DNA of 64,000 bases from the NCBI GenBank assembly GCA_021783135.1, contig JAJXUE010000006.1:10416-74415 (forward strand), read 5' to 3'. A model generated the notes under the pieces. That model was not told the origin of the DNA and ran no database searches. It saw only the letters and a program-made list of their open reading frames with translations. Both the position numbers and the translations under genes were made by a program. Shown here piece after piece: positions 1-64,000 of this stretch. The first letter of the stretch is position 1, and each line of letters opens with the position of its first letter. Source of the stretch: Bacillota bacterium (GTDB lineage Bacteria; Bacillota; Desulfitobacteriia; Desulfitobacteriales; JAJXUE01).

Positions 1-1
1 C

Positions 2-130
2 GCAAAAAAACTTACCGATAATGATCGTGATAGACTCACAAAGCTAAGGGATGGTCAATTCAAGACAGTAATAAGCTATATGCTTGAAAACGACTGCAAG
101 TTAGAGCAAGAAGCAATCAGACTGAAGTGA
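2..130 (+). CDS. 3' end of a CDS that starts upstream of the window; product unknown
   Basis: Frame 2 is open from the window edge to a TGA at 128-130 (AKKLTDNDRDRLTKLRDGQFKTVISYMLENDCKLEQEAIRLK*) and is followed by a hairpin. I recognise no motif. Confidence 0.35.
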   Translation, partial: AKKLTDNDRDRLTKLRDGQFKTVISYMLENDCKLEQEAIRLK

Positions 131-170
131 TTTGGGAAGGGCTGCTGTGCTCAGCACTTACCAATTTTAA

Positions 171-194
171 AGGGATGCATATGACTGCATCCCT
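171..194. terminator. hairpin between convergent genes (putative bidirectional terminator)
   Basis: AGGGATGCA-tatgac-TGCATCCCT, a 9-bp perfect stem, lies between the upstream partial CDS and the ABC-F stop. Confidence 0.5.
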
Positions 195-206
195 CTTGCA
201 TTGATG

Positions 207-2132
207 TTACCTATCTTGCTTAATTTTCTCCGCCAATTCATTCAAATAAGTCCATCGCTCAATCAAATTCTCTAACTCCATTTCCAGCTTCTGTTGTTCG
301 CCGGCCAGCTCCTGTAAGCGCATATAGTCAGAACCCGCTGTATTAATGGAGTTTTTGAGTTCGGCGAGAGCTTGTTCTTGCTTGGCAATCAGTTCGTCAA
401 TCTGCTCATATTCTTTTTGCTCTTTATAGCTGAATTTCAGCGACTTTTCCGCGGCTCTAGTGGCGGAAGCTGCTTGTCTTTTAGGCTCCGGGTTGCTGCT
501 TGCCGCCTCAAGTTGCTTAGCGACAGGCTCTTCCAGCCCGTCAAGCGAGGCCAAATAATCCGAGTAGTTACCGGTATGCTCACGAATATTTCCGCCAGGT
601 TCAAAGGCAAAAATTCTTTGGGCTATCCGATCGAGAAAGTATCTATCATGGGAAACAGCCAGCACTGCCCCGCGGAAGTTGTCCAGATAGTCTTCTAAGA
701 TGGTCAAAGTTTGAATGTCCAAGTCATTGGTTGGTTCGTCCAAAAGGATAACATTGGGGGCGCTCATCAAGATCCTTAATAAATGCAGGCGTCTTTTTTC
801 ACCCCCGGACAACTTGGCAATCGGGGACCATTGGAGCTGCGACGAAAACAGAAACCGCTCAAGCATTTGCGAGGCCGTAATAACCCCTCCGTCTGCAGTA
901 GTGATTACTTCTGCCTGCTCCCTAATATACTCAATCACTCTCATATCCGGATCAAGCTCCGTATTTTCTTGCGTAAAGTAACCGATGCGGACCGTTTCCC
1001 CGATGGCAATCGTTCCTTCGTCCGGAGTTAATCTTCCAGCAATCAGGTTGAGCAAAGTGGACTTACCACAGCCATTGTGGCCGACAATGCCAATTCTGTC
1101 GTCCTTTGCCGCGATATAGGTGAAGTCGTCAAGCACCTTGTGCTCGGCAAAGCGCTTGCCTACCTTGTGCAGCTCCACGACCTTTTTGCCTAATCTGCTG
1201 CTGCCTACGGAAATATCCACTTTATCGGAACTGACCTGAGGTTTAGCTGCTTCAAGCTGCTGAAAACGATCAATCCTGGCTTTTTGTTTCGTAGTTCGCG
1301 CTTGCGCTCCGCGGCGCATCCAGGCCAATTCGTTGCGAAATAGGTTTTGCCGCTTGTCTTCCGAAGCTTGTTCTTGCTCTAAGCGAAGTAGTTTGGCAGC
1401 AAGGAAAGTGCTGTAGTTGCCGGGGTAGGTGTACAGCTTGCCCCTATCCAGCTCAAATATTTTGTTCACTACCCGATCTAAAAAGTACCGGTCGTGGGTG
1501 ATTAGCAATAAGGCTTTCTTAGATTGATTCAAATATTGTTCCAACCAGGCAACGGTTGTAGAATCCAAATGGTTAGTTGGCTCGTCCAAAATTAATAAAT
1601 CAGCCACTGTGATTAGGGCGCCGGCCAAGGCGACCCTTTTGCGCATCCCGCCGGATAAGTCAGCGACTTTGGCGGCAAAATTGGTCACGCCAAGTTTGGT
1701 CAAAACAGCCTTAGCCTCTGCTTCCAGTTGCCAAGCTTCTTGCTCATCCATTCTTTGGCTTAGCCCCAATAGTTTTTGTTGCAGCCCCGTGTCATTTGGC
1801 GCTTGGTGCAGCTGGTCAGAAACGGATTCATATTCTCGTACTAGCTGTATTAGCGGGGAACTACCGCGAAAGACTTGTTCCAGCACTGTTGTTTCCTGCG
1901 CAAATACCGGGTTTTGGGGCAGGTACTCAACCTGCAAACTATTAGTAATAGTAACCTTGCCGGTGTCGGGCGTTTCCAATCCGGCAATCACTTTGAGTAG
2001 GGTAGATTTGCCGGTTCCGTTGATGCCGATTATCCCGACCTTATCGGAGTGCTCCAAACCGAAGCTGATTTTTGCAAATAACACCTTCATGCCATAAGAT
2101 TTACCTAAGTTGTCCGCGGACAAGATATTCAT
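207..2132 (-). CDS. ABC-F family ATPase (tandem ABC domains, no transmembrane domain; Uup/YfmR-like translation factor type)
   Basis: 641-aa ORF with two Walker A sites (GINGTGKST, GHNGCGKST), two LSGG signatures (LSGGMRKR, LSGGEKRR), an inter-domain linker and a C-terminal coiled-coil tail. Confidence 0.9.
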   Translation of the reverse strand: MNILSADNLGKSYGMKVLFAKISFGLEHSDKVGIIGINGTGKSTLLKVIAGLETPDTGKVTITNSLQVEYLPQNPVFAQETTVLEQVFRGSSPLIQLVREYESVSDQLHQAPNDTGLQQKLLGLSQRMDEQEAWQLEAEAKAVLTKLGVTNFAAKVADLSGGMRKRVALAGALITVADLLILDEPTNHLDSTTVAWLEQYLNQSKKALLLITHDRYFLDRVVNKIFELDRGKLYTYPGNYSTFLAAKLLRLEQEQASEDKRQNLFRNELAWMRRGAQARTTKQKARIDRFQQLEAAKPQVSSDKVDISVGSSRLGKKVVELHKVGKRFAEHKVLDDFTYIAAKDDRIGIVGHNGCGKSTLLNLIAGRLTPDEGTIAIGETVRIGYFTQENTELDPDMRVIEYIREQAEVITTADGGVITASQMLERFLFSSQLQWSPIAKLSGGEKRRLHLLRILMSAPNVILLDEPTNDLDIQTLTILEDYLDNFRGAVLAVSHDRYFLDRIAQRIFAFEPGGNIREHTGNYSDYLASLDGLEEPVAKQLEAASSNPEPKRQAASATRAAEKSLKFSYKEQKEYEQIDELIAKQEQALAELKNSINTAGSDYMRLQELAGEQQKLEMELENLIERWTYLNELAEKIKQDR

Positions 2133-2245
2133 AGTTATATTCCCTTCAGTGCGTTGCCGTCAAAATGTTTCCCTATTTACATTATAACATTTTATCACCG
2201 GGTCTGACCGAGTCCTCAAACCTGACTTGGTTACGCGGGAGCGAC

Positions 2246-2285
2246 AAGGGGTCCGATAGACTTTGTAAGTCAACCGGACCCCTTG
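2246..2285. other. GC-rich hairpin upstream of the ABC-F promoter
   Basis: AAGGGGTCCG...CGGACCCCTT, 10-bp perfect arms. On the minus strand a TGTTATAAT extended -10 follows at about 2183-2191. Confidence 0.4.
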
Positions 2286-2654
2286 TTTAGGGCAGCCATT
2301 TAATTTGCGCCATAGCGACATTTATTCCTATTTATACCAGAACACTTGCTCTGGTATAGTCTTAGAGAGGGGAGCTGAATCAGAACCAAAAGGAAGTGAT
2401 TCAGTGAGAAACCTTACTTGGTTCCTTGCGTGGGCTTCCTATCTCGCCAATGAGTACGGACCCAGCCTGGTAGCGCTGAACGCTATCTGGTCCCTAGGCA
2501 ACAAAATTCGCTCCTTGCTTATAGGAAAGAGTTCTAGTCAGGGACGGAGCTAAGAACCGAAGCAGGTATCTGTGTCGGTGTGTTTCCGGCTTCACAAGCC
2601 CCCCTCATCTATTAGTATATCTGAATTAATTTGGTAAATACGTAACATTCAAGC

Positions 2655-3068
2655 TTACAAGTTACTCAGGGATAACTGTCCAAAGATGACTAAATCTTGC
2701 AGATTATTATCGATCACCCCTTGAACGATGGCTAAGTCCACCTTTTGGTAATTATGAACTGCAATATTGCGAAAACCTACCATACCTTTTAAGCGCCGAG
2801 CTAAGTCCTCACTTATTACCTGACCGGCAGTTAATAAATCAAAGGCGTCACGACTGTTTTGCGGAATACCAAGGCCCTTAATGGCAACGAAGTGCATAGC
2901 TAAGTCGATGCTTGCCTCACAAGCTCTTTGGATATTCAAAATAATTGAGTCCTGCCGGGTAAGGTTTTTGAGATTTGCCGGGTCTCCGGCGTACTCTTGC
3001 TGTATCCTTTGTAAACATCGTTCGATAATGGCAACTTTGTTGTAGACAATGTCATCGACCATATACAC
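2655..3068 (-). CDS. hepT: HepT-like HEPN (DUF86) RNase toxin of a type VII toxin-antitoxin pair
   Basis: 137-aa ORF with the Rx4H HEPN motif in the context FRNIAVHNY. It overlaps the upstream nucleotidyltransferase gene by 17 nt. Confidence 0.85.
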   Translation of the reverse strand: MYMVDDIVYNKVAIIERCLQRIQQEYAGDPANLKNLTRQDSIILNIQRACEASIDLAMHFVAIKGLGIPQNSRDAFDLLTAGQVISEDLARRLKGMVGFRNIAVHNYQKVDLAIVQGVIDNNLQDLVIFGQLSLSNL

Positions 3069-3462
3069 TCCCCCTTGCCGCGATTAGGCGCATAATTTCC
3101 GCTCTTTCCTCATTAAGTAAAGCATATTCTTTGAAAGCGCGTACGCGAAAATTTTGCAATAGCTCAGTACTGTCAGAATAGACTACCTCTCCTTTGCCAA
3201 GGATTTGAGCTTTTAATACGGTAGATGCTTGCTTTAAATCAACGAGATCTATCTCACGACCACACAGCGCGGCTAGGGCTTGGGCCGTTGCAAACACTTG
3301 ATACTCTGTGGCTTTGATGTCGCTCAAAAAAGCTAAATCGATGTCACTGTCTGCCCGAAAAACTCCTTGAGCACCTGAACCAAAGAGGATAATTAAATGA
3401 GCATTAATCTCCTTAATCAGGTGCTGTCTAATTATGTCAATAGTTTTTGCGTTAAGATTCAC
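3052..3462 (-). CDS. mntA: MntA-like minimal nucleotidyltransferase antitoxin
   Basis: 136-aa ORF with a GSGAQG...SDIDLAF (GSx10DxD) nucleotidyltransferase motif. GTG start preceded by GAGAGGAGA. Translationally coupled to hepT. Confidence 0.85.
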   Translation of the reverse strand: MNLNAKTIDIIRQHLIKEINAHLIILFGSGAQGVFRADSDIDLAFLSDIKATEYQVFATAQALAALCGREIDLVDLKQASTVLKAQILGKGEVVYSDSTELLQNFRVRAFKEYALLNEERAEIMRLIAARGSVYGR

Positions 3463-3483
3463 CTGAGCAATCTCCTCTCAAGG

Positions 3484-3527
3484 CCATTACCACTTTTAAC
3501 CATTCTAACACAATTAGTGGTTAATGG
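3484..3527 (-). promoter_or_regulatory. inverted repeat bracketing the putative mntA-hepT promoter (candidate autoregulatory operator)
   Basis: CCATTACCACT (3484-3494) and AGTGGTTAATGG (3516-3527) are near-complementary. A minus-strand TGTTAGAAT extended -10 (plus-strand ATTCTA at 3502-3507) lies between the arms. Confidence 0.4.
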
Positions 3528-3699
3528 TAAATATGAGTTGCAGGGTTCACTATCACCCTTGCCGAAAGTTTAACCAAGACTTTACAATTACTTTAAGCAA
3601 AATTTACATTTCATCCTTATAATTATTATGGCTATAGACAATGATCAGTTTGGACAAACCGTCTTACGGTTAAGTGTAGGTATACGAAGGAGGAGCTCA

Positions 3700-3966
3700 A
3701 TGCATTTTTGGCCGGATTTCACCCGCTTGCGGAGTGAAATGGAAAACCTTGTCGAACGTGATCGACATCATTTAGGTAATGATGCGAAGTTTGCTAAGGT
3801 AAAAAGGGAAATTGAGGACAGTCTGAATAGATTGTTTGGTGAAAATTCCCGGGAGTATAGAGTTGTCAAACTAACTGCTTCCCCAGCTACAGTTGTTAAG
3901 GTACTAAACCATATTGCAGGTAGGAAGTACGGTGTTGCTCCGAATAGCACCGCAGCAAATATGTAA
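3700..3966 (+). CDS. hypothetical protein (88 aa)
   Basis: I prefer the ATG at 3700 over the tabulated 3628 start because GAAGGAGGAG lies 5 nt upstream. No recognisable motif. Confidence 0.45.
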   Translation: MHFWPDFTRLRSEMENLVERDRHHLGNDAKFAKVKREIEDSLNRLFGENSREYRVVKLTASPATVVKVLNHIAGRKYGVAPNSTAANM

Positions 3967-3997
3967 TTTTTAGGATGGTTTCTATATTTATGCTAGA

Positions 3998-4057
3998 ACA
4001 AAGGGACAGGTACATTGTTTAGTTTTTACTAGCTAAACATCATATCTGTCCCTTTGT
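3998..4057. terminator. bidirectional terminator hairpin
   Basis: ACAAAGGGACAG...CTGTCCCTTTGT, 12-bp perfect arms with an inner TTTAG/CTAAA stem, between convergent genes. Confidence 0.6.
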
Positions 4058-4122
4058 TTGTCGTACTTAGTTTTAATTGTCACTTGGCAATTTACTAGAT
4101 TGTTGCTACTTGGTGTGGTAAA

Positions 4123-5259
4123 TTATTCTTCCATGGCATTGACCACTTCTTTGAGATAATCACGAACAGTCAGGTGTTGCGGGCAAACGTCTTCGCAATT
4201 GCCACACTCCGTACAGGCGGAAGCGCGGGCTGACGGTTGGAAAAACTGCTTGTAGGCAAACCGCGAAGAGGGAAAATCGTCGTAAATATAGGCTTCGTTA
4301 TATAGAGAAAAATTGCGTGGAATATCGACGCCGGCAGGGCAAGGTTGGCAATAACCACACGCTGTACAGTCGATTTTAGTCAAGGACTTATACACAGCTT
4401 TGACCTGCTCGATGAGTGCAAGCTCGGTCGCGGCTAAATCATTTACTTTGGCTGTATCCGCTGTACGTAAATTTTCTTCCACTTGTTCCATCGAACTCAT
4501 CCCGCTCAAGAGCATAGATACCTCCGGATGATTCCAGACCCAGCGCAAAGCCCGCGCAGCAGGCGAGGATTTTACCGGTGAGGTAGCCCAGAGCTCTTGA
4601 ACTTGCGGGGGCGGATTTTTCGCCAGCTTGCCGCCTTTGATCGGCTCCATAACTATAATCGCTAGTCCTTTGGCTGCGGCGTACTTTAATCCGGCAGTAC
4701 CCGCCTGGATTTCGGTATCCATATAGTTGTATTGGATTTGGCAGAAGGTCCATGGGTAGGCGTCGACAATTTCTGTAAAAACCGGGTACTCATCATGAAA
4801 CGAAAAACCGACATTACGAATCCGGCCGTCAGCTTTGGCTTGCTCGAGGAAACGCTCAAAATTAAGCTCCTTGAGCTTGTCCCAAGTCCGACGGCTGAGA
4901 CCGTGCATTAAATAAAAATCGATGTGGTCGGTAGCGAGCCTCTGCAATTGTTCGTTAAGGTAGCGATCAAAATCTGCATAAGTTTGCGCTAACATCGCAG
5001 GAAACTTGGTGGCTAGTTTGACTTTTTCCCTGTAGCCGTCTTGCAGAGCTTTACCGACGAGAACCTCGCTTTGCCCCTTATGATAGAAATAGGCAGTGTC
5101 TACATAGTTAACGCCCTGATCGATGGCATGCCGGATCATGGCGATAGCTTCTGCTTCAGCGATTTTACCCTGATCTCCGTCAAGAAACGGTAAACGCATA
5201 CAACCAAAACCTAGAGCTGATACTTGAAAATCGAGTTGGCCAAATTTGCGGTATTGCAT
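4123..5259 (-). CDS. aldo/keto reductase with a C-terminal 4Fe-4S ferredoxin-type domain
   Basis: 378 aa. AKR N-terminus (LGFGCMRLP, VNYVDTAYFY) plus Cys clusters CTACGYCQPCP and CTECGNCEDVCP. Confidence 0.85.
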   Translation of the reverse strand: MQYRKFGQLDFQVSALGFGCMRLPFLDGDQGKIAEAEAIAMIRHAIDQGVNYVDTAYFYHKGQSEVLVGKALQDGYREKVKLATKFPAMLAQTYADFDRYLNEQLQRLATDHIDFYLMHGLSRRTWDKLKELNFERFLEQAKADGRIRNVGFSFHDEYPVFTEIVDAYPWTFCQIQYNYMDTEIQAGTAGLKYAAAKGLAIIVMEPIKGGKLAKNPPPQVQELWATSPVKSSPAARALRWVWNHPEVSMLLSGMSSMEQVEENLRTADTAKVNDLAATELALIEQVKAVYKSLTKIDCTACGYCQPCPAGVDIPRNFSLYNEAYIYDDFPSSRFAYKQFFQPSARASACTECGNCEDVCPQHLTVRDYLKEVVNAMEE

Positions 5260-5300
5260 CCATGTATCTCCTTTTACGTTGAATTTCGTGCGGGTTCATT

Positions 5301-5380
5301 CTTGCCAATTGAGCTAATTTCTGGTCAAGGAGTAAAATATTCCTTGCTAAAAATATTTTACTCCTTCTGAAGTTGGCAAG
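5301..5380. other. long composite hairpin between the AEP-like gene and the AKR gene
   Basis: Inner perfect 15-bp stem AAGGAGTAAAATATT (5327-5341) / AATATTTTACTCCTT (5352-5366). Outer stem CTTGCCAA (5301-5308) / TTGGCAAG (5373-5380). No U-run on either strand. Confidence 0.4.
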
Positions 5381-5472
5381 CAATTAAATTCAGTTTGTTA
5401 GTTCGGCAGATTGTGTCGCCCGACTTCTGCCACTTTGGCGCAGCCTGTCGCCCAGTTCGTCACGCTGCCGGT

Positions 5473-6234
5473 TTAAACTGAAAAGGAAGCCGTGACTTTA
5501 GCGTAAGCTTCGCTAAACTTGGCCTCTGCAATTGTTTTATGCCGCAGGTAAGTGGCGAAGTATTCCCAGGAGGCTGCTTCGTCGAGCAACCCATCGGGTG
5601 TAAGGATGGAACTGAAGGTTTTGTTTTTAGAGTGCTGGGAGCCAAACAAGCGTAACGATACGATCTTGTAGGAGCGGGTGTCAGGGTAGAGATTGAACTT
5701 TATTTTGTGGTAATCATAGCCACTCTCTGACAATGTGAGCATCGTTTGGGCTGCAATGCGCAGCATAAACTGGTACAAACGATTATTATTGACTGAACTC
5801 GACAATCTGCACCAGACATGATACCCTCTGCCACTGGCGACGATTAATGGCTCACAGCCCAGTTCACTGAGCTGCTGCCTGATGGCGCGAACAGCAAAGC
5901 TCATTTCGGGAATTACGACAGTGTTGTCCGTCTTATAGTTGTTGTCCAGATTAAAACAAAACAGATTGTTAGCATAAGTGTCAAAGTACAGGCACACATT
6001 GCATTCTTGGGCGATATGCGCTGCCAATAGTTCGTCCATACGGTACGGCGGGATAGCGATAATTTTGTATTTGTGGAGTACGCCGGAGGCAGTTAACTCG
6101 CCGTACTCCAGGCTGGCCCCGCCCGCCAGTAATTTTGTCAAATAAGCAAAACCATACCTGTCGGTTTCTATCTTAGCTTGGTTTTTGGGCAATCCGCTGT
6201 AGAATTCTTGCAGTAAGCTTAGCTTTCCAGCCAT
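5473..6234 (-). CDS. PriS/archaeo-eukaryotic primase (AEP)-like protein with a variant motif I
   Basis: 253 aa. ASGRGYHVW matches AEP motif II (SGxRGxHxW). D185...LRLFGSQHSK matches motif III. FNLDNNY sits where PriS has FDIDxxDY. Its ATG overlaps the upstream gene by 16 nt. Confidence 0.55.
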   Translation of the reverse strand: MAGKLSLLQEFYSGLPKNQAKIETDRYGFAYLTKLLAGGASLEYGELTASGVLHKYKIIAIPPYRMDELLAAHIAQECNVCLYFDTYANNLFCFNLDNNYKTDNTVVIPEMSFAVRAIRQQLSELGCEPLIVASGRGYHVWCRLSSSVNNNRLYQFMLRIAAQTMLTLSESGYDYHKIKFNLYPDTRSYKIVSLRLFGSQHSKNKTFSSILTPDGLLDEAASWEYFATYLRHKTIAEAKFSEAYAKVTASFSV

Positions 6235-6794
6235 TGTTTTACCTCATCAAATCTGCTAAATCCCTTGGCACTAACGGCTGGCAGGAATTGGTGTTTCGCC
6301 ATGATTGGGTAGTATACATTTACACCATAGTGTCCACCGCAAACTATATTAAACACTGCGTCGTCCACAAGGTGCTCAATCCCCCACAGTTTACAGAACA
6401 CTATTTTGTTTTTAGCCATAAACAAGTAATCAAAAGGAATGTCGTTATCCCTGAGCCAGTTAATAGTACTTGCTTGGGAACGGCGCAGATCGCGGTGGGT
6501 GCAAATAATAATTTGCCACCCACTTTTGTTTAACCATTGCATAAATTCGACCCCATCGGTGCGCGCCTGGGTGAACTGATAGCACTGTCCATAAATTTGA
6601 TTTTGAAAAAAGGCATATTCCGTACTAAGTAAATCACTTTGCTCCGGTAGCCCACTGCGCAATCTATTCAGATAGCGATTAAAGGTTTCCTCTGTAAAGG
6701 CATAAGTGTCGTTATACCTAAAAACGGTGTTTTGCACAGTCGCTGTAAAATCATTTAAGGTGTCGTCTAGATCAATTGCGATAATTTTGTTTAT
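6219..6794 (-). CDS. HAD-superfamily hydrolase, 5'(3')-deoxyribonucleotidase (NT5C)-like; non-canonical start inferred
   Basis: The tabulated ORF starts at a GTG at 6737. The in-frame upstream sequence encodes NKIIAIDLDDTLNDF, the HAD DxDxT catalytic motif. There is no ATG/GTG/TTG between the in-frame TAA (6831-6833) and the motif. AAAGGAG at 6804-6810 is followed by ATA at 6794. Confidence 0.6.
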   Translation of the reverse strand: MNKIIAIDLDDTLNDFTATVQNTVFRYNDTYAFTEETFNRYLNRLRSGLPEQSDLLSTEYAFFQNQIYGQCYQFTQARTDGVEFMQWLNKSGWQIIICTHRDLRRSQASTINWLRDNDIPFDYLFMAKNKIVFCKLWGIEHLVDDAVFNIVCGGHYGVNVYYPIMAKHQFLPAVSAKGFSRFDEVKQWLES

Positions 6795-6869
6795 CTGTCT
6801 CCACTCCTTTAGCTGATAGTGTCTTTTAGATTAGTTTAACAAATTTTTCGCAAGTATGTCCTTCGGTTT

Positions 6870-8531
6870 CTATTCTGCGAGCCGGCCAAGGCTTGCTCGT
6901 ACCAGCAGGCGCATGCAAACCCAGTAATTGCGTTCCGAACGGGAGGGTGCGTTATTTATTCTAGAGCGGCACTCTTGCTCGGAGAACCACCAATCACAAC
7001 CTAGTTTGCCGCGCTCAAGGTTTCTGGTTATCTCAGCAATTATTTGTGAACTCCAGTTTTTACGTTGCGTATAAGCTAGGACGCGGTCAGCCAAGGCTTG
7101 GTAAGTGGGATGAAGAAAGGTATGAGTATCCTGATCATAGGCCAAGTCAAGCAGGGGAACTACCCCTGACATGTCACGCGAAATATCAGCTAACAAGTCC
7201 TGTTCCTCATTGGAGGAAGCGATATATAGGTAATAAAGCTTAGCCGTATGTTTTTCACCTGAATTGCGTAGGATGCGACCCAGCCTCTGGATGCGTTGTC
7301 GGTTACTGCTACTGGAGGAAGCTATAATACCGATATCGGTTGCAGGCACATTGAGGCCTTCATCTAGGGCGCGGCAGCTTACCAGAATGCGAATTTGCGC
7401 AGTCTGATATTGGCGCAGGACTTCTTTTCTTGTCCACTCGTCCATGCCGGAGTGATAACGTCCTACTTGTCCAGGAAATAGGAGCTGTAACTCTGCATAG
7501 ATCATATTAGCCGTGACAATTCTTTCGCTAAAAACCAAAACTTTTGAACTCAGCGGTAGCTGGGTGAGTAGATCTTTGACACAGCTTATCCGCGCTTCCG
7601 CCCGGTAGACCAGATCTTTGCGTTTGGTGGACAGGATGAGTACAGAACGAGCTAGGGAAGCAATTGTGTCATCCTCTGAATCTTGGGCTAAGTTCTCCAA
7701 AGTGGCAAAAAAACGTTGTTTACTTAACCCATTGAGAAATGAACAGCGACGTAGAAGGTATTCTAGGACGTGGGTCAGTTGTTCGCTAAGGTCCCAATAT
7801 TGCTCCGCTTCAACTGGGGTAAATTGTAGTTTAAGATTAAAGATGGCAAAAGTACTAATGATTTTGGCGTTCAAGGCTTCGCTGAAACCATATTTAAAAA
7901 TCTCAGTTCCCAGTGCAGGCACCAGTTTTTCGTTAGAGGCAGCAGTTTCCGGTGTGGCAGATAACCCAAGGGCATAGTAATTGGCGGTGTTACGAGTTAA
8001 GTAGGACATAAAATTAAAGATGCGCGAATTTTCGGGGCTGCTATAGCGATGGCATTCGTCAGCAATCAGCAGGACAGGGCTACCTTGCTGAAAGTCGTGT
8101 AGTAGATGCTGCGGTAAAGTGTAGCGGGCCGAATTTACGACATAAATCATATATTTGCGGGTTGGGAGGTCTTTGTGTGTTCCACAATAAATTCCAATGT
8201 CAGATTTGGCAACAGTGAGATCCTGCTGGATGCTTTGTAACCACTGATTGGCTAAAAAAACTTTGGGTACGATGATTTTGATTTTTAAGGCGGGTGTCTG
8301 CTCAGCCCGTAATTCATATTCCAACCTGGCAATGGCGCCTAGGGCTAGGATGGTTTTGCCTGCTCCGGTAACTACATTGACAATGCCTTTTTTCTGGTTG
8401 TGAAACCAGATATTCAAACATTCCTTCTGCCAAGGGAAGAGCTGTTTGTTTAGTAGGGCATATGCGTTAGAATTGGCTTTGTCGGCACCGGCCGGAATGT
8501 GCTTGTACATAAAAGTCATACCTTTTCTCAC
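6870..8531 (-). CDS. superfamily 2 DECH-box helicase (type III restriction Res / XPB-like core) with a roughly 110-aa C-terminal extension
   Basis: 553 aa. Motif I VTGAGKT, motif II LIADECHRY, motif III LSATPE, motif VI QRIQRLGRILR. The start is ambiguous (GTG 8531, ATG 8519 or ATG 8510). Confidence 0.85.
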   Translation of the reverse strand: MRKGMTFMYKHIPAGADKANSNAYALLNKQLFPWQKECLNIWFHNQKKGIVNVVTGAGKTILALGAIARLEYELRAEQTPALKIKIIVPKVFLANQWLQSIQQDLTVAKSDIGIYCGTHKDLPTRKYMIYVVNSARYTLPQHLLHDFQQGSPVLLIADECHRYSSPENSRIFNFMSYLTRNTANYYALGLSATPETAASNEKLVPALGTEIFKYGFSEALNAKIISTFAIFNLKLQFTPVEAEQYWDLSEQLTHVLEYLLRRCSFLNGLSKQRFFATLENLAQDSEDDTIASLARSVLILSTKRKDLVYRAEARISCVKDLLTQLPLSSKVLVFSERIVTANMIYAELQLLFPGQVGRYHSGMDEWTRKEVLRQYQTAQIRILVSCRALDEGLNVPATDIGIIASSSSSNRQRIQRLGRILRNSGEKHTAKLYYLYIASSNEEQDLLADISRDMSGVVPLLDLAYDQDTHTFLHPTYQALADRVLAYTQRKNWSSQIIAEITRNLERGKLGCDWWFSEQECRSRINNAPSRSERNYWVCMRLLVRASLGRLAE

Positions 8532-8692
8532 AGAGACTCAGCGATGGTTACTGTGTATATGCTTAGTATGACATTGTTGGATAATTGAGGCAAGTGTGGT
8601 AGGAAATAACCATCTTCGCGTCGAATGTTTGCGAAATAGAATTGGTTTGTGCTTGGGCAAAGCGAATAAATAGAGAATAAAGGAGCAACACG

Positions 8693-9481
8693 ATGCCAAA
8701 TTATGAAGATTTGTATAAGAACATGGCGGTTGGCGAAAAGGAACTTAAGGATAAGCTTAACAATCAGCAAAAGCTGTTTAAGAGCTTGAGCAAAAGTCTG
8801 GCCAAGGGTGACCTTAAGGGCTGGAATAAAGATTTAGTTGCAATGCGAGATCACATGAAAGAACAAGAAATCTTGCTGGAGGGAATGCAGAAGCAGGTTG
8901 ACGAATTTGGAATTCGTGCGTATGTAGAAAATGGCGACTTTGTGGAACAAATGCTGGACTATTGTGCTCGGCTGGAGGTGGATGTAAAAGGAGAGTATCC
9001 CATGTATGAGATGTTTCCTTTTCGGGTCAGGATTGACAGCGAAAATCTAGATTTATATCTTGATCGTAAGCGTGTCCAGTGCTTGCGTCCATTGGCCTTG
9101 GTGCAAGATGTGAAGGCTGCTCAGGATAAATTATTAAAGGCTGCTTTTGATCCAGGTGGCTTTATTAAAGAACTGGCGGTAGCTTATGATTTGACACTGT
9201 TAAAACAACAACACCAGACCCAAACAGCGGTTACAAAAGTAGGGGATATTTATTTAAAGAGTTTATACACTCTCTTAACCCCTATGCGCCGCTTTCGCAA
9301 GGAGTATGACCTACAGAGTTTCGCGTTCGATTTGGCTCGACTTTATGCTTCAGAGCTGCGTGCCACAGAGGATGGGCGACAGTTTCAGTTTGGTCCCAGT
9401 CGCAATATTAACAAAGCCATCCGTATCCTTGATAAGGATGGTAAGGAACAGTATCTGGCTACAATTAGGTTTTTTGAATAG
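8693..9481 (+). CDS. hypothetical protein, first gene of the divergent ATPase operon
   Basis: 262 aa. AAAGGAG RBS 7 nt before the ATG. The N-terminal ~70 aa are coiled-coil-like and K/E/Q rich. I recognise no catalytic motif. Confidence 0.7.
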   Translation: MPNYEDLYKNMAVGEKELKDKLNNQQKLFKSLSKSLAKGDLKGWNKDLVAMRDHMKEQEILLEGMQKQVDEFGIRAYVENGDFVEQMLDYCARLEVDVKGEYPMYEMFPFRVRIDSENLDLYLDRKRVQCLRPLALVQDVKAAQDKLLKAAFDPGGFIKELAVAYDLTLLKQQHQTQTAVTKVGDIYLKSLYTLLTPMRRFRKEYDLQSFAFDLARLYASELRATEDGRQFQFGPSRNINKAIRILDKDGKEQYLATIRFFE

Positions 9482-9492
9482 GGGGGATTACA

Positions 9493-10713
9493 TTGGAAAA
9501 CGCTGCTTTAGCCGTTGCCCGCTTGCGAGAGGGACTGCCTCCGGGTAATCGCGAGATCCTACAAGAAATATCAGTCGGCTGTGATTTTTTGCTGGATTTC
9601 TGGCGTGATAAATATTTTGAGAGCTATTTGGATAAGGGTGGTAGCAAAATAAAGTTCTTGACAGGTCGTATGGGAAGTGGAAAAACTCACTTTCTCGAGA
9701 TGTTAGCGTTGGAAACGGAAAAAATGGGCTATATCCCTATTACTCTTTCAGCACGGGACTTTTGGATTCATGATTTCAAGGAAATCTATACTGCAATATT
9801 GCGTCAGGTCAAGCTTTTGGAGCGGTTGCAGTTATGTAGCCGCGAGATAGTTCGGCAGTTGGGTTATGAGCCTGAGGATATGCCTGAGGACATAAGTTTT
9901 GCCGATTATTTGTCCAGCCAAGGAAGGCTTGATCCATTAACCAAACGGGAAATAAGGGAGCAGTTGGAAAAACAATTTCTTGCTAATCCCTTGCTAGACA
10001 ATAATTTTGCCTTGGCCTGTGCTATGTTGACTGGAGGTATCCTAGGGCACCCAACATTAGAAGATGCCAGTCGCACGCTATTGCTTCAGTGGTTGGAAGG
10101 GAGCCGGGAAACTAAAATGTCCTCATTGCGTCGGTTGGGCTTGTCGCCGAGCAAAATCACGAAATACAATGCCAGGCATATGCTGCGTTCCTTGGTGGAG
10201 GTTTGTCATCTGGCAGGCTACAAGGGTCTGGTCATCGCCATTGATAATCTGGAAATTCTAGCCGGTGCTGAAAGCGAGGAAGCACTACGTTATACGCGTT
10301 TGAAACGTGAAGATGCGTATGAAAGTATCCGTGAGTTGATTGATGAAATTGATACCCTAAAGCACACTATGTTTATTTTTTCCTTTGATCGCAGTCTGAT
10401 GGATGATGATTCCAAAGGTCTAAAATCTTATCAAGCCTTGTGGATGCGCATTCAGAATGAAATTGAAGGTTCCCGTTTTAATCGTTTCGCTGACATTGTG
10501 GATATTGATCGGCTGATTGATGAAATCTATACACCGGAAAATATTGTGCAAATATCCACTCGTCTAGCCCAAGTCATTAATCGCCTTGCTCAAGGTGCTA
10601 CTCCTATTAATCTCAGCACAGCGGAAGAGCTGTATGCCAAGTCTAGGTTTGGCAAGATGTCTTTACTCAGGCGGGTAGTGCTTTCTACCTTACAGGAAGG
10701 AGCGGAACAATAA
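9493..10713 (+). CDS. P-loop NTPase, DUF2791/BrxD-like (paralogue 1; Walker B is DN rather than DE)
   Basis: 406 aa. N-terminal ARLREGLPP, then Walker A GRMGSGKTH, then Walker B-like GLVIAIDNLE. TTG start 11 nt after the upstream stop. Confidence 0.7.
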   Translation: MENAALAVARLREGLPPGNREILQEISVGCDFLLDFWRDKYFESYLDKGGSKIKFLTGRMGSGKTHFLEMLALETEKMGYIPITLSARDFWIHDFKEIYTAILRQVKLLERLQLCSREIVRQLGYEPEDMPEDISFADYLSSQGRLDPLTKREIREQLEKQFLANPLLDNNFALACAMLTGGILGHPTLEDASRTLLLQWLEGSRETKMSSLRRLGLSPSKITKYNARHMLRSLVEVCHLAGYKGLVIAIDNLEILAGAESEEALRYTRLKREDAYESIRELIDEIDTLKHTMFIFSFDRSLMDDDSKGLKSYQALWMRIQNEIEGSRFNRFADIVDIDRLIDEIYTPENIVQISTRLAQVINRLAQGATPINLSTAEELYAKSRFGKMSLLRRVVLSTLQEGAEQ

Positions 10714-11942
10714 TGGATTTTGCAGCTCAGAGGGTTGTGGAGGCATTGCGTTCTGGAGTGTCTTCCCGAGCAGTGGGACATTACTTTTCATCAGCTCGTC
10801 CAGAATTAATGAAGCAGATTTCCCATAAGCTTGATGTGGTGCGCGAGACTGGGGTATCTGGTGGGATGGTGATTTCGGGCAAATATGGCGAGGGTAAGAC
10901 CCACCTTTTGAATACAGTGTTTAATATGGCCCACAGCAACAATATGGTCGTCAGTTTGATCTCGCTGAGTAAAGAAACCCCGTTCGACAAATTGTTTCTT
11001 GTTTATCAGAAACTGGTCAGCAATACTTATCTGCCACAACGTCTGCAACCTGGATTTCAACATATGTTGCAAGATATCACCCCTAATAATCCTATCGCTC
11101 AGGACTTGTTATCTTTTACAGGTAAGCACTTGGAGACGGACAAACTTTTCTTTGTGTTACGTTCCTTTCTTAATGTCGATGATCCTGATGATAAATATTT
11201 GCTGATGGCAGATTTAGAGGGCGACTTCATCAATACTGCCTTGCTGCGCCAGATCTATAAGAGGATTTTTGCGCAACCAGTACGCTATGCAGTACCCTTC
11301 AGCAAAACGCGTCACAGTATGGACTATTTTAGCATGTTGAGTCATCTGTTTAAACAGATGGGTTTCAATGGTTGGGTCATCCTCTTTGATGAGACGGAAT
11401 TGGTTGGTCGTCTTGGCAAAAAGGCCCGACTTAACGCTTACAATAATATGGCAGCATTTTTGTTTCCGGAGCGGTATTCGCGCTTGGAGTCTACTTTTAC
11501 GATGTTTGCTATGGGAGCATCCTATCAGGAGGATGTAATAGAGTCCAAGCATGAGTTTGAGAACGTCACCACGACGTATGTGGATCGTGCCCAGCGTGAA
11601 CCTGTTGAAAAGGTGCTGCAGCAAATTGTTGGCGCGCCTCAGTTGCAACCACTAAATCAAACTGAAATTTTGACAGTGCTGGAACAGGTACAGATTTTTC
11701 ACGGCCAAGCCTATGACTGGCAGCCAAATCTGGATGTACGTGAAGTGTTAAAAGCCTCGGAAAATCGGGGGTATTTGTTGAGAACTAAAATCCGAGCTGC
11801 CGTAGAATTGCTGGATCAGCTTTACCAGTACGGACAGGCTGGAGACATTCGGATCAATGAACTGGGAGAACCACAGTATCAAGATGAGGAACTGCCTTCG
11901 CTGGATGAATGTATGGGCGAGGAAGATTTAGATTTAGCATAA
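10713..11942 (+). CDS. P-loop NTPase, DUF2791/BrxD-like (paralogue 2; canonical Walker B)
   Basis: 409 aa. N-terminal VEALRSGVSS, Walker A GKYGEGKTH, Walker B GWVILFDETE. Its ATG shares one nucleotide with the upstream TAA (TAATG). Confidence 0.7.
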   Translation: MDFAAQRVVEALRSGVSSRAVGHYFSSARPELMKQISHKLDVVRETGVSGGMVISGKYGEGKTHLLNTVFNMAHSNNMVVSLISLSKETPFDKLFLVYQKLVSNTYLPQRLQPGFQHMLQDITPNNPIAQDLLSFTGKHLETDKLFFVLRSFLNVDDPDDKYLLMADLEGDFINTALLRQIYKRIFAQPVRYAVPFSKTRHSMDYFSMLSHLFKQMGFNGWVILFDETELVGRLGKKARLNAYNNMAAFLFPERYSRLESTFTMFAMGASYQEDVIESKHEFENVTTTYVDRAQREPVEKVLQQIVGAPQLQPLNQTEILTVLEQVQIFHGQAYDWQPNLDVREVLKASENRGYLLRTKIRAAVELLDQLYQYGQAGDIRINELGEPQYQDEELPSLDECMGEEDLDLA

Positions 11943-12018
11943 GAGGGTAGATAACACGACTAGCTAATACCCTCAATTTTTGTCGTGCACGGAGAACAGA
12001 AAGGGACTTGAATTTACT

Positions 12019-12059
12019 AAGGGCTGTCCAAACTGATAATGAGTTTGGACAGCCCTTTT
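12019..12059 (+). terminator. rho-independent terminator of the ATPase operon
   Basis: AAGGGCTGTCCAAAC-tgataatga-GTTTGGACAGCCCTT followed by TTTT. Confidence 0.7.
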
Positions 12060-12286
12060 GTGTGGGAATGGGCATCGGTGCATAAAAAATTGAGCGTTTT
12101 TCCATTTGAGATAGGCTGAGCTGGATTGCTTTAAAAATGGTAATTATATGTAATTGTTATTAAGATAAGGTCTTGATAGTAAATAAATGTGTTGACACAG
12201 AATTTACATATACTATAAAATTATAGTAAAAAATGGGTTAATATCCAACAACTTCATTAAGGTGAAAAAACTAGGAGGAAGAAAGA

Positions 12287-13876
12287 GTGAAGAGAGTACA
12301 AGGAGTAACAAGAGTAAAAAGAATTATCGCGCTTGCTCTGGCTACAGTCTTAATTGGTGCAGTCTTAACCGGGTGCAGTAGCAGTACCAACAGCAACACA
12401 GAAAGCAACACGGCGCCCAAGCCCAATGATACGCTGATTTATGCGCAGGGTGCCGAACCGAGGGGACTTGATCCGGCACTGGTTGACGACGGTGAGTCCG
12501 CTAAGGTCATGAGCAACATTTACGAAGGGCTTCTAAAGTACAACAAGGATTCCACTAAGGTGGAGCCGTCCTTAGCTGAAAGCTGGGATGTCAGTCCGGA
12601 TGGTTTAAGCTATATTTTTCATCTGCGGCAGGGGGTTAAGTTCCAAGACGGTACCGATTTTGATGCCAATGCTGTGAAATTTAATATCGACCGGCAGCTA
12701 CCACCGCAGGTAACCCAGGATATGGCGTATGCTTCTTTCGTTTTCGGCTCGGTAAAAGATGTTCAGGTCGTTGACAAGAATACCGTTAAAATCAATTTGA
12801 AAGCGCCCAGCACACCTTTTTTGAATAATTTGGCCATGATCATGGCTGCGCCGATGGTTAGTCCTAAAGCCTTGAAAGACAATAACAATAATGTCAATCA
12901 AGCACCTGTAGGCACAGGCCCGTACAAGTTCGTTAAATGGGAAAAGGATCAAGATATTGTTTTAGTCAGCAATGGCGACTACTGGGGAACGAAGGCCCTA
13001 ACCAAGAATGTTATCTTCAAATTCATCAAGGACAACTCAGCACGCGTGGTTGCCTTAAACAACGGTGAGGCTGATATCATCGACGGTATTGATGCCACTG
13101 TGGTAAAGCAGATCACTGATTCCGGCAATAAAATCTTCCAGGCCCCAGGCATGAACATCAACTATATGGCCTATAATACCTCCCGCAAGCCTTTTAATGA
13201 TGCCAAGCTCCGAGTGGCTATATCACAGGCTATTAACGTTCCGGAACTGGTGCAGAGTCTGTATCAGGGTTATTCCGAACCTGCTACCTCCGTGCTGCCG
13301 ACCTTTATGGAAGGGTATGACAAGAGTATCGCCCAAGTAGCCTATGATCCCACTGCTGCAGCCAAAAGCTTGAAGGACGCTGGCTTAACTTCCGTGCACA
13401 TGATTGCCTATACCAACCCGAGACCTTATAACGCTGCTACCGGGCAGGTTCTGGCCGAAGCTATTCAAGGCTATCTGGCCAAAGTTGGGGTGACTGCTAA
13501 GATCGATTCCTATGACTGGACTACTTACAAACAAAAAGTCAAAGCAGGCGATTACGATATTGCTTTCTATGGCTGGATTGGTGATAATGGCGACCCGGAT
13601 AACTTCATGTACCTTTTGTCGGTTGATGACCCAACTATGAACATTGCCCGCTATAAAAATGACCAATTCAATAGCTTAATTGCGAAAGGTTTGGTCACTC
13701 CGGCTGGTGCTGAGCGCAATGCCATTTACACGCAGCTGGAAAAAATCGCGGCTGCTGATGCTGCTTGGCTGCCAATTTCGCACGCACAAACGCTTTGTGC
13801 TTACCGCCCTAATGTCGAGAATTTCTATTTTCACATGACTGGGATTACTCCGTTTGCCGGGGTAGTCAAGAAATAA
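12287..13876 (+). CDS. ABC transporter substrate-binding lipoprotein, family 5 (peptide/nickel, Opp/Dpp type)
   Basis: 529 aa. Signal peptide with lipobox LTGC. Family-5 SBP length and composition. First gene of a five-gene transporter operon. TTGACA-N16-TATAAA promoter at about 12192. Confidence 0.9.
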   Translation: MKRVQGVTRVKRIIALALATVLIGAVLTGCSSSTNSNTESNTAPKPNDTLIYAQGAEPRGLDPALVDDGESAKVMSNIYEGLLKYNKDSTKVEPSLAESWDVSPDGLSYIFHLRQGVKFQDGTDFDANAVKFNIDRQLPPQVTQDMAYASFVFGSVKDVQVVDKNTVKINLKAPSTPFLNNLAMIMAAPMVSPKALKDNNNNVNQAPVGTGPYKFVKWEKDQDIVLVSNGDYWGTKALTKNVIFKFIKDNSARVVALNNGEADIIDGIDATVVKQITDSGNKIFQAPGMNINYMAYNTSRKPFNDAKLRVAISQAINVPELVQSLYQGYSEPATSVLPTFMEGYDKSIAQVAYDPTAAAKSLKDAGLTSVHMIAYTNPRPYNAATGQVLAEAIQGYLAKVGVTAKIDSYDWTTYKQKVKAGDYDIAFYGWIGDNGDPDNFMYLLSVDDPTMNIARYKNDQFNSLIAKGLVTPAGAERNAIYTQLEKIAAADAAWLPISHAQTLCAYRPNVENFYFHMTGITPFAGVVKK

Positions 13877-13964
13877 ACTCCGCTAGAGTTTTGCAATTTA
13901 AACTGCCGAGAACCGGTTTTACGGCTGGTTCCCGGTTTTGTTTTTTGCCGAAAGGTTGTTGCTG

Positions 13965-14981
13965 ATGCTCAAATATATCATAAAACGAATTTTAATGTTA
14001 ATTCCCGTGCTGATAGGGGTATCTATTATTGTCTTTCTCATTATGCGCGTATTTTCGCCGGACCCGGCGCCGATTGTGTTGGGACAACACGCAACGCAGG
14101 CGGCTACTGAGGCCTGGCGGCAGGCCAACGGGCTGAATGATCCGATTTACCTGCAATATGTGCATTATCTGCAAGGCGCACTAACCGGCAATCTTGGCAC
14201 TTCCTACTATACTAAGACGCCTGTGACCAAGGAAATTTTGACGCGTTTTCCGGCTACGATTGAGCTCGCTGTGCTTGCCATCCTCCTTGCCTCCTTGTTC
14301 GGCATCTTGATTGGCGTGATTTCCGCGGTGAAAAAGAACTCAATTTTTGACAATGCCGGTATGCTGCTGGCACTGATCGGTGTTTCCATGCCCATCTTTT
14401 GGCTCGGTATTTTGCTGATTATTTTATTTTCCGGCACCTTACACTGGCTTCCCTCTAACGGCAGAATCAACCCGCTGTTAGAGCCGATCCATGTTACCGG
14501 GTTTTATCTAATTGACAGCTTGACTACAGGTAACATGAATGCGTTTGAGGATGCCTTGCGGCATCTCATCTTGCCAGCGAGTGCTTTGGCCATGTATTCC
14601 ATGGCTATCATTACCAGAATGACGCGCTCCAGCATGCTCGATACCTTACAGCAGGATTTTATTCGCACCGCAAGGGCTAAGGGGATTTCTGAGAGCAGGG
14701 TAATTTACAAGCATGCCTTGCGCAATGGGTTGATTCCGATTATTACAGTAATTGGTTTACAGCTGGGCAGCCTGCTTGGCGGTGCCGTGTTGACGGAAAC
14801 TGTTTTCTCCTGGCCGGGAATTGGCGCCTATACTGTGGCTTGCATTCTGAAATCGGATTTTCCTGTGGTTCAGGGTGTAGTTTTGCTCGTAGCTGCTATT
14901 TTCGTACTCGTGAATTTATGCGTTGATGTGATTTATGGGTTGCTTGATCCGCGTATTAAATATGCTAAAAAAGAGGTGTAG
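13965..14981 (+). CDS. peptide ABC transporter permease (DppB/OppB type)
   Basis: Starts MLKYIIKRIL and carries the EAA-loop region FIRTARAKG. I chose the ATG at 13965 over the tabulated 13938. Confidence 0.9.
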   Translation: MLKYIIKRILMLIPVLIGVSIIVFLIMRVFSPDPAPIVLGQHATQAATEAWRQANGLNDPIYLQYVHYLQGALTGNLGTSYYTKTPVTKEILTRFPATIELAVLAILLASLFGILIGVISAVKKNSIFDNAGMLLALIGVSMPIFWLGILLIILFSGTLHWLPSNGRINPLLEPIHVTGFYLIDSLTTGNMNAFEDALRHLILPASALAMYSMAIITRMTRSSMLDTLQQDFIRTARAKGISESRVIYKHALRNGLIPIITVIGLQLGSLLGGAVLTETVFSWPGIGAYTVACILKSDFPVVQGVVLLVAAIFVLVNLCVDVIYGLLDPRIKYAKKEV

Positions 14982-14986
14982 CAAAG

Positions 14987-15919
14987 ATGAAACTTAAACA
15001 GATTTCACCTTTAGATAAAAATCTGCTACAAGCTGCAGAATACGTGGAAAAACCGGAATCGCAGTTAAGGGCAATGTGGGACACGCTAAGGCAGAACAAG
15101 GCCGCTGTAGTGGGTCTGTTTATTATCGGGTGCCTGGTGCTTATTGCTTTGACAGTATGGCTGAGTGAGTTGCTGGGTAAACAAATTTTGCCTTATGATC
15201 CGAATTACTCCGATATGAGTAAAAGCTTTGTCTGGCCCAATGCCACGCATTGGTTTGGTACGGATCAACTGGGCCGGGATTTATTCAGCAGAATCCTTGA
15301 CGGGACGAAAATCTCCCTGTTTGTGGGGGTTGCCGCTGTTGCCCTTTCGCTTACCGTGGGTGTGATCTTAGGCGCGATCGCCGGTTATCGCGGCGGAAGG
15401 ACGGATGCCGTAATTATGCGGCTGATGGATATGATGTTGGCTATTCCTTCTATTTTGCTAGCTATAGCTTTTATGGCAGCCTTCGGCAAAGGATTAGACA
15501 AAGCGATATTTGCTATCGGACTGGTGTCCATTCCGGAGTACGCCCGGATTGTGCGCGGCAGTATTCTCGCTGTTAAAGAAAATGACTACGTTCAAGCGGC
15601 CAAAATCATCGGCAACAGACCACGGCGCATTATCCGTAAGCATATTTTGCCCAATGTTATTTCTGTTATTGTCGTCAGGGCTACCTTGGGTATTTCTACC
15701 GCGGTGTTGGACACGGCAGCCTTGGGCTTTTTGGGGTTGGGCGTCCAGCCGCCGTTTGCCGAGTGGGGCGATATGCTTGGTCGGGCCAGGGGGTTTATTT
15801 TCACCGCCCCTTATACGCTGATTTTCCCAGGTATCGCTATAACTATTACCGTGCTGGCCTTCAACCTGCTGGGTGATGGGCTGCGCGATGCGCTTGATCC
15901 CAAATCCAGAATAAAATAG
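14987..15919 (+). CDS. peptide ABC transporter permease (DppC/OppC type)
   Basis: 310 aa, multi-transmembrane, with the motif YVQAAKIIG. It is adjacent to the paired permease. Confidence 0.9.
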   Translation: MKLKQISPLDKNLLQAAEYVEKPESQLRAMWDTLRQNKAAVVGLFIIGCLVLIALTVWLSELLGKQILPYDPNYSDMSKSFVWPNATHWFGTDQLGRDLFSRILDGTKISLFVGVAAVALSLTVGVILGAIAGYRGGRTDAVIMRLMDMMLAIPSILLAIAFMAAFGKGLDKAIFAIGLVSIPEYARIVRGSILAVKENDYVQAAKIIGNRPRRIIRKHILPNVISVIVVRATLGISTAVLDTAALGFLGLGVQPPFAEWGDMLGRARGFIFTAPYTLIFPGIAITITVLAFNLLGDGLRDALDPKSRIK

Positions 15920-15924
15920 GGGCG

Positions 15925-16908
15925 GTGAACAGAATGTTGCTGGAAGTAAAAGGTTTAAGTACGGAATTCAAGTTGAAACGCGGTATTGTCAAGGCTGTCG
16001 ATAATATCAGCTTTACCATAGATAAGGGTGAAATTTTGGCTATTGTTGGGGAGTCCGGGTCGGGAAAAAGCGTAACTTCCCTTTCGATTATGGGGCTTTT
16101 GCAAAAGCCGGGTCGGATTGCCGGCGGGGAAATATTGTTCAAGACACAGGATCTAAACAAGCTAAGTCAGAAGGAACTGCAGAAAATTCGCGGCAACAAG
16201 ATCTCCATGATTTTTCAGGAACCGATGACTTCGCTTAATCCTGTTTGGCGCATCAAGACGCAGATTATGGAAAGTATCAGAACGCATTTGCAGGTTTCTC
16301 AGCACGAGGCCTTAGAACGTACCATAGCGATGCTGGACACGGTAGGAATACCTTCTGCGGCACAGCGAGCAAACGATTATCCGCATCAAATGAGCGGTGG
16401 CATGCGCCAGCGGGTGATGACGGCCATGGCGTTGGCTTGCGAGCCAGAGCTCTTGATTGCGGATGAACCTACAACTGCCCTTGATGTCACCATTCAGGCT
16501 CAAATTCTAGAGCTTTTGTATCGGATGAGGGAAAAATTCCACATGGCGGTGCTGCTCATTACTCATGATTTGGGTGTGGTCTCGGAAGCAGCCGATCGGG
16601 TTATTGTCATGTACTGCGGCAAAATTATGGAAGAAGCTGATGTCAGGACTCTTTTTAGTACTCCTTTGCATCCTTACACTGTGGGGCTGCTGCAGTCCAT
16701 TCCCCAACTTGATGCTGACAGCGATGAACGTTTGTATATGATCAAGGGGATGGTCCCCAATCCGCTCAATATGCCGCCGGGTTGTCCCTTTTCTGATCGC
16801 TGCGACCATAGTATGCAACGCTGCAGTCAAGAAATGCCGCAATTGCAAGACATTGCAGGTCATAAGGTAAGGTGTTTTTTGTATGAAGGGGGCGTGAGAG
16901 TAAAATGA
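15925..16908 (+). CDS. peptide ABC transporter ATP-binding protein (DppD/OppD type)
   Basis: Walker A GESGSGKS, signature MSGGMRQR, and the C-terminal oligopeptide-ABC extension (HPYT...GCPFSDRC). Confidence 0.9.
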
Positions 16909-17885
16909 GCGAAGTATTGATGGATATGCAAAATCTGGCTAAACATTTTACGCTCGCTGTCAACTTCCTTGGCAAGCCCACTGCTGTTTTAAAGGCTGTT
17001 GACGATGTGTCCTTTAGCATTACCAAAGGGGAGGCTTTTGGCTTGGTCGGAGAATCCGGCTGTGGCAAGACAACTCTGGGCAAAATACTCGTTAATCTTT
17101 ACAGCCCAACCAGTGGTAAGATATTTTTTGCGGGAAAGGATTTGACGGTCCTCAACGCAGAGCAGCGTCGTGCCTACTGCAAGGATATCCAAATGATTTT
17201 TCAGGATCCGTACGCTTCGTTAAATCCTAAAATGACCATTGGCGATATCATTGCTGAACCGATTATTATCAATCGTCTGCTACCGAAGAGTCAAGTCGAA
17301 GAACGCGTTATCTATCTACTCAACTGTGTGGGGTTGGCCCGCCACCAGCGCAACCGCTACCCGCATGAATTCTCTGGCGGTCAGCGCCAGCGTGTCGGGA
17401 TTGCCCGTGCCCTGGCGGTAGAACCTAAGTTGATTGTGTGTGATGAACCGGTGTCTGCCCTCGATGTTTCCATTCAGGCTCAAGTCTTAAATCTGCTGGA
17501 TGATTTGCAAGCAGAGTTCGGTCTGACCTATCTTTTCATCGCCCATGGTTTGAACGTGGTCAAGCATATCAGCGACCGCGTGGGAGTGATGTATCTGGGC
17601 AAGCTGGTGGAAATCGCCCCGAAGAGGGAGCTTTATGCCAACCCCCTGCACCCGTATACCCAAGCTTTGCTGTCCGCAATCCCGGTAATTAATCCGGCTA
17701 AAAAAAAGGAACGCATTATTTTGCAAGGCGATGTACCCAGCCCCATTAACCCGCCTGCAGGCTGTCGTTTTTGTTCTCGTTGCTTCAAAGAGCTGCAGCA
17801 GTGCCAACTTAATGCCCCGCTATTGCAAGAGGTGGCGCCGGAGCATTGGGTGGCTTGTCATTTATTTGGTGCAGTTAAAGCGTGA
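16905..17885 (+). CDS. peptide ABC transporter ATP-binding protein (DppF/OppF type)
   Basis: Walker A GESGCGKTT, signature FSGGQRQR, C-terminal HPYT...GCRFCSRC. 4-nt ATGA overlap with the previous gene. Confidence 0.9.
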   Translation: MSEVLMDMQNLAKHFTLAVNFLGKPTAVLKAVDDVSFSITKGEAFGLVGESGCGKTTLGKILVNLYSPTSGKIFFAGKDLTVLNAEQRRAYCKDIQMIFQDPYASLNPKMTIGDIIAEPIIINRLLPKSQVEERVIYLLNCVGLARHQRNRYPHEFSGGQRQRVGIARALAVEPKLIVCDEPVSALDVSIQAQVLNLLDDLQAEFGLTYLFIAHGLNVVKHISDRVGVMYLGKLVEIAPKRELYANPLHPYTQALLSAIPVINPAKKKERIILQGDVPSPINPPAGCRFCSRCFKELQQCQLNAPLLQEVAPEHWVACHLFGAVKA

Positions 17886-18333
17886 ATTCTTGCAAATAGT
17901 GTAATAGTTCGCTATGTATTCTGGTTAAAACTTGGATATCTTCTTCCGGTAAATTTTCTAGCGCAAACATCATCGCTCGATACGACGAGGCGTTTTGAGT
18001 AGACTTTTGGGCTAATTCTTGGCCGTTAACTGTTGCAGTTAAACGAATTTCCCTGCGATCGGCATCATTCGTTTTACGCTCAATAAGCCCTAACCTTACC
18101 AACTCCTCTACATTAGTGCTGACTGTACTTTTAGGAAGTTGAAGCTTGTCGGTTATTGCTGAAAGAGTTATTTCCGGCGCATAATTGATTGTATTCAAGA
18201 TTCCCATTTGTGGTAATGTCAGCCCTAGACTTGTGGCATTGTGCAAGGTAAATTTTGTTAGGGTTTTGTTAATTGTGACAAAAGATTGAACCACTGCACC
18301 TGCTTGTTTAACCTTTTCATTAGTGTAATCCAT
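17875..18333 (-). CDS. MarR-family transcriptional regulator
   Basis: 152 aa with a winged-helix region (LSAITDKLQLPKSTVSTNVEELVRLGLIERK...DRREIRL). Its 3' end overlaps the convergent ATPase gene by 11 nt. Confidence 0.85.
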   Translation of the reverse strand: MDYTNEKVKQAGAVVQSFVTINKTLTKFTLHNATSLGLTLPQMGILNTINYAPEITLSAITDKLQLPKSTVSTNVEELVRLGLIERKTNDADRREIRLTATVNGQELAQKSTQNASSYRAMMFALENLPEEDIQVLTRIHSELLHYLQEFTL

Positions 18334-18555
18334 GGTAGTACCTCCCGAAAATTAGAATAGTTTAACTTGGAACTGTTCGTATTTGAACTAATTTAACATC
18401 TGGTAGGAGAAGTTGTCAAGTGTATGCAGCATTTATAAGCACATTTTTGACTAACATTTCGATCATAACTGTAAGGGATTTTTACATTTGTCGTCTAGGG
18501 GATGATATTAGGGCTTGCGCAAAGTTCTGGCGTATGTTAAGTTTAGGAACGACAA

Positions 18556-18655
18556 TTAAAAACGTGACGGGAGCCCATGCAATTGGGCTGAGAGGGTGGT
18601 TAGAGTACCACCGACCGCACCTGATCTGGATAATGCCAGCGGAGGGAAGATGCAA
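18556..18655 (+). promoter_or_regulatory. TPP (thiamine pyrophosphate, THI-box) riboswitch
   Basis: Contains GGGAGCC...GGGCTGAGAG...ACCGACCGCACCTGATCTGGATAATGCCAGCGGAGGGAAG. CTGAGA and ACCTGATCTGGATAATGCCAGCG are hallmark conserved TPP-aptamer segments. An intrinsic terminator and thiamine-related genes follow. Confidence 0.85.
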
Positions 18656-18671
18656 ACAACGATGTTAAGTT

Positions 18672-18700
18672 AAAACCGCACATTTCCGTGCGGTTTTTTG
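18672..18700 (+). terminator. riboswitch expression-platform terminator
   Basis: AAAACCGCAC-atttcc-GTGCGGTTTTTTG. Confidence 0.8.
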
Positions 18701-18746
18701 TATTCACTTCCTTAATTGGCAGGTTGTAGGATTGCGGCCAGTCAAT

Positions 18747-18790
18747 TTATCAGCCAAGTTATCAGCCAAGTTATCAGCTAAGTTATTTAG
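18747..18790. repeat. 12-bp tandem repeat, about 3.7 copies
   Basis: TTATCAGCCAAG / TTATCAGCCAAG / TTATCAGCTAAG / TTATTTAG, located between the riboswitch terminator and the first thiamine-operon gene. Confidence 0.9.
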
Positions 18791-18846
18791 TTGTCTGCAG
18801 GCAAAATACCAGGAATACAAAATTATTTAAAGGAGTTATTAGCACA

Positions 18847-19140
18847 ATGGGTAAAATTATGATGGCTTTTCAGGTGTTGCCGAAAGTCGAAGATGACCGA
18901 CTGTTCGAAGTGGTAGACGAAGCTATCGCAGTGGTAGCAGCCAGCGGGGTAAAGTATGAAGTGGGGCCAATGGAAACAACGATGGAAGGTGAACCGGATC
19001 AATTGTGGGCTATTATCCGTGAGGCACAGGATGCCTGTGTTAAAGCCGGGGCTTCTCGCGTTATGACGTATATCAAGCTGGATTATAACCCGGGACGGAC
19101 GACAATTGATGAAAAGATTCGTAAATATCGGGAGAAGTAA
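18847..19140 (+). CDS. MTH1187/YkoF-family (DUF77) thiamine-binding protein
   Basis: 97 aa with the pattern QVLP...V.YEVGPMETTMEG typical of this family. It lies downstream of the TPP riboswitch. Confidence 0.75.
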   Translation: MGKIMMAFQVLPKVEDDRLFEVVDEAIAVVAASGVKYEVGPMETTMEGEPDQLWAIIREAQDACVKAGASRVMTYIKLDYNPGRTTIDEKIRKYREK

Positions 19141-19144
19141 GGGT

Positions 19145-19927
19145 ATGCCACTAAGATCGGGGCGTTCTAAGCTAAAATGGCGGGAAAGTATTCCGACCCT
19201 GGTGTTTCTAGTTCTCTGTTTAGTGGTTTGGCAGGTCAGCGTAGATTATTTCAAGTTGCCGCTCTGGCTCGTGCCTTCGCCGTCAGCAGTATTAACTGCC
19301 TTCTGGCGTACACGGGATCTGCTTTGGGCGCATACCTTGACAACTATTTTGGAAACAACCACGGGGTTTATGTTGGCGATAGCTTTGGGCTTAGTGGCGG
19401 GTATGGTTATGGTGCTGTCGCCTTTGGCGAAGCGCATGTTTTATCCATTGCTGATTGTGTCCCAGACGGTACCGCTGATTGCAGTGGCGCCGCTGCTCAT
19501 CCTATGGCTGGGCTACGGCTTGCTGCCGAAGATTGTTACCGTGGTCTTAGTATGCTTTTTCCCAATTACGGTTAGCCTGATTGAAGGCTTGGAGGTGAGC
19601 GACACTGATTTGCTCAATCTCCTTACAAGTATGGGGGCTACTCGCTGGCAAATCTTATATATGATCCGTTGGCCCAACGCTCTGCCCTCCCTCTTTGCCG
19701 GGCTGAAGATTGCGGCGACGTACAGTGTGATGGGAGCTGTGATTGGAGAATGGCTTGGTGCCAGTTCGGGATTAGGCGTTTATTTAACACTTTCGTCACA
19801 TTCGTTTCGGACTGATCAAGTCTTTGCCGCTATTATAGCGATCACCTTGCTCAGTCTCGTGTACTTTGCCCTAATTACGGGAATTAGACGGCTGGCCTTG
19901 CCTTGGTTACATACTGAACAGGATTAG
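19145..19927 (+). CDS. thiX: ABC transporter permease (NitT/TauT family; ThiX-like HMP/thiamine-precursor uptake)
   Basis: Multi-transmembrane ORF. I chose the ATG at 19145, just after the upstream stop. Context is riboswitch plus NMT1/THI5-like SBP plus ATPase. Confidence 0.75.
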   Translation: MPLRSGRSKLKWRESIPTLVFLVLCLVVWQVSVDYFKLPLWLVPSPSAVLTAFWRTRDLLWAHTLTTILETTTGFMLAIALGLVAGMVMVLSPLAKRMFYPLLIVSQTVPLIAVAPLLILWLGYGLLPKIVTVVLVCFFPITVSLIEGLEVSDTDLLNLLTSMGATRWQILYMIRWPNALPSLFAGLKIAATYSVMGAVIGEWLGASSGLGVYLTLSSHSFRTDQVFAAIIAITLLSLVYFALITGIRRLALPWLHTEQD

Positions 19928-20022
19928 ACAAACAGCATACTAATAATTTTAGCTAGTTCTAGCTAGAACTAGCGAGAGATTGATGCGGGATTAGCGATGA
20001 GGATTGAAAAGGAGAATGAAAT

Positions 20023-21063
20023 ATGCAGAGTGTGCGTGTCAGAAAAATTTTGAGTGTTACTTTGGTTGCGAGCTTATTCGCTCTTGTTTTGTTAACGGGC
20101 TGTGGCACAAACGCCCAGAATTCTACAGCAACAAATGAGACCAAAACGCCTTCCCAACCCGATAAGGTGACGATTATGCTGGATTGGACACCTAATACCA
20201 ATCATACCGGCCTTTATGTGGCCAAAGACAAGGGGTACTTTACTAAGGAAGGCTTGGATGTACAGATTGTTCCGCCCTCCAGTCAAGGCACGGTGGAGCA
20301 ACTAGTTGCCACAGGTAAGGCGGATTTTGGCATTAGTGCCCAGGAACAGGTAACCGATGCTCGTGTCCAAGGTTTGCCCTTAGTCTCCATTGCGACTATC
20401 TTGCAGCATAATACCTCTGGCTTTGCTTCCTTAGCGAGCAAAAATATTCGGACGGCCAAGGACTTTGCCGGCAAGACTTATGGTGGGTGGGGGCTTCCGT
20501 CCGAAGCTGCAACCATCAAAGCAGCCATGGAAAAGGAAAATGCTGATTTCAACAAAGTAAAAATGATTAATATTGGTGACGCTGATCCTATCATTAGCAT
20601 GACCAAGGGCGATATCGATTTCACTTGGATTTTTTACGGTTGGGAAGGGATCCAGGCCAAATTGGCCGGACAGCCGCTTAACATGATCTGGGTAAAGGAT
20701 ATTAACCCTGCCTTAGATGATTACACTCCAGTCATCGTCACGAGTGAGAAGATGATTCAAGCCAAACCGGACGTAGTTCGGCGCTTCCTGCAGGCTGTCA
20801 GTGAAGGCTACCAGTACGCAATTAAAAACCCGGCTGATGCGGCTAATATCCTAATCAAGAATGCACCGGAAGAGGACCCGACCTTGATTAGGCAAAGCCA
20901 AACCTGGCTAAGTCCGCAATATCAGGCTGACGCCGCGCAATGGGGCGTGCAAAAGGACTCAGTCTGGCACGATTATGCCCAATGGATGTACGATCATAAA
21001 TTGCTGGATAAAATGATCGACACTAGCAAGGCGTTTACAAATAACTTTTTGCCAAAGGGTTAA
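20023..21063 (+). CDS. thiY: NMT1/THI5-like substrate-binding lipoprotein (ThiY-like)
   Basis: 346 aa. Lipobox LLTGC. LDWTPNTNHTGLYVA is typical of NMT1/THI5-type binding proteins. Confidence 0.8.
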   Translation: MQSVRVRKILSVTLVASLFALVLLTGCGTNAQNSTATNETKTPSQPDKVTIMLDWTPNTNHTGLYVAKDKGYFTKEGLDVQIVPPSSQGTVEQLVATGKADFGISAQEQVTDARVQGLPLVSIATILQHNTSGFASLASKNIRTAKDFAGKTYGGWGLPSEAATIKAAMEKENADFNKVKMINIGDADPIISMTKGDIDFTWIFYGWEGIQAKLAGQPLNMIWVKDINPALDDYTPVIVTSEKMIQAKPDVVRRFLQAVSEGYQYAIKNPADAANILIKNAPEEDPTLIRQSQTWLSPQYQADAAQWGVQKDSVWHDYAQWMYDHKLLDKMIDTSKAFTNNFLPKG

Positions 21064-21067
21064 GACT

Positions 21068-21841
21068 ATGACGTTGGAATTGAGAGATGTGTCCTTGTCG
21101 TATCGAGGGACTGGAACAGCTGCGCTGGATGTGTTGGCGGATATTAATCTTAAGATAGCAACGGGTACGTTTGTCTCCATCATTGGACCTTCCGGCTGTG
21201 GCAAAAGTTCAATTTGCAACTTAATTGCCGGGGTGGAAAAATCAGATCAAGGGGATATCTTGCTTGATACTCGCTCGATTCTCGGGCTCCCCGGTCAAGT
21301 TGGCTATATGCCGCAGAAGGATTTGCTTTTGCCGTGGCGAACGTTGCTAGATAATGTAGCTCTCGGTGGCGATATCCGACGCGAGGATAAACGAAAGTCG
21401 AGAGAGGCGGCACGAAGTTGGCTGGAACGGTTTGGTTTAGGTGAGTTTACGAAGCATTACCCGCACCAACTTTCCGGCGGCATGCGGCAAAGGGGAGCGC
21501 TGCTGCGTACCTTTCTCTTTGGTCAGACTACGTTGATTTTGGATGAGCCTTTTGGCGCACTAGATGCTTTGACGCGACGCGAAATGCAGGCATGGCTCTT
21601 GGACGTGTGGAGCCAAAGCAACCCGACAGTTCTCTTCATTACTCATGATATAGAAGAAGCAATGCTGTTGTCGGATGAAGTTGTTGTCTTAAGCCAAAGA
21701 CCAGCCCGTATATTAGAGAGGATCACGGTTCCGTTTGCACGGCCCCGTGATCCGGATATTCTTCTTTCCAGCCAAGCGCTGGTAGTAAAAAAACGGTTAC
21801 TGGATTTGCTGAGTGAAATCGGCGGCACACGGGCACACTAA
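21068..21841 (+). CDS. thiZ: ABC transporter ATP-binding protein (ThiZ-like)
   Basis: Walker A GPSGCGKSS, signature LSGGMRQR, Walker B LILDEP. Confidence 0.85.
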   Translation: MTLELRDVSLSYRGTGTAALDVLADINLKIATGTFVSIIGPSGCGKSSICNLIAGVEKSDQGDILLDTRSILGLPGQVGYMPQKDLLLPWRTLLDNVALGGDIRREDKRKSREAARSWLERFGLGEFTKHYPHQLSGGMRQRGALLRTFLFGQTTLILDEPFGALDALTRREMQAWLLDVWSQSNPTVLFITHDIEEAMLLSDEVVVLSQRPARILERITVPFARPRDPDILLSSQALVVKKRLLDLLSEIGGTRAH

Positions 21842-21856
21842 ATATTTGTTAAGGGT

Positions 21857-22129
21857 ATGTTTCATGAACTGCATGAAGCGATTTTCCATGCCTATTTTAC
21901 TGCAGGCAAGGAAATTGGCTTGGATGATGCGGAATTAAAGGCTGCTTTGACGGAGCAACGCTATGCGCCGCGACTCGAACAAGCCAAGGCTGAAGGCAAC
22001 AAGTATGGTATCACAGGAACCCCCACTTTTATTGTTAATGATCAGCAGATAATTGTAGGCGCTCAACCGCTTGAGGCCTTTCGCACAGCCTTTGCCAAAC
22101 TCTCAAATGGTGAAAAAAGCACCACCTAG
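21857..22129 (+). pseudogene. C-terminal fragment of a DsbA/FrnE-like thiol oxidoreductase (the N-terminal CxxC half is absent)
   Basis: The 90-aa ORF matches only the C-terminal part of the family (AYF..G..IG......L......KYGITGTPTFIV). It starts 15 nt after the thiZ stop, and no thioredoxin CxxC region occurs upstream. Confidence 0.6.
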
Positions 22130-22358
22130 GCCATGATCCGTCAGAATTTTAGTTGATTTATGTCGCAAAGTTAGCTATACTTAACAAAGCGCATGTAAAA
22201 GAAGTAAAAAAAATTTTGGAGCAAACATCAATAAAATAATTGATATTAACTACATAAGTTTTACTAACTTTGAAACGGGTAATTAAGGCCAACTGTTTTT
22301 AAGCTGCGCGGGTCTCGGGCGTGATGCCCCAAAATAATATTTTTTGGAGGTTTTGTTA

Positions 22359-22718
22359 ATGACAAAGAAAATAGCAATTCCCACAGATGGTGAAATGTTA
22401 GATGCCCATTTTGGGCGGGCGGCAGGATTCACAGTGTTTGAAATTGACGGCTCACAAGCGCTGCAAATGGAACTGCTTAGTGCGTCAGGGCTCCAACACC
22501 AACATGAAGGCCTGGCAAGTATGTTTAAACGCAATGGCGTGGAAGTTCTGGTCTGTGGCGGCATTGGCGGGGGCATGATTAATGGGCTCAATGCGGTAGG
22601 TTTAAGCGTGGTAACGGGTGCTTCCGGTAAGGTGGTTGACGTTGCCAACGCATATGCGGCGGGGACCCTCTTAAGTACAGGCTCTGTCTGCCAAGAACAT
22701 GAGCACCACCACGCTTAA
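22359..22718 (+). CDS. NifB/NifX-family (dinitrogenase FeMo-cofactor-binding fold) protein with a His-rich tail
   Basis: MTKKIAIPTDG...HFGRA..F... and VLVCGGIGGGMINGL are typical of the family. TGGAGG RBS before the ATG at 22359. C-terminal EHEHHH. Confidence 0.75.
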   Translation: MTKKIAIPTDGEMLDAHFGRAAGFTVFEIDGSQALQMELLSASGLQHQHEGLASMFKRNGVEVLVCGGIGGGMINGLNAVGLSVVTGASGKVVDVANAYAAGTLLSTGSVCQEHEHHHA

Positions 22719-22899
22719 GACAAAAGTCGATTATGAAAAGTCAGTTATAAAGAGTCTGGTCTGAACAAGTCCGTGCTATCGAAAGTGAGCCGGGAACCTG
22801 CTTTTAAACGCATATCCCTGGGCTCACTTTCTTTATGCAAATAAATTATTGGAGACCGTCCAATAATAATCTATAATTAACCTATCATAGATGTGATGG

Positions 22900-23337
22900 A
22901 TGGGGAAAATAATGTTTGATGAAGATCAAGGACTGTATACCATTGGCACAGTAGCGGAGTTGCTGCAAGAACATCCTGAGACCTTAAGGGTTTGGGAGCG
23001 TAATGATCTTATTCGTCCTGATCGGACAGGTTATCAACGCAAGTATTCCGGCAATGACGTTAAAAGACTCAAATTTATCCAATATCTTATGCATCAAAAG
23101 GGCTTAAATATCGCGGGAGTAAAGCATTTGACCGCTATGTATTCCTGCTGGTATAAGCGTAATTGCAAAGGTGGAGCCGGTGCCAATCAAAACAGCCTTG
23201 TTTCGGTCAACGAAGCTAAAGAGTGCTGGAAGATTGAAGGAACTTTTTGTTTGGTAGCCAGTGATAAGGCAGAAATGTGTAATGCCTGTGAGATGTTTAA
23301 GAACTGCACCGGTTGTGCCGGGTGTTATTTGGGTTAA
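22900..23337 (+). CDS. MerR/HspR-like transcriptional regulator with a Cys-rich C-terminal domain
   Basis: N-terminal HTH YTIGTVAELLQEHPETLRVWERNDLIRPDR. The C-terminal 70 aa contain 10 Cys (CWYKRNC, CWKIEGTFC, CNACEMFKNCTGCAGC). Confidence 0.8.
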   Translation: MGKIMFDEDQGLYTIGTVAELLQEHPETLRVWERNDLIRPDRTGYQRKYSGNDVKRLKFIQYLMHQKGLNIAGVKHLTAMYSCWYKRNCKGGAGANQNSLVSVNEAKECWKIEGTFCLVASDKAEMCNACEMFKNCTGCAGCYLG

Positions 23338-23352
23338 GCCAATTAACAATCT

Positions 23353-23420
23353 AAATCAAAGCCCTTGCCTGCCGTTATCTGTACAAAGGAACAGATAACT
23401 GTCGGTGAGGGCTTTGATTT
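23353..23420. terminator. long bidirectional terminator hairpin
   Basis: AAATCAAAGCCCT...AGGGCTTTGATTT outer arms with an inner CCGTTATCTGT/ACAGATAAC stem, between convergent genes. Confidence 0.6.
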
Positions 23421-23431
23421 GTTTCCGTCCT

Positions 23432-23962
23432 TTAGTCAGCCGTTAAATCTAAGCGCATGATTAATCTGTTGTGACCTTTGCCATACTCATTTTCGCGCAT
23501 CTCGGCCACCTTAAAACCCAACTTGTCTTTGTACAGCTTGACGGCGCCAATGTTTTCTGGGTCTACCGTCAAACCGACCCGCTCAAAGCCCTGTTCCTTC
23601 AAGTTTTTGCAGATTTCTACTAAAAAGTGGTAGCCTAGGCCTTGTCCCTGGAACTGTTCGGCGATTGCATAGTCAATAAGATAAGCTTTGGCGATATCTT
23701 CCCAGTCGCGCATTAAGATGGCGATGCCGATTATTTTTTTGTCATCCTGTTTTAACAAAAAAACATTGCCATGGCGAATTTGCGGGACAAGTCCCCATTC
23801 ATCCATGCCCGTCTCCCCAAATATGTTAAGTCCGAAATTAACCATCCTCTTGAGCAAGCTAAGGCTAAAGTCCTGGACCAAATAAATTTTAATATGCGCG
23901 ACTTCTCCCTCCAGGTTTTTCAGTGCTTTTTGCGGTAAATTGCTTATTTCTGACAAATACAT
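23432..23962 (-). CDS. GNAT-family N-acetyltransferase
   Basis: Acetyl-CoA motif QFQGQGLGYHFL. I chose the ATG at 23962, preceded by AGGGGGAC. Confidence 0.8.
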   Translation of the reverse strand: MYLSEISNLPQKALKNLEGEVAHIKIYLVQDFSLSLLKRMVNFGLNIFGETGMDEWGLVPQIRHGNVFLLKQDDKKIIGIAILMRDWEDIAKAYLIDYAIAEQFQGQGLGYHFLVEICKNLKEQGFERVGLTVDPENIGAVKLYKDKLGFKVAEMRENEYGKGHNRLIMRLDLTAD

Positions 23963-24121
23963 TAATTTCGTCCCCCTGTTGTGCCAAAATTGCAAGTGCG
24001 CTGTCTATCGCGGCATTGTGTTAAGTAAGCAAACGATGATTGGAAGGAATTTAGCTATTATCTGTCGAAAGTCCTTTTCGCATACGTCATTTTATGCTAG
24101 TTATGGACTTTGGGAGGCAGC

Positions 24122-24871
24122 ATGTTAATCATAAAATCGAGCCCCAACCACGCTGGGGTAATATTGTCCGGAGATTGCCGCGACTTTGATGCTTTATACA
24201 ATGCATTAAGTGAAGTGGTCGGAGAAGAAGGAGAATTTCGTCGGCACGACGCAGCACGCCTAAGGGTACTGGGAATTTGCTACGATCTGCGTCACGCTCT
24301 GATGGGAGATCGGGAGCTTGAGTTTGTGGATAATGGTATGAACATGGATATGATGAAGCGGTTGGGAGTGATTTCCCAGGATAAGAATGTCTACCTCTCC
24401 ATTTCCGTGCTCTGGCCCGAAATGATTTTTGCCCTCGTTGCGTTAAATGATTTTTGCCTGCTGCGTGCTCGCTCCTTAACTAAGGCCCGTTGGGAGATGA
24501 TGGAGACACGTGAAGTGGCTTGGGACTTCACTATAGCTAGGGTACGCTTGTTTCAGGCCGAAATCGTGGGGTGCCTTAAGCAAATTTTAACGGAGCAAAC
24601 GTATAAGCGCATGCTTAAGGTTATGTTTGATAAATACACTGTGCTGGAAGAATATATTACTCAGTATCTTGATTTGCAGAATATCAAGTTTGTGGGCATG
24701 GACAAGGAGAAACGGTTGAAAAGTTTGTCGACTATGGCTAAGCGGTTGGTAGAGATGGGCGATGAGTACCAGGCGTTGCAGCATGATGTCCAAGAAGCGG
24801 CCAAAGAGCATAATACGGATGTGAACAATATTCGGCTCAAACTGGAGTTCCCGGCAGAGTTTGAATGGTAA
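24122..24871 (+). CDS. hypothetical protein (about 249 aa, soluble)
   Basis: ORF with GGGAGG upstream of the ATG at 24122. No motif recognised. Overlaps the next gene by 11 nt. Confidence 0.6.
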   Translation: MLIIKSSPNHAGVILSGDCRDFDALYNALSEVVGEEGEFRRHDAARLRVLGICYDLRHALMGDRELEFVDNGMNMDMMKRLGVISQDKNVYLSISVLWPEMIFALVALNDFCLLRARSLTKARWEMMETREVAWDFTIARVRLFQAEIVGCLKQILTEQTYKRMLKVMFDKYTVLEEYITQYLDLQNIKFVGMDKEKRLKSLSTMAKRLVEMGDEYQALQHDVQEAAKEHNTDVNNIRLKLEFPAEFEW

Positions 24872-25643
24872 TGTATTTGAGTATAGAGAGGTGCTTGTTA
24901 TCAATAACTTTCGCTCACAGTTACGCATTGGGCTTGTGCTTATTATCAGCTCGGCTGTGTTATATAGTTTACAGATCTTACTCTTTCACTCTCCGCGGGA
25001 TACAGCATTCTACTTGTTTCAGGATCTGGCCTTTGTGCCAATTCAGGTGATTTTGGTAACACTCTTATTAGATACGTTGCTGACTGCGCGGGAGAAGCAG
25101 GAAAAATTACTTAAGCTAAACACCGTAATCAGCGCATTTTTTAGTGAGGTGGGCTCTGCAACTATCGCCCTCATGGCTGCTTCGAACTTGAATCTGGTCG
25201 CACTGCAGGAGTGCTTAAAAGTTAATCCGGATTGGTCTAAAGCTGACTTTAACAAGGCCTCAGGCTTGGTGGAAGAATTTGAGCTTCAGATCAAGTGCAC
25301 TACTTCGCAGCTGGAACGCTTGAAAAAATATCTTGGGACCAAAAAACCATATATGCTTAGGATGTTTGACAACCCAAATTTACTTGAGCATGATACCTTT
25401 ACCGACATGCAGTGGGCCTTATATCATGTTTTGGATGAGCTTGAAAGCAGGGAAAGCCTTGAGGGTCTGCCTGGGAGTGACTTAACCCATTTGTCTAACG
25501 ATATTGTGCGCGCGTTTCGCTTGTTACTGATTGAATGGGTTAGCTATATGAAGTACCTCAAAAATGACTATCCGTATTTATTTTCACTGGCTATTAGAAA
25601 AAATCCATTTGAGGTCGGACGCTCCGTGATAATTGAAGACTAA
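24861..25643 (+). CDS. hypothetical membrane protein (two N-terminal transmembrane helices plus a soluble domain)
   Basis: 260 aa. Hydrophobic segments LRIGLVLIISSAVLYSLQILLF and LAFVPIQVILVTLLLDTLL. No motif recognised. Confidence 0.6.
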   Translation: MNGNVFEYREVLVINNFRSQLRIGLVLIISSAVLYSLQILLFHSPRDTAFYLFQDLAFVPIQVILVTLLLDTLLTAREKQEKLLKLNTVISAFFSEVGSATIALMAASNLNLVALQECLKVNPDWSKADFNKASGLVEEFELQIKCTTSQLERLKKYLGTKKPYMLRMFDNPNLLEHDTFTDMQWALYHVLDELESRESLEGLPGSDLTHLSNDIVRAFRLLLIEWVSYMKYLKNDYPYLFSLAIRKNPFEVGRSVIIED

Positions 25644-25779
25644 AGTCGTAAAAAAGTTACAATTAGTTTAGACAATTTTCACATTTATCTTATATACTAG
25701 GGAAAGGAAGCAAAAATCCAGCGTTAACCTTAACGCATGTAAAAAACTTGTAGTAACAACGACGAAAGGGTGAAAGAAG

Positions 25780-26496
25780 ATGCCTTATCAAAACTATCCT
25801 GCCGGTTATTATGCGCCGGATAATGTAGTGGACATTAAAAAAGTTAAGACGGTTTCCCTGGCTCAGGTGATGGGGCTGTTATCTTTTATGTTTTTGGCTA
25901 TGGCTGTGGGAGCTTTTCTAGTTCCGCAGCAGTACTTTATGCCAGCAATGATTTTGGAATTTGCCTTACTATTTATCATTCCCCTCACTAACAAGCGTGC
26001 GGTCGCAAACGGCAACGATCCTGCTGTAGGATTGACCGGCGGTCTGGCCTTAGTCTTCGCAGCGTGTGCCGGAGCGGTAATTGGGCCTCTGGTTCAGGCG
26101 CTGGCCGCTACTTCAGCCGGACTGGCTGTGCTTGGGCAAGCAGCGGTAGTCACGTTCGTCGTTTTTGCGGCATTTGGGGTATATGGACTTTTGACCAAAC
26201 GAGATCTTAGTGTAATGGCCAAGGTGCTCTTTATGAGCTTATTGGTGCTTATCGGTATTCTGGTTCTCTCGATGTTCTTTAGTAGTTTCTTTAGTCCGTT
26301 TGGTTTATTGATCGGTATCGGTGGTTCGATTATTTTTAGTTTGCTTACAGCAGTAGATTTTCAACGTGCCAAATACAGTACCTCCGACAATGCGGTGATG
26401 GTAACGTTGAGTATCTTTCTGGATTTTGTCAATCTGTTCACCTTTATTTTAGATATCTTTTTGCTGCTCGGGGGCGGCGGCGTTAGAAGGAATTAG
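25780..26496 (+). CDS. Bax inhibitor-1/YccA-family membrane protein
   Basis: 238 aa, about 7 transmembrane segments, with C-terminal features typical of the BI-1 family (DNAVMVTLSIFLDFVNLF). Confidence 0.8.
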   Translation: MPYQNYPAGYYAPDNVVDIKKVKTVSLAQVMGLLSFMFLAMAVGAFLVPQQYFMPAMILEFALLFIIPLTNKRAVANGNDPAVGLTGGLALVFAACAGAVIGPLVQALAATSAGLAVLGQAAVVTFVVFAAFGVYGLLTKRDLSVMAKVLFMSLLVLIGILVLSMFFSSFFSPFGLLIGIGGSIIFSLLTAVDFQRAKYSTSDNAVMVTLSIFLDFVNLFTFILDIFLLLGGGGVRRN

Positions 26497-26534
26497 GCAT
26501 ATAGCCGTAACGGGTTTGTCGCAACATTACATCT

Positions 26535-26561
26535 ACGGGCTAGACTGATAATCTAGCCCGT
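26535..26561 (+). terminator. terminator hairpin
   Basis: ACGGGCTAG-actgataat-CTAGCCCGT. Confidence 0.55.
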
Positions 26562-26572
26562 ATGTTTAGATG

Positions 26573-26598
26573 TTTATGAATGAATAATCATTCATAAA
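26573..26598. promoter_or_regulatory. perfect 11-4-11 inverted repeat upstream of the Fe-S protein gene (candidate operator)
   Basis: TTTATGAATGA-ATAA-TCATTCATAAA lies 24 nt upstream of the GTG at 26622. Confidence 0.4.
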
Positions 26599-26621
26599 AT
26601 AGAATTAAGGGGGATGAAATT

Positions 26622-27731
26622 GTGGGACACGCAATTAATGCAAAAGAGGAGATTTATCACGCGTTGGCAGAAAGGCTCAGCAAGACCCCGGAAGGTGCAC
26701 CCATCAATGAGCAGCTCATGGCAATTTTGCAGCGTCTTTATACAGAGAGTGAAGCTATGGTAGGCAGTAAATTTCCGCTAGTTCCGATGACTTTGGCTAA
26801 GATTGCGGGTATTACAGGTATTGAGGAACAAGAACTAAAGAGCATTCTTGATGGAATGGCGGATAAGGGATTAGTGCTGGATTTACCGCGTAAAGATACT
26901 TATTATTACATGCTGGCTCCAATGCTGGTGGGTTTTTTTGAGTATACCTTTATGCGCACTGGGAGTAAGCTTAATTTAAAAGAGTTAGCGGAGTTGTTTG
27001 AGAGCTATTTTCACAGTCCTGGTGTATCCCAAGAAATAGCTGGTATCAATACGAAAATGATGCGTAACTTAGTGTATGAAAGTGTCATCCCTGTTGCCGT
27101 TGAAACGGAAGTGTTAGACTATGAAAGAGCTTCGGAGATTATCCGCCAATCCGGCGGTGGGGCCATTAGCGTGTGCGCGTGTCGCCATGAAGCAAGTCAC
27201 CTGGGGAAGGCCTGTGATGCGCCCCAGGAGGTTTGTATGTCCCTGGGGTCTACTTCCGAATGGATTGTGCGTAAAGGTTTAGGCAAGCCGGCGACGGTGG
27301 AAGATTTGCTGCAAGTGTTGCAGCAAACACAGGAATTGGGCTTGGTTCACCTCTGCGATAACGTGATGAATAAGCCAACATATATTTGCAACTGCTGTGG
27401 TTGTTGCTGCCACGTACTACGTGATATTAATGAAAAACAAGTTTTCGCCACGCATCCCAGTAATTTTCTTCCAACTGTCGACTTGGATAGTTGTGCCGGT
27501 TGCGGCATCTGCGTGGCTAGGTGTCAAATCCATGCCATTGCGCTTTGCGCTCAGGGGGATGGGATAGAAGTACCGGTTGTGAATGAAGAGGTATGTATAG
27601 GGTGCGGCGTATGCGCAGCTGCCTGTCCAAGTGGTGCGATGGGTATGTCCAGACGCGCTGCCGTGCACCTTCCACCGGCGAATCTAAAAGAGAAGTTCAT
27701 GCGGATGGCCAAGGAAAAGGGCCGCATGTAG
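26622..27731 (+). CDS. Fe-S protein with two C-terminal 4Fe-4S ferredoxin motifs and additional Cys clusters
   Basis: 369 aa. CAGCGICVARC and CIGCGVCAAACP, plus CACRHE...C...C and CNCCGCCCH. Confidence 0.8.
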   Translation: MGHAINAKEEIYHALAERLSKTPEGAPINEQLMAILQRLYTESEAMVGSKFPLVPMTLAKIAGITGIEEQELKSILDGMADKGLVLDLPRKDTYYYMLAPMLVGFFEYTFMRTGSKLNLKELAELFESYFHSPGVSQEIAGINTKMMRNLVYESVIPVAVETEVLDYERASEIIRQSGGGAISVCACRHEASHLGKACDAPQEVCMSLGSTSEWIVRKGLGKPATVEDLLQVLQQTQELGLVHLCDNVMNKPTYICNCCGCCCHVLRDINEKQVFATHPSNFLPTVDLDSCAGCGICVARCQIHAIALCAQGDGIEVPVVNEEVCIGCGVCAAACPSGAMGMSRRAAVHLPPANLKEKFMRMAKEKGRM

Positions 27732-27829
27732 CTTGATAAATATAGCTTATTTACATTCAGTGGAAATTGTGTTAAAATAATAGCACTTGCATTTACGGAT
27801 TGGTTAAGTCAATAAGGTTGGCTCAACAG

Positions 27830-27864
27830 AGAGCGGTTCATTTTTGGCAATGAACGCTCTTTTA
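27830..27864 (+). terminator. rho-independent terminator
   Basis: AGAGCGGTTCA-tttttggcaa-TGAACGCTCT followed by TTTT. It lies inside the tabulated 27844 ORF, which argues for the later start. Confidence 0.65.
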
Positions 27865-27903
27865 TTTATGTGCAAAATTCATGCGGAAAGGAGGAAGTTG
27901 AAA

Positions 27904-28179
27904 ATGACCAGGACAGATTGGTTGGAACTCGGCAGGAGTTACTATTATAATTTCACCGAAAACGACTTAGAAAGAGTTATGACTGTTATTAAGTATGTAC
28001 TAACGAGTTACGTCAAGGGCGAGAAAATATCGGCCTATAATATAGAGTACCGAATGAAACGCGATGGATTTAAAGTTTTAAGCAGTTACTGCATGAAAGC
28101 TTTTTCTCTACTCAGTCACACGACGCTCATTGACTATTCCTATGACGAAAAGTACAGTTATCTTAAACAGGTAGCTTAG
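27904..28179 (+). CDS. hypothetical protein (91 aa)
   Basis: ATG at 27904 preceded by GGAGGAAG. No motif recognised. Confidence 0.5.
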   Translation: MTRTDWLELGRSYYYNFTENDLERVMTVIKYVLTSYVKGEKISAYNIEYRMKRDGFKVLSSYCMKAFSLLSHTTLIDYSYDEKYSYLKQVA

Positions 28180-28184
28180 ACCGC

Positions 28185-28230
28185 AAAAGCGCCCTGCTTT
28201 CAACTGATGAGTTGAAAACAGGGCGCTTTT
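28185..28230. terminator. bidirectional terminator
   Basis: AAAAGCGCCCTG...CAGGGCGCTTTT with an inner TTTCAAC/GTTGAAA stem. Confidence 0.7.
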
Positions 28231-28240
28231 GTTTTGCTGA

Positions 28241-29038
28241 CTAAATGTTCATGTCTTTGCGGTTGTAAAAAGTGTAGGTTACCCCGAGCAGCACCGCTAC
28301 AGTCAATGCGGACAATACTAGAAAAATTGCCTGAAAACCGCCGCTGTACATTAAACTCTTGGCCTCATAATATTTAAATGGGGTTAGGTATTGCAGGAAG
28401 TTAACTTTGCTGCTGAGGTCGATTAGCATGGACAAAAAGAAGGTAATCAGCAAGATGCCTGTTGCTACGGACACGGCCGTTTTGGGCTTTTTGCTGATGG
28501 CTGCTATACTGGTGCCGAGGACTAAATAGGTTATCTGCAAAATAAACATGCCTAACATCAGACGAAAAATAGCGGCATTAACTTGTTCGCCTTTACTGAA
28601 GTGTCCCACAACCACTAGGGAGGATACCAAGGTTACCAGGTTAAATAGCACGAGGTTGACCAAGGCTGCAGCTAGCTTGGCGGTTACAATTCCCGCGCGG
28701 GACGCTGGCTTGGCAAATAAAAATTCTGCAGTTTTGTCGCGTTCTTCTTTGGCAATGATTGTTGCACCCAGCATGGCGGCGTGGATCGTAGCCATTACGA
28801 CCAGGTATAAAAATAGTACACCGTAAAAGCCACTGGCTTTTGCTAAGTCAAAGGTACCTGTACCTAATATAGTCTGGATCGATTTGGGCATTTGGGCTAT
28901 TAGTTCATTCATCGATTGCCCGGAAACAGAGGCGGCGGAGTATTTACTCATGCCGCTGGCGACCATAGCCAAGACGGCGACGCACCATATAATTAAGCTT
29001 TGGCGATTGGCCTTCATTTCACGCCAAAAAATATTCAT
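28241..29038 (-). CDS. ABC-2 type exporter permease
   Basis: 265 aa, six hydrophobic segments. Paralogue of the adjacent permease. Operon with an ABC ATPase. Confidence 0.8.
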   Translation of the reverse strand: MNIFWREMKANRQSLIIWCVAVLAMVASGMSKYSAASVSGQSMNELIAQMPKSIQTILGTGTFDLAKASGFYGVLFLYLVVMATIHAAMLGATIIAKEERDKTAEFLFAKPASRAGIVTAKLAAALVNLVLFNLVTLVSSLVVVGHFSKGEQVNAAIFRLMLGMFILQITYLVLGTSIAAISKKPKTAVSVATGILLITFFLSMLIDLSSKVNFLQYLTPFKYYEAKSLMYSGGFQAIFLVLSALTVAVLLGVTYTFYNRKDMNI

Positions 29039-29074
29039 TGACTTATCCTCCCTTGCGCACTACTAACTCCAGAC

Positions 29075-29872
29075 TCATACTGGGTTGATATCTTTGCGGG
29101 CATACAAGAAATAGCTTGCGCTAATGGCCACGACAATGAACAGAATTTCTACTACTACAAAGGAAGTCTCATAAGCACTATGTTTGATGATATACGCCGG
29201 ATCATAATATTTGAACGGTGTTAGATAGCGTAGGGTAGTGTCGCCAAGAGTTGAACCAAACATGTTGAGGATGAATAGCCCAAATACCGTACCGAGGGAG
29301 ATGGAGAGGACCGACTTGATTTTGGGCATAAGCACTGAAATTAAAATACCTAAGGTGAGAAACATCAATTGGACCAGGAAAACAGTTGCTGTCAGCAACA
29401 AGAAAATTTGCCGGCTGTAACTTGCAGTGTTCACTGCTCTGGCCATAATGGTAGCGGCGGCAAAAAAGCAAATGTTAGTGAGTACGAGGCAAGTTAAGGC
29501 CGCTAAAATCTTGGCAGTCATGATTTTTTGGCGGGTTACTGGCTTGGTGAGCAAGAAGTCAGCGGTTTTGTCGCGTACTTCTTGGGATAGAATCGAGGTA
29601 CCCAGATTCATTGCTTGAATTGCTCCACACAGCATTACATACAGATAGATAAAGGAGTAAAAGCCCAGAAACGACGTAATGGTGGACAGGTTAAGACCGA
29701 TGGCCTGGCGCACTGCGGCAGGATAACCTTGCAGAATTTTTTGCACCCCAGCTGCATCCTGAGCGAAAGCAGGGAACATCGCTAACATCACAACCACCAG
29801 GGCCACTATGGCTAAGCTCCAGACGAGGGTTGACTTGCGGTACATGCTTAATTCATGCAGATAGATATTCAT
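29075..29872 (-). CDS. ABC-2 type exporter permease
   Basis: 265 aa with the same architecture as the 28241-29038 gene (shared LTPFKYY motif). Confidence 0.8.
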   Translation of the reverse strand: MNIYLHELSMYRKSTLVWSLAIVALVVVMLAMFPAFAQDAAGVQKILQGYPAAVRQAIGLNLSTITSFLGFYSFIYLYVMLCGAIQAMNLGTSILSQEVRDKTADFLLTKPVTRQKIMTAKILAALTCLVLTNICFFAAATIMARAVNTASYSRQIFLLLTATVFLVQLMFLTLGILISVLMPKIKSVLSISLGTVFGLFILNMFGSTLGDTTLRYLTPFKYYDPAYIIKHSAYETSFVVVEILFIVVAISASYFLYARKDINPV

Positions 29873-29886
29873 CGACCATAGGCCCC

Positions 29887-30762
29887 CTACTCATAGTAAT
29901 GTAAAAAGATTTCTTCCAGGCTAGGCTCCTCAATGAATAAATTGTTTAGTTTGATTGCTGCCAGCTTATTGATGATCAGGTTGATGTCACCGCTAAATAA
30001 AAAGCTTACGGTATTGTCCTTGACCAAGAGATTATTTACTCCGCGAAGTTGAAAATACTGGCTAGCAATCGGTGCCGGTAGTTCCAGGGAAAACTTTTTA
30101 TAGTTGTTTTCCTTGAGGGTGCTGATTTTCTCTACTCGGATAATCTTGCCTTCCTTGATAATTGCCACTCTGTCGCATAACCTTTGTACTTCACTTAAGA
30201 TGTGGGATGAGAACAACACCGTGGCGCCTTTTTGGTGTTCAGTGTGGATTAAGTCAAAGAATTTTTGTTGCATTAGAGGATCTAGGCCGCTCGTGGGCTC
30301 ATCTAGAATGATTAGCTTAGGTTCATGTAACAGGCCTTGAACTATGCCAACCTTTTTCTTATTGCCAAAGGATAATTCATCAATTTTTTTATGCAAATCA
30401 AGTTCCATGACCGCGGCTAATTCTTTGATGCGGGCAGTGCAATCCTTGTTATAGAAGCTAGCGGAATATTTGAGCAGGTCGATAACTCGCATGTGATCAT
30501 AGTAAAAGACCTCGGAAGGAAGATAGCCAATCTCTTGTTTGATTTCCGGCCCGAATTTGATGCAATCCTTGCCGAAGATAGTTGCACTGCCGCTGGTGGG
30601 ATAGATTAAGGCTAGCAAGGTGCGAATTGTTGTGGATTTGCCCGCTCCATTCGGCCCGATAAAGCCAAATATTTCTCCTTGCTCAACGCTTAAATTAACA
30701 TCGATAATGCCGCGGGACTTACCGTAATACTTGGTGAGATTTTTAGTTTCAATCACATTCAT
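29887..30762 (-). CDS. ABC transporter ATP-binding protein
   Basis: Walker A GPNGAGKST, signature-like SFGNKKK, Walker B LIILDEP. Confidence 0.9.
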   Translation of the reverse strand: MNVIETKNLTKYYGKSRGIIDVNLSVEQGEIFGFIGPNGAGKSTTIRTLLALIYPTSGSATIFGKDCIKFGPEIKQEIGYLPSEVFYYDHMRVIDLLKYSASFYNKDCTARIKELAAVMELDLHKKIDELSFGNKKKVGIVQGLLHEPKLIILDEPTSGLDPLMQQKFFDLIHTEHQKGATVLFSSHILSEVQRLCDRVAIIKEGKIIRVEKISTLKENNYKKFSLELPAPIASQYFQLRGVNNLLVKDNTVSFLFSGDINLIINKLAAIKLNNLFIEEPSLEEIFLHYYE

Positions 30763-30802
30763 GTGGACAACCTTCCTTTCGTCCCGGTGTATAGCCAGAA
30801 GT

Positions 30803-31426
30803 TTACTTGTAAAAGCACTCCCGAAAGAGTTTCAAATAGGTATTTGCTTCGCTAAGAATTGCTTGGTAATCAAGATCTTTTAGGTTTGGGTCAGATGTTT
30901 GAGACAAGACTTCGGCACCGAATTTTTCCAGCGTCCAAATAATTACTTTGATGGCCTTTTGTACGTCAATTTCCGCCTTAAAGAGAGAATAGTCGATGTC
31001 TGTTATGAGTGTTGCGTAACTATCTGCTATGGCTGCTTGCTCCTTTTGACTAATTAGGTTTTTGACTTCATCTGCTTCTTCGACATAAACCCTGGCGACG
31101 AAATCGAATATTTGGGGAAACTTTTCCGACAACTCGATTTTGACCAGCATGGTATCGCGCAAACGTACTAATATGTCTCTCTGGTTTAGATCAATCTTAG
31201 CTATAAGTTCAGTGGCAATTAAATCAACACAATAGTTATACACATAGGAGAATAGGCCTTGTTTATGCGCAAAGTAGTGGAACAATAATCCTTTGGAAAT
31301 GCCGGCTGCCTTGACAATGGTGTTGGTCGATGCGTTTACATAGCCATGCTTGGCAAATTCGTTAATCGACACACTGATAATATTATTCTTTTTGGCTTCG
31401 TCCATATTAATTGTTTTAGGATGCAT
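30803..31426 (-). CDS. TetR/AcrR-family transcriptional regulator
   Basis: N-terminal HTH FAKHGYVNASTNTIVKAAGISKGLLFHYF. Confidence 0.85.
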   Translation of the reverse strand: MHPKTINMDEAKKNNIISVSINEFAKHGYVNASTNTIVKAAGISKGLLFHYFAHKQGLFSYVYNYCVDLIATELIAKIDLNQRDILVRLRDTMLVKIELSEKFPQIFDFVARVYVEEADEVKNLISQKEQAAIADSYATLITDIDYSLFKAEIDVQKAIKVIIWTLEKFGAEVLSQTSDPNLKDLDYQAILSEANTYLKLFRECFYK

Positions 31427-31474
31427 TGTCGCTCCTTATTGGCATGTTTCGCTGGGTGATTTTCTGATATCATT

Positions 31475-31497
31475 CAATTGACCAATATGGTCAATTG
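31475..31497. promoter_or_regulatory. palindromic candidate TetR operator
   Basis: CAATTGACCA-ATA-TGGTCAATTG, perfect 10-bp arms, 49 nt upstream of the TetR start. Confidence 0.55.
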
Positions 31498-31812
31498 CAG
31501 AGTACCATAAATTACGCTGAAGGTAAAGCCCTTCAGTGATGTAGTTTTCGCGATCATTGACAGAAACGCAGGAATGCTAACTACTGTAAATAATGGAAAA
31601 TGTTATCTGCACATTAGGCAGGAGATATGAGGACCAAGCAAGAAGAACAAGAATAGGTACAAGCAGAATTAGGAGCACAACAAGAGGCTGAACTGAGAGC
31701 AACTGACTTAGAGTTTATACTTTGTTAATAAACAGTTTAGAGAAAAGCAATACCAACCAGTTACAATAGTATGTAGGAAGCTTCCCTAAAAATAGATGTA
31801 GGAGTTGAAGGA

Positions 31813-33048
31813 ATGAAAATCCAGAAGAAAACAGCGATGCTACTTAGTTTTGCCTTAGGAACTCTGTTGCTAGCCGGGACGGCTATCGCTGACATTTCCA
31901 GCCAGAGCGGGTATGGTCAGTTAAAGGATTCCCTTAAGCTAACGGCAGCCAAATGCAGTGACAGCTATAACAGTTTCACAATGGATTTTTCCACTGCGGT
32001 AACCGATAACGGTAAAACGGTTACCTCGTCCGACAGTGTACAAAAATATGATCGGGCAAAGAACGCAGTAGAGAGCGTCAATACTTCAGAGAATAACGGC
32101 CAAAAATCTAGGTTTTACTCATACATGGATGCTTCGACAACTATCAGCCAAAATCCCTCGGATGACATTTACTATGTAAATCAGTATTCTGAGCCGACTA
32201 AGCGGGCATTTTTTACTGACCCGTTTAAGAGCAGCAATTCCGAGGATATTGAGAAAATAGCCGATGCCGTAGTTGGCGGGCTGAAAGACTATGTCGTGGT
32301 AAAGGATAATGCCGATGGCAGCAAGGAACTTTCCGGTACCTTAACTGAAGTGCAGATTCCGCCGTTAGTCAATGCTGTAGCTTCTTTACAAGTAAAACAG
32401 CTATTTAGCAATCCTAACCAAACTACGCATATCACCAAGGACATCTATGTCAAAGAGATCAAAGGTACTGCGCTAATCAATAAGGACGGGGTTTTGGAGA
32501 GCATTTTAGGTACAGGAATACTCTCGGGCAAAGATGCGCAAGGCCAGGTGCACGAACTAACCTTTGAACTGTTAGGCAAGTTGACCGGGATCAATTCCAC
32601 TGCCGTCACTAAACCTGATCTTACCGGCAAGAAGGTGGTGCAACAGGTTATTTCAAAGCCAAATTCAGGGCCGGGAATTTCTGATCCGCAGAAATTTGTC
32701 GGAACCTTCAAAAACGATATCGTAAGCCAAAAAGATGGTGAATTTGTCAAAGCAGGCGAACGCATTATCGATATCACCCACATGGATGGTAAAACCGTGG
32801 CCGGAAGTTACCATGAAGAGTACGCCGCAGGTTTTGCCGCAAACCAGAAGCCGCCTCAGGACTTTAAATTTACTGCTACATTGAACAAGGGTCCAAACCA
32901 AGATCCGCAGGGAGCTGAATTCACAGTTCCGGGCACTAATACCAAAGGCAACATCCATTTTGATGAAGCTTTGGGTCAGGTGTACTTCAATATAAATGGT
33001 CCCTCCAGTCAGGCGTTTAATTCAGTTTTCAACAAAGTGTTTAAATAG
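31813..33048 (+). CDS. secreted protein of unknown function
   Basis: 411 aa with an N-terminal signal peptide (MKIQKKTAMLLSFALGTLLLAGTAIA). No motif recognised. Confidence 0.6.
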   Translation: MKIQKKTAMLLSFALGTLLLAGTAIADISSQSGYGQLKDSLKLTAAKCSDSYNSFTMDFSTAVTDNGKTVTSSDSVQKYDRAKNAVESVNTSENNGQKSRFYSYMDASTTISQNPSDDIYYVNQYSEPTKRAFFTDPFKSSNSEDIEKIADAVVGGLKDYVVVKDNADGSKELSGTLTEVQIPPLVNAVASLQVKQLFSNPNQTTHITKDIYVKEIKGTALINKDGVLESILGTGILSGKDAQGQVHELTFELLGKLTGINSTAVTKPDLTGKKVVQQVISKPNSGPGISDPQKFVGTFKNDIVSQKDGEFVKAGERIIDITHMDGKTVAGSYHEEYAAGFAANQKPPQDFKFTATLNKGPNQDPQGAEFTVPGTNTKGNIHFDEALGQVYFNINGPSSQAFNSVFNKVFK

Positions 33049-33146
33049 ACAGCTATCTATAGGTTAAGCTGCCGGGACTTGCCCGGCAGCTGCCGCGTTG
33101 GCCGGTTGCCGGTCGATTTTGCAGTTCGGTAGATGGAGGAGAGGGC

Positions 33147-33887
33147 ATGGAGAAGGTTATTGAGATTACTAACTTAACCAAAGTGTACCCCAACGGACGG
33201 GGTATCCGCGATATTAATCTGGATATCTATCGCGGTGACATCTTTGGATTTTTAGGGCCGAATGGTGCAGGTAAAACCACAGCAATGAAAGTTATGACCG
33301 GACTCATTCGACCCGGATCGGGTGATGTGAAAATTTTTGGCTATAGCATTACGGCAGAATATGAACAGGCTATGGCTGAAGTCGGCACGATTATTGAAAT
33401 AGCGGAGTATTATCCCTATCTCAGCGCCTTTGATAATCTTAAACAATTGGCTCGCTACTACGCTAAGGTTGATTACAAGCGGATTGATGAAGTGCTGGAG
33501 CTCACCGGCATGCTCAAATATAAGCAGGAAAAACCGCGCAAGTTTTCTTTGGGGATGAAACAGCGGCTGGGCTTAGCGGCAGCCATATTGTCGCGGCCCA
33601 AGGTCATCATTCTCGATGAACCCTTAAACGGCCTGGATGTTGAAGGTATGATCGACATGCGTAACCTAATTAAACAGCTGGCGGAGCAGGACAAAACTAC
33701 ATTTTTTATCAGCAGTCATTTGATTCATGATGTGGAGCTTACCTGTAATCGTATCGGGGTAGTCTATGATGGCAGATTGCTCAATGTGGACAGCACTCAG
33801 AACATTTTGTGCAATTATGCGACGCTCGAGAATTATTTTGTGAGTGAGGTAGAAAGAAATGGCCGTGTTCCAAGCTGCTCTCGTTAA
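33147..33887 (+). CDS. ABC transporter ATP-binding protein
   Basis: Walker A GPNGAGKTT, signature-like SLGMKQR, Walker B IILDEP. Confidence 0.9.
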   Translation: MEKVIEITNLTKVYPNGRGIRDINLDIYRGDIFGFLGPNGAGKTTAMKVMTGLIRPGSGDVKIFGYSITAEYEQAMAEVGTIIEIAEYYPYLSAFDNLKQLARYYAKVDYKRIDEVLELTGMLKYKQEKPRKFSLGMKQRLGLAAAILSRPKVIILDEPLNGLDVEGMIDMRNLIKQLAEQDKTTFFISSHLIHDVELTCNRIGVVYDGRLLNVDSTQNILCNYATLENYFVSEVERNGRVPSCSR

Positions 33888-34611
33888 TGAAATAGAGAAA
33901 CTGTATAAAAAGAAAAAGGCATTAGTAGCAGTAATTCTAACCTTGGCGATCATTGTTATCGGCCAACTGGTCATTGTCGGGGTGCGAAGTGGGTTCGGCG
34001 TCAGAGGGGTGGGCAGCGTAGAGTTTTCTATGTTGGTATTGTCAGTTGTTATTAACACGATCCTGCCGTTATTTACGGCCCTGATCGTCATCGACAGTTT
34101 TTCCGGCGAGTTTGCCGCGAACAGTATGCGCATTACCCTGACCAGGCCGGTCAGCAGGTTTAAGCTTTTTTCTGCCAAACTCACCGCCGTAGCTGTGTTT
34201 ATTCTAACTGCACTTATGTTACTGCTGATTTTTTCCCTCCTAGCCGGATTCTTGTTTAACGCCAACTCGGCCAGCCTTGGGGATGTTGCCCGGATAGTGG
34301 TTGCTTATCTGATGAGTTTATTGCCCCTATTTGTTTTAGCCCTGGGGATTGCGTTGGCGGCTAACATTTTGCGCAGCGGCATTTCGGTGTTTTTCTTGGC
34401 AGTTTTAGGCTTTATCGTGTTCCAAGGCCTAGGGATGTTTTTCACACGGTATTCCGGTTTGCTGATTACAACTGAGTTGAGCTGGTATAACTTATGGCTG
34501 GCAAGTACATTGCCGCTGGGGAAGATTATACGTGAGTTCCTGATAATGGTAGGGTATGCTATAATTTTATTTACGGCAGGTTTTTACTTATTTGACAAAA
34601 AAGAGTTTTAG
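33859..34611 (+). CDS. ABC-2 type permease
   Basis: 250 aa, multi-transmembrane. Overlaps the ATPase gene by 29 nt. Confidence 0.75.
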   Translation: MAVFQAALVNEIEKLYKKKKALVAVILTLAIIVIGQLVIVGVRSGFGVRGVGSVEFSMLVLSVVINTILPLFTALIVIDSFSGEFAANSMRITLTRPVSRFKLFSAKLTAVAVFILTALMLLLIFSLLAGFLFNANSASLGDVARIVVAYLMSLLPLFVLALGIALAANILRSGISVFFLAVLGFIVFQGLGMFFTRYSGLLITTELSWYNLWLASTLPLGKIIREFLIMVGYAIILFTAGFYLFDKKEF

Positions 34612-34620
34612 GGTGAAGCA

Positions 34621-36054
34621 ATGGATCTCAAACGACGCTTAAGTCTGGCTAATGCGGCAACTGTAATCATACCCGTGGTGATTACCTGCATCATGGCCTT
34701 GGCTTTTATTTTTATTGCAGGCAAATTGTTCCATACGGATATTTCTTTTGCTAACTACCAAAGGCTGTCCCAGATAAGACTTGAGCTCATTAATAGTGAA
34801 AACAGTATTCTGCAGCAATCTCCCGCCATGGTAGAAGAAAAAAGCTTTCAAAATGGCTTACAGGCACGCCTAGCGGCAATTGGCGGTGAGTTAATTGTTG
34901 TCAAGGCGGACAATGTACTTTATGCTCCGCAAAATTTTAGTAAAATTGATATCGCCAAGGTCCTAGAGGCAGGAAGCCTAGAACAGGGTAATGAACCGGT
35001 AGTTATTGGCACTATGGCTTATACAGTTCAAGCTATTACCTTGAATTTTAAAGATGGTTCGCACGGGCTAGTTTTGTTGCTGGCACCCTTTGATTCCGCG
35101 TCCAAAACCTTCACCAGTCTGTTGGTGGTAATCGGGGTTACCTTTTTCCTCACGTTTGTGGCAACTAACCTATTGGTTGCTTATCATTTTTCCCGCAGCA
35201 TGGTAGTCCCTTTGCAAAAGTTGCAACTTGCCGCTGCCGAGATTAGCCGTGGCAACCTCGCTTACGCTATTGCTGAGGACGGCGATCAAGAGATTCAAGC
35301 CCTCTGCCGTGATCTAGAGTTGATGCGTATTAAGCTCAAAGACTCGATTCATACTCAACTAAAATTTGAGGATAACCGTAAAATGCTAATATCCAGTATT
35401 TCGCATGATTTAAAGACTCCGGTGACTTCGATCAAAGGGTATGTTGAAGGAATTTTAGACGGCGTGGCCAATACTCCGGCCAAAACAGAGCGCTATTTGC
35501 ACACCATTCTTACTAAGGCACAACAAGTCGATCAAATGATTGATGATTTGCTGCTTTATGCTAAGTTAGATTTAAACCAGATTCCCTTCAATTTTGAGCC
35601 CACAGATATTGCAGAGTTTCTCACGCAGTGTGTAGTGGAAAACGAGCCGGAGTTAGCGAGAAGTCAGATTGAGCTGAGCATGCGCAACGAACTGGCGCAA
35701 GCATGCTATGTCCGCTTAGATCGCGAAAGAATGAACCGGGTGTTGATGAATATCCTGGACAATTCGCGCAAGTATATGCGCGAGGCTGAAGGTGCCATCG
35801 CGATAATGCTGCGTGAAACGCCAACCAGTATAGTTATCGAGGTGCGCGATAATGGCTTTGGGATCAAGGAACTTGATTTACCGCATATTTTTGACCGCTT
35901 TTATCGCGCTGATACCGCACGCAGTGAAATAAAGGGCAGCGGTTTGGGCTTGGCCATTGCGCAGCAGGTGATTGTAGGGCACGATGGTCGAATCTGGGCG
36001 GTTGGGCACGGCGATGCGGGAACAAGTGTTCTGATTTCATTGCCTAAAGTGTGA
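34621..36054 (+). CDS. sensor histidine kinase (HAMP, HisKA and HATPase domains)
   Basis: H-box SISHDLKTPVTSI, N-box MNILDNSRKY, G-boxes DNGFGI and GSGLGLAI. Two transmembrane segments. Confidence 0.9.
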   Translation: MDLKRRLSLANAATVIIPVVITCIMALAFIFIAGKLFHTDISFANYQRLSQIRLELINSENSILQQSPAMVEEKSFQNGLQARLAAIGGELIVVKADNVLYAPQNFSKIDIAKVLEAGSLEQGNEPVVIGTMAYTVQAITLNFKDGSHGLVLLLAPFDSASKTFTSLLVVIGVTFFLTFVATNLLVAYHFSRSMVVPLQKLQLAAAEISRGNLAYAIAEDGDQEIQALCRDLELMRIKLKDSIHTQLKFEDNRKMLISSISHDLKTPVTSIKGYVEGILDGVANTPAKTERYLHTILTKAQQVDQMIDDLLLYAKLDLNQIPFNFEPTDIAEFLTQCVVENEPELARSQIELSMRNELAQACYVRLDRERMNRVLMNILDNSRKYMREAEGAIAIMLRETPTSIVIEVRDNGFGIKELDLPHIFDRFYRADTARSEIKGSGLGLAIAQQVIVGHDGRIWAVGHGDAGTSVLISLPKV

Positions 36055-36069
36055 GTGTGGGGGAGAAGC

Positions 36070-36768
36070 ATGCACAAGATATTGATTATTGAAGATGATG
36101 CCAGCATTGCGGAATTACAGCAGGACTATTTGGAAGTTGCCGGGTTTCAGGTATCGGTGTGTTCCGAGGGGAGGACCGGCCTGCAGGCGTTAGCTGAAAA
36201 TGAGTTTGACCTGTTGATTTTAGATATTATGCTGCCGGGCTTAGATGGGTTGGAAATTCTGCGCCGCCTGAAAGATGATAAGGATATCCCGGTGCTGCTG
36301 GTTTCGGCTAAGAAAGAAGAAATTGATAAGATTAAGGGTTTAAGTCTTGGCGCCGATGACTACATCACCAAACCTTTTAGCCCGGGTGAACTTGTGGCGC
36401 GGGTCAAAGCCCATCTGGAAAACTATGCGAGGTTAAAAACCAAGTTTGCGGCAGGTTACATTAAGGGTAACAGTGTGGTCATTCGCGGGCTTAAAATAGA
36501 GAAAGATGCGCGGCGCGTTTTTGTCTACGGCCAGGAGGTCAATTTGGCGCAAAAGGAATTTGAGTTACTCTTGTATTTAGCGCAGAATCCCAATCGGGTA
36601 TTTGGTCGGGAAGACCTGTTCGAGCGGGTATGGGGTTTGGAAGCCTTGGGTGATGCTTCAACTGTAACTGTCCACATTGCCAGAGTACGCGAAAAGATCG
36701 AAAGTGACCCATCTAACCCGCAGTATGTCGAGACGGTTTGGGGAGCTGGGTACAGGTTTAGGGTCTAG
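36070..36768 (+). CDS. OmpR/PhoB-family response regulator
   Basis: Receiver domain (ILIIEDD...LLILDIMLPGLDG...SAK) and a winged-helix C-terminus (VWGAGYRF). I chose the ATG at 36070. Confidence 0.9.
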   Translation: MHKILIIEDDASIAELQQDYLEVAGFQVSVCSEGRTGLQALAENEFDLLILDIMLPGLDGLEILRRLKDDKDIPVLLVSAKKEEIDKIKGLSLGADDYITKPFSPGELVARVKAHLENYARLKTKFAAGYIKGNSVVIRGLKIEKDARRVFVYGQEVNLAQKEFELLLYLAQNPNRVFGREDLFERVWGLEALGDASTVTVHIARVREKIESDPSNPQYVETVWGAGYRFRV

Positions 36769-36772
36769 GCTG

Positions 36773-37486
36773 ATGTTAGTGCTTCAGCTCACTTTTTGCG
36801 CGTCTCAAAGCAGGAATTTGCTGATTCAAGCAGAAATGCTCCTCATACGCAGTGGTCCCGAGGGACACCGAGATGGGGGTATTTTTTTGTCCAGAGCTGA
36901 ACAGAGTATTGACGCGCACTTGGGTGTTGCCGGTTTTCTCGATGTGGAGACCACTGGCTTAAGTCCGTATGAGCATGAAGTTGTTGAGTTTGCCTTGGCT
37001 TTGTTTACCTATAACCGGCTAAGCGGCGAAATTGTCGCAGTTGTTGACGTATATACCGGTTTACGGGAACCGGATAGACCGATTCCAGCGGCGGCGACGC
37101 GGGTACACGGGCTGACTATTGATGATGTCCGCGGCCACAGGCTTGACGAGGAACGCATTGAGCGCATGTTAGCACAAGCCGAATTTCTGATTGCCCATAA
37201 TGCGGCGTTTGATCGAGGTTTTGTGACCAGACTTTTTCCTGAGTCACAGGCCAAACAATGGTTATGCTCGATGCGGGGTGTCAAATGGCGCTATCGAGGC
37301 TTTAGCTCGGCGGCGTTGCAAAACCTGCTCCATTGGCACGACATTAAACCGACGCAAGCGCACCGGGCCGGGGATGATGTTCAGTGTGCGCTCCAACTAC
37401 TGTCGCGCAAGGATTCCACTGGCAACACTTATTTTTGGGAGCTGTTGCAGCAGCTTGACCTAAAGACTAAAAAGGATATCAGCTGA
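36773..37486 (+). CDS. DEDDh 3'-5' exonuclease (DnaQ/epsilon-like); start uncertain
   Basis: ExoI FLDVETTGL, ExoII HNAAFDRGF, ExoIII HRAGDDV. The tabulated ORF start at 36677 overlaps the response regulator gene. The ATG at 36773 is the first start after the regulator stop. Confidence 0.7.
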   Translation: MLVLQLTFCASQSRNLLIQAEMLLIRSGPEGHRDGGIFLSRAEQSIDAHLGVAGFLDVETTGLSPYEHEVVEFALALFTYNRLSGEIVAVVDVYTGLREPDRPIPAAATRVHGLTIDDVRGHRLDEERIERMLAQAEFLIAHNAAFDRGFVTRLFPESQAKQWLCSMRGVKWRYRGFSSAALQNLLHWHDIKPTQAHRAGDDVQCALQLLSRKDSTGNTYFWELLQQLDLKTKKDIS

Positions 37487-37559
37487 AACTTTATAATTAA
37501 GGCCGTGGCAAGTCCGCGGCCTTTGCTATACCATCAGAAATTAAATTGGCTCGTTTCCT

Positions 37560-37621
37560 TTGACAATATAACAATGTTATGTTACATTATACCTAACATA
37601 GCATAACAAAACATTGTTATA
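37560..37621 (+). promoter_or_regulatory. putative promoter with 12-bp inverted repeats upstream of the yhbD-like gene
   Basis: TTGACA (37560-37565), N17, TACATT. TATAACAATGTT (37567-37578) is the reverse complement of AACATTGTTATA (37610-37621). Confidence 0.4.
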
Positions 37622-37637
37622 TTGGAGTGATGCAGTT

Positions 37638-38273
37638 ATGCACGAGGAAGATTTGTTGGCCAAAAAGGAATTGCTACATTTAACCGGCATCTCCTACGGT
37701 CAACTCTACCGCTGGAAGCGGCAAAACCTAATTCCTGAGGCTTGGTTTATAAAACAGGCTTCATTTACCGGACAAGAGACTTTTTTCCCGAAGGAAAAAA
37801 TCCTTACACGCGTCAAAATGATTATGGACTTGAAAGATCAGTATTCTTTGGATGAATTGGCTAATTTATTTGCGCCGGAATCCACTGACAAGGTGTTTAA
37901 GGTCGATGAACTGGACCTGATTGATGGCATGGCACCGAATGTTTTGCAGTCCTTTAGTAAGGTGCAAGCAACAGACACCGTTACCTTTAAAGATGCCGTG
38001 TTGATTTATGTTCTAAGTAAATTGTCCAGTCAATACGTTCTAAAGGATGAGGAGCTGCAAGATCTGGTAATCAGTTCAACTCACTGGTTGCCAAGGCTGA
38101 CAAATTTGGCGTACCGGATGGTGGTTTGCCGTCGGGAAGATCAAATCTTCGGACTGCTGTTGCCGCCGGATGCAGAGCTGCAGCTGGATTACAAAACCGT
38201 GGAGCAAGCAGTTTTTGACCTGGAAGAGCTGGCTAAGGAGCTTAATTTAAAGTTAAAGCAAAGTTTGGCGTAA
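37638..38273 (+). CDS. YhbD-like MerR-type (DUF4004) DNA-binding protein
   Basis: N-terminal LTGISYGQLYRWKRQNLIPEAWF...GQETFFP pattern, as I recall for B. subtilis YhbD. A bactofilin gene follows, as in the yhbDEF operon. Confidence 0.6.
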   Translation: MHEEDLLAKKELLHLTGISYGQLYRWKRQNLIPEAWFIKQASFTGQETFFPKEKILTRVKMIMDLKDQYSLDELANLFAPESTDKVFKVDELDLIDGMAPNVLQSFSKVQATDTVTFKDAVLIYVLSKLSSQYVLKDEELQDLVISSTHWLPRLTNLAYRMVVCRREDQIFGLLLPPDAELQLDYKTVEQAVFDLEELAKELNLKLKQSLA

Positions 38274-38322
38274 CGATAAAGTTTGGCGGAACATAAAGTT
38301 TGGTTAGGGAGGGCGCACAAGC

Positions 38323-39120
38323 ATGGAAAAGTTGTCTGATCTCTCAATCTCTGGTGTGGGTAAGACTCCTGGAGGCAAGTTTCGTGATGTAGATATCTCG
38401 GGTTTGGGCAAGGTTTTAGGCGATGTTGAGGCGGAACGGGTTGTGATTTCCGGCAAAGGTACCATTGAGGGCAATGCCGTGGTTACGCGTAAAATGGAGA
38501 TATCAGGTATGGGCACCATAACCGGCAATGTAACCGGGGGTGAAATAAGCTCCAGTGGAACTGGTGCTATCGATGGTCTTGTGGATGTTCAGATGGTGGA
38601 AAGTTCGGGTAATCTGCGCGTTAGCGGGGAAGCGAAAATTAAGGAACTTTTCTGCAGTGGGCGCTGCCGGTTCGACAAGAGTCTCAAGGGGGAAAAAGTA
38701 ACTTCGCATGGCTTACTCAGTGCCGGTGGGGACGTTGAGGTCGAGGAATTTCACGCCCAGGGTTCTTTTTCAGTAGATGGTTTGTTAAACGCCCATCATA
38801 TCGATGTCGAAATCCATGGTTATTGTCAAGCTAAGGAAATCGGGGGCGAGGATATTCGGGTCAGAAGCGGCAAATACATCAGTGCGTCTATTTTGGCAAA
38901 GCTAATCAATCCTTTTTTAGGTACTGGACGCCAACTCGATAAGCTAACGGCAAATTTAATTGAGGGTACAAATGTTAGCCTAGAGTACACCAGTGCCAAG
39001 ATAGTGCGGGGCAACAAAGTTATAATTGGTCCTAATTGTACGATTGACTTGGTGGAATACACGGACAGCCTGGAGGTTAATCCACGGGCCCAAGTGGCCA
39101 ACCAAAGCAAACTGGACTAA
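38323..39120 (+). CDS. bactofilin-family polymer-forming cytoskeletal protein (YhbE/YhbF-like)
   Basis: 265 aa of degenerate beta-helical repeats (ISG.G...G.V....). Synteny with the yhbD-like gene. Confidence 0.7.
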   Translation: MEKLSDLSISGVGKTPGGKFRDVDISGLGKVLGDVEAERVVISGKGTIEGNAVVTRKMEISGMGTITGNVTGGEISSSGTGAIDGLVDVQMVESSGNLRVSGEAKIKELFCSGRCRFDKSLKGEKVTSHGLLSAGGDVEVEEFHAQGSFSVDGLLNAHHIDVEIHGYCQAKEIGGEDIRVRSGKYISASILAKLINPFLGTGRQLDKLTANLIEGTNVSLEYTSAKIVRGNKVIIGPNCTIDLVEYTDSLEVNPRAQVANQSKLD

Positions 39121-39208
39121 ACCAACAAAGATCCTACTATACTGCGCAGCAAAATATTAAAGGCCACAGCTTGTCCCATAATTGGGTTGGCTGTGGTCTT
39201 ACCTTGGT

Positions 39209-39547
39209 CTATTCCCAAGTCTGCCAGGTTTCAGGTGCGTAACCAACACTTGCTTGTTTGCCATTACGGACAATGGGAGTCTTGTAAAGGCTGGGATGGT
39301 TGAACAGCAGCTCTTCTCTAACACTAGATGAAGTAATACGATCCATATTTAGCTGTGTGTAAGCCTTAGCGGTGGTGTCTAGCAAGTTGTTAAGCCCTAC
39401 GGCGAGCTTGACACTGCTCAATTCTCCCTTACTTAAACCAGTAATATTTAGATCGATGAACTGGTATTTTATCTTTCTTTCTTTAAAATAGCGCTCGGCA
39501 TTTTTAGTGGCAAAACACTTCTTGGTACCGAAGATCTGAATGTTGAT
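39209..39547 (-). CDS. ArsC/Spx-family (thioredoxin-fold) protein; non-canonical start inferred
   Basis: The tabulated ORF (from 39421) holds only the C-terminal half (PIVRNGKQASVGY). In-frame upstream sequence encodes NIQIFGTKKCFATKNAERYFKERKIKYQFIDL, the family N-terminus with its Cys. GGAGGA at 39554-39559 is followed by ATC at 39547 with no ATG/GTG/TTG available. Confidence 0.6.
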   Translation of the reverse strand: MNIQIFGTKKCFATKNAERYFKERKIKYQFIDLNITGLSKGELSSVKLAVGLNNLLDTTAKAYTQLNMDRITSSSVREELLFNHPSLYKTPIVRNGKQASVGYAPETWQTWE

Positions 39548-39613
39548 GTTGCTTCCTCCTCTGTACGAAGCCTTATTAGAGCTGAGGCCAAACGTGGTTG
39601 CTTCCGCGCGTGC

Positions 39614-40108
39614 TTACGGCAAATCGTGTTCTTTTTTCTCCTTATATGCCAAGTAACGCAGCTTACCTGCCTCGAACAAGCGGTGTTCTTCTTCATTCGT
39701 CAGCTCCAGGCCGGGTACTTGTTGCGGTTTGCCATGGGCATCGAGGGATACAAAGGTTAAGTATGCGGTTAACGCTATTTTGGCAGGCTCGTCGACAGAG
39801 ACGTCCTCAACTGTGACTGTAACGGAAACTTCCATCGAACTTCTGCCCACAAAGGTCAATTTTCCATAACACGTTACCACATTACCAATCCGCACAGGAT
39901 TGATGAATTTTAGTTCGTCCACGCGCGCAGTAACCACATTAGTGCGGGCATGGCGTAGGGCCACAACCCCGGCAGCACTATCGATTAGTTTCATAATCTC
40001 GCCGCCATGCACGTTGCCGGATGGGTTAGCCTGATGAGGGAGCATAAAATTTGACATGATCACCTGAGAATGACTAACTGTTTTAACTGTCACTATAATT
40101 TCCTCCAT
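39614..40108 (-). CDS. acyl-CoA thioesterase (hotdog fold, YciA/BFIT type)
   Basis: LPHQANPSGNVHGGEIMKLID is typical of the family. I chose the ATG at 40108. Confidence 0.8.
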   Translation of the reverse strand: MEEIIVTVKTVSHSQVIMSNFMLPHQANPSGNVHGGEIMKLIDSAAGVVALRHARTNVVTARVDELKFINPVRIGNVVTCYGKLTFVGRSSMEVSVTVTVEDVSVDEPAKIALTAYLTFVSLDAHGKPQQVPGLELTNEEEHRLFEAGKLRYLAYKEKKEHDLP

Positions 40109-40191
40109 TGCTGCGAGTTTCAGTATAATCAAGGACACAGTCAACCTTTTCGGGTTAGCTGTGTCCTTGATTTTGTATTCTTTTATACTTG

Positions 40192-40398
40192 CTACTTGCT
40201 TTGGGCTTGCCGGGCTAGTTTTTTGCTTAACATTTCGCCCCCGGTACCCCAGTTGTCCATTTCATTTTCCTTCAGCAAAACGACAAATGCGTCTTCGGCA
40301 ATTCCCAGCGTCTCACTGGCTAGTTTAGTAAAACCTTTAATTAGGGTTTCCTTTTGCTCTTTGGTGAATTTACCAGCTTCCATCTTGATAAAAGGCAT
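40192..40398 (-). CDS. 4-oxalocrotonate tautomerase-family protein
   Basis: 68 aa, starts MPFI (catalytic Pro1), of tautomerase-family length. Confidence 0.75.
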   Translation of the reverse strand: MPFIKMEAGKFTKEQKETLIKGFTKLASETLGIAEDAFVVLLKENEMDNWGTGGEMLSKKLARQAQSK

Positions 40399-40459
40399 GT
40401 TGATTCCTCCTTGAGAAATTTAGTGATATTTTTATTATAGCGCAAAATGTTCTTTAAGA

Positions 40460-42697
40460 TTAAACAAAAGCTAAATGTGGGCTGATTTCTCCGGTATAAT
40501 ATAACGCCAATCGATGGAGGGCCCTCGTGCAGGCAACGTACAAAAGTTTTTGGTCAAACTCGCTGGTATAATTTTCTTGCGTGACATTGTAAACAAGTGC
40601 CACGTCAAATTCGAGACCCTTAGCCAGATAGGAAGGTATTACCAGGACTCCTTTGTCAAGGGATGAGTCCTCGCTTGACAGAAGGTTAATGTCAGCAAGT
40701 CCCTTTAACTGGGCGTAGACCTGTTGCGCTTCGCGCTGGGTTTTGCAAATGACGGCGATTGACTCATAGCCCTGAGAGAGGTAGTCGGCAATGTCCGCAA
40801 CAATTTGCTGCGCCAGTGCTGCCGAATTTTCCCTACAGACAATCACAGGTTTGGCTTCGTGACGCTCAAAGAGGGGCAATGTTTGTTTTACCCCCAGCAC
40901 TCTTAGCGCAAACTCGTTTGTTTCGTAAGAAGAGCGATAGCCGGTATTGAGGAAGAGCTTAAACGATCTGTTTTTTGCTAAAATTTGCTCGACTTCATCA
41001 TACAACGAAAGGTCGGCGTGCTTAGCTATGGCCTGGTTAACGTCACCTAATACTGTGTAGCGGGCCTGTTTGAACAACAACTTAAATACTTCATAGTGCA
41101 GGGGATAGTAATCCTGGGCCTCGTCGATTACCACATGCTTGATTTCCGCGAAGCCGCCGTCGCCTTCAACTTTTAACTTTAAATATAAAAGTGGTGCGCA
41201 GTCCTCAAACGCTACGTGGCCTTGCTGCAGTGCTTGATGGGTAATGGCAATTATCTGAGCGATATTCTCAGGTAAATTCAGACCGAGGCATAGCTTGTTA
41301 AACAGCTCACTATTGGCGAAAAGCGCTCGATACATGTCCAGGTAATCAACGGTGGTGAATTGTTGGAGACGCTGCTCAAAGCGCTTAGCATCTTTCAGAG
41401 CGAGCAGGCGGCTAAAGGATTTGACTTCAAGCTCATGCCCTTCACTTTTCTGCACTATTGCTTCCAGGCGAGTGAGTCGCTGTTTTTGCAGCGGGTGTAC
41501 CTTATCCAACACCATGTTGGCAACTCTTTGCAGCTGTTTGGCCATAGGTATCCCCACTGTATTCTTGAGAAACCGGTTTTTGAGTTGCTGCCTGGTCATT
41601 ATAATTGCACCATTGTAATAGATGTCCTGGAAGGGAATCATATGCCTGGCATAGTGGCGGAGAAATCGCTCGAGGACTTGAACGAAAGTTCTGGAGCCTT
41701 TAAAATCAATGGCCTGTCTTTTTAGGGTGGTTGCCTTGGAAGCTTGGCCGAAAATCAAGCCTTCGAGTTGGGAGTTGCGCTCCTCTGGGATAAATTTGCC
41801 GTCGAAATGCTGCAGAGCGATAGTCTCAAAAGTAGTCTGTTTGACGTTTTCTTCCCCGAGTTCGGGTAGTACGGTGGAAATGTATTTACTGAAAATAGCA
41901 TTGGGTGAAATGATGAGAAAGTTAGTGGAATTGAGGTTGGAACTTAAACCATGATAAAGGAGGAAGGCAATGCGGTGTAACGCAATCGATGTTTTGCCGC
42001 TGCCGGCTACGCCTTGGACCATCAGTAATTCATTTTCCGTATCGCGAATAACGACATCCTGCTCTTTTTGGATAGTTTCGACTATTTGCCGCATCTGAGG
42101 CGAAGAGTTATGACTCAATACTTCCTGGAGCAGATCATCGTTAATAGTGAGGCTGCAATCAAAAAAGTATTTTAGTTCTGAATGCTGAATTTTATACTGT
42201 CGCTTAAGTAAAATTTCGCAGGAAATAGTCCCAATTGGGGCTGTGTAAAAACCTTTCCCTAGTTCAAAACGGTAAAATAGACTTGAGATGGGAGCACGCC
42301 AATCATAAACATAAACATGATGGGTTTGTCGATCCATGATATTAGATAGACCAATGTAAATTTTCTCCGGGTCAGGGGATTCGTCATCCGCAAGGTCAAT
42401 TCGCGCGAAATAGGGTGAATCTAAAATCCTTTTGTATGTCTCAGCGTGTTTTTGCATGTTGCTAAAGCCCAGGGTCTTAGCGTTAAGTTCTGTTAGGTAT
42501 TGGTTCATTTCGGTTAGCCGGTCAAAGTCATTGACAAAGTGGACGGTATTTTCCCACATGTCTCGCCGGAACTCTATTAGCTTGGTTTTTTGTTCGGCTA
42601 GGGTACTAGTCAGGGTGACGAGTTCACTTTTGATGAAGTTCACGGTGGTATTAAGGTAGTTAGTTTCTTCGTGCAGATTGCTCAAATAGTCGTCCAT
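40460..42697 (-). CDS. helD: HelD-type UvrD-like helicase (helicase IV; RNA polymerase recycling factor)
   Basis: 745 aa. Long N-terminal coiled-coil arm, Walker A GVAGSGKTS, VIDEAQD, C-terminal UvrD-like domain (GLEFD...YVACTRA). Confidence 0.8.
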   Translation of the reverse strand: MDDYLSNLHEETNYLNTTVNFIKSELVTLTSTLAEQKTKLIEFRRDMWENTVHFVNDFDRLTEMNQYLTELNAKTLGFSNMQKHAETYKRILDSPYFARIDLADDESPDPEKIYIGLSNIMDRQTHHVYVYDWRAPISSLFYRFELGKGFYTAPIGTISCEILLKRQYKIQHSELKYFFDCSLTINDDLLQEVLSHNSSPQMRQIVETIQKEQDVVIRDTENELLMVQGVAGSGKTSIALHRIAFLLYHGLSSNLNSTNFLIISPNAIFSKYISTVLPELGEENVKQTTFETIALQHFDGKFIPEERNSQLEGLIFGQASKATTLKRQAIDFKGSRTFVQVLERFLRHYARHMIPFQDIYYNGAIIMTRQQLKNRFLKNTVGIPMAKQLQRVANMVLDKVHPLQKQRLTRLEAIVQKSEGHELEVKSFSRLLALKDAKRFEQRLQQFTTVDYLDMYRALFANSELFNKLCLGLNLPENIAQIIAITHQALQQGHVAFEDCAPLLYLKLKVEGDGGFAEIKHVVIDEAQDYYPLHYEVFKLLFKQARYTVLGDVNQAIAKHADLSLYDEVEQILAKNRSFKLFLNTGYRSSYETNEFALRVLGVKQTLPLFERHEAKPVIVCRENSAALAQQIVADIADYLSQGYESIAVICKTQREAQQVYAQLKGLADINLLSSEDSSLDKGVLVIPSYLAKGLEFDVALVYNVTQENYTSEFDQKLLYVACTRALHRLALYYTGEISPHLAFV

Positions 42698-42736
42698 TAA
42701 TATCTCCCTCTCTCCCTAGCCTCTCCAGACCCCTGC

Positions 42737-43555
42737 TTAGCCAATCGGTGTTTTTGCTGAGAACCAGTCGATTAAGCGGCGGGCAATACTGATCTTGTCT
42801 GGGATTAAGGGCAGGTTGTCGGCCTTGTACCACTGGGCATCGATGATTTCGGCTGGATCTAGCTTGAGATCCCCCCCGGCGTACTCTGCGGTAAAGCCAA
42901 CCATTAATGAGTGCGGGAAAGGCCAGGGCTGACTGCCGAAGTAGCGGATGTCTTTAATTTCGAGTCCGACTTCTTCTTTAACTTCACGCGCCACGCATTC
43001 CTCTAAGGTCTCGCCCGGTTCGACAAAACCGGCCAGGACGCTGTACATGGGGACGGCGAACAGAGTACCGCGGGCCAGCAAAATTTCGTTGCCACGGGTG
43101 ATAGCTACTATGATAGCGGGGGAGATGACGGGATAGCTAAGCAGGCCACAGTTCGGGCAAAGCTTAGCCCGCTCACCGGTTTTGACTGTCGTAGTACTGC
43201 CGCATCGGCCGCAGAATTGGTGGGTTTTATCCCATTCGATTATTTGTCGCGCTCTTCCGGCCAAATAAAACCATTCATCTGCAACCAGGCTAAACAACTG
43301 CCTAAGTCCCAAAAGTTCCAGGTCGGTTGGTATAGCTGTGTCGTCGGCCAGCAGGGCAGCAAAAGCTGGGTACCCGTCTAACGTGCCAAGATAATAAACG
43401 CTGTGAGTAGATATCCCGTATTCAGCTAAGGTTGCTACTAAAGGTGGACTTACACGGCCAGCCTCTTTAACTATCAATAGCTTGTCTTGACAATAGGCAA
43501 ACCAGTACGCCTGCGGGTAACTGGTTGGAGGTATTATTCCCGGTATAAACTTCAT
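42737..43555 (-). CDS. nudC: NAD+ diphosphatase (NADH pyrophosphatase) NudC
   Basis: Zinc ribbon CGRCGS...CPNCG followed by the Nudix box GFVEPGETLEECVAREVKEEVG. ATG at 43555 preceded by AAGGAAG. Confidence 0.85.
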   Translation of the reverse strand: MKFIPGIIPPTSYPQAYWFAYCQDKLLIVKEAGRVSPPLVATLAEYGISTHSVYYLGTLDGYPAFAALLADDTAIPTDLELLGLRQLFSLVADEWFYLAGRARQIIEWDKTHQFCGRCGSTTTVKTGERAKLCPNCGLLSYPVISPAIIVAITRGNEILLARGTLFAVPMYSVLAGFVEPGETLEECVAREVKEEVGLEIKDIRYFGSQPWPFPHSLMVGFTAEYAGGDLKLDPAEIIDAQWYKADNLPLIPDKISIARRLIDWFSAKTPIG

Positions 43556-43736
43556 CAATGCTTCCTTCTTAATTGCGAGTATTTCCATGCTGATTGTAAG
43601 TCCGGAGCGGTGATTTGACAAGGGTGTGATACGATAGGTAGAAATATGGCAAAAGGTTTTAGCAGGTTATTTAAGTATGCATGTGGAAGAATCCAATAGT
43701 TCTTTACCGGTAAACTAGAACTAAGGTGTGGTTGTA

Positions 43737-45836
43737 ATGTTAGAAGAGGCCTTGTTACTTTTAAAAAAATATTATGGTTATCCGGCTTTTCGACCGGGCC
43801 AGCAAAAGATTATCACCAGTATCCTAGAGGGTCGTGATACCCTTGGCATCATGCCGACAGGCGGCGGCAAATCGATTTGCTATCAGATTCCGGCGTTGAT
43901 GCTGCCGGGGACAACCCTAGTCATATCACCTTTAATTTCACTCATGAAAGATCAGGTCGATGCCTTAACCAGTTTAGGTATTCCCGCTGCCTTTATCAAC
44001 AGTTCTTTAGCCCCGCGGGAAGTGCGGGAACGTATCTTGGAGGCTGCCCAAGGTCAATATAAGCTCCTATATGTCGCGCCGGAGAGACTGGAATCTGAGC
44101 TTTTCCGCAGCCAATTGTACTCCCTGACCATCCCTCTAGTGGCGGTTGATGAGGCCCATTGTGTGTCGCAGTGGGGCCATGATTTTCGGCCGAGCTACCT
44201 GTCCATAGCGCAATTGATTGCGGATTTGCCGCAACGGCCGGTGCTAACCGCTTTTACCGCTACTGCCACCGAAGCTGTGGTAGTGGATATCGGCAATAAT
44301 CTGTATTTACGCAACCCTAACCTTTACCTAACCGGGTTTGACCGGGCTAATCTTGCTTACACAGTGTTAAGGGGTGTCGACAAGCGCGAATTTCTGCTCA
44401 AATATTTGCAGGAGAATCGGCAACAGTCGGGGATTATTTATGCTGCCACCCGCAAGGAGGTTGATCAGCTCCATCAGCTCTTAACGCAAAAGGGGTTTAG
44501 TGTGGGACGTTACCATGCCGGGTTAAGCGATGTGGAACGTAGCCGCGGTCAGGAGTCCTTTTTGTACGACGATTTGCGAATTATGGTGGCCACTAATGCT
44601 TTTGGTATGGGTATCGACAAATCCAACGTGCGCTTTGTGATCCACTATAACATGCCCAAGAACATGGAGGCCTACTATCAAGAAGCTGGTCGGGCCGGGC
44701 GGGACGGCGAACCTAGTGAGTGTATATTGCTTTTCGGCGCCCAAGATATTCAGGTGCAGAAGTTTCTCATCGAACAAGGTCAAACGGCACCGGACCGTAA
44801 GGCGGGCGAGTACAAAAAATTACAGGTCATGGCTGACTATTGCCATACCACCCGCTGCCTGCGGGAGTTTATTTTGCAATACTTCGGCGAGCAAACCGAA
44901 ACGGATAATTGTGCTAACTGCAGTAATTGCAATAACGACGGGGAGTTAATAGATATTACAGTTGTGGCCCAGAAGATCTTTTCCTGTATTAAACGGATGC
45001 GGGAAATGTTTGGGCTTACCTTGGTAGCTGAGGTGCTGAAGGGTTCCAACAGTAAAAAGGTGCTGCACAATAGGTTTGACACTTTATCGACTTTTGGGCT
45101 GCTGAAGGAGTATACCTTAAAAGAAATAAGTGACCTGATCAAGGTTTTGGCGGCTGAGGGGTATATTAAATTGACGGAAGGTCAGTATCCAGTGGCCAAA
45201 TTGGAAAGTAAAGCTTTAGCTGTTCTCAAAAACGAGGTTAAGGTTTGGCAAAGGGTTATGCATCCGAAGGAAAGGGCAGTTGACAATACCTTATTTGAAC
45301 TTTTGCGACAGCTGCGCAAGGAATTGTCGCAACAAGCTAAAATTCCGCCCTACATGGTTTTTACCGATAGTACCCTGCGCGAAATGAGTCAGACCCTACC
45401 TCTGGATGAGCAGGCCCTGTTAGCTGTTGGCGGGGTAGGAGAGGTTAAGCTTCAGGCCTATGGCAAACGCTGCCTGGAACTAATTCGTAGCTATGCCGCT
45501 CAACAAAGCACGGCAAAACACGTAGTTAAGGCGAGTGAACAAGCAAGTCATTTTCTGACCCTTGAGCTTTTTCGCGAGGGCAAATCATTACGCGAAATCG
45601 CTCGCGAGCGCAACTTAAAGTTACTCACTGTGCAAGACCACCTTATCCGCTGCAGCTTAGAGGGGGATGTGGTGAATTGGGACGCCCTGATCCAAACGGA
45701 GTATGAGCAGCTGATTTTAAGCAAAGCGGCAGAGCTGGGGGCGGAAAAGTTAAAGCCTCTGAAAGAGGCTTTGCCAGCAGAGGTAGATTATTTTACCATC
45801 AAAGCCGTACTGTGTAAGCACAACTCAGCGGGGTAA
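43737..45836 (+). CDS. recQ: ATP-dependent DNA helicase RecQ
   Basis: GYPAFRPGQ, MPTGGGKS, DEAHCVSQWGHDFRP, Zn-binding Cys cluster (C..C...CANCSNC), RQC and C-terminal HRDC regions. Confidence 0.92.
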   Translation: MLEEALLLLKKYYGYPAFRPGQQKIITSILEGRDTLGIMPTGGGKSICYQIPALMLPGTTLVISPLISLMKDQVDALTSLGIPAAFINSSLAPREVRERILEAAQGQYKLLYVAPERLESELFRSQLYSLTIPLVAVDEAHCVSQWGHDFRPSYLSIAQLIADLPQRPVLTAFTATATEAVVVDIGNNLYLRNPNLYLTGFDRANLAYTVLRGVDKREFLLKYLQENRQQSGIIYAATRKEVDQLHQLLTQKGFSVGRYHAGLSDVERSRGQESFLYDDLRIMVATNAFGMGIDKSNVRFVIHYNMPKNMEAYYQEAGRAGRDGEPSECILLFGAQDIQVQKFLIEQGQTAPDRKAGEYKKLQVMADYCHTTRCLREFILQYFGEQTETDNCANCSNCNNDGELIDITVVAQKIFSCIKRMREMFGLTLVAEVLKGSNSKKVLHNRFDTLSTFGLLKEYTLKEISDLIKVLAAEGYIKLTEGQYPVAKLESKALAVLKNEVKVWQRVMHPKERAVDNTLFELLRQLRKELSQQAKIPPYMVFTDSTLREMSQTLPLDEQALLAVGGVGEVKLQAYGKRCLELIRSYAAQQSTAKHVVKASEQASHFLTLELFREGKSLREIARERNLKLLTVQDHLIRCSLEGDVVNWDALIQTEYEQLILSKAAELGAEKLKPLKEALPAEVDYFTIKAVLCKHNSAG

Positions 45837-45854
45837 AAGTTTAAATTAACCGCA

Positions 45855-46952
45855 CTATTGTACCGCCCCCGGTCCCTGCATAATGGTCTTGATTTGCTGA
45901 ACTACGGCATCGCTCACAGCTCCGGTGCCGCCGAGCACCACGATATTGGGATAAACTACTTGTTGTGACTGGGTAACCACAGGTGAACCGGCATTGTGGT
46001 CATAATATGCCAATTGACTTAAATAGCTTGCGGTTACGGCGGGTAAGCTTGTCGACTGAACCAAATATATCGGACACATCAGCGACAGGTTACCGGCAAG
46101 TACTGCCCCGGCCAGTGCATCAGGATAGTCTTGGCCAGTTGCGATATAAATAGTTGGGCTGCCTGTTATTTGGGCATTATATTGCGAATTTGTCGTGTAT
46201 TCATCTGCCCCAGAAATCACAATATTTTGCAGTGCGCGCGGATAAGAGGTTCCGATTTGTTTAGTTATATCTCCGACAGCTTCAAGATAAGTAATCGAGT
46301 CTAAAAATGTTTTCTGAGCTGCAGTTATGCCGGTGGGAGAAACGAGAATTATCGGACTTGGCGTTCCGCTGGCATCGCGCGAGGCCACAGTCAAGGCATC
46401 GTAATAATTATTGGCACTGACTATGTCGGCAAAGTGACCGGGATTTCCACCTAACTGAACTACGAGCTGCCCGATCATGAGCGAGGTTGCTTCCCGATCC
46501 GAACCGCCGATTTGGTGAATTTGACCTGGGGCAATGTTGATAGCGGCGGCGATAGCCTGTAGATAGCCGGCGGGAAACAAGCCTGTACCACCAAGAATAT
46601 ATAGTCCCCCATTTGCTGCCAAGTGGGTTTTTACATAACCGAGAGTTGTGGCGCTTGCCCCCGGTGTTGTATCCAACAGCAGGATGGGCGCCTTTAAGAG
46701 TTTGGCTAATGGCGCCCCGGACAAAGCATCCGGATAGTTGTTGCCTGAGGCTAAGACAATATTGGGGAATTTTCCGCCATTATTGGCTTGGATGCTCAGC
46801 GCATTGGCAATCGCAACGGCTGTGGCATAACGATTAGAGCCGTAGAGTCTGGTAATGGTCACATTAGCTGATGAGGTCAGATCTCCCAGCGCTGTTGTAG
46901 TATACGTAAAAATAAGCATAAGGCTTAGACATAAACTAATAACTTTTTTCAT
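45855..46952 (-). CDS. secreted cell-wall-binding repeat 2 (CWB2) protein
   Basis: Signal peptide followed by three CWB2-like repeats (GSNRYATAVAIA...ASGNNYPDALSGAPLA...APILL). Confidence 0.8.
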   Translation of the reverse strand: MKKVISLCLSLMLIFTYTTTALGDLTSSANVTITRLYGSNRYATAVAIANALSIQANNGGKFPNIVLASGNNYPDALSGAPLAKLLKAPILLLDTTPGASATTLGYVKTHLAANGGLYILGGTGLFPAGYLQAIAAAINIAPGQIHQIGGSDREATSLMIGQLVVQLGGNPGHFADIVSANNYYDALTVASRDASGTPSPIILVSPTGITAAQKTFLDSITYLEAVGDITKQIGTSYPRALQNIVISGADEYTTNSQYNAQITGSPTIYIATGQDYPDALAGAVLAGNLSLMCPIYLVQSTSLPAVTASYLSQLAYYDHNAGSPVVTQSQQVVYPNIVVLGGTGAVSDAVVQQIKTIMQGPGAVQ

Positions 46953-47337
46953 TGATTTTTTGTACTCCTACTTTAATTTGTTTCTACTTTCGACAAATGG
47001 GCGGCTTTATCCTTTCCTATAAAGTCCTACAAAGAGTGCTTTTTCTAGTGCTCTTTCTTTTTTGTAGCCATCGCTAAGTGTGCTTTAAAATTTAAGTTTT
47101 ATAATTCGTGGCGTGACTGGTAAATAGGATAGCATTTGCTATCCTATTTTGCTGACTCTAATTACCAAAATATTGCATAATAGATAATCTTTTTTGCATT
47201 ACGGCTTGCAGCAGGTGCGTTATAATTAGTGGTGAAAAAGTAAATATATGGAAAATAATCCCCGGACGAAAGTCTTTTTGAGGGGTCAAGATAAAGGTGA
47301 ATAGGACCTAAAAATACCTAGAGAAAGAGGAGAACGA

Positions 47338-50300
47338 ATGAAACGGAGATTCCACAAGAGTCTGAGTATGGTCTTGGGATTGACGCTGCTGTTGAGCAAT
47401 TTTCTCAGTTTTGGTGCTCTGGCTGCATGGGCGGCAACCGGGACCGTCGCTGACCCGTACACTGTGACGGAGGCGATTAACCTTCAAGACGCTAGGGTTG
47501 CGGCGGTGCAAGGCTTCATTGTCGGTCAACCGACCGCAGCGAGTACGGTACTTACAGCCGGTTTTCCCAACGATTACGCTCTTGCCTTAGCTGACACCCC
47601 GACTGAAACTGATCCGGGCAAGATGCTGTACGTGCAAATACCGTCGTCTTTTCGTGCTGAGTTTGGCCTTAATTCTAACCCCGCCAACCTGGGTCAATCG
47701 GTGAAAGTTACGGGAAGTCTTACGCCATATTTTACGCCTCACCCAGGACTGAAGGCCGTCAGCGACATAGTAGCTGTACCAACAGCAGCTCAACCCACAA
47801 TCTTAGATGCCAGGAATCTTTTTGCAGCTAATAAAGATAATACTACTGCGCCAACCGCCACAGTAACCGGAGTAGTAACCTATTCCGATGGGAAGAACTT
47901 CTACATTCAAGACAATACTGCGGGAATAAATGTTTACGTCAACGGCTTGTCCCCCTTGCCCCAGCAGAAAGACGTAATCACTGCTACCGGACCCATGGTG
48001 CTTTATAACGGTTTGCTGGAGGTAAAACCGGCGACAACGGGTGCATCAATCGTAGGCAGTGTACCTGAACTACCTGTGCCAAAGGAAGTAAGCCTTGACC
48101 AGGTGGAAAATTATGAATCCCAACTGATCAAAATCGCCAATGTAACGCTCGGAACGACAGTAGGCAATAATACTCCTCTGACAGATGCAGCCAATAACAC
48201 CATTAACATTTATAAAATGCCACCGCTTAGCGGTATAAGCCCCGGCGATAAAGTCGACGTTGTGGCGATAGCATCCGTGTTTACTAAACCACAACTGCTA
48301 GTCCAAAATGCATCTGACATTACCAAAGTGGTGGATACGGTGGATAATTCACCGCCGGAAATAGTGCACACCCCTGTGACTACAGCTACGGCGGGAAAGG
48401 ATCTGACCGTGTCCGCTCGGGTAACCGATGCTACGCAGGTTACAGGAGTTAAACTTTACTTCAGGCCTACAGGACAGACTACCTATGCTACGCTTACGAT
48501 GAGCAGCGGGCTCGATGCTGACTATTCTGCCACCATACCCGGCACTGCCGTCACTTCAGCCGGTCTGCAGTACTACATTGAAGCAACAGACGGTGCTAAT
48601 ACCGGTACTTCTCCGGTTGATGCGGCCAATCCTTATGCGGTTACGGTAAATCCCGAAACTGAGCCCGGGCCATACAACTTTTATTTCGGCAATCTGCACA
48701 GCCACACCAATCTGTCCGACGGCCTCGGCACGCCGGATGATGCCTTTACCTACGCCCGCGATACAGCTAAGGTAGATTTCCTGGCAATTACGGATCATTC
48801 GAACTGGTTTGACAATAATACCACAGCCACTCTGGCCGACGGATCCCAGAGCAAAAGCTGGCAGCAGTTAAAAAGTACTGCGGACAAGTATAATAATGCC
48901 GGTAGTTTCGTCGCCATCGGTGGGTACGAGATGACGTGGGCAGACGGAACAGGGCATATCAATACCTTTAATACAGATGGATTCTTATCCCGTAATGCCA
49001 AGGGCGTAGATCTAAAAACCTATTACGCCGGCATTGCCAAATATCCGCAATCTATTTCCCAACTCAACCACCCGGGCACAATTTTTGGTGATTTTGACTC
49101 CTTCAATTATCATACCCCTGAAGCAGACAATGTGGTTGATCTGATTGAAGTTGGCAACGGCGAGGGCCAAGTCCGAAGCGGTGGCTATTTCCCGAGTTAT
49201 GAGTATTATACGGAGGCTTTGGATAAGGGGTGGCATGTGGCCCCAAGTAACAACCAAGATAATCACTTGGGTAAATGGGGTAACGCTAACGCTGCCAGAA
49301 CTGTAGTCTTGGCGCAAACTTTAGACCGTAACAGCATTTATACGGCCATCCGTGAGCATAGAGTTTATGCCACCGAGGATCAAAATCTGCGGGTTAATTA
49401 CACCGTAAACGGCAGTGAGATGGGCGCCTCGCTCGACAATCCCAGCCAGTTGAACATCAGTATTAACCTTGACGATCCGGACCAAACTGACGTAATTGGT
49501 AAGGTATCCATCATTGCCAACGGTGGTACAGTTGTCGCCACAAAGTCCTTCACCACCAATACTGCGCAATGGGATTTAACTTTGCCTGCGCAATACAGCT
49601 ACTATTACGTTCGGGTTGATGAAGGTGACCAAGATATCGCAGTGACCGCCCCGGTTTGGACAGCTGAAGTGCCTCCGGCGGGCATATCGATGGTCGCTGT
49701 CTCGCAAAATCCCCTGCTTGTGAATTCCCCTGTTGATCTAACCGCAACTGTTTACAACAATGGTGTAGACCCGCTGAGCAATGTGACAGTTCAATTTTTC
49801 AAAAATGACTTGACACCGGCCAATAAAATTGGGGAAGTCACTTTAAATTCAGTTGACGCTGCGACTACAGCAGACGCTAAAACCACCTGGACCCCCACAG
49901 AAACAGGCAGTTATAAAATAATTGCCCAGACTACAATTAATGTCGGGGGACAGGACAAAGTGATGAGCGGCAGTACTAATCTGGTTGTTGGCACTGCAGC
50001 GGATTTTACCAAAGTGGTCTTGGATACGGCTCATGCTAATGCTTATGTAAGCGGCTACTATGCCGGTAGTGACAAGACCTTGCTCGCGATGTTAAATGCG
50101 AAAAACTGTATGGTAATTCAAAACAAAGCTCCGCTCACGGCTCAAGTTCTTGACGGTGCCAAGGTTTTGATTCTCACAGATCCTCAGTCCAAAGATGATA
50201 CAGCCAAAAGCCTAAACCGATCTGTCTATACTGCGGAAGAAATTCAAGCAATCCGTGATTTTGTCAATGCTGGTGGGTCAGTAATAATTGCTGGACGGGC

Positions 50301-52053
50301 CGATTATGATGACAAAGGCATCCCTGTCGGTGATACGGACTATCACAGTGCGGCCCAAAGTAATGCTGTATTGGTAGCTATCGGTTCGAACCTGCGTCTT
50401 AATGATGATGAAGTTATTGATGATGTTGCCAATGGCGGACAGAACTACCGACTCTACTTCTCAGACTATACCGGATCCAAATACAATCTCACTCAGAATG
50501 TGCTACCAGGAGAAAAATATAGTTTTTATAGTGGTTGTTCAGTTATTCCAAAGGATGGAGCCGATTTGAGTCAGGTCGACTGGCTGGTGAAGGGAAACAG
50601 TACAACCAAGTCGCTCGATTCGGATAACATGAATGACGCTGCAGCGGTAAATGAGGGCAATGTTTACGCCCTGGCGGCAGAAACGCTGCCGAGTGGCGGG
50701 AAGGTTATTGTCGCCGGGACAGTTTTCTTTTCCGATTTTGAGACTGCCTCCGGTGATAACGCTTATACCAATAAGCAGATAACCGACAACATTCTGACTT
50801 GGCTCACCGCAGCAGATCCTGCCCCTGTACAAACGGTAGCCGACATCCGTTCTAATGCTAATAGTTTGGGCCAAAGAGTTGCGGTGGAAGGTATTGTCAC
50901 GGCGCAATCAAAGGCGGTTGGAGCCAATACGGCCTTCTTCGACGTTATTTATGTTCAGGATGCTACAGGTGGCATCACTGTATTCGGAGTTACCGACAGA
51001 GCCATTGCTCTTGGCACGAAGGTACGTGTAACCGGAATAGTGGACCAATACCAAGGCGATCTTGAGCTGCGAGTCGGCGATGAAAACGGTGATATTGCCA
51101 TTTTGGACGCTAATCCTACACCAGTGGCACCCAAGATACTGCAGACAGCAGCTAGTATGTTACCCGAGAATGCGGGCTGGTTGGTGCAGACAGAAGGAGT
51201 GGTAACAAGATTTGATACAGGCAACGGGGATAACTCCTTGTACATTAATGACGGTTCCGGTGAAGCGAGAGTTTATGTTGACGGCTATGTAGGCGACGGA
51301 ACAGGCAACCAGGATATGTTGGGTAAGTGGAATGCCAATATCAAAGTCGGAGATAAAGTAAGTGTGATTGGGTTGGCCTCTAAGGATGCCATAGGTCAGA
51401 GGCTGCGTGTGCGAAATACAGGTGAAATTGTCCTGCTACCCACCCAAGGTGACATGGACCCTGTCCAACTTGACTTGAGCTTTGACAAACGCATTGTAGA
51501 AGTTGGCGAAAAAGCCACGGCTGTTCTAACGACCAGGGCTGCCCAAAATATCTACGGCTTTGATCTATACCTAAAATATGACCCGCAACTGTTTGAGCTA
51601 AAAAGTGTAGTACCGAATGCCGATTTCTCGTTAGGCGCTGCGGGTATAAAGCAAGATACTAATGGCAACGTGCATATCCTCGGTGTCTTAAAGGGGCAAA
51701 GTACCGGACAAGATGGAGATATCAAGTTAATCACGCTTAACCTTATAGCGAAGACCCAGGATGCACTGGGTAGTGTTTCTGTATTGGCCGGTTCGAAGTT
51801 CTCAGACAGCAATGGAGCGTTAGCTACGGTGGACCAGGACCTAACCCAAAACATAGCTATCGCTAATTCCGATGCAACAGGTAATGGTAAATTAGAGATT
51901 AATGATTTGGTAATGCTGGCCAGACTTTTTGGCAGCAAAGCATTGGATGCCGGATATGTGGCAAAGCTCGATATCAATAAAGACGGCATCATCGACATTG
52001 TTGATATTGCTTATGTAGGGCACAGATTGCTGGCGCAGGGGTTACAAAGATGA
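47338..52053 (+). CDS. large secreted multidomain surface protein: OB-fold-like modules, PHP-type metallophosphoesterase, CARDB-like domain, cohesin-like domain and C-terminal dockerin
   Basis: 1571 aa with a signal peptide. PHP motif FYFGNLHSHTNLSDG...FLAITDHS. Two TV.G.VT...NF/FYIQD modules like those of extracellular nucleases. Cohesin-like YGFDLYLKYDPQLFELKSV. Dockerin calcium-loop pair DATGNGKLEINDL and DINKDGIIDIVDI. Confidence 0.8.
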   Translation: MKRRFHKSLSMVLGLTLLLSNFLSFGALAAWAATGTVADPYTVTEAINLQDARVAAVQGFIVGQPTAASTVLTAGFPNDYALALADTPTETDPGKMLYVQIPSSFRAEFGLNSNPANLGQSVKVTGSLTPYFTPHPGLKAVSDIVAVPTAAQPTILDARNLFAANKDNTTAPTATVTGVVTYSDGKNFYIQDNTAGINVYVNGLSPLPQQKDVITATGPMVLYNGLLEVKPATTGASIVGSVPELPVPKEVSLDQVENYESQLIKIANVTLGTTVGNNTPLTDAANNTINIYKMPPLSGISPGDKVDVVAIASVFTKPQLLVQNASDITKVVDTVDNSPPEIVHTPVTTATAGKDLTVSARVTDATQVTGVKLYFRPTGQTTYATLTMSSGLDADYSATIPGTAVTSAGLQYYIEATDGANTGTSPVDAANPYAVTVNPETEPGPYNFYFGNLHSHTNLSDGLGTPDDAFTYARDTAKVDFLAITDHSNWFDNNTTATLADGSQSKSWQQLKSTADKYNNAGSFVAIGGYEMTWADGTGHINTFNTDGFLSRNAKGVDLKTYYAGIAKYPQSISQLNHPGTIFGDFDSFNYHTPEADNVVDLIEVGNGEGQVRSGGYFPSYEYYTEALDKGWHVAPSNNQDNHLGKWGNANAARTVVLAQTLDRNSIYTAIREHRVYATEDQNLRVNYTVNGSEMGASLDNPSQLNISINLDDPDQTDVIGKVSIIANGGTVVATKSFTTNTAQWDLTLPAQYSYYYVRVDEGDQDIAVTAPVWTAEVPPAGISMVAVSQNPLLVNSPVDLTATVYNNGVDPLSNVTVQFFKNDLTPANKIGEVTLNSVDAATTADAKTTWTPTETGSYKIIAQTTINVGGQDKVMSGSTNLVVGTAADFTKVVLDTAHANAYVSGYYAGSDKTLLAMLNAKNCMVIQNKAPLTAQVLDGAKVLILTDPQSKDDTAKSLNRSVYTAEEIQAIRDFVNAGGSVIIAGRADYDDKGIPVGDTDYHSAAQSNAVLVAIGSNLRLNDDEVIDDVANGGQNYRLYFSDYTGSKYNLTQNVLPGEKYSFYSGCSVIPKDGADLSQVDWLVKGNSTTKSLDSDNMNDAAAVNEGNVYALAAETLPSGGKVIVAGTVFFSDFETASGDNAYTNKQITDNILTWLTAADPAPVQTVADIRSNANSLGQRVAVEGIVTAQSKAVGANTAFFDVIYVQDATGGITVFGVTDRAIALGTKVRVTGIVDQYQGDLELRVGDENGDIAILDANPTPVAPKILQTAASMLPENAGWLVQTEGVVTRFDTGNGDNSLYINDGSGEARVYVDGYVGDGTGNQDMLGKWNANIKVGDKVSVIGLASKDAIGQRLRVRNTGEIVLLPTQGDMDPVQLDLSFDKRIVEVGEKATAVLTTRAAQNIYGFDLYLKYDPQLFELKSVVPNADFSLGAAGIKQDTNGNVHILGVLKGQSTGQDGDIKLITLNLIAKTQDALGSVSVLAGSKFSDSNGALATVDQDLTQNIAIANSDATGNGKLEINDLVMLARLFGSKALDAGYVAKLDINKDGIIDIVDIAYVGHRLLAQGLQR

Positions 52054-53540
52054 ACAAAAAAGTTAATTTAGTACCGCTTAGCGTGATTTTGCTCTCTATA
52101 TTTGCGTTTGCGTTTGCACTTGCCGCATTTCCGGCAACGGTGCTTGCGGCAAGTATACCAACAAGCGAGCTAATCCTGACCAGTGATAAACAACAATATA
52201 ACGTGGGGGATATCCTGACGATTGACGTAAAAAGTCGGAGTGAGGTTCATATTTTCGGGGTACAGTTTACCCTAACTTATGATCCTGCAGCACTGCAACT
52301 GCAAGGGGGTGGGCTGCAACCCCACGGTAGCTATACGTCTTTTGGTGGCACAAGAATAGACGATGGGACGGGCAAACTTACCTATCCACTAATTAATTTT
52401 ACTACTGGCCCTACTGCCTCAATGGATATTGGGGAAATAAACTTTAAAGCGCTAAAAGCGGGCACGACTAATTTAGCTTTAAGCGACATCAAGGCTGTTG
52501 ATGCTGACTCAAATATGGTTAGTGCTAACATTTCTTTTCAACTGCCGACTAACATCGTAATACCGGTCATAAATCCGCCGACGGGTGACGGTGGTGGAGG
52601 TGGTAATGGAGGTGGCGGTGTGCCAGGAACCCAACCGCCGGAGCGCATGGGCGGGAGTGACCGCTACGCTACTGCCGTTAAAATTGCGGCGTCATATTTT
52701 GCTGACGGTGCAAATACCGTAGTTCTGACGCGAGGCGACATCGCAGCCGACGCGCTAACGGCCGGACCGTTGGCAAGGCATTACCATGGGCCACTGCTGT
52801 TGACCCCTAAAGACAATCTACCGGCACAAGTCTTGACTGAGTTAAAAAATTTGCGCACGCAAACTGTCTATATCGTGGGCGGGGTTGGCGCAGTAAGTGA
52901 ACGGGTTGCTGCAGAAATTACCAGTCAGGGCATTAAGGTAGAGCGAGTAGCCGGAGCTGATCGCTGTGATACGGCTTATCAGGTGGCAAAATTATTGGGT
53001 AAGGTCGGTCAAGTGGTTATTGTCAGCGGTACTGACGGTGCCTATCCGGATGCTTTATCAATCTCTTCTTGGGCTGCATATAACGGAGTACCGATTCTCT
53101 ACGCTAATGGAGCGGCTAGCTTGCCTGATGTCACGGCAAAGGCTCTGGCAGAATTGCAAGTTACACGCACAATTTTAGTAGGCGGGACAGGTGTATTACC
53201 CAAAGCGTTAGAAAATATTGTCCCTAACGCCGAGCGTTACGGTGGGTTAGACCGCTATGCAACAAATGCACAAGTGTTAAGCAAGTTACAACCTGCCCCA
53301 ACCCAGGTATTTGCCGCAACAGGGAGAGATTTTGCAGATGCTTTAGCAGGTACCGCAATTACCGCCCAGAGCAACGCGTGGCTCATCTTGACCGGTGGCG
53401 AAGTAAATGGACTTGCGCCGGAACAAATACAGATCCTGTCCCAAGTCAGGGGCAGCGTCACGGGACTCCACATTTTTGGCGGTACCGGAGCAGTCTCCGA
53501 ACAAACCCTAACTGCCCTTAAAACTTTGCTAGGCAAGTAA
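52050..53540 (+). CDS. cohesin-domain protein with a Gly-rich linker and three CWB2 wall-binding repeats (putative anchoring scaffoldin)
   Basis: Signal peptide. Cohesin-like FGVQFTLTYDPAALQLQG. Linker PPTGDGGGGGNGGGGVPG. CWB2 repeats (GGSDRYATAVKIA...DALTAGPLA...PLLL). ATGA overlap with the upstream gene. Confidence 0.8.
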   Translation: MNKKVNLVPLSVILLSIFAFAFALAAFPATVLAASIPTSELILTSDKQQYNVGDILTIDVKSRSEVHIFGVQFTLTYDPAALQLQGGGLQPHGSYTSFGGTRIDDGTGKLTYPLINFTTGPTASMDIGEINFKALKAGTTNLALSDIKAVDADSNMVSANISFQLPTNIVIPVINPPTGDGGGGGNGGGGVPGTQPPERMGGSDRYATAVKIAASYFADGANTVVLTRGDIAADALTAGPLARHYHGPLLLTPKDNLPAQVLTELKNLRTQTVYIVGGVGAVSERVAAEITSQGIKVERVAGADRCDTAYQVAKLLGKVGQVVIVSGTDGAYPDALSISSWAAYNGVPILYANGAASLPDVTAKALAELQVTRTILVGGTGVLPKALENIVPNAERYGGLDRYATNAQVLSKLQPAPTQVFAATGRDFADALAGTAITAQSNAWLILTGGEVNGLAPEQIQILSQVRGSVTGLHIFGGTGAVSEQTLTALKTLLGK

Positions 53541-53571
53541 AGCTAGCAAGTAAAGCTAACAAGTAAAGCTA
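53533..53571. repeat. 13-bp tandem repeat, 3 copies, spanning the stop codon of the cohesin/CWB2 gene
   Basis: GCAAGTAAAGCTA / GCAAGTAAAGCTA / ACAAGTAAAGCTA. The gene's TAA (53538-53540) lies in copy 1. Confidence 0.9.
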
Positions 53572-53585
53572 AGTGGTTTAAAATT

Positions 53586-53646
53586 ACAAAAGAGAAGTTT
53601 GAGGCAGGTCAACGCTAGATTGGCCTTAATCAAACTTCTCTTTTGT
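53586..53646. terminator. bidirectional terminator
   Basis: ACAAAAGAGAAGTTTGA...TCAAACTTCTCTTTTGT, 17-bp perfect arms between convergent genes. Confidence 0.7.
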
Positions 53647-53682
53647 ATACCTCAGCAAGTGAATACTCAGGCAAGGAGCACG

Positions 53683-54711
53683 TTAACCTTGTTTATGTTG
53701 CTCGTATAAGGCGTAGTTTCGTTTTAAAACCTCCGGAATGGGTAAATCGTAAGGGCAACGTGTGATACAGGTGCCGCATTCAATGCATTGTGGTACTGTT
53801 TCCATTACCGGGCCGGAAAACGATACCGCAACAGCAGGGGACATTCGCTTGACGACAATGGGATACCCCATGGCGGGCGTAATCTTTACGCCGTGTGGGC
53901 AGGGTTGGCAATACTCGCAGCGTCGACAAAACTGCAAGCCAAGCTCTTGACGGTATGCTGCCATTCCAGCCAAATCGGCCGCGCTAACTACATTGGGCTG
54001 GGCATAGATGGACAGAACTTCATCGAGATAATCGATTGAATCAAAGCCGGGGATAGCAATTGCCTCTTGGTACTGCCGCAAAAATTTAAAGGCAAGGGTC
54101 GCGTTGTCTATCGCGCCGCCACCAAACGGTTTCATCGCCAGAAAGCCGATATTCATTTGCTTGGTTAGACTAAGCATTTCATCTTTCGCTGCATCTTCAA
54201 TGAAATTAAAGGGAAACATTACGGTAGAGAAGAGGCAGGTTTTTATCATCTTAATGGCCATGGGGTAACTATGGGAGGTAATCCCAAGGTGACGGATTTT
54301 GCCTTGCTGCTGTGCTTTGCTGACCGCTTCCAGGGCGCCGCCGGGTGCTAAGATGGCCTCCCAGTCTTCATCCTTACTAACTTGGTGCAGCTGGTATAAG
54401 TCAATATAATCAGTCTGCAGCATGTTCAAACTGTTTTCCAGGTGTTCGGCAACACCTATTGCGTCCCGGCGACCGGTTTTTGTAGCGAGAACTATCTTGT
54501 CACGCAAACCGCGAAAGGCTAAACCGATTTTATACTCACTATCGCGATAGGCGTTAGCGGTGTCATAAAAGTTAATGCCTTGGTCAAACGCGTGGCGCAA
54601 TACCTCTATCGCCGCAGCGTCATCTAAACGAATTATCGGGATACAGCCAAAGCCAAACTCGGATATGCTCAGACCTGTTTTACCAAGAACTCTGTATTGC
54701 ATTTCTAACAC
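53683..54711 (-). CDS. aldo/keto reductase with a C-terminal Fe-S (ferredoxin-type) domain
   Basis: 342 aa. AKR N-terminus (FGFGCIPI, INFYDTANAY) and Cys clusters CRRCEYCQPCP and CIECGTCITRCP. Paralogous in architecture to the 4123-5259 gene. Confidence 0.85.
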   Translation of the reverse strand: MLEMQYRVLGKTGLSISEFGFGCIPIIRLDDAAAIEVLRHAFDQGINFYDTANAYRDSEYKIGLAFRGLRDKIVLATKTGRRDAIGVAEHLENSLNMLQTDYIDLYQLHQVSKDEDWEAILAPGGALEAVSKAQQQGKIRHLGITSHSYPMAIKMIKTCLFSTVMFPFNFIEDAAKDEMLSLTKQMNIGFLAMKPFGGGAIDNATLAFKFLRQYQEAIAIPGFDSIDYLDEVLSIYAQPNVVSAADLAGMAAYRQELGLQFCRRCEYCQPCPHGVKITPAMGYPIVVKRMSPAVAVSFSGPVMETVPQCIECGTCITRCPYDLPIPEVLKRNYALYEQHKQG

Positions 54712-54742
54712 TCCATTTCATCAAATGCTGCTAGTTAGCGGA

Positions 54743-55147
54743 TCATTCATCTTCGGAACAATAAGAATTAGCACTGGGAATCCACTTAGTCCATAAAAAT
54801 CTGATAACTGCGACGAGCGCAAATAGTAGGACGTCCAGCCAGGGAACAGTGGTATCTTGGGTAATGATAATTTTACGGACTAAAACTGTCATCAAAATGT
54901 CCATAAGGCGTGACGGAGAAGCCTTGCGGATGACGTCTCCCACTTCCAGAATAACAATAATGAGAAACAGATTATCAATCATGGGATAGAATGAATCAAA
55001 AAAATGCTTGGCATTCGTAAAGAGGGGTAACCACTTAATCGTAAAGCTAATTGCACTCAAAATTAGGAGAAGCAGTATCACTACATCGAGAAATAGGCGT
55101 ATGAGGTGCAGTGCTTTGGCCTGAATAGAGTTTATTTTATTTTGCAT
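54743..55147 (-). CDS. small integral membrane protein, PsiE-like (tentative)
   Basis: The 134-aa version starts at the ATG at 55147. It has four hydrophobic segments, and its pattern ..LEVGDVIRK......VLVRKIIIT resembles PsiE as I recall it. The longer tabulated ORF has an implausible N-terminus. Confidence 0.45.
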   Translation of the reverse strand: MQNKINSIQAKALHLIRLFLDVVILLLLILSAISFTIKWLPLFTNAKHFFDSFYPMIDNLFLIIVILEVGDVIRKASPSRLMDILMTVLVRKIIITQDTTVPWLDVLLFALVAVIRFLWTKWIPSANSYCSEDE

Positions 55148-55338
55148 ATAGGCAAACTCCTTGTTGCTCAAAAATGTAATGACTTTGCTAGTATTCTGCT
55201 TTTTCTGAGAATAATCCTGCTGAAACGACCTGAAGAGTTCGAAAGTTAGGGAATGCTTGTTGAACTTGCTGCAGCTACATGATATTTTTATTAAATAGGC
55301 GGAAAAAAGATAGCTTAGAACATAAGGTGGTGGAATCA

Positions 55339-55689
55339 ATGGGCCCAATAGAGAAGAGCAAGGTGCAAGCCAGTCTTGATGCTCTGCTGCAACGTGATGT
55401 GTACCTGCATTTAGAAACTACTAACGGCGCATATGCTGCACATTTTCAAGAAAGCAAGATGGTCGTTGGAGCATACATCCGCAATGGACGAGTTTGCTTT
55501 AGCCGAGGGGTTATTGCGGGTGACGGTCCCTATCGAGTTGGACTTAAACTGGAAATTGGCTGGGTTTACGCTGAGGGATTAACTGATTTTGAAGTTGATT
55601 CAGCAGGGCGCCTGTTGCTTGCCGGTCATGACGACCAAGGTAGACTGGCTGTTGCGCTTGAGCTCAGTGAATCTCCATTTGAAATGTAA
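55339..55689 (+). CDS. yojF: YojF-family (DUF1806) protein
   Basis: DVYLHLETTNGAYAAHF...GDGPYRVGLKLEIGWVYAEGLT resembles B. subtilis YojF as I recall it. AAGGTGG RBS. A bshB2-like gene follows, as in Bacillus. Confidence 0.6.
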   Translation: MGPIEKSKVQASLDALLQRDVYLHLETTNGAYAAHFQESKMVVGAYIRNGRVCFSRGVIAGDGPYRVGLKLEIGWVYAEGLTDFEVDSAGRLLLAGHDDQGRLAVALELSESPFEM

Positions 55690-55761
55690 AATACCGGTTC
55701 ACCATGGTTTGCATGGAGGAATGCCGGATGCAATTTTGTTTGAAGGGTAAGGAAATAATTT

Positions 55762-56433
55762 ATGGAGCGACATGTTCTTGTAGTTTTCCCCCATCCAGAC
55801 GATGAGACGTTTGGCTGTGGCGGAACCATAGCGCTATTCACGCAAGCTGGAGTGCCCGTTACTGTAGTTTGCGGTACTCTCGGTCAAATGGGACGCAATA
55901 TGGGACGCCCCTTTTTCGCTACACGTGAGTCATTGCCACACGTTCGCGAGGCGGAGTTGGAAGACGCGTGTAAAGCTTTGGGCGTGCAAAGTTTGATTAA
56001 ATTGGGTTTGCGTGATAAAACAATTGAATTTGAAGAACCGAACGCTGTGATTGATCGACTTGAACAAATCCTGCGTGAGGTTAGGCCCTCCTTGGTACTT
56101 ACGCATTATCCGAGTTATGCTGTGCATCCCGACCATAATGCGCTCGGGAGTCTTACTATCAGCGCTATTGCGCGTTTGCCGGAAGCGGAACGCCCTAAGG
56201 TGCATGCCCACGCCTTTGCCCCGGAATGTCGTGATTTAATCGGTCCACCTGACGTGGTTAATGACATCTCAAGTGTGGTGGAGATTAAGCTGGCAGCGAT
56301 CAAGGCACACGCCTCTCAATCTCAAGTGTTTTTTGGCCGCATTAATGGCGGGCAGCTAAAGGATGGCATCTCCGATGAGTTGAAACAGCGCTTCCTTAAA
56401 AATGAGACGTTTTGGACCTACCGCTTTGGCTAA
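55762..56433 (+). CDS. bshB2: PIG-L/LmbE-family deacetylase, BshB2-like (bacillithiol biosynthesis)
   Basis: VLVVFPHPDDETFGCGGTIA is the PIG-L signature. 223 aa. Synteny with yojF. Confidence 0.75.
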   Translation: MERHVLVVFPHPDDETFGCGGTIALFTQAGVPVTVVCGTLGQMGRNMGRPFFATRESLPHVREAELEDACKALGVQSLIKLGLRDKTIEFEEPNAVIDRLEQILREVRPSLVLTHYPSYAVHPDHNALGSLTISAIARLPEAERPKVHAHAFAPECRDLIGPPDVVNDISSVVEIKLAAIKAHASQSQVFFGRINGGQLKDGISDELKQRFLKNETFWTYRFG

Positions 56434-56472
56434 GAAGTGCTGCGGCAGTCAATGACGTGACGCAAAGGAGAC

Positions 56473-57267
56473 TTGTCTGTGGAGGTTACAGCTGTCGATT
56501 TTAATTCCGTACTGTTAGCCGCTCAGGATCAAGCTGATTTCCTGCGGGCTTCCAGCTATAAAGGCAAGAAAAGTTTTGTTAAACAACTGAGTGGCAATAC
56601 TTATTTTGTCAGTCTGCAGGCTAAACATCACCCAGTCAAGCTTTTGCTTGACAATGCCAATCTGCGTGTGGACAGAGATGAAAAGGTAATTGCCAAAATT
56701 GCAGAGTGGCAAAATAGGGGGCTAGTTTCAAGTCCGCACGATATTCTGGCTTTGCTGGGCTTTGAAGTGTTGGAAAGAGATGAAACTCAACTTGAAACTA
56801 TAGAAGTGGCGATGGCGGGTCTTGAAGAGAAGATTATGGCCAAGCCGCAAAAGACACAGCAAACCCAAATTCTGTACTTACACCGTCAGGCTATTTATCT
56901 TAAAAAGCAGCTTAATGAATATTTGGCCGTGTTTGTCAGGTGTCGACAGAATAATGCGTTATGGGAAGAGCTTATTCTCAGAACGCAGTCCTCGTTAGAC
57001 AACGCCCGCCAAATGGTGGAGTTGATGGAAAACCTGCGCGACGCTTATCAGGCTTCGGTCGATAATAAACTAAATGATGTCATGAAGCTGCTAACCGTAC
57101 TCGCGACGATTTTATTGCCGATTAACTTGCTTACCAGCTTTTTTGGGATGAATTTTCAGAACATGCCACTGATTCATACTAATGTTGGTATTTATCTTCT
57201 ATATCTTGTATCGGTTATATTTATCGGGGGTTCAATTATTTACTTTAAGCGCAGGGATTGGCTATAA
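56473..57267 (+). CDS. CorA-family divalent metal ion transporter (short form)
   Basis: C-terminal FFGMNF (GMN motif) followed by a transmembrane helix. 264 aa is shorter than typical CorA, and the TTG start is uncertain. Confidence 0.7.
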   Translation: MSVEVTAVDFNSVLLAAQDQADFLRASSYKGKKSFVKQLSGNTYFVSLQAKHHPVKLLLDNANLRVDRDEKVIAKIAEWQNRGLVSSPHDILALLGFEVLERDETQLETIEVAMAGLEEKIMAKPQKTQQTQILYLHRQAIYLKKQLNEYLAVFVRCRQNNALWEELILRTQSSLDNARQMVELMENLRDAYQASVDNKLNDVMKLLTVLATILLPINLLTSFFGMNFQNMPLIHTNVGIYLLYLVSVIFIGGSIIYFKRRDWL

Positions 57268-57364
57268 TTTGACAATTTTTATAGTATAATAATTGTTGTA
57301 AGGACTAGCAATGAATTAGGCAGAGCTAGTCGTTGTCTTGGTAAGTGCAAAGGAGTGAACATCA

Positions 57365-57967
57365 ATGGCTAAGGATTTTTTAACCGCAGTACAGGAACGC
57401 CGTACTTATTACGCGTTAAGTCCTGAAGCGACTGTTTCTGACGAGAGAATTCAGGAAGTTATTGAACATGCCGTAAAATTTACGCCCTCGGCGTTTAATT
57501 CGCAAACGGCGCGAGTAGTACTCTTGTTAGGGAAAAATCACACTAAGTTGTGGGAGATAACGAAAGACACCTTGCGCAAAATTGTACCTGCTGCCAATTT
57601 TGCGACAACGGAAAATAAGATTGACAGCTGTTTTCTAAGTGGGTATGGCAGTATCTTGTTTTTTGAAGAGCAAAACATAGTTAAGGGTATGCAGGAAAAA
57701 TTTCCGACTTATGCCGATAATTTTCCGATTTGGTCGCTACAATCTTCCGGAATGCTCCAATTTGTGATTTGGACGGCTTTGGAGATGGAAGGCTTTGGCG
57801 CATCTCTGCAGCATTATAACCCACTAATTGATGAGGCAGTACAAAGCGAATGGAATATTCCTGCAGCCTGGAAGCTTATCGCGCAAATGCCGTTTGGTAA
57901 GCCGCTGGCTTTGCCGGGAGATAAAGAGTTTATGCCGATGGAAGAGCGATTCAAGGTATTTAAATAA
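57365..57967 (+). CDS. nitroreductase-family oxidoreductase
   Basis: 200 aa. RRTYYAL...TPSAFNSQ is a typical NAD(P)H nitroreductase N-terminus. Confidence 0.8.
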   Translation: MAKDFLTAVQERRTYYALSPEATVSDERIQEVIEHAVKFTPSAFNSQTARVVLLLGKNHTKLWEITKDTLRKIVPAANFATTENKIDSCFLSGYGSILFFEEQNIVKGMQEKFPTYADNFPIWSLQSSGMLQFVIWTALEMEGFGASLQHYNPLIDEAVQSEWNIPAAWKLIAQMPFGKPLALPGDKEFMPMEERFKVFK

Positions 57968-57979
57968 TCAGATGCGCAC

Positions 57980-58005
57980 GACCGACGCTTGTCGGTCTTT
58001 TTTTT
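57980..58005 (+). terminator. rho-independent terminator
   Basis: GACCGAC-gctt-GTCGGTC followed by TTTTTTTT. Confidence 0.75.
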
Positions 58006-58095
58006 GGGATGATGGGGCAGTTGCCAAGCTGCGTAAAATTGATTAAAATTAATAATTGAATTTTATTACATATTAAGAATCAGGAGGTATCGAAC

Positions 58096-59928
58096 ATGAG
58101 CGCGGTGGAAACCAAAGAATTTCAAACGGAGATACGGCAATTACTTGATCTGGTCATCAACTCGCTGTACACAGATCGGGAGATTTTCCTGCGGGAACTA
58201 ATCTCCAATGCCAATGATGCCATGGAGAAGATGCGCCATCTGCAATTCACAGGGGAAAACTTAGCGGACGTACCCTTGGAAATTAATATTACTACCGATG
58301 ATGAGGCGCATACGCTCACCATTACAGATAACGGTATCGGTATGACTCGCGAAGAATTAGTGCAAAACTTGGGTACGATCGCTCACTCCGGATCGAAGGA
58401 GTTCCTCAAACATCTAAGCGCAACCCGCGGGGATCAGGATGACTTAAAACTTATCGGCCAATTCGGAGTTGGTTTTTATGCAGCTTTCATGGTTGCGGAT
58501 AAGGTCACCTTGACCAGTCGTTCTTACCAACCGGGTGCTGCAGCTCATGTTTGGATCTCCGATGGCAAAGGCAGTTATACTATTGAAGATGGCGAAGGTG
58601 CACAAGGCACTAAAATCGTGCTCCATTTGAAAGAAGATGCTTATGATTACGGCCAACCGGACACCATCCGGCGCATTATTCGCCAGTATTCTAGTTTTGT
58701 GCCTTACCCGATTAATTTAAATGGTGAGAAAGTAAACACGATTCAAGCGTTGTGGACGAAAAATAAGAGCGAAATTTCAGAAGAAGAGTATACCGAATTC
58801 TACAAATTTATCGCCAATGCCTATGATGAGCCGTTGTTTCGATTGCATTTCTCCTCAGATGCACCTTTAAATATCAATGCCTTGCTTTATGTGCCGAAGG
58901 AAAACATGGAGCGGTTTGGTTTCGGACGGATGGAAATTGGTGTAAATTTGTACTGTAAGAAGGTACTGATTCAGGAACAAGCGAAGGAAATCTTACCGGA
59001 TTGGTTGCGTTTTGTGCGGGGAGTGGTGGACAGTGAAGAATTCCCGTTAAATATCTCGCGTGAAACCATGCAAGACAGTGCCTTGGTAGCTAAACTGAAC
59101 AAGGTGGTTACCAGCCGCTTCTTGCGCTTTCTCAACGAACAGGCCAAAAATGAACCGGACAAATATAAGGAATTTTGGCAGAACTTCAATATGTTCCTTA
59201 AGGAAGGGGCCGCCAATGATTTCACGCATCGCCAAGAGCTGACGAAGTTGTTGCGGTTTGAGTCTTCAAAAACCACTGCGGATGAACTTATTTCCCTTGC
59301 GGATTACGTGGCCAGGATGCCTGAAGGTCAAACCGGGATTTACTATGCGAACGGACCGACCAGGGAAGCCATCGAAGCGGGTCCCTACTTGGAAGCCTTC
59401 CGGGATAAAGACTATGAAGTGCTCTATACACATGAGGCTATCGATGACTATGTTTTGAGTCAACTGGGTGAGTTTGAGGGTAAAAGGCTAATTTCAGCGG
59501 ATCAAACCGATTTGAATTTAGGCGAAGGTGAAGAGGCGGATGCAGCAGGGCTAGATGCGGCAGAAGTTAAGGAATTTTCTGCTTGGCTCAAGGAAGTTTT
59601 GGGCAGTAAAGTGACAGAGGTTCGCGCTTCCAAACGGTTGGTGGATAGTCCAGCCATCCTGTTAAGCCCATACGGGACGTACAGCATGCAGCGAATGATG
59701 CAGCTAATGAACCGGGATTTAAACCAAACTGCGCCGGGTATTTTAGAGATTAACGCGAAGCATCAGTTAATTAAGCGGCTAAGTGAGTTACACCAGCAGG
59801 GTGAGGACTTCGCCCAAGTTGCGGCGGAACAACTGTATGAAAACGCGCAAATTGCAGCGGGTATTATGGTTGACCCCAGAAACATGGTCGGCCGGCTGAA
59901 TGAAATATTGGCGCGTGCGTTAGGGTAA
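58096..59928 (+). CDS. htpG: molecular chaperone HtpG (Hsp90)
   Basis: 610 aa. RELISNANDA, GQFGVGFYAAF and the Hsp90 middle and C-terminal regions. Confidence 0.92.
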   Translation: MSAVETKEFQTEIRQLLDLVINSLYTDREIFLRELISNANDAMEKMRHLQFTGENLADVPLEINITTDDEAHTLTITDNGIGMTREELVQNLGTIAHSGSKEFLKHLSATRGDQDDLKLIGQFGVGFYAAFMVADKVTLTSRSYQPGAAAHVWISDGKGSYTIEDGEGAQGTKIVLHLKEDAYDYGQPDTIRRIIRQYSSFVPYPINLNGEKVNTIQALWTKNKSEISEEEYTEFYKFIANAYDEPLFRLHFSSDAPLNINALLYVPKENMERFGFGRMEIGVNLYCKKVLIQEQAKEILPDWLRFVRGVVDSEEFPLNISRETMQDSALVAKLNKVVTSRFLRFLNEQAKNEPDKYKEFWQNFNMFLKEGAANDFTHRQELTKLLRFESSKTTADELISLADYVARMPEGQTGIYYANGPTREAIEAGPYLEAFRDKDYEVLYTHEAIDDYVLSQLGEFEGKRLISADQTDLNLGEGEEADAAGLDAAEVKEFSAWLKEVLGSKVTEVRASKRLVDSPAILLSPYGTYSMQRMMQLMNRDLNQTAPGILEINAKHQLIKRLSELHQQGEDFAQVAAEQLYENAQIAAGIMVDPRNMVGRLNEILARALG

Positions 59929-59977
59929 TTAGACAACCTAGTGCTGCATAACAAGAGATTGCCTGATTAAAAAAAGG

Positions 59978-60010
59978 AGACCATGGAATACGACAATTCC
60001 ATGGTCTTTT
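59978..60010. terminator. bidirectional terminator
   Basis: AGACCATGGAAT-acgaca-ATTCCATGGTCT followed by TTT, between convergent htpG and nadE. Confidence 0.75.
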
Positions 60011-60015
60011 GCGGT

Positions 60016-61953
60016 TTATAGGTTTGCGATGTCACGCAGCCAGAGTGCAGCACTGGCATCGCTGGGCATGCGCCAATCGCCGCGCGGCGAAAGCGCGATA
60101 GAGCCAACCTTAGGCCCGTCGGGTAGACAGGAACGTTTGAACTGCTGTGAAAAGAAGCGGCTATAAAAAATTTTCAGATAGCTCTTAATGGTTGCGTGGT
60201 CATACTCACCGGCAAAGGCCAGGCAGGCAAGTAGGAAAATTTTTGCGGGTGTATACCCGAAGCGCAGCATGTTGTAGAGGAAGAAATCATGTAAAGCATA
60301 GGAACCGATGATTTGCTCGGTTTTTTGGGCAATCTGGCCTGCCTGATTCGGGGGCAGGAGCTCAGGACTAACCGGGGTGTTGGATACATCGCGTAACACG
60401 TGGGTGACCTTGGCATTATCTGTGCTATCAGCGTACCACTCCACCAGGAAACGAACTAAGGTTTTAGGAATGCTGGCGTTAACAGCATACATACTCATAT
60501 GATCTCCGTTGAAGGTAGCCCACCCTAAAGCCAGTTCTGACAAATCTCCGGTCCCGACTACCAGGCCGCTTGATTTGTTGGCTAAGTCCATTAAAATCTG
60601 GGTGCGTTCCCTGGCCTGAACGTTTTCGTAGGTGGTATCTAAGACGCTAGGGTCGTGGCCGATATCCTTGAAGTGTTGTAAGCACGCTTCGCGGATGGAA
60701 ATTTCGCGCAAATCAACTCCGAGTTCTTGCATTAACTGGAGCGCATTATTATACGTCCTATCGGTAGTGCCGAAGCCAGGCATGGTAACTGCGATTATGT
60801 CGGATCTGGGCTTGCCCAGCGTATCCAGGGCTGCTACGCATACCAGCAACGCCAAAGTGGAATCAAGTCCGCCGGAGATGCCGACTACTACCTTGGGAAT
60901 ACCCGTTTTTAGGAGGCGTTGACTTAAGCCGGTAGCTTGGATGCGAAAAATTTCGCGGCATCTATGCTCTCGTTCCTCTTTTCGGCTCGGAACGAAGGGG
61001 TACGCTTCGACTGGGCGACGGAGCTGGGGCACCGCAGGCGATTGGAGCGAGAAATTAACTGTTGTGTAACAGCGAGGTTCGACATTGCCCATATAACTGT
61101 TAAACTTGCGACGGTCATTTGCTAAGCGTTCAATATCTAGGTCGGCAACGATTGTAGCTGAGTTGGTGGGGAAAATAAGTTCGTCTAAGACTAAGCCGTT
61201 TTCTGAAATGATGGAATGTCCCCCGAAGACCACGTCCGTGGTCGATTCACTTTGTCCAGCTGAGACAAATACATAACCGGCCATACAGCGTGCGGACTGC
61301 TGCTTAACCAAATCACGGCGGTAATCTCCCTTGGCTACAACCTCATTGCTGGCGGATAAGTTGAGGATTAAATTGGCTCCATAAAGGGTGTGATAGGAAC
61401 TGGGCGGGATTACAGTCCACAAGTCTTCACATAATTCCACGCCGATGCACAGCTCAGAGTTATTGTCCTTAAACAGTAAGTTTTGCGAAAATGGTACTGT
61501 CTGGCCTGCTAACGTAATCATGTCACTCAGGCGGGTAAGTGAGGAGCTGAACCACCTTTTTTCGTAGAACTCGTTGTAGTTTGGAATGTAGGTCTTGGGC
61601 ACGACTCCGAGAATTCTGCCTTGATGAAACACCACAGCCGTGTTAAACAGTTGGTTATCAGCGGCTATGGGCATGCCGACGGCAACGACGATATCATATG
61701 AGGCCAAATCGGCTACTAACTGCTCCAGCTCGGCAGCCGCCGCTGTTAATAATTTGTGCTGGAGAAATAAATCGGCGCAAGTATACCCTGTAAGACAAAG
61801 CTCAGGGAATACCAGTACTTGGACCTGTGTATCCTGTACTGCGGCCTCAACTAACTGTTTTATTGACGCGGCATTTGCGCTTGGGTCGCCGATATGCAAG
61901 TCAGGCACGGCGGTCCCCACCCGAATATAACTATATTGCTGTAAGCTAAGCAT
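60016..61953 (-). CDS. nadE: glutamine-dependent NAD+ synthetase
   Basis: 645 aa. N-terminal carbon-nitrogen hydrolase domain (VFPELCLTGY) plus the NAD synthetase PP-loop GISGGLDS. Confidence 0.9.
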   Translation of the reverse strand: MLSLQQYSYIRVGTAVPDLHIGDPSANAASIKQLVEAAVQDTQVQVLVFPELCLTGYTCADLFLQHKLLTAAAAELEQLVADLASYDIVVAVGMPIAADNQLFNTAVVFHQGRILGVVPKTYIPNYNEFYEKRWFSSSLTRLSDMITLAGQTVPFSQNLLFKDNNSELCIGVELCEDLWTVIPPSSYHTLYGANLILNLSASNEVVAKGDYRRDLVKQQSARCMAGYVFVSAGQSESTTDVVFGGHSIISENGLVLDELIFPTNSATIVADLDIERLANDRRKFNSYMGNVEPRCYTTVNFSLQSPAVPQLRRPVEAYPFVPSRKEEREHRCREIFRIQATGLSQRLLKTGIPKVVVGISGGLDSTLALLVCVAALDTLGKPRSDIIAVTMPGFGTTDRTYNNALQLMQELGVDLREISIREACLQHFKDIGHDPSVLDTTYENVQARERTQILMDLANKSSGLVVGTGDLSELALGWATFNGDHMSMYAVNASIPKTLVRFLVEWYADSTDNAKVTHVLRDVSNTPVSPELLPPNQAGQIAQKTEQIIGSYALHDFFLYNMLRFGYTPAKIFLLACLAFAGEYDHATIKSYLKIFYSRFFSQQFKRSCLPDGPKVGSIALSPRGDWRMPSDASAALWLRDIANL

Positions 61954-62129
61954 ACATTATAAATCCTTTCCGAATAAATCCTATCCGTGGTTTTGCTTAG
62001 TATGGCACGCTAAAGATGGCAGGATACGACAATTCAAAGCTAATACATAGATAATGTTTTGCAGATAACGATTCTAGCAAACTTGCTCAAAAACCTGCAG
62101 GATGTCGAAAAGTTAAATGTAAATGATAA

Positions 62130-62173
62130 TTCAGCCTACTTTCAGCTTTCCTTCAGTATCAATTCAGCCTAAT
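62130..62173 (+). promoter_or_regulatory. four direct TTCAG repeats phased at exactly 11 bp (candidate OmpR-family response regulator binding array)
   Basis: TTCAGCCTACT / TTCAGCTTTCC / TTCAGTATCAA / TTCAGCCTAAT, ending 59 nt upstream of the response regulator ATG. Confidence 0.5.
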
Positions 62174-62231
62174 ATTAAATAATAGATAAGAAGGAATAAA
62201 AGGTGCTCAATTTTGGAAGGAGACCAACTGC

Positions 62232-62915
62232 ATGCAAAAGTTAAAAGGGATTAAGATATTGTTGGTCGATGACGAACCTAATATTTTACAATTTTTAGAG
62301 ATGGGACTTGTCAATGAAGGGTTCGAGGTAGTGACCTCGCCGGATGGTCTGACCGCTGTGACGCTTGCGAGCCAGTTTGAGCCCCATATTGTGATTCTCG
62401 ACGTGATGATGCCCGGCATGGATGGACTGGAAGTATGCCGCATGCTAAAAAAGTCGGGGAATATTGCGGTCATCATGTTGACAGCCAAAGATGAAGTCGA
62501 GGACAGGGTCAAAGGACTGACTATTGGTGCCGACGACTACATGGCGAAACCGTTTAGTTTTGAGGAATTGCTGGCGCGAATTAACGCTAGGATTCGTAAT
62601 CAGTTCCCTAATCTGTTGGGAGAGGTAGTTATCGGACCTTTTCGTGTCGATGATCGACGCAAAGAAATTGTGTTCAATGAGCGGGTGCTCGAGCTTTCCC
62701 CCACGGAGTATGACCTGCTTAAGTTTATGGTATTAAATCAAGGTCTCGTACTAAGCAAGACCATGATACTCGATAAAGTATGGGGTTATGATTTTGCGGG
62801 TGAGGAGAATATTGTCGAGGTTTATATCCGGTCGTTGCGGGAAAAATTAAGTGACAAGGAGCACCGTCTCATTCGTACGTTGCGCGGTGCGGGGTACAGG
62901 GTAGATTTATCATGA
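62232..62915 (+). CDS. OmpR/PhoB-family response regulator
   Basis: Receiver domain (ILLVDDE...IVILDVMMPGMDG...TAK) and a winged-helix C-terminus (LRGAGYRV). Confidence 0.9.
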   Translation: MQKLKGIKILLVDDEPNILQFLEMGLVNEGFEVVTSPDGLTAVTLASQFEPHIVILDVMMPGMDGLEVCRMLKKSGNIAVIMLTAKDEVEDRVKGLTIGADDYMAKPFSFEELLARINARIRNQFPNLLGEVVIGPFRVDDRRKEIVFNERVLELSPTEYDLLKFMVLNQGLVLSKTMILDKVWGYDFAGEENIVEVYIRSLREKLSDKEHRLIRTLRGAGYRVDLS

Positions 62916-64000
62916 ACTTGCATGCTCGCTTAAAACGTTTTTTTGCGCCAAACTCCGTGCTGTTCCAACTTTTATCCCGTTCTTTGTTACTCATGGCCAT
63001 ACTGTTGTTGGTAATCGGTCTATTCCAATATGTCTTAATGCGCAGTTTTATTTATCAAAATAAAGCTGCCACGATGCAAAGTCAGATTTTGGCGACTCCG
63101 CCGGAAGTGTGGGCGCAACTTGCGAATGATGTAACGAATAAAACTCCTGCGGTAAGGCCCAATCGCCTGCACTTTTTTGCGCCCGATTCCAGTATTGCGC
63201 TGTTTGACAGTGCCGGCAATTATACCGTACTTTATAATTCTCCGTTGCAAGCCGGAGCTACGCCCAAATTAGCGACACAAGTTTATGAAAATGCGATGCA
63301 TGGCAAGGCTAAACTTAATTTTTCGATCGCGAACACGACAGGTGGACAGCAACTTCTCGTTTTGCAACCCATTATTATGCGCGGATATCTGCTCGGTGTC
63401 CTCCAAGTAGGGGTTAGTTCCAATCCGCTCAGAGCGGTGTTGTTGCGACAATTGCTAACCTTTCTCATTATAGCTTTGTTAGCTTTGCTTGGCGGTATGC
63501 TGGCCTTTGTACCGGTTTTACGTAAAACCTTAGTGCCTTTGTCCCAAATGGTAGATAAGGTGGGGCAAATTGATGCGGGCAATTTGGCGGAACGCCTGCC
63601 GGATCAGCAAGGTCAAATGGAAGTGGATCGTCTGGCCGTTTCGTTTAATGGAATGCTGGAAAGGTTGGAAGCTTCTTTTGCAGCTGAGAAGGAGGCTAAG
63701 GAACAGATGCGGCGTTTTGTGGCCGATGCCTCGCATGAATTGCGTACGCCGTTAACCTCAATTCATGGTTTCTTGGAAGTTTTATTCCGTGGCGCTATGT
63801 ATCAACCGGAGATGCTGCAAAAATCGCTCAAGAGCATGTATGCAGAGTCGGAACGGATGAAGAAGTTGGTACAAGATCTTTTGCTCTTGGCAAAACTGGA
63901 TCGCTCCCCTAATATTCAACTCAGTGAGGGGAGACTGGACGATCTCGTTACTGAGATGGAGCAGCAGTTGCGGATGCTGGCAGGCAGCCGCATAATTACC
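62912..64000 (+). CDS. sensor histidine kinase, 5' partial (continues beyond the window)
   Basis: The ATG at 62912 overlaps the regulator's TGA (ATGA). The frame is open to the window end. Two transmembrane segments, a HAMP region, and the H-box ADASHELRTPLTSI. It is absent from the ORF table because no stop falls within the window. Confidence 0.85.
   Translation, partial: MNLHARLKRFFAPNSVLFQLLSRSLLLMAILLLVIGLFQYVLMRSFIYQNKAATMQSQILATPPEVWAQLANDVTNKTPAVRPNRLHFFAPDSSIALFDSAGNYTVLYNSPLQAGATPKLATQVYENAMHGKAKLNFSIANTTGGQQLLVLQPIIMRGYLLGVLQVGVSSNPLRAVLLRQLLTFLIIALLALLGGMLAFVPVLRKTLVPLSQMVDKVGQIDAGNLAERLPDQQGQMEVDRLAVSFNGMLERLEASFAAEKEAKEQMRRFVADASHELRTPLTSIHGFLEVLFRGAMYQPEMLQKSLKSMYAESERMKKLVQDLLLLAKLDRSPNIQLSEGRLDDLVTEMEQQLRMLAGSRIIT

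Follow-up and report, generated by a model that had tools for sequence, protein, structure and literature searches.

The six-gene cluster at positions 5473-11942 of the window (the whole 64,000-nucleotide stretch of DNA that was analysed) is best explained, with a probability of about 0.6, as two independent cassettes: a four-gene module, C-D-E-F, which would be an undescribed relative of Shango and type 2 BREX and a candidate defence or DNA-surveillance system, and an unrelated operon, B-A. The conserved C-D-E-F module is the real finding. All four genes were present in 70/70 D loci with enough sequence, and the 10 D loci lacking the full set were cut off by contig ends. None of 87 D loci, among them those of relatives whose D is 80% identical, had A or B; conversely, C, D, E and F were found in none of the 83 A-homolog loci examined, across which, among helicases, only C-like ones were excluded. 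The sequence-only reading had taken the six genes for one unit, and this claim failed the co-occurrence test that the reading itself proposed. Since the six genes do not co-occur, the nucleotidase and the primase-polymerase that it described as added to an ATPase-helicase core are an accident of adjacency here.

Layout of the locus

The six open reading frames lie at the positions first reported, and their spacings, their motifs and the downstream hairpin are real as well. The plus strand carries D (8693-9481, 262 aa), the signature protein of the module, followed after 11 nt by E (9493-10713, 406 aa), the first DUF2791/BrxD-like ORC/Cdc6-type AAA+ protein, and by F (10713-11942, 409 aa), the second DUF2791/BrxD-like AAA+ ATPase, which overlaps E by 1 nt (TAATG). 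The ATG of D is preceded, at about 8 nt, by a ribosome-binding site (AAAGGAG). The D-E-F operon is closed by a terminator-like hairpin (12019-12057, plus strand) whose 19-nt arms are 95% complementary, with TTTTGTGTG after it; this hairpin was absent from the list of the consensus terminator scan, a miss probably explained by a tail of only four T.

The fourth gene of the module, C (6870-8531, minus strand, 553 aa), encodes an SF2 helicase/translocase of the XPB/PbeA-like clade and is divergent from D. The 161-bp intergenic region between them (8532-8692) presumably carries the promoters of both genes; we infer these promoters, because a simple sigma-70 scan gave no strong match within the region. 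On the same strand as C lie B (6219-6794, 191 aa when ATA 6794 is taken as the start), a HAD-superfamily phosphatase and the first gene of its cassette, and A (5473-6234, 253 aa), an AEP (primase-polymerase)-like protein and the second; the two overlap by 16 nt. The gap of 75 bp between C and B and the DLDDT motif of B, both claimed earlier, hold only with the start at ATA 6794, a codon other than ATG, GTG or TTG; DLDDT is missed with GTG 6737, the start used in the mechanical open reading frame and in the NCBI annotation (172 aa). The ATA start is preceded by an AAAGGAG ribosome-binding site, and the longer B is probably right, because a Desulfosporosinus homolog has the same ATA-AAC-AAA-ATT start context.

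The cluster is neighboured in the window by ABC-F, HepT/MntA, aldo-keto reductase and OppA genes. HepT/MntA, previously placed directly beside it, is separated from it by two genes and about 2 kb.

Proteins of the C-D-E-F module and their nearest relatives

E and F are genuine members of PF10923 (DUF2791, BrxC/BrxD), as had been proposed from their layout: the profile search scored E at 110 bits (1.4e-31) and F at 87 bits (2.1e-24), against a cut-off of 22.2 bits. Their top defence-library matches were BrxD and SngB (in PADLOC, E to BrxD at 3.3e-21 and to SngB at 1.5e-17; F to SngB at 8.6e-12). The similarity between F and E themselves is remote (BLASTP E=0.02; hhalign probability 60%, E=8e-5). 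In E, Walker A (GxxGSGK[TS]) is mostly retained and Walker B consists of D251 followed by D or N, with no catalytic Glu; in the E orthologs of distant D-E-F loci the P-loop is lost entirely. E is probably an ATP-binding, hydrolysis-poor or regulatory subunit. In F, GKYGEGKTH and the Walker B pair D226-E227 are invariant (75 sequences), distant orthologs retain GxGK[ST] and DE, and F is predicted from these motifs to be the catalytically intact subunit.

C matched ResIII (7.5e-20), Helicase_C (1.3e-14) and ERCC3_RAD25_C (8.7e-9), and 73 orthologs keep its motifs TGAGKT (motif I), DECH and QRxGRxxR. The functional tie between the NTPases and a helicase that the sequence-only reading had suggested was supported, and C stands beside D-E-F in every locus with room. 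The helicase partner differs in distant D-E-F loci, being SNF2 in one (L092) and UvrD-like SF1 in another (L095), both non-orthologous to C; this switch of family argues for a generic ATPase-helicase coupling. In the four distant loci inspected, D was always followed by one or more BrxC_BrxD-type genes, and both E/F paralogs were visible in three, the fourth contig being too short to show the second.

D is a protein without known family or fold, in keeping with the earlier remark that it has no recognisable motif: it matched no family in Pfam, PADLOC, NCBIfam or PHROGs, and no PDB sequence relative was found. It has 741 homologs, and 554 representatives of 50%-identity clusters are nearly all standalone proteins of 255-280 aa. 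In the predicted structure, residues 4-72 form a long N-terminal hairpin of helices whose GDLK tip is conserved; a beta-meander follows, and then a helical and three-stranded C-terminal part in which conserved Arg is abundant. Models were confident (pLDDT 84 at full length, 92 for residues 76-262), and Foldseek searches with them against PDB and BFVD gave no significant match and identified no DNA-binding fold.

The gene combination was not described in the libraries or literature searched, as the earlier claim of novelty had it, and TerB, PglX, PglZ and a recognisable nuclease are absent, also as claimed. Like Shango (SngA TerB-like, SngB DUF2791 ATPase, SngC DEAD/DEAH helicase), the module combines a small non-enzymatic first gene, a PF10923 ATPase (both E and F match SngB) and a helicase, with no nuclease or modification enzyme. 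It differs in having no TerB: D matches no Pfam or PADLOC TerB/SngA model, and its predicted fold is unlike the all-helical fold of TerB. Where Shango has a single ATPase, the module has an active and a degenerate paralog that diverged anciently, and its helicase is XPB/PbeA-like and divergently transcribed, or of SNF2 or UvrD type in other branches. Shango, composed of a TerB-like protein, an ATPase and a helicase, is an experimentally validated anti-phage system that gives protection from phages (PMC10250203).

In type 2 BREX (Pgl), BrxD is likewise an ORC/Cdc6-type AAA+ protein of PF10923, with a tight link to an SF2 helicase, BrxHI, which it is proposed to load or activate (PMC12839542). 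However, PglW, PglX, PglY and PglZ are not nearby in the window, the BrxD equivalog model scored E at 74 and F at 45 bits against a cut-off of 350, and C is not an Lhr/Ski2-like BrxHI (PADLOC 3e-6, against 3e-57 for its best match, PbeA). The order D-E-F resembles BrxA-BrxB-BrxC of type 1 BREX by analogy only (small accessory, degenerate AAA+, intact AAA+), BrxA being a small binding protein and BrxC an active ORC/Cdc6 ATPase; the P-loop wholly lost in distant E orthologs recalls BrxB, an inactive STAND/ORC-Cdc6 protein (PMC12839542). Sequence comparison detected no relationship to BrxA or BrxB, F is without the wHTH and coiled-coil tail described for BrxC (PMC12839542), and the partner is a helicase instead of a methyltransferase plus PglZ. 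PbeA, or dnd_restrict_1, an HKD nuclease-SF2 helicase fusion of CxC-ABC/DndE 'PbeABCD' systems, is the nearest defence-library match of C. C aligned to the PbeA models over the helicase part only (model positions about 252-648), and its score against TIGR04095 (dnd_restrict_1; 141, 4e-41) lies far below the cut-off of 600; C is missing the nuclease domain, N-terminal HKD in PbeA, and the CxC ABC ATPase and DndE are absent from the locus.

The B-A cassette

B-A is a separate, autonomous two-gene operon, as yet uncharacterised. Homologs of A number more than 310, across phyla. Of the 64 A loci with room, 62 have B upstream of A and 61 show the identical 16-nt overlap; one fused B-A product was found (P0208). 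No third gene is conserved beside the pair in the A loci compared.

The assignment of B as HAD/NT5C-like stood as far as its motifs go, all four (DLDDT, IICT, K, VDD) being seen in the translation and in homologs; its family matches (NT5C 8.6e-4, Hydrolase 0.0096) fell below the cut-offs, and it matched phrog_415 'polynucleotide kinase' at 3.3e-9. For A, the AEP-like assignment is matched by AEP-TOTE (0.0019) and LigD Prim-Pol (0.0085), both also sub-threshold; the N-terminal region of RT_UG10 in PADLOC gave 2.7e-5. Among 19 sequences of A, D97-N98-N99, S134-G-R-G-x-H139 and H201 are invariant and D185 nearly so. The SGxGxH motif and the weak matches recall the LigD polymerase (AEP) domain, while the HAD motifs and matches of B recall T4-type polynucleotide kinase HAD 3'-phosphatase and NT5C. 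Together the two resemble an end-healing plus fill-in pair, and B-A is plausibly a candidate nucleic-acid end-healing or extension pair (HAD 3'-phosphatase-like and AEP polymerase-like). By contrast with these enzymes, all A and B family scores are under the curated cut-offs, D-N-N in A stands at the place of the DxD of AEPs, and B-A has no linked ligase, Ku or kinase.

Proposed mechanism and competing explanations

E and F would form a hetero-oligomeric ORC/Cdc6-like AAA+ switch, with ATP hydrolysed by F and E acting as a degenerate regulatory partner. D may be an adaptor or sensor, a role suggested by its shape and conserved arginines since Foldseek gave no DNA-binding fold; its Arg-rich C-terminal domain and coiled-coil hairpin would direct the complex towards a cue, either nucleic acid or protein. 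The activated complex might then load or license the translocase C on foreign or aberrant DNA, where C could strip or stall replication or pass the DNA to host nucleases, a nuclease not being encoded in C-D-E-F. B-A would lie downstream of C by chance in this genome.

The alternative that survives best, itself unlikely, is that C-D-E-F serves non-immune DNA maintenance, an ORC/Cdc6-like loader pair and an adaptor bringing the helicase for repair, for replication restart or for resolving replication-transcription conflicts. It is favoured by the lack of a recognisable effector (nuclease, toxin or membrane protein), by high conservation within Clostridia (D 50-80% identical), by the many loci set among housekeeping genes and by the absence of copies from the plasmid and phage collections searched. 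The module occupies a fixed site beside ribosomal protein genes in one Lachnospiraceae lineage from the mouse gut. Against it stand a sporadic distribution (187 tblastn-confirmed stretches among 185,579 species genomes, with scan patterns tuned to the Clostridial branch) and flanks that vary even between close relatives (344 flanking open reading frames in 289 clusters, the biggest common to 6 loci). The non-orthologous helicase swapping also speaks against it, being typical of conflict systems. Moreover, the PF10923 model is named for BREX BrxC/BrxD, and anti-phage defence is the sole validated phenotype found among systems with a PF10923-type ATPase (Shango, BREX; PMC10250203, PMC12839542).

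The earlier defence-island argument proved weak: it has the one toxin-antitoxin pair, 2 kb off, and immediate neighbours in other genomes are mostly housekeeping genes or regulators, with occasional defence genes. In favour of the main reading, genes adjoining the module at some loci include Wadjet-like genes, IS elements, PemK, PIN/FitA, EACC1-nSTAND1, PDC-S01, DpdF, AbiLi and HEC-02.

That B-A is an accessory of C-D-E-F recruited locally in this lineage is quite improbable. Add-on genes are often picked up by defence systems, B-A shares a strand with C after a short gap, and at L088 B-A is divergent from an adjoining 1388-aa UvrD-helicase/PD-(D/E)xK protein, which hints that B-A may favour helicase neighbourhoods; however, two helicase adjacencies do not make a pattern, a helicase is missing from the B-A loci L089 and L090, and the pair has no conserved third gene next to it. 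More improbable still is that C-D-E-F serves to replicate or maintain an integrated mobile element: initiator-like AAA+ proteins are combined with a helicase, and IS66, IS21 elements or integrases lie close to some loci, but the 25 families that module neighbours match most often include no integrase, relaxase, capsid or conjugation family, the window has no flanking direct repeats or tRNA, and the plasmid and phage collections held no copy. A single six-gene defence system (helicase, HAD nucleotidase, AEP, orphan and two BrxD-like NTPases) is hardly credible despite the tight packing, being refuted as a conserved unit by the 0/87 and 0/83 counts and by B-A occurring by itself, with variable flanks, in Verrucomicrobiota (Opitutaceae, Lacunisphaera), Negativicutes and peat metagenomes. 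In favour of the six-gene reading, B-A follows C on the same strand after 75 bp, with no terminator-like site reported between them by the terminator scan, and may therefore share a transcript with C here.

Gene arrangement and co-occurrence in other genomes

Six open reading frames were called in the window at the positions listed by the sequence-only reading, which had taken them for one six-gene candidate defence system: an AEP-like protein (A, 5473-6234, minus strand), a HAD phosphatase-like protein (B, 6219-6794, minus), an SF2 helicase (C, 6870-8531, minus), a 262-aa orphan protein (D, 8693-9481, plus) and two DUF2791/BrxD-like ATPases (E, 9493-10713, plus; F, 10713-11942, plus). The spacings described there were also recovered: C and D diverge from a 161-bp spacer (8532-8692), D and E are separated by 11 nt, E and F overlap by 1 nt (TAATG) and B and A by 16 nt. 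The terminator hairpin reported beyond F was confirmed at 12019-12057 (arms of 19 nt, 95% complementary); it is absent from the output of a consensus terminator scan, probably on account of its short T-tail.

Co-occurrence was examined in other genomes. Eighty D loci were fetched from one-genome-per-species contigs, where 187 stretches encode a D relative, and seven more were added through exact-protein look-ups; the six window proteins served as queries against all 87. C, D, E and F were observed together in every locus with enough sequence (70/70), and 10 incomplete loci were cut by contig ends. Almost always C lies just upstream of D and diverges from it; a few loci (L006, L007, L033 and L055) have it downstream. 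Neither A nor B was present in any of the 87 D loci, including those in which D reaches 80% identity. Homologs of A number more than 310 and come from Desulfosporosinus, Negativicutes, Opitutaceae and Lacunisphaera; none of C, D, E and F was found at the 83 loci that encode an A homolog and were searched. Where there was room for it (64 of these loci), B was found upstream of A in 62, with the identical 16-nt overlap in 61, and in one database protein (P0208) B and A are fused. The sequence-only reading had itself held that its system would fall if the six genes did not travel together in other genomes; since A and B are absent from D loci and C to F from A loci, it falls on its own terms. The locus consists of a four-gene module (C and the D-E-F operon) and a separate two-gene B-A cassette, a caution that tight gene packing does not establish a system.

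The neighbours of the cluster in the window are ABC-F, HepT/MntA, aldo-keto reductase and Opp genes. HepT/MntA had been placed directly beside the cluster; it stands 2 kb away, with two genes between. It is a standard toxin-antitoxin pair (2655-3462, minus; HepT-like RNase, 1.1e-26, and MntA-type nucleotidyltransferase, 9e-19, overlapping by 17 nt) and holds the nearest conflict genes in the window. A 112-aa open reading frame without a Pfam match occupies 3628-3966 (plus); the inverted repeat 3' of it (3997-4058; 26 nt, 85% complementary, 10-nt loop) looks like a bidirectional terminator between this frame and the aldo-keto reductase gene. GC content is only slightly below that of the flanks, and neither a tRNA nor flanking direct repeats were found to bound the module in the window.

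The ATPases, the helicase and protein D

E and F scored 110.3 and 86.6 bits against PF10923 (BrxC_BrxD, DUF2791; gathering threshold 22.2), which bears out their assignment to the DUF2791/BrxD type, and both carry the NCBI name 'DUF2791 family P-loop domain-containing protein'. Both fell below the 350-bit cut-off of the BrxD equivalog NF033438 (E, 74.2; F, 44.9). Their matches to SngB in PADLOC, for which no curated cut-off was available (E, 1.5e-17; F, 8.6e-12), are about equal to those to BrxD. By comparison with each other (BLASTP E=0.02; hhalign probability 60%, E=8e-5), E and F are read as old paralogs. F is predicted to be catalytically intact, with GKYGEGKTH and the Walker B D-E invariant in 75 sequences. 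E is predicted to be degenerate: GxxGSGK[T/S] persists, with K replaced by R and G by Q in some cases, and D or N stands in place of the catalytic Glu.

Four distant D loci (L091, L092, L094 and L095) were inspected, and in all four a BrxC_BrxD-type gene follows D. Both paralogs are visible in L092, L094 and L095; the L091 sequence stops too early to tell if the second one comes next. By HMM comparison the first of the two was matched with E and the second with F. The P-loop (Walker A) is wholly lost from the distant E orthologs (L092, 8815-9822; L094, 8789-9802; L095, 8836-9885; L091, 1004-1960), and the distant F orthologs keep GxGK[S/T] and DE. Loss of the P-loop in E with its retention in F is the signature expected of an obligate pair, in which one AAA+ protein would be active and the other regulatory.

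C was assigned to SF2 by ResIII (71.9 bits, 7.5e-20) and Helicase_C (54.8 bits, 1.3e-14), both above threshold, and 73 orthologs share its motifs TGAGKT, DECH and QRxGRxxR. Its best match in a defence library (PADLOC) is the helicase half of PbeA (3e-57). The PADLOC model for BrxHI and BrxHII (BrxHI|BrxHII) was matched at 3e-6, which does not make C an Lhr/Ski2-like BrxHI partner, and SngC was not among the best 25 of 40 PADLOC matches. Motif I lies near residue 55 and leaves no room for an N-terminal HKD domain. Residues 445-553 (window 8201-8531 region) form a C-terminal extension of about 110 aa without a family match, in which several aromatic residues (W, Y) are well conserved; this extension could be the interface with D-E-F.

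The helicase itself is exchanged between loci: that of L092 is of the SNF2 type and that of L095 is an 824-aa UvrD-like SF1 enzyme (the L094 contig ends before any helicase could be visible). Non-orthologous displacement of the helicase beside a constant D-E-F argues that the triad may work with helicases generically.

D gave no match in Pfam, PADLOC (both at E<=0.1), NCBIfam or PHROGs, and none in plasmid and phage collections. At E<=1e-3 it has 741 homologs, in Peptococcaceae, Desulfitobacteriaceae, Syntrophomonas and Lachnospiraceae, and an exhaustive profile search yielded 554 cluster representatives (clustering at 50% identity). Almost all of these are standalone and 255-280 aa long, and no fusion was informative. 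Fusion partners as a 'Rosetta stone' were sought among the best 150 of the 554 representatives and the approach was set aside: P0310, one long match that was examined, contains rhamnosidase domains and has the look of a chimera or gene-call artefact, and the other extended matches showed no added Pfam domain. D offers a clean marker gene for a system that lacks annotation and is frequent among gut Lachnospiraceae and sulfate-reducing or syntrophic Clostridia. Two contigs binned as Bacteroides MAGs (L074 and L075) carry a Lachnospiraceae-type module, with D 51-53% identical to that of the window, through either mis-binning or horizontal transfer across phyla.

Structure models were obtained for full-length D (pLDDT 84) and for residues 76-262 (pLDDT 91.9, pTM 0.80). 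In the predicted fold, residues 4-72 make a long helical hairpin at the N terminus, conserved at its GDLK tip; then come a beta-meander of five strands, two long helices and a C-terminal unit that is rich in conserved arginines and is built of three helices and three strands. Foldseek searches of PDB and BFVD returned no significant match for either model, and a profile search of PDB sequences returned coiled-coil noise only. A PD-(D/E)xK nuclease was considered and rejected: the pattern D115, E117, D124-R-K126 was seen in the Clostridial alignment and is not conserved in distant family members, and the matches to MutH were weak and insignificant (probability 0.09). Since the nuclease-like pattern is not kept in distant members, D is probably non-catalytic.

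Genomic context, known systems and a proposed mechanism

The module hardly ever has flanks in common between loci. In 70 loci, 344 flanking open reading frames fell into 289 clusters, the largest present in six loci. The 221 proteins encoded one or two genes away are mostly housekeeping proteins and regulators (e.g. AraC, ABC transporters, glycosidases), and a minority are specific defence proteins (PDC-S01, DpdF, JetA, PsyrT, AbiLi, HEC-02 and PDC-S27); the mad3 and mad8 matches are probably ABC-ATPase cross-matches. On these raw aggregate PADLOC/Pfam counts over the 221 neighbours, the defence association of the module is moderate.

Some individual loci have a distinct setting. One D locus adjoins a PemK toxin. 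In L001, a Blautia producta-type contig, IS66 and IS21 lie upstream of the module and Wadjet-like genes immediately downstream; the latter region (8999-16500) has weak JetD_C and DUF6063 matches and a gene for a 1476-residue product. In L095 the flanks of the D-E-F-UvrD-like unit (1-4857 and 13962-14620) encode EACC1, an nSTAND1-WD40 protein of 1525 aa and a PIN/FitA toxin-antitoxin pair. One lineage of mouse-gut Lachnospiraceae has the module at a fixed site, with ECF/rplM-rpsI genes on one side and a MATCAP and TPR gene pair on the other; in L096-L100 (12300-16694) genes for a MATCAP-family peptidase and a 986-aa TPR protein always follow the module, and these may be another conflict pair.

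Membership of Shango, of type 2 BREX and of the Pbe system each fails on a defining feature. Shango is nuclease-free, combines an ATPase and a helicase with a TerB-like protein, and protects 10- to 100-fold against phage (PMC10250203). Its SngA is a TerB-domain protein, whereas D has no TerB match in Pfam or PADLOC and no TerB gene lies adjacent; a TerB homolog was therefore rejected and the likeness kept as a positional analogy only. The helical hairpin, beta-meander and mixed alpha/beta C-terminal part predicted for D also stand against SngA. Shango has one SngB ATPase; two paralogs are found here. In type 2 BREX, BrxD is a standalone ORC/Cdc6-type AAA+ protein forming a tight dyad with the BrxHI helicase, which it is proposed to load or activate (PMC12839542). 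Here E and F lie below the BrxD cut-off, C is not BrxHI-like, and PglX, PglZ, BrxC/PglY and PglW are missing from the window locus and from the 25 commonest Pfam/PADLOC families among neighbours at the 70 related loci. In PbeA an HKD endonuclease and an SF2 helicase are fused, and a CxC ABC ATPase and DndE accompany it (PMC10853773); C matches the helicase portion without the HKD part, and no gene for an ABC ATPase or for DndE was found at the locus.

The order of a small protein, a degenerate AAA+ and an active AAA+ protein also recalls BrxA-BrxB-BrxC of type 1 BREX (PMC12839542), as an analogy only. The literature searched on DUF2791, BrxD, Shango, PbeABCD and TOTE contains no account of this gene set, and neither D nor its combination with two DUF2791 ATPases and a helicase is in Pfam 2025, PADLOC 2.0.0, NCBIfam 2026 or PHROGs. 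We class the module with the BrxD-type ATPase-plus-helicase modules, as a hitherto undescribed variant with a putative immune function.

By analogy with these systems, E and F would assemble into a hetero-oligomeric ATP switch in which F hydrolyses ATP and E regulates. D, the first operon gene like SngA, would supply target recognition or scaffolding, and the helicase would be the output, loaded onto foreign or aberrant DNA. The analysis shows the linkage of the genes, the condition of their motifs and the swapping of helicases; that the proteins form a complex, what D does in it and the immune role are inferred. We tentatively propose, with a probability of about 0.4, that D-E-F and its interchangeable helicase are a widespread unnamed prokaryotic immune family, in which a new-fold D guides an obligate active/degenerate pair of ORC/Cdc6-like AAA+ proteins that licenses a helicase on invading DNA. 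If so, a nuclease-free 'helicase-loader' mode of defence would be shared with Shango and the BrxD-BrxHI dyad, for neither of which was a demonstrated mechanism found in the searched literature. Comparison with a third and larger branch would help to explain the working of BrxD-type ATPases, through its 554 D clusters, its catalytic/degenerate ATPase division and its helicase partners swapped between superfamilies.

The B-A cassette

The 75-bp gap between C and B and the DLDDT motif of B, both described from the sequence, stand only if B starts at ATA 6794. The mechanical open reading frame starts at GTG 6737 (172 aa) and is without DLDDT, and the NCBI product (MDA8441623.1, 172 aa) likewise has no HAD motif I. 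The in-frame sequence upstream reads ...QINKIIAIDLDDT, with no ATG, GTG or TTG following the preceding stop, and an AAAGGAG ribosome-binding site lies 9 nt before the ATA. The homolog of Candidatus Desulfosporosinus infrequens (L088, 7436-7460) has the same ATA-AAC-AAA-ATT context and no canonical start upstream of DLDDT; more distant homologs have an ATG just before IAIDLDDT. B appears to start at the non-canonical ATA codon (6794-6809, minus).

With this start B has all four HAD motifs (DLDDT, IICT, NK and VDD), common to the homologs examined. Its family scores are below threshold (NT5C, 19.7 bits vs 24.8; Hydrolase, 16.8 vs 26.4), and among phage families it resembles phrog_415 (3.3e-9), whose annotation is polynucleotide kinase. 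A is also below threshold (AEP-TOTE, 18.2 bits vs 27; LigD Prim-Pol, 16.1 vs 27.4), and a profile search of PDB gave no match. Its motif II (S134-G-R-G-x-H139) and H201 are invariant and D185 nearly so; motif I is D97-N98-N99, as against the DxD of AEPs. The pair may plausibly act in 3'-end healing and extension of nucleic acid.

The flanks of B-A are unrelated between loci (175 flanking open reading frames in 138 clusters), and the phosphatase-plus-AEP pair is a mobile cassette of its own, worth separate study. The cassette was seen in Bacillota, Negativicutes and Verrucomicrobiota and on many metagenome contigs from peat or bog (L088-L090 and L101-L180), always with different neighbours.

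Follow-up and report, generated by a model that had tools for sequence, protein, structure and literature searches.

The window, the whole 64,000-nucleotide stretch of DNA that was analysed, carries three consecutive forward-strand genes, here named u262, A, and B, and a helicase gene that is divergent from this trio (Table 1). The initial annotation had described A and B as two neighbouring genes of similar size joined at a TAATG junction, and both the coordinates and the junction were confirmed in the sequence: the TAA stop codon of A occupies positions 10711–10713 and the ATG start codon of B positions 10713–10715. A GGAG motif is present 10 nt upstream of the start codon at this junction, an AAGGAG motif 8 nt 5' of the ATG codon of u262, and a GGGGGG run 6 nt 5' of the TTG codon of A. 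The A and B genes overlapped by 1, 4, or 8 nt (spacing of −1, −4, or −8) in 50 of 73 loci. The hairpin that follows B folds weakly (−10.2 kcal/mol, z = −1.4) and was missed by the consensus scan because its loop is 18 nt long.

Table 1. Positions of the genes, motifs, and other features of the locus within the window.
Feature	Positions	Strand	Description	Conservation
Helicase gene	6870–8531	−	SF2 helicase, 553 aa, ResIII + Helicase_C, XPB/PbeA-like core, no nuclease domain	
u262	8693–9481	+	Uncharacterised protein, 262 aa, first gene of the trio	
A	9493–10713	+	BrxD-like AAA+ protein, 406 aa, TTG start; PF10923, 110 bits	
Walker A of A	9664–9687	+	G58–T65, GRMGSGKT	G58, G61, and G63 in 80/80
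Walker B strand of A	10228–10254	+	L246–E254, LVIAIDNLE	D251 in 80/80
R319 of A	10447–10449	+	Proposed trans-acting arginine finger	80/80, 0 changes on tree
A/B junction	10711–10715	+	TAATG stop/start overlap, read directly from the sequence	
B	10713–11942	+	BrxD-like AAA+ protein, 409 aa, ATG start; PF10923, 87 bits	
Walker A of B	10878–10901	+	G56–T63, GKYGEGKT	Y58, G59, E60, G61, K62, and H64 in 74/74
Walker B of B	11373–11399	+	W221–E229, WVILFDETE	D226, E227, and E229 in 74/74
Terminator-like hairpin	11943–11981	+	GAGGGUA...UACCCUC followed by AAUUUUUG, directly 3' of B	

Both A and B exceeded the Pfam gathering threshold (22.2 bits) of PF10923 (BrxC_BrxD) across the AAA+ module, A with 110.3 bits over residues 11–373 and B with 86.6 bits split over two stretches, in agreement with the common architecture noted for the two genes. 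PF10923 was formerly named DUF2791. A direct BLASTP comparison of the two proteins aligned both Walker A and both Walker B segments, but at E values of only 0.02–0.05. Profile–profile alignment with hhalign gave a probability of 84% (E = 7.7e-6) over 293 collinear columns with 21% identity. The similarity of BrxD to A and to B is in each case at least as high as that between A and B. Judged by these comparisons, the paralogy of A and B is of very great age (21% identity), and the description of the pair as tandem paralogues is correct only in a deep sense. A total of 1873 relatives of A were found at E ≤ 0.001 (8000 candidates scored), and no natural A–B fusion was present among the 240 homologues listed. 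The AlphaFold2 model of A had a pLDDT of 89 and a pTM of 0.88, and that of B a pLDDT of 80. The Foldseek matches of the B model included Cdc6/Orc1, ORC subunits, and, weakly, the BrxC dimer 9zdx (E = 0.04). When PDB sequences were searched with the profiles of A and B, the matches, to DnaA and DnaI, did not go beyond the Walker A level.

The nucleotide site of B was canonical in every B-type aligned. Its Walker A motif with the flanking His is GKYGEGKTH (residues 56–64), and its Walker B motif, GWVILFDETE, spans residues 220–229, with the E227 codon at positions 11391–11393. The Walker B strand comprises residues 221–227 in the AlphaFold2 model, in agreement with the canonical Walker B that the initial annotation had assigned to the second gene. 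Both D-E-x-E and GEGKTH were invariant (74/74 loci), and DE was present in all distant B-types. R357 is the probable sensor-2 residue of B.

The nucleotide site of A presented another picture. The Walker A motif with the flanking His is GRMGSGKTH (residues 58–66). The P-loop glycines and the Ser/Thr were invariant across 80 orthologous loci, and K64 was Lys in 75 and Arg in 5 of the 80 genome loci (100 and 20, respectively, of 120 database proteins). The P-loop of A is under clear purifying selection in the clade of the window, and the nucleotide site therefore matters in some way. The Walker B motif, GLVIAIDNLE, corresponds to residues 245–254, with the N252 codon at positions 10246–10248. 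Because A contains no second hhhhDE, IDNLE is its Walker B strand, as had been proposed; in the AlphaFold2 model the third core strand comprises residues 245–251 with D251 at its end. The replacement of the catalytic Glu by Asn, the other part of that proposal, holds for the window and is not fixed among orthologues. Position 252 was Asn in 45, Asp in 31 (about 39%), Glu in 2, Lys in 1, and Ser in 1 of the 80 orthologous loci, with at least 16 interchanges of Asn and Asp on the tree. Position 254 was acidic in all 80 (Glu in 72, Asp in 8). D299, which MAFFT places in the column of the family sensor-1 Thr, was variable across A orthologues, and R393 was Arg in only 63 of 80.

More distant A-types extend this series in both directions. 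A standard DE is present in those encoded on plasmids of Aulosira and Desulfomonile, two others (L094 and L095) have DN, and a further two (L091 and L092) have neither Walker A nor lid and carry LD-x-x-R. The same absence of Walker A and lid, with LD-x-x-R, was found in all 18 different A-types alignable among 29 metagenome loci, a survey that covered the P-loop-less A clade only. With Asn and Asp alternating and DE in distant A-types, N252 is, on the aligned sequences, no family trait of A.

These observations bear on the possibility that A and B are both working ATPases, with D252 or E254 serving as the acid of A and DN as a variant motif. Walker B motifs of the hhhhDD type are active in some P-loop NTPases. 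The frequent Asp at position 252, the invariant P-loop glycines and Ser/Thr, the standard DE of the plasmid A-types, and E/D254, a possible displaced catalytic acid three residues beyond the Walker B Asp, are consistent with hydrolysis by A. However, the acid at +3 is equally conserved in B, in BrxD, and in the plasmid A-types, all of which have the canonical Glu, and must therefore serve some other function; Asn is unable to serve as a base and nevertheless interchanges freely with Asp; Arg is tolerated in place of the Walker A Lys; and an entire A clade lacks the P-loop while its cassette persists. We consider two working ATPases unlikely, though the best placed of the alternatives to the reading developed below.

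The genes around the pair define its context. The helicase matched ResIII (7.5e-20), Helicase_C (1.3e-14), and ERCC3_RAD25_C (8.7e-9) in Pfam and resembled XPB/Rad25 (NF045503, 5e-19). Its best PADLOC match was PbeA, over the helicase part only, and other best matches were DpdE and Cas3. It scored 141 bits against the cutoff of 600 bits for TIGR04095 (PbeA), the PbeA models matched only from approximately model position 250, and no dnd or pbe genes were found nearby. Of the 80 genome loci, 68 had a tblastn helicase match adjoining the trio, and 63 of these matches covered more than 85% of the protein; one locus (L035) retained a 35-aa remnant, and at least two (L029 and L072) had no helicase beside the trio. 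A distant locus (L096) encodes a 31%-identical helicase 3' of B, and the plasmid versions carry a full-length helicase of the BrxHI/SngC type (291–326 bits). In one distant variant of the cassette, an AEP-TOTE domain is fused to the helicase.

The u262 protein consists of an N-terminal coiled-coil-like region followed by a C-terminal domain. It had no match in Pfam, PADLOC, NCBIfam, or the PDB, and the PDB profile search returned only coiled-coil noise. Its family comprises 566 representatives at E ≤ 0.001 (1.84 billion cluster representatives), with few nearly invariant residues, mostly aromatic, Pro, or Gly, together with Asp D213. Close orthologues contain residues resembling a PD-(D/E)xK nuclease motif (E106, D115, and D124-x-K126), and this assignment was rejected because the wider family does not conserve these residues. 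The assignment of u262 as a diverged TerB/SngA protein was also rejected: u262 and 44 relatives gave no Pfam match to TerB at E ≤ 1, and hhalign of the u262 profile with the TerB-N protein of Sulfitobacter Shango gave a probability of 0.5%.

No nuclease or other effector was recognisable in the cassette. HepT/MNT genes lie beside it in the window, and the only ORF of more than 1000 aa in the window encodes a DUF6359/cohesin protein. An AEP-like gene (5473–6234) and its 172-aa neighbour had no homologue in 109 other genome and metagenome loci, and a link of the AEP-like gene to the cassette was rejected on this ground.

The cassette was found in 297 of 185,579 species genomes (approximately 0.16%); its distribution is scattered over at least five phyla and includes plasmids. 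All 80 genome loci retrieved, which come from Bacillota, Spirochaetota, and Synergistota, show u262, A, and B in synteny, and none of the 78 with a contig that extends far enough lacks B; this regularity and the frequent A/B overlap mark the arrangement as not accidental. The order was likewise kept in two plasmid loci, in all four distant contigs (two of which end inside A or B), and in those metagenome loci (19 of 29) whose length sufficed to show all three genes. The A/B pair is the conserved core of the cassette, which u262 and an SF2 helicase complete to four genes. No description of this cassette was found in the literature on PF10923/DUF2791 ATPases, BrxD-like and Shango-like systems, and tandem pairs. 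The genes flanking the cassette differ between hosts: MNT/HEPN, YafQ/RelB, and YoeB/Phd in Formimonas, AbiE on Desulfomonile pDESTI.01, sugar-metabolism genes in Enterocloster, and, in Aulosira, PglZ-BrxD-BrxHI, directly 3' of which the cassette lies.

We compared the cassette with the defence systems that contain related ATPases. In PADLOC as in NCBIfam, both A and B matched BrxD best; the PADLOC matches of A included BrxD at 3e-21 and SngB at 1.5e-17, and the SngB model matched A with 61.8 bits and B with 42.8 bits, both partially. BrxD is a stand-alone AAA+ protein of the ORC/Cdc6 type in which a helical insert follows strand 2, an arginine finger precedes strand 5, and a helical bundle forms the C-terminal part; its link to a helicase is tight, and loading or activation of that helicase has been suggested as its role (PMC12839542). 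The cassette shares with the BrxD-BrxHI dyad of BREX type 2 a BrxD-like AAA+ protein linked to a helicase, whereas BREX type 2 has a single BrxD gene in place of an A/B pair with complementary motif losses. The scores of A (74.2 bits) and B (44.9 bits) were far below the cutoff of 350 bits for the BrxD equivalog NF033438. PglZ, PglX, BrxC, and PglW are absent from the window, and none of the BREX genes BrxC, PglX, PglZ, PglW, and BrxHI flanked the pair there or at the loci of Formimonas and Enterocloster.

Shango confers phage resistance on Escherichia coli and Pseudomonas aeruginosa (10.1101/2022.05.11.491447, 10.1101/2022.11.11.516204). Like Shango, the cassette encodes no nuclease and joins a PF10923 ATPase to an SF2 helicase and a further protein that is not an enzyme. 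In contrast to the one ATPase of Shango, the cassette has two diverged PF10923 genes, and its first gene, unlike SngA, is not TerB. The SngC-type helicase (DEAD/DEAH, approximately 720 aa) is also missing from the clade of the window, whose helicase is shorter (553 aa), XPB/PbeA-like, and divergently encoded, SngC lying outside its best 25 PADLOC matches; the helicases of the plasmid versions of Desulfomonile and Aulosira match SngC over its whole length (248–259 bits). Because the pair fell outside both systems by these tests, the kinship with BrxD and Shango suggested earlier is an approximate label. The accompanying remark that single-copy BrxD and Shango loci lack such a pair agrees with the Sulfitobacter Shango locus and the Aulosira BREX-2 BrxD-BrxHI locus.

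An accessory role in DNA repair or replication restart, with an XPB-like helicase and an ORC/Cdc6-like loader pair, was considered for the cassette. The XPB/Rad25-like matches of the helicase (NF045503 and ERCC3_RAD25_C), the weak resemblance of A and B to DnaA, DnaI, and Hda around Walker A, the lack of an encoded nuclease or toxin, and the sugar-metabolism neighbours in Enterocloster fit such a module. Against it, the cassette is rare, occurs on plasmids, and lies repeatedly beside toxin-antitoxin and BREX loci; it is highly conserved, with approximately 70–80% identity across several Bacillota lineages and 50–57% in versions from other phyla; and the named proteins to which it is most closely related, BrxD/SngB and BrxHI/SngC, belong without exception to defence systems. 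We regard a repair module as improbable, and by analogy with these relatives the cassette is probably anti-phage.

The arginine finger distinguishes A from B. R319 of A sits inside the invariant block KSYQALWMRIQNE, and MAFFT alignments, among them one over nine family members, assigned it to the same column as the GRF arginine that BrxC, BrxD, SngB, and distant A-types have. The finger was mapped in this way and not by hhalign against one BrxC sequence, in which the full A and B profiles either lost register after Walker A or gave no significant segment match. R319 aligned with R330 of BrxC, a correspondence based on a short-segment MAFFT alignment and on motif resemblance (QGRF vs WMRI). The arginine was retained in distant A-types wherever the column was covered. 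R328 of A, in an SRF motif resembling DnaA box VII, was also tried as the finger; it is 85% conserved and lies in a low-confidence loop, and the alignments favour the invariant R319. At the finger column B has Thr, Glu, Ala, or Ser, and its sole conserved basic residue between strands 4 and 5 is K279. The finger arginine was absent from every B examined in the clade of the window and in the plasmid versions. The B-types of the P-loop-less clade have arginines (RLRDK) near the finger region, so that the absence of a finger from B is firm only for the clade of the window and the plasmid clade. The two proteins thus show complementary motif patterns: B has intact Walker A and Walker B motifs and no finger, and A has a finger and a degenerate pocket.

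In ORC/Cdc6, the clamp loader RFC, and the alpha/beta subunits of F1-ATPase, a non-catalytic subunit binds or frames the nucleotide and gives an arginine to its catalytic neighbour. Their likeness to A and B is an analogy only; the AAA+/P-loop fold is common ground, and function and partners differ. A closer template is the N-terminal AAA+ region of BrxC (PDB 9zdx), which belongs to the same Pfam family, PF10923. Cryo-EM has shown that BrxC forms an ATP-dependent, asymmetric back-to-face dimer in which Walker A, Walker B, and sensor 2 act in cis (K78, E269, and R430) and the finger in trans (K326/R330), with R330 contacting the ATP of the partner subunit (PMC13326643). The inactive BrxB can occupy the same face of BrxC and cap it, donating an arginine (PMC13326643). 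Stabilisation of the complex by ATP has been seen for BrxC E269Q. BrxC differs in being a homo-oligomer of approximately 1200 aa with DNA-binding domains, whereas A and B are approximately 400 aa, have no extra domains, and divide the labour over two genes. The BrxC dimer and its BrxB cap are the structural template for the A:B model proposed here.

Given the gene order, motifs, conservation, homologies, and fold observed, we predict from sequence that A and B form a physical complex in which A donates its finger to B and does not hydrolyse ATP. ATP would bind the complete pocket of B (K62, D226/E227, and the probable sensor-2 R357), and A would dock on the ATP face of B and insert R319, which would create the only catalytically competent site. 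Lacking a finger, B could neither activate the pocket of A nor recruit a further subunit, so that the assembly would be capped at a defined heteromer. In the clade of the window, the pocket of A could still bind nucleotide, as its P-loop and Mg-binding Asp are conserved; it would be dispensable for catalysis and decaying, with Glu replaced by Asn or Asp, Lys by Arg in some lineages, and the site lost in others. A would accordingly be the finger-donating, non- or weakly-hydrolysing subunit and B the catalytic subunit. Together with u262, the ATP-controlled pair would probably sense or load onto foreign DNA and license the helicase, a role already suggested for the BrxD-BrxHI dyad in BREX type 2 and for SngB-SngC in Shango.

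The initial annotation had proposed an obligate heteromer of one hydrolysing and one binding or regulatory subunit. The direction of that assignment is supported by the invariant site of B (74/74) and the decaying site of A, but the Asn on which it relied is not fixed, and R319 supplies the second half of the argument; obligate pairing is what these motifs would suggest. Separate homo-oligomers of A and of B (rings or filaments) with separate jobs, for example on DNA and on the helicase, accord with the self-association of BrxC into dimers and possibly heptamers (PMC13326643) and with an identity of 21% that points to long functional distinctness, but are very improbable, since in the clade of the window B could not complete its own, perfectly conserved active site without a conserved finger arginine, A has a finger but a decaying pocket, and strict co-occurrence, fixed order, and overlapping stop and start codons point to 1:1 co-assembly.

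We therefore favour, with a probability of about one half, a capped, BrxC-like A:B heterodimer with one catalytic site that would control the helicase within a defence module resembling Shango and BrxD-BrxHI. A bolder extension of this reading, which we put forward tentatively, is that the cassette is an unrecognised, widespread anti-phage or anti-plasmid system whose switch would be an AAA+ heterodimer of activator and enzyme, with A a pseudo-ATPase in the making, kept only for its finger and cap, and B the sole motor.

BrxD of BREX type 2 and SngB of Shango are known but enigmatic defence ATPases, and the cassette splits such an ATPase into two genes. The complementary motif losses predict which residues act in cis and which in trans, and that the working unit would be a capped dimer rather than a ring. 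The series of A-types, from canonical to P-loop-less with a retained finger, constitutes a natural mutational experiment; if the anti-phage reading is true, its gradation (DE, DN/DD, no P-loop) would illuminate BrxD and SngB of BREX-2 and Shango. The 566 cluster representatives of u262 make up a new protein family with no annotation anywhere, and the cassette, which neither PADLOC 2.0 nor NCBIfam naming includes, is a candidate defence system. Because it occurs in culturable gut Clostridia (Enterocloster clostridioformis and Blautia), the cassette is directly testable.

The genes of the two AAA+ proteins, A and B, had the positions, sizes, and TAATG junction given in the initial annotation, and the stop codon of A and the start codon of B share this overlap. 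A contained the motifs GRMGSGKTH and GLVIAIDNLE, and B contained GKYGEGKTH and GWVILFDETE. Both proteins passed the Pfam threshold of PF10923 (BrxC_BrxD, formerly DUF2791; A, 110 bits; B, 87 bits), and their top named matches in PADLOC and NCBIfam were BrxD and the Shango ATPase SngB. The names given by NCBI were no more specific than "DUF2791 family" or "BREX system ATP-binding domain-containing" proteins. BLASTP between A and B gave E = 0.02–0.05 with the Walker A and Walker B segments alone aligned, and profile-profile comparison gave 84% probability (E = 7.7e-6, 293 collinear columns, 21% identity). These comparisons indicate that the kinship of the two proteins, initially described as tandem paralogues, is a remote one. 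In both AlphaFold2 models (A, pLDDT 89 and pTM 0.88; B, pLDDT 80 and pTM 0.72), strand 2 of a P-loop core was followed by a very large helical insert, and the C-terminus formed a helical lid. Residues 245–251 made up the third core strand in A, with D251 at its end, and residues 221–227 did so in B. Because this strand ends at D251 and no alternative hhhhDE was present in A, IDNLE is the Walker B strand of A; the BLASTP segments and the models thus bear out the placing of GLVIAIDNLE and GWVILFDETE at equivalent positions.

Features of the window
Feature	Position	Strand	Remarks
HepT and MNT nucleotidyltransferase	2655-3462	-	toxin-antitoxin pair, 137 and 136 aa, overlapping genes
Two overlapping genes	5473-6737	-	just downstream of the helicase, same strand
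SF2 helicase	6870-8531
u262	8693-9481		262-aa ORF preceding A
Gene A	9493-10713	+	TTG start, 406 aa
Gene B	10713-11942	+	same direction as A, 409 aa
TPP riboswitch	18557-18665	+	Rfam RF00059, 57.4 bits
ABC transporter operon	19106-21841		permease, NMT1/THI5-like binding protein, ATPase
UvrD-like helicase and adjoining ORF	40460-43621	-	745 aa with N-terminal extension of about 200 aa; 294-aa ORF without assigned function
RecQ	43728-45836		close to the UvrD-like helicase
DUF6359/DUF5689/OB-fold/cohesin protein, then cohesin/CWB2 cell-wall-binding protein	47338-53540	+	first protein 1571 aa

The Walker A (Y58-G-E-G-K62-T-H64) and Walker B (D226-E227-x-E229) motifs of B were invariant in 74 of 74 sequences. 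R357 of B was likewise present in 74 of 74; its counterpart R393 of A, in the PR motif common to BrxD and SngB, was Arg in 63 of 80. Among 80 orthologues of A, D251 was invariant and the "catalytic Glu" position 252 was occupied by Asn (45), Asp (31), Glu (2), Lys (1), or Ser (1). The neighbour-joining tree of these orthologues required at least 16 changes at position 252 versus none at D251 and none at R319. Since position 252 is so mixed and has changed so often, Asn is not a family trait of A: the degenerate Walker B initially claimed for A holds in that Glu is rare there, but Asn itself is not fixed. Arg took the place of the Walker A Lys of A (giving GSGRTH) in 5 of 80 loci, from Syntrophomonas-type and related Bacillota (L015, L016, L018, L020, and L022), and in 20 of the 120 homologues from the database, where position 252 was almost always Asp or Glu as well (DxE, 12; DxD, 6; NxE, 1; ExE, 1). 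The two changes look like alternative routes to disabling one site in A. D299 of A, which MAFFT pairs with the sensor-1 Thr of the family, was variable. These patterns suggest that the conserved property is a tolerance of non-catalytic residues in the pocket of A alongside a frozen pocket in B. In the clade of the window, the P-loop glycines, S/T65, and D251 of A stay conserved; A of this clade probably still binds nucleotide, which may serve as a regulatory input. A could still hydrolyze ATP slowly via D252 or E254.

The window belongs to a Peptococcaceae MAG. The distribution was investigated by scanning one genome per species, and 297 of 185,579 species (about 0.16%) had a relative of A; the locus counts refer to the best 80 loci of these relatives, whose hosts were Bacillota, Spirochaetota, and Synergistota. 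A homologue of u262 preceded A in 80 of 80 loci, B followed A in all 78 loci in which the contig continued, and the A/B junction overlapped by 1, 4, or 8 nt in 50 of 73. In tblastn, a match to the SF2 helicase, mostly divergent, lay alongside this trio in 68 of 80 loci and covered >85% of the protein in 63 of the 68; the match in L035 was a 35-aa remnant. At least two loci, L029 and L072, carried the trio without an adjoining helicase, and this was also seen in L028 and L069, where the flanking sequence was shorter. The neighbours of helicase-less trios were chemotaxis, transport, or sugar-nucleotide genes. The cassette (trio and helicase) was about 70–80% identical across several Bacillota lineages (Desulfosporosinus, Syntrophomonas, and Formimonas) and 50–57% identical in Spirochaetota and Synergistota, and its flanking genes varied among hosts. 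u262 had no match in Pfam, PADLOC, NCBIfam, PHROGs, or PDB, nor a model in PADLOC 2.0; its family comprised 566 cluster representatives, nearly all stand-alone and of about 260 aa.

Between strands 4 and 5, A contained an invariant block, K311-S-Y-Q-A-L-W-M-R319-I-Q-N-E323. The same region of B had no conserved arginine, and its only conserved basic residue was K279. BrxC, of the same Pfam family, forms an ATP-dependent asymmetric "back-to-face" dimer in which ATP is contacted by K78, E269, and R430 of one subunit and in trans by K326/R330 of the partner; R330E blocks self-association, and the inactive BrxB can take the same BrxC face, giving its own arginine (2026 cryo-EM study, PMC13326643). 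The segment from Walker B to strand 5 was aligned with MAFFT for nine proteins (BrxC, BrxD, SngB, three A-types, and three B-types, terms that cover A and B themselves and their counterparts in distant loci). One column held the finger of BrxC (KIQGRF), R319 of A (ALWMRI), and the arginines of the Aulosira A-type (ALQGRI), BrxD (PLHDRI), and SngB (ALQSRL); the B-types had T, D, or E. This short-segment alignment suggests that R319 corresponds to R330 of BrxC. R328 ("SRF" motif), the initial candidate, was dropped at a conservation of just 85%.

The four-gene order was also found by tblastn on Desulfomonile tiedjei pDESTI.01 and an Aulosira laxa plasmid, as a 279-aa protein, A-type, B-type, and helicase. 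The first gene matched u262 at E = 7e-5 in Aulosira and only E = 0.42 in Desulfomonile, the second and third were homologous to A (E = 3e-18) and B (E = 2e-11), respectively, and the helicase was a full-length BrxHI/SngC-type enzyme. The plasmid A-types had a normal DE and the B-types were normal as well, with the finger arginine in the A-type only. Among contigs encoding distant u262 relatives, L094 and L095 had an A-type with DN. In L091 and L092, the A-type was about 320 aa long and had neither Walker A (its place taken by, e.g., PVDGADLRS) nor lid; LD-I-[ST]-R replaced Walker B, and ALQMRIWDE was retained. A small metagenome survey that used these two A-types as seeds gave 29 loci, and the u-A-B order was present in all 19 that spanned the three genes. 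The P-loop was absent in 18 of 18 distinct alignable A-types, which kept the arginine wherever the finger column was covered; all aligned B-types had G-x-F-G-x-G-K-S-H, and D-E-V-E-L where Walker B was covered. Close to the finger region, the B-types of this clade carry arginines (RLRDK) that had no assigned place in the alignment. The P-loop-less A-types with their arginine and the canonical B-types indicate that the nucleotide site of A is dispensable over evolutionary time, unlike its finger and the site of B.

Of the two overlapping genes beyond the helicase, the first encodes a 253-aa AEP primase-polymerase-like protein (SGRGYHVW motif) weakly matching AEP-TOTE (E = 0.002), LigD Prim-Pol, and the UG10 DRT N-terminus, and the second a protein of 172 aa that is similar to the phosphatase portion of polynucleotide kinases from phages (PHROG 415, 3e-9). 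A search of 109 further loci from genomes and metagenomes found neither gene, and the two are therefore not conserved with the cassette. In a distant variant, in the metagenome loci L100 (7307-9832) and L101, u-A-B was followed by an 841-aa fusion of AEP-TOTE (326 bits) with a ResIII/DEAD helicase, which together with the window gene hints at a recurrent primase-helicase association, but the AEP domains of the two were not similar in BLAST. Elsewhere in the window, the riboswitch upstream of the transporter operon represents ordinary regulation of thiamine-precursor uptake, and the 1571-aa and CWB2 proteins together resemble a nucleic-acid-binding or nuclease-like complex anchored at the cell surface.

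A defence role of the cassette is likely. The closest named relatives of its parts are all defence components; the cassette is rare, with the high identities across lineages given above, and it occurs on plasmids. It adjoins HepT/MNT in the window, three toxin-antitoxin pairs in Formimonas, an AbiE pair in Desulfomonile, and BREX-2 in Aulosira, where a BREX type 2 locus ends in PglZ-BrxD-BrxHI immediately before it. One of the Formimonas pairs, in Candidatus Formimonas warabiya, is an MNT/HEPN pair like that of the window, and in the Aulosira laxa plasmid3 locus (L087, 1-11539) a BrxD dyad of the single-copy kind and the two-ATPase version are direct neighbours. Against this role, the Enterocloster cassette sits among sugar-utilisation genes and the window helicase is similar to XPB repair helicases. 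The cassette resembles the Shango or BrxD-BrxHI module in its proposed working but belongs to neither. Tight linkage to a helicase is common to the A-B pair, BrxD (with BrxHI), and SngB (with SngC), and the cassette shares with Shango the absence of a recognisable nuclease or toxin. It differs from both in its two ATPases, as the initial annotation had stated, and in the helicase type of the window's clade; it has no TerB protein, in contrast to Shango, and no BREX core, in contrast to BREX type 2. A (74 bits) and B (45 bits) widely missed the BrxD equivalog cutoff of NCBIfam (350 bits). No description of the pair was found in the literature searched.

The gene order, motifs and their conservation, homologies, and fold demonstrated here, together with the back-to-face, finger-in-trans geometry established for BrxC, suggest a mechanism. 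By analogy with BrxC, A would dock onto the ATP-bound face of B, and its R319 would complete a single catalytic site in B. The lack of a finger in B would cap the assembly, and the pocket of A, exposed to solvent or another partner, would be free to decay. BrxD has been proposed to load or activate its helicase (2026 BREX survey, PMC12839542); the A-B pair may likewise load or activate the cassette helicase, with u262 perhaps acting as an adaptor or sensor.
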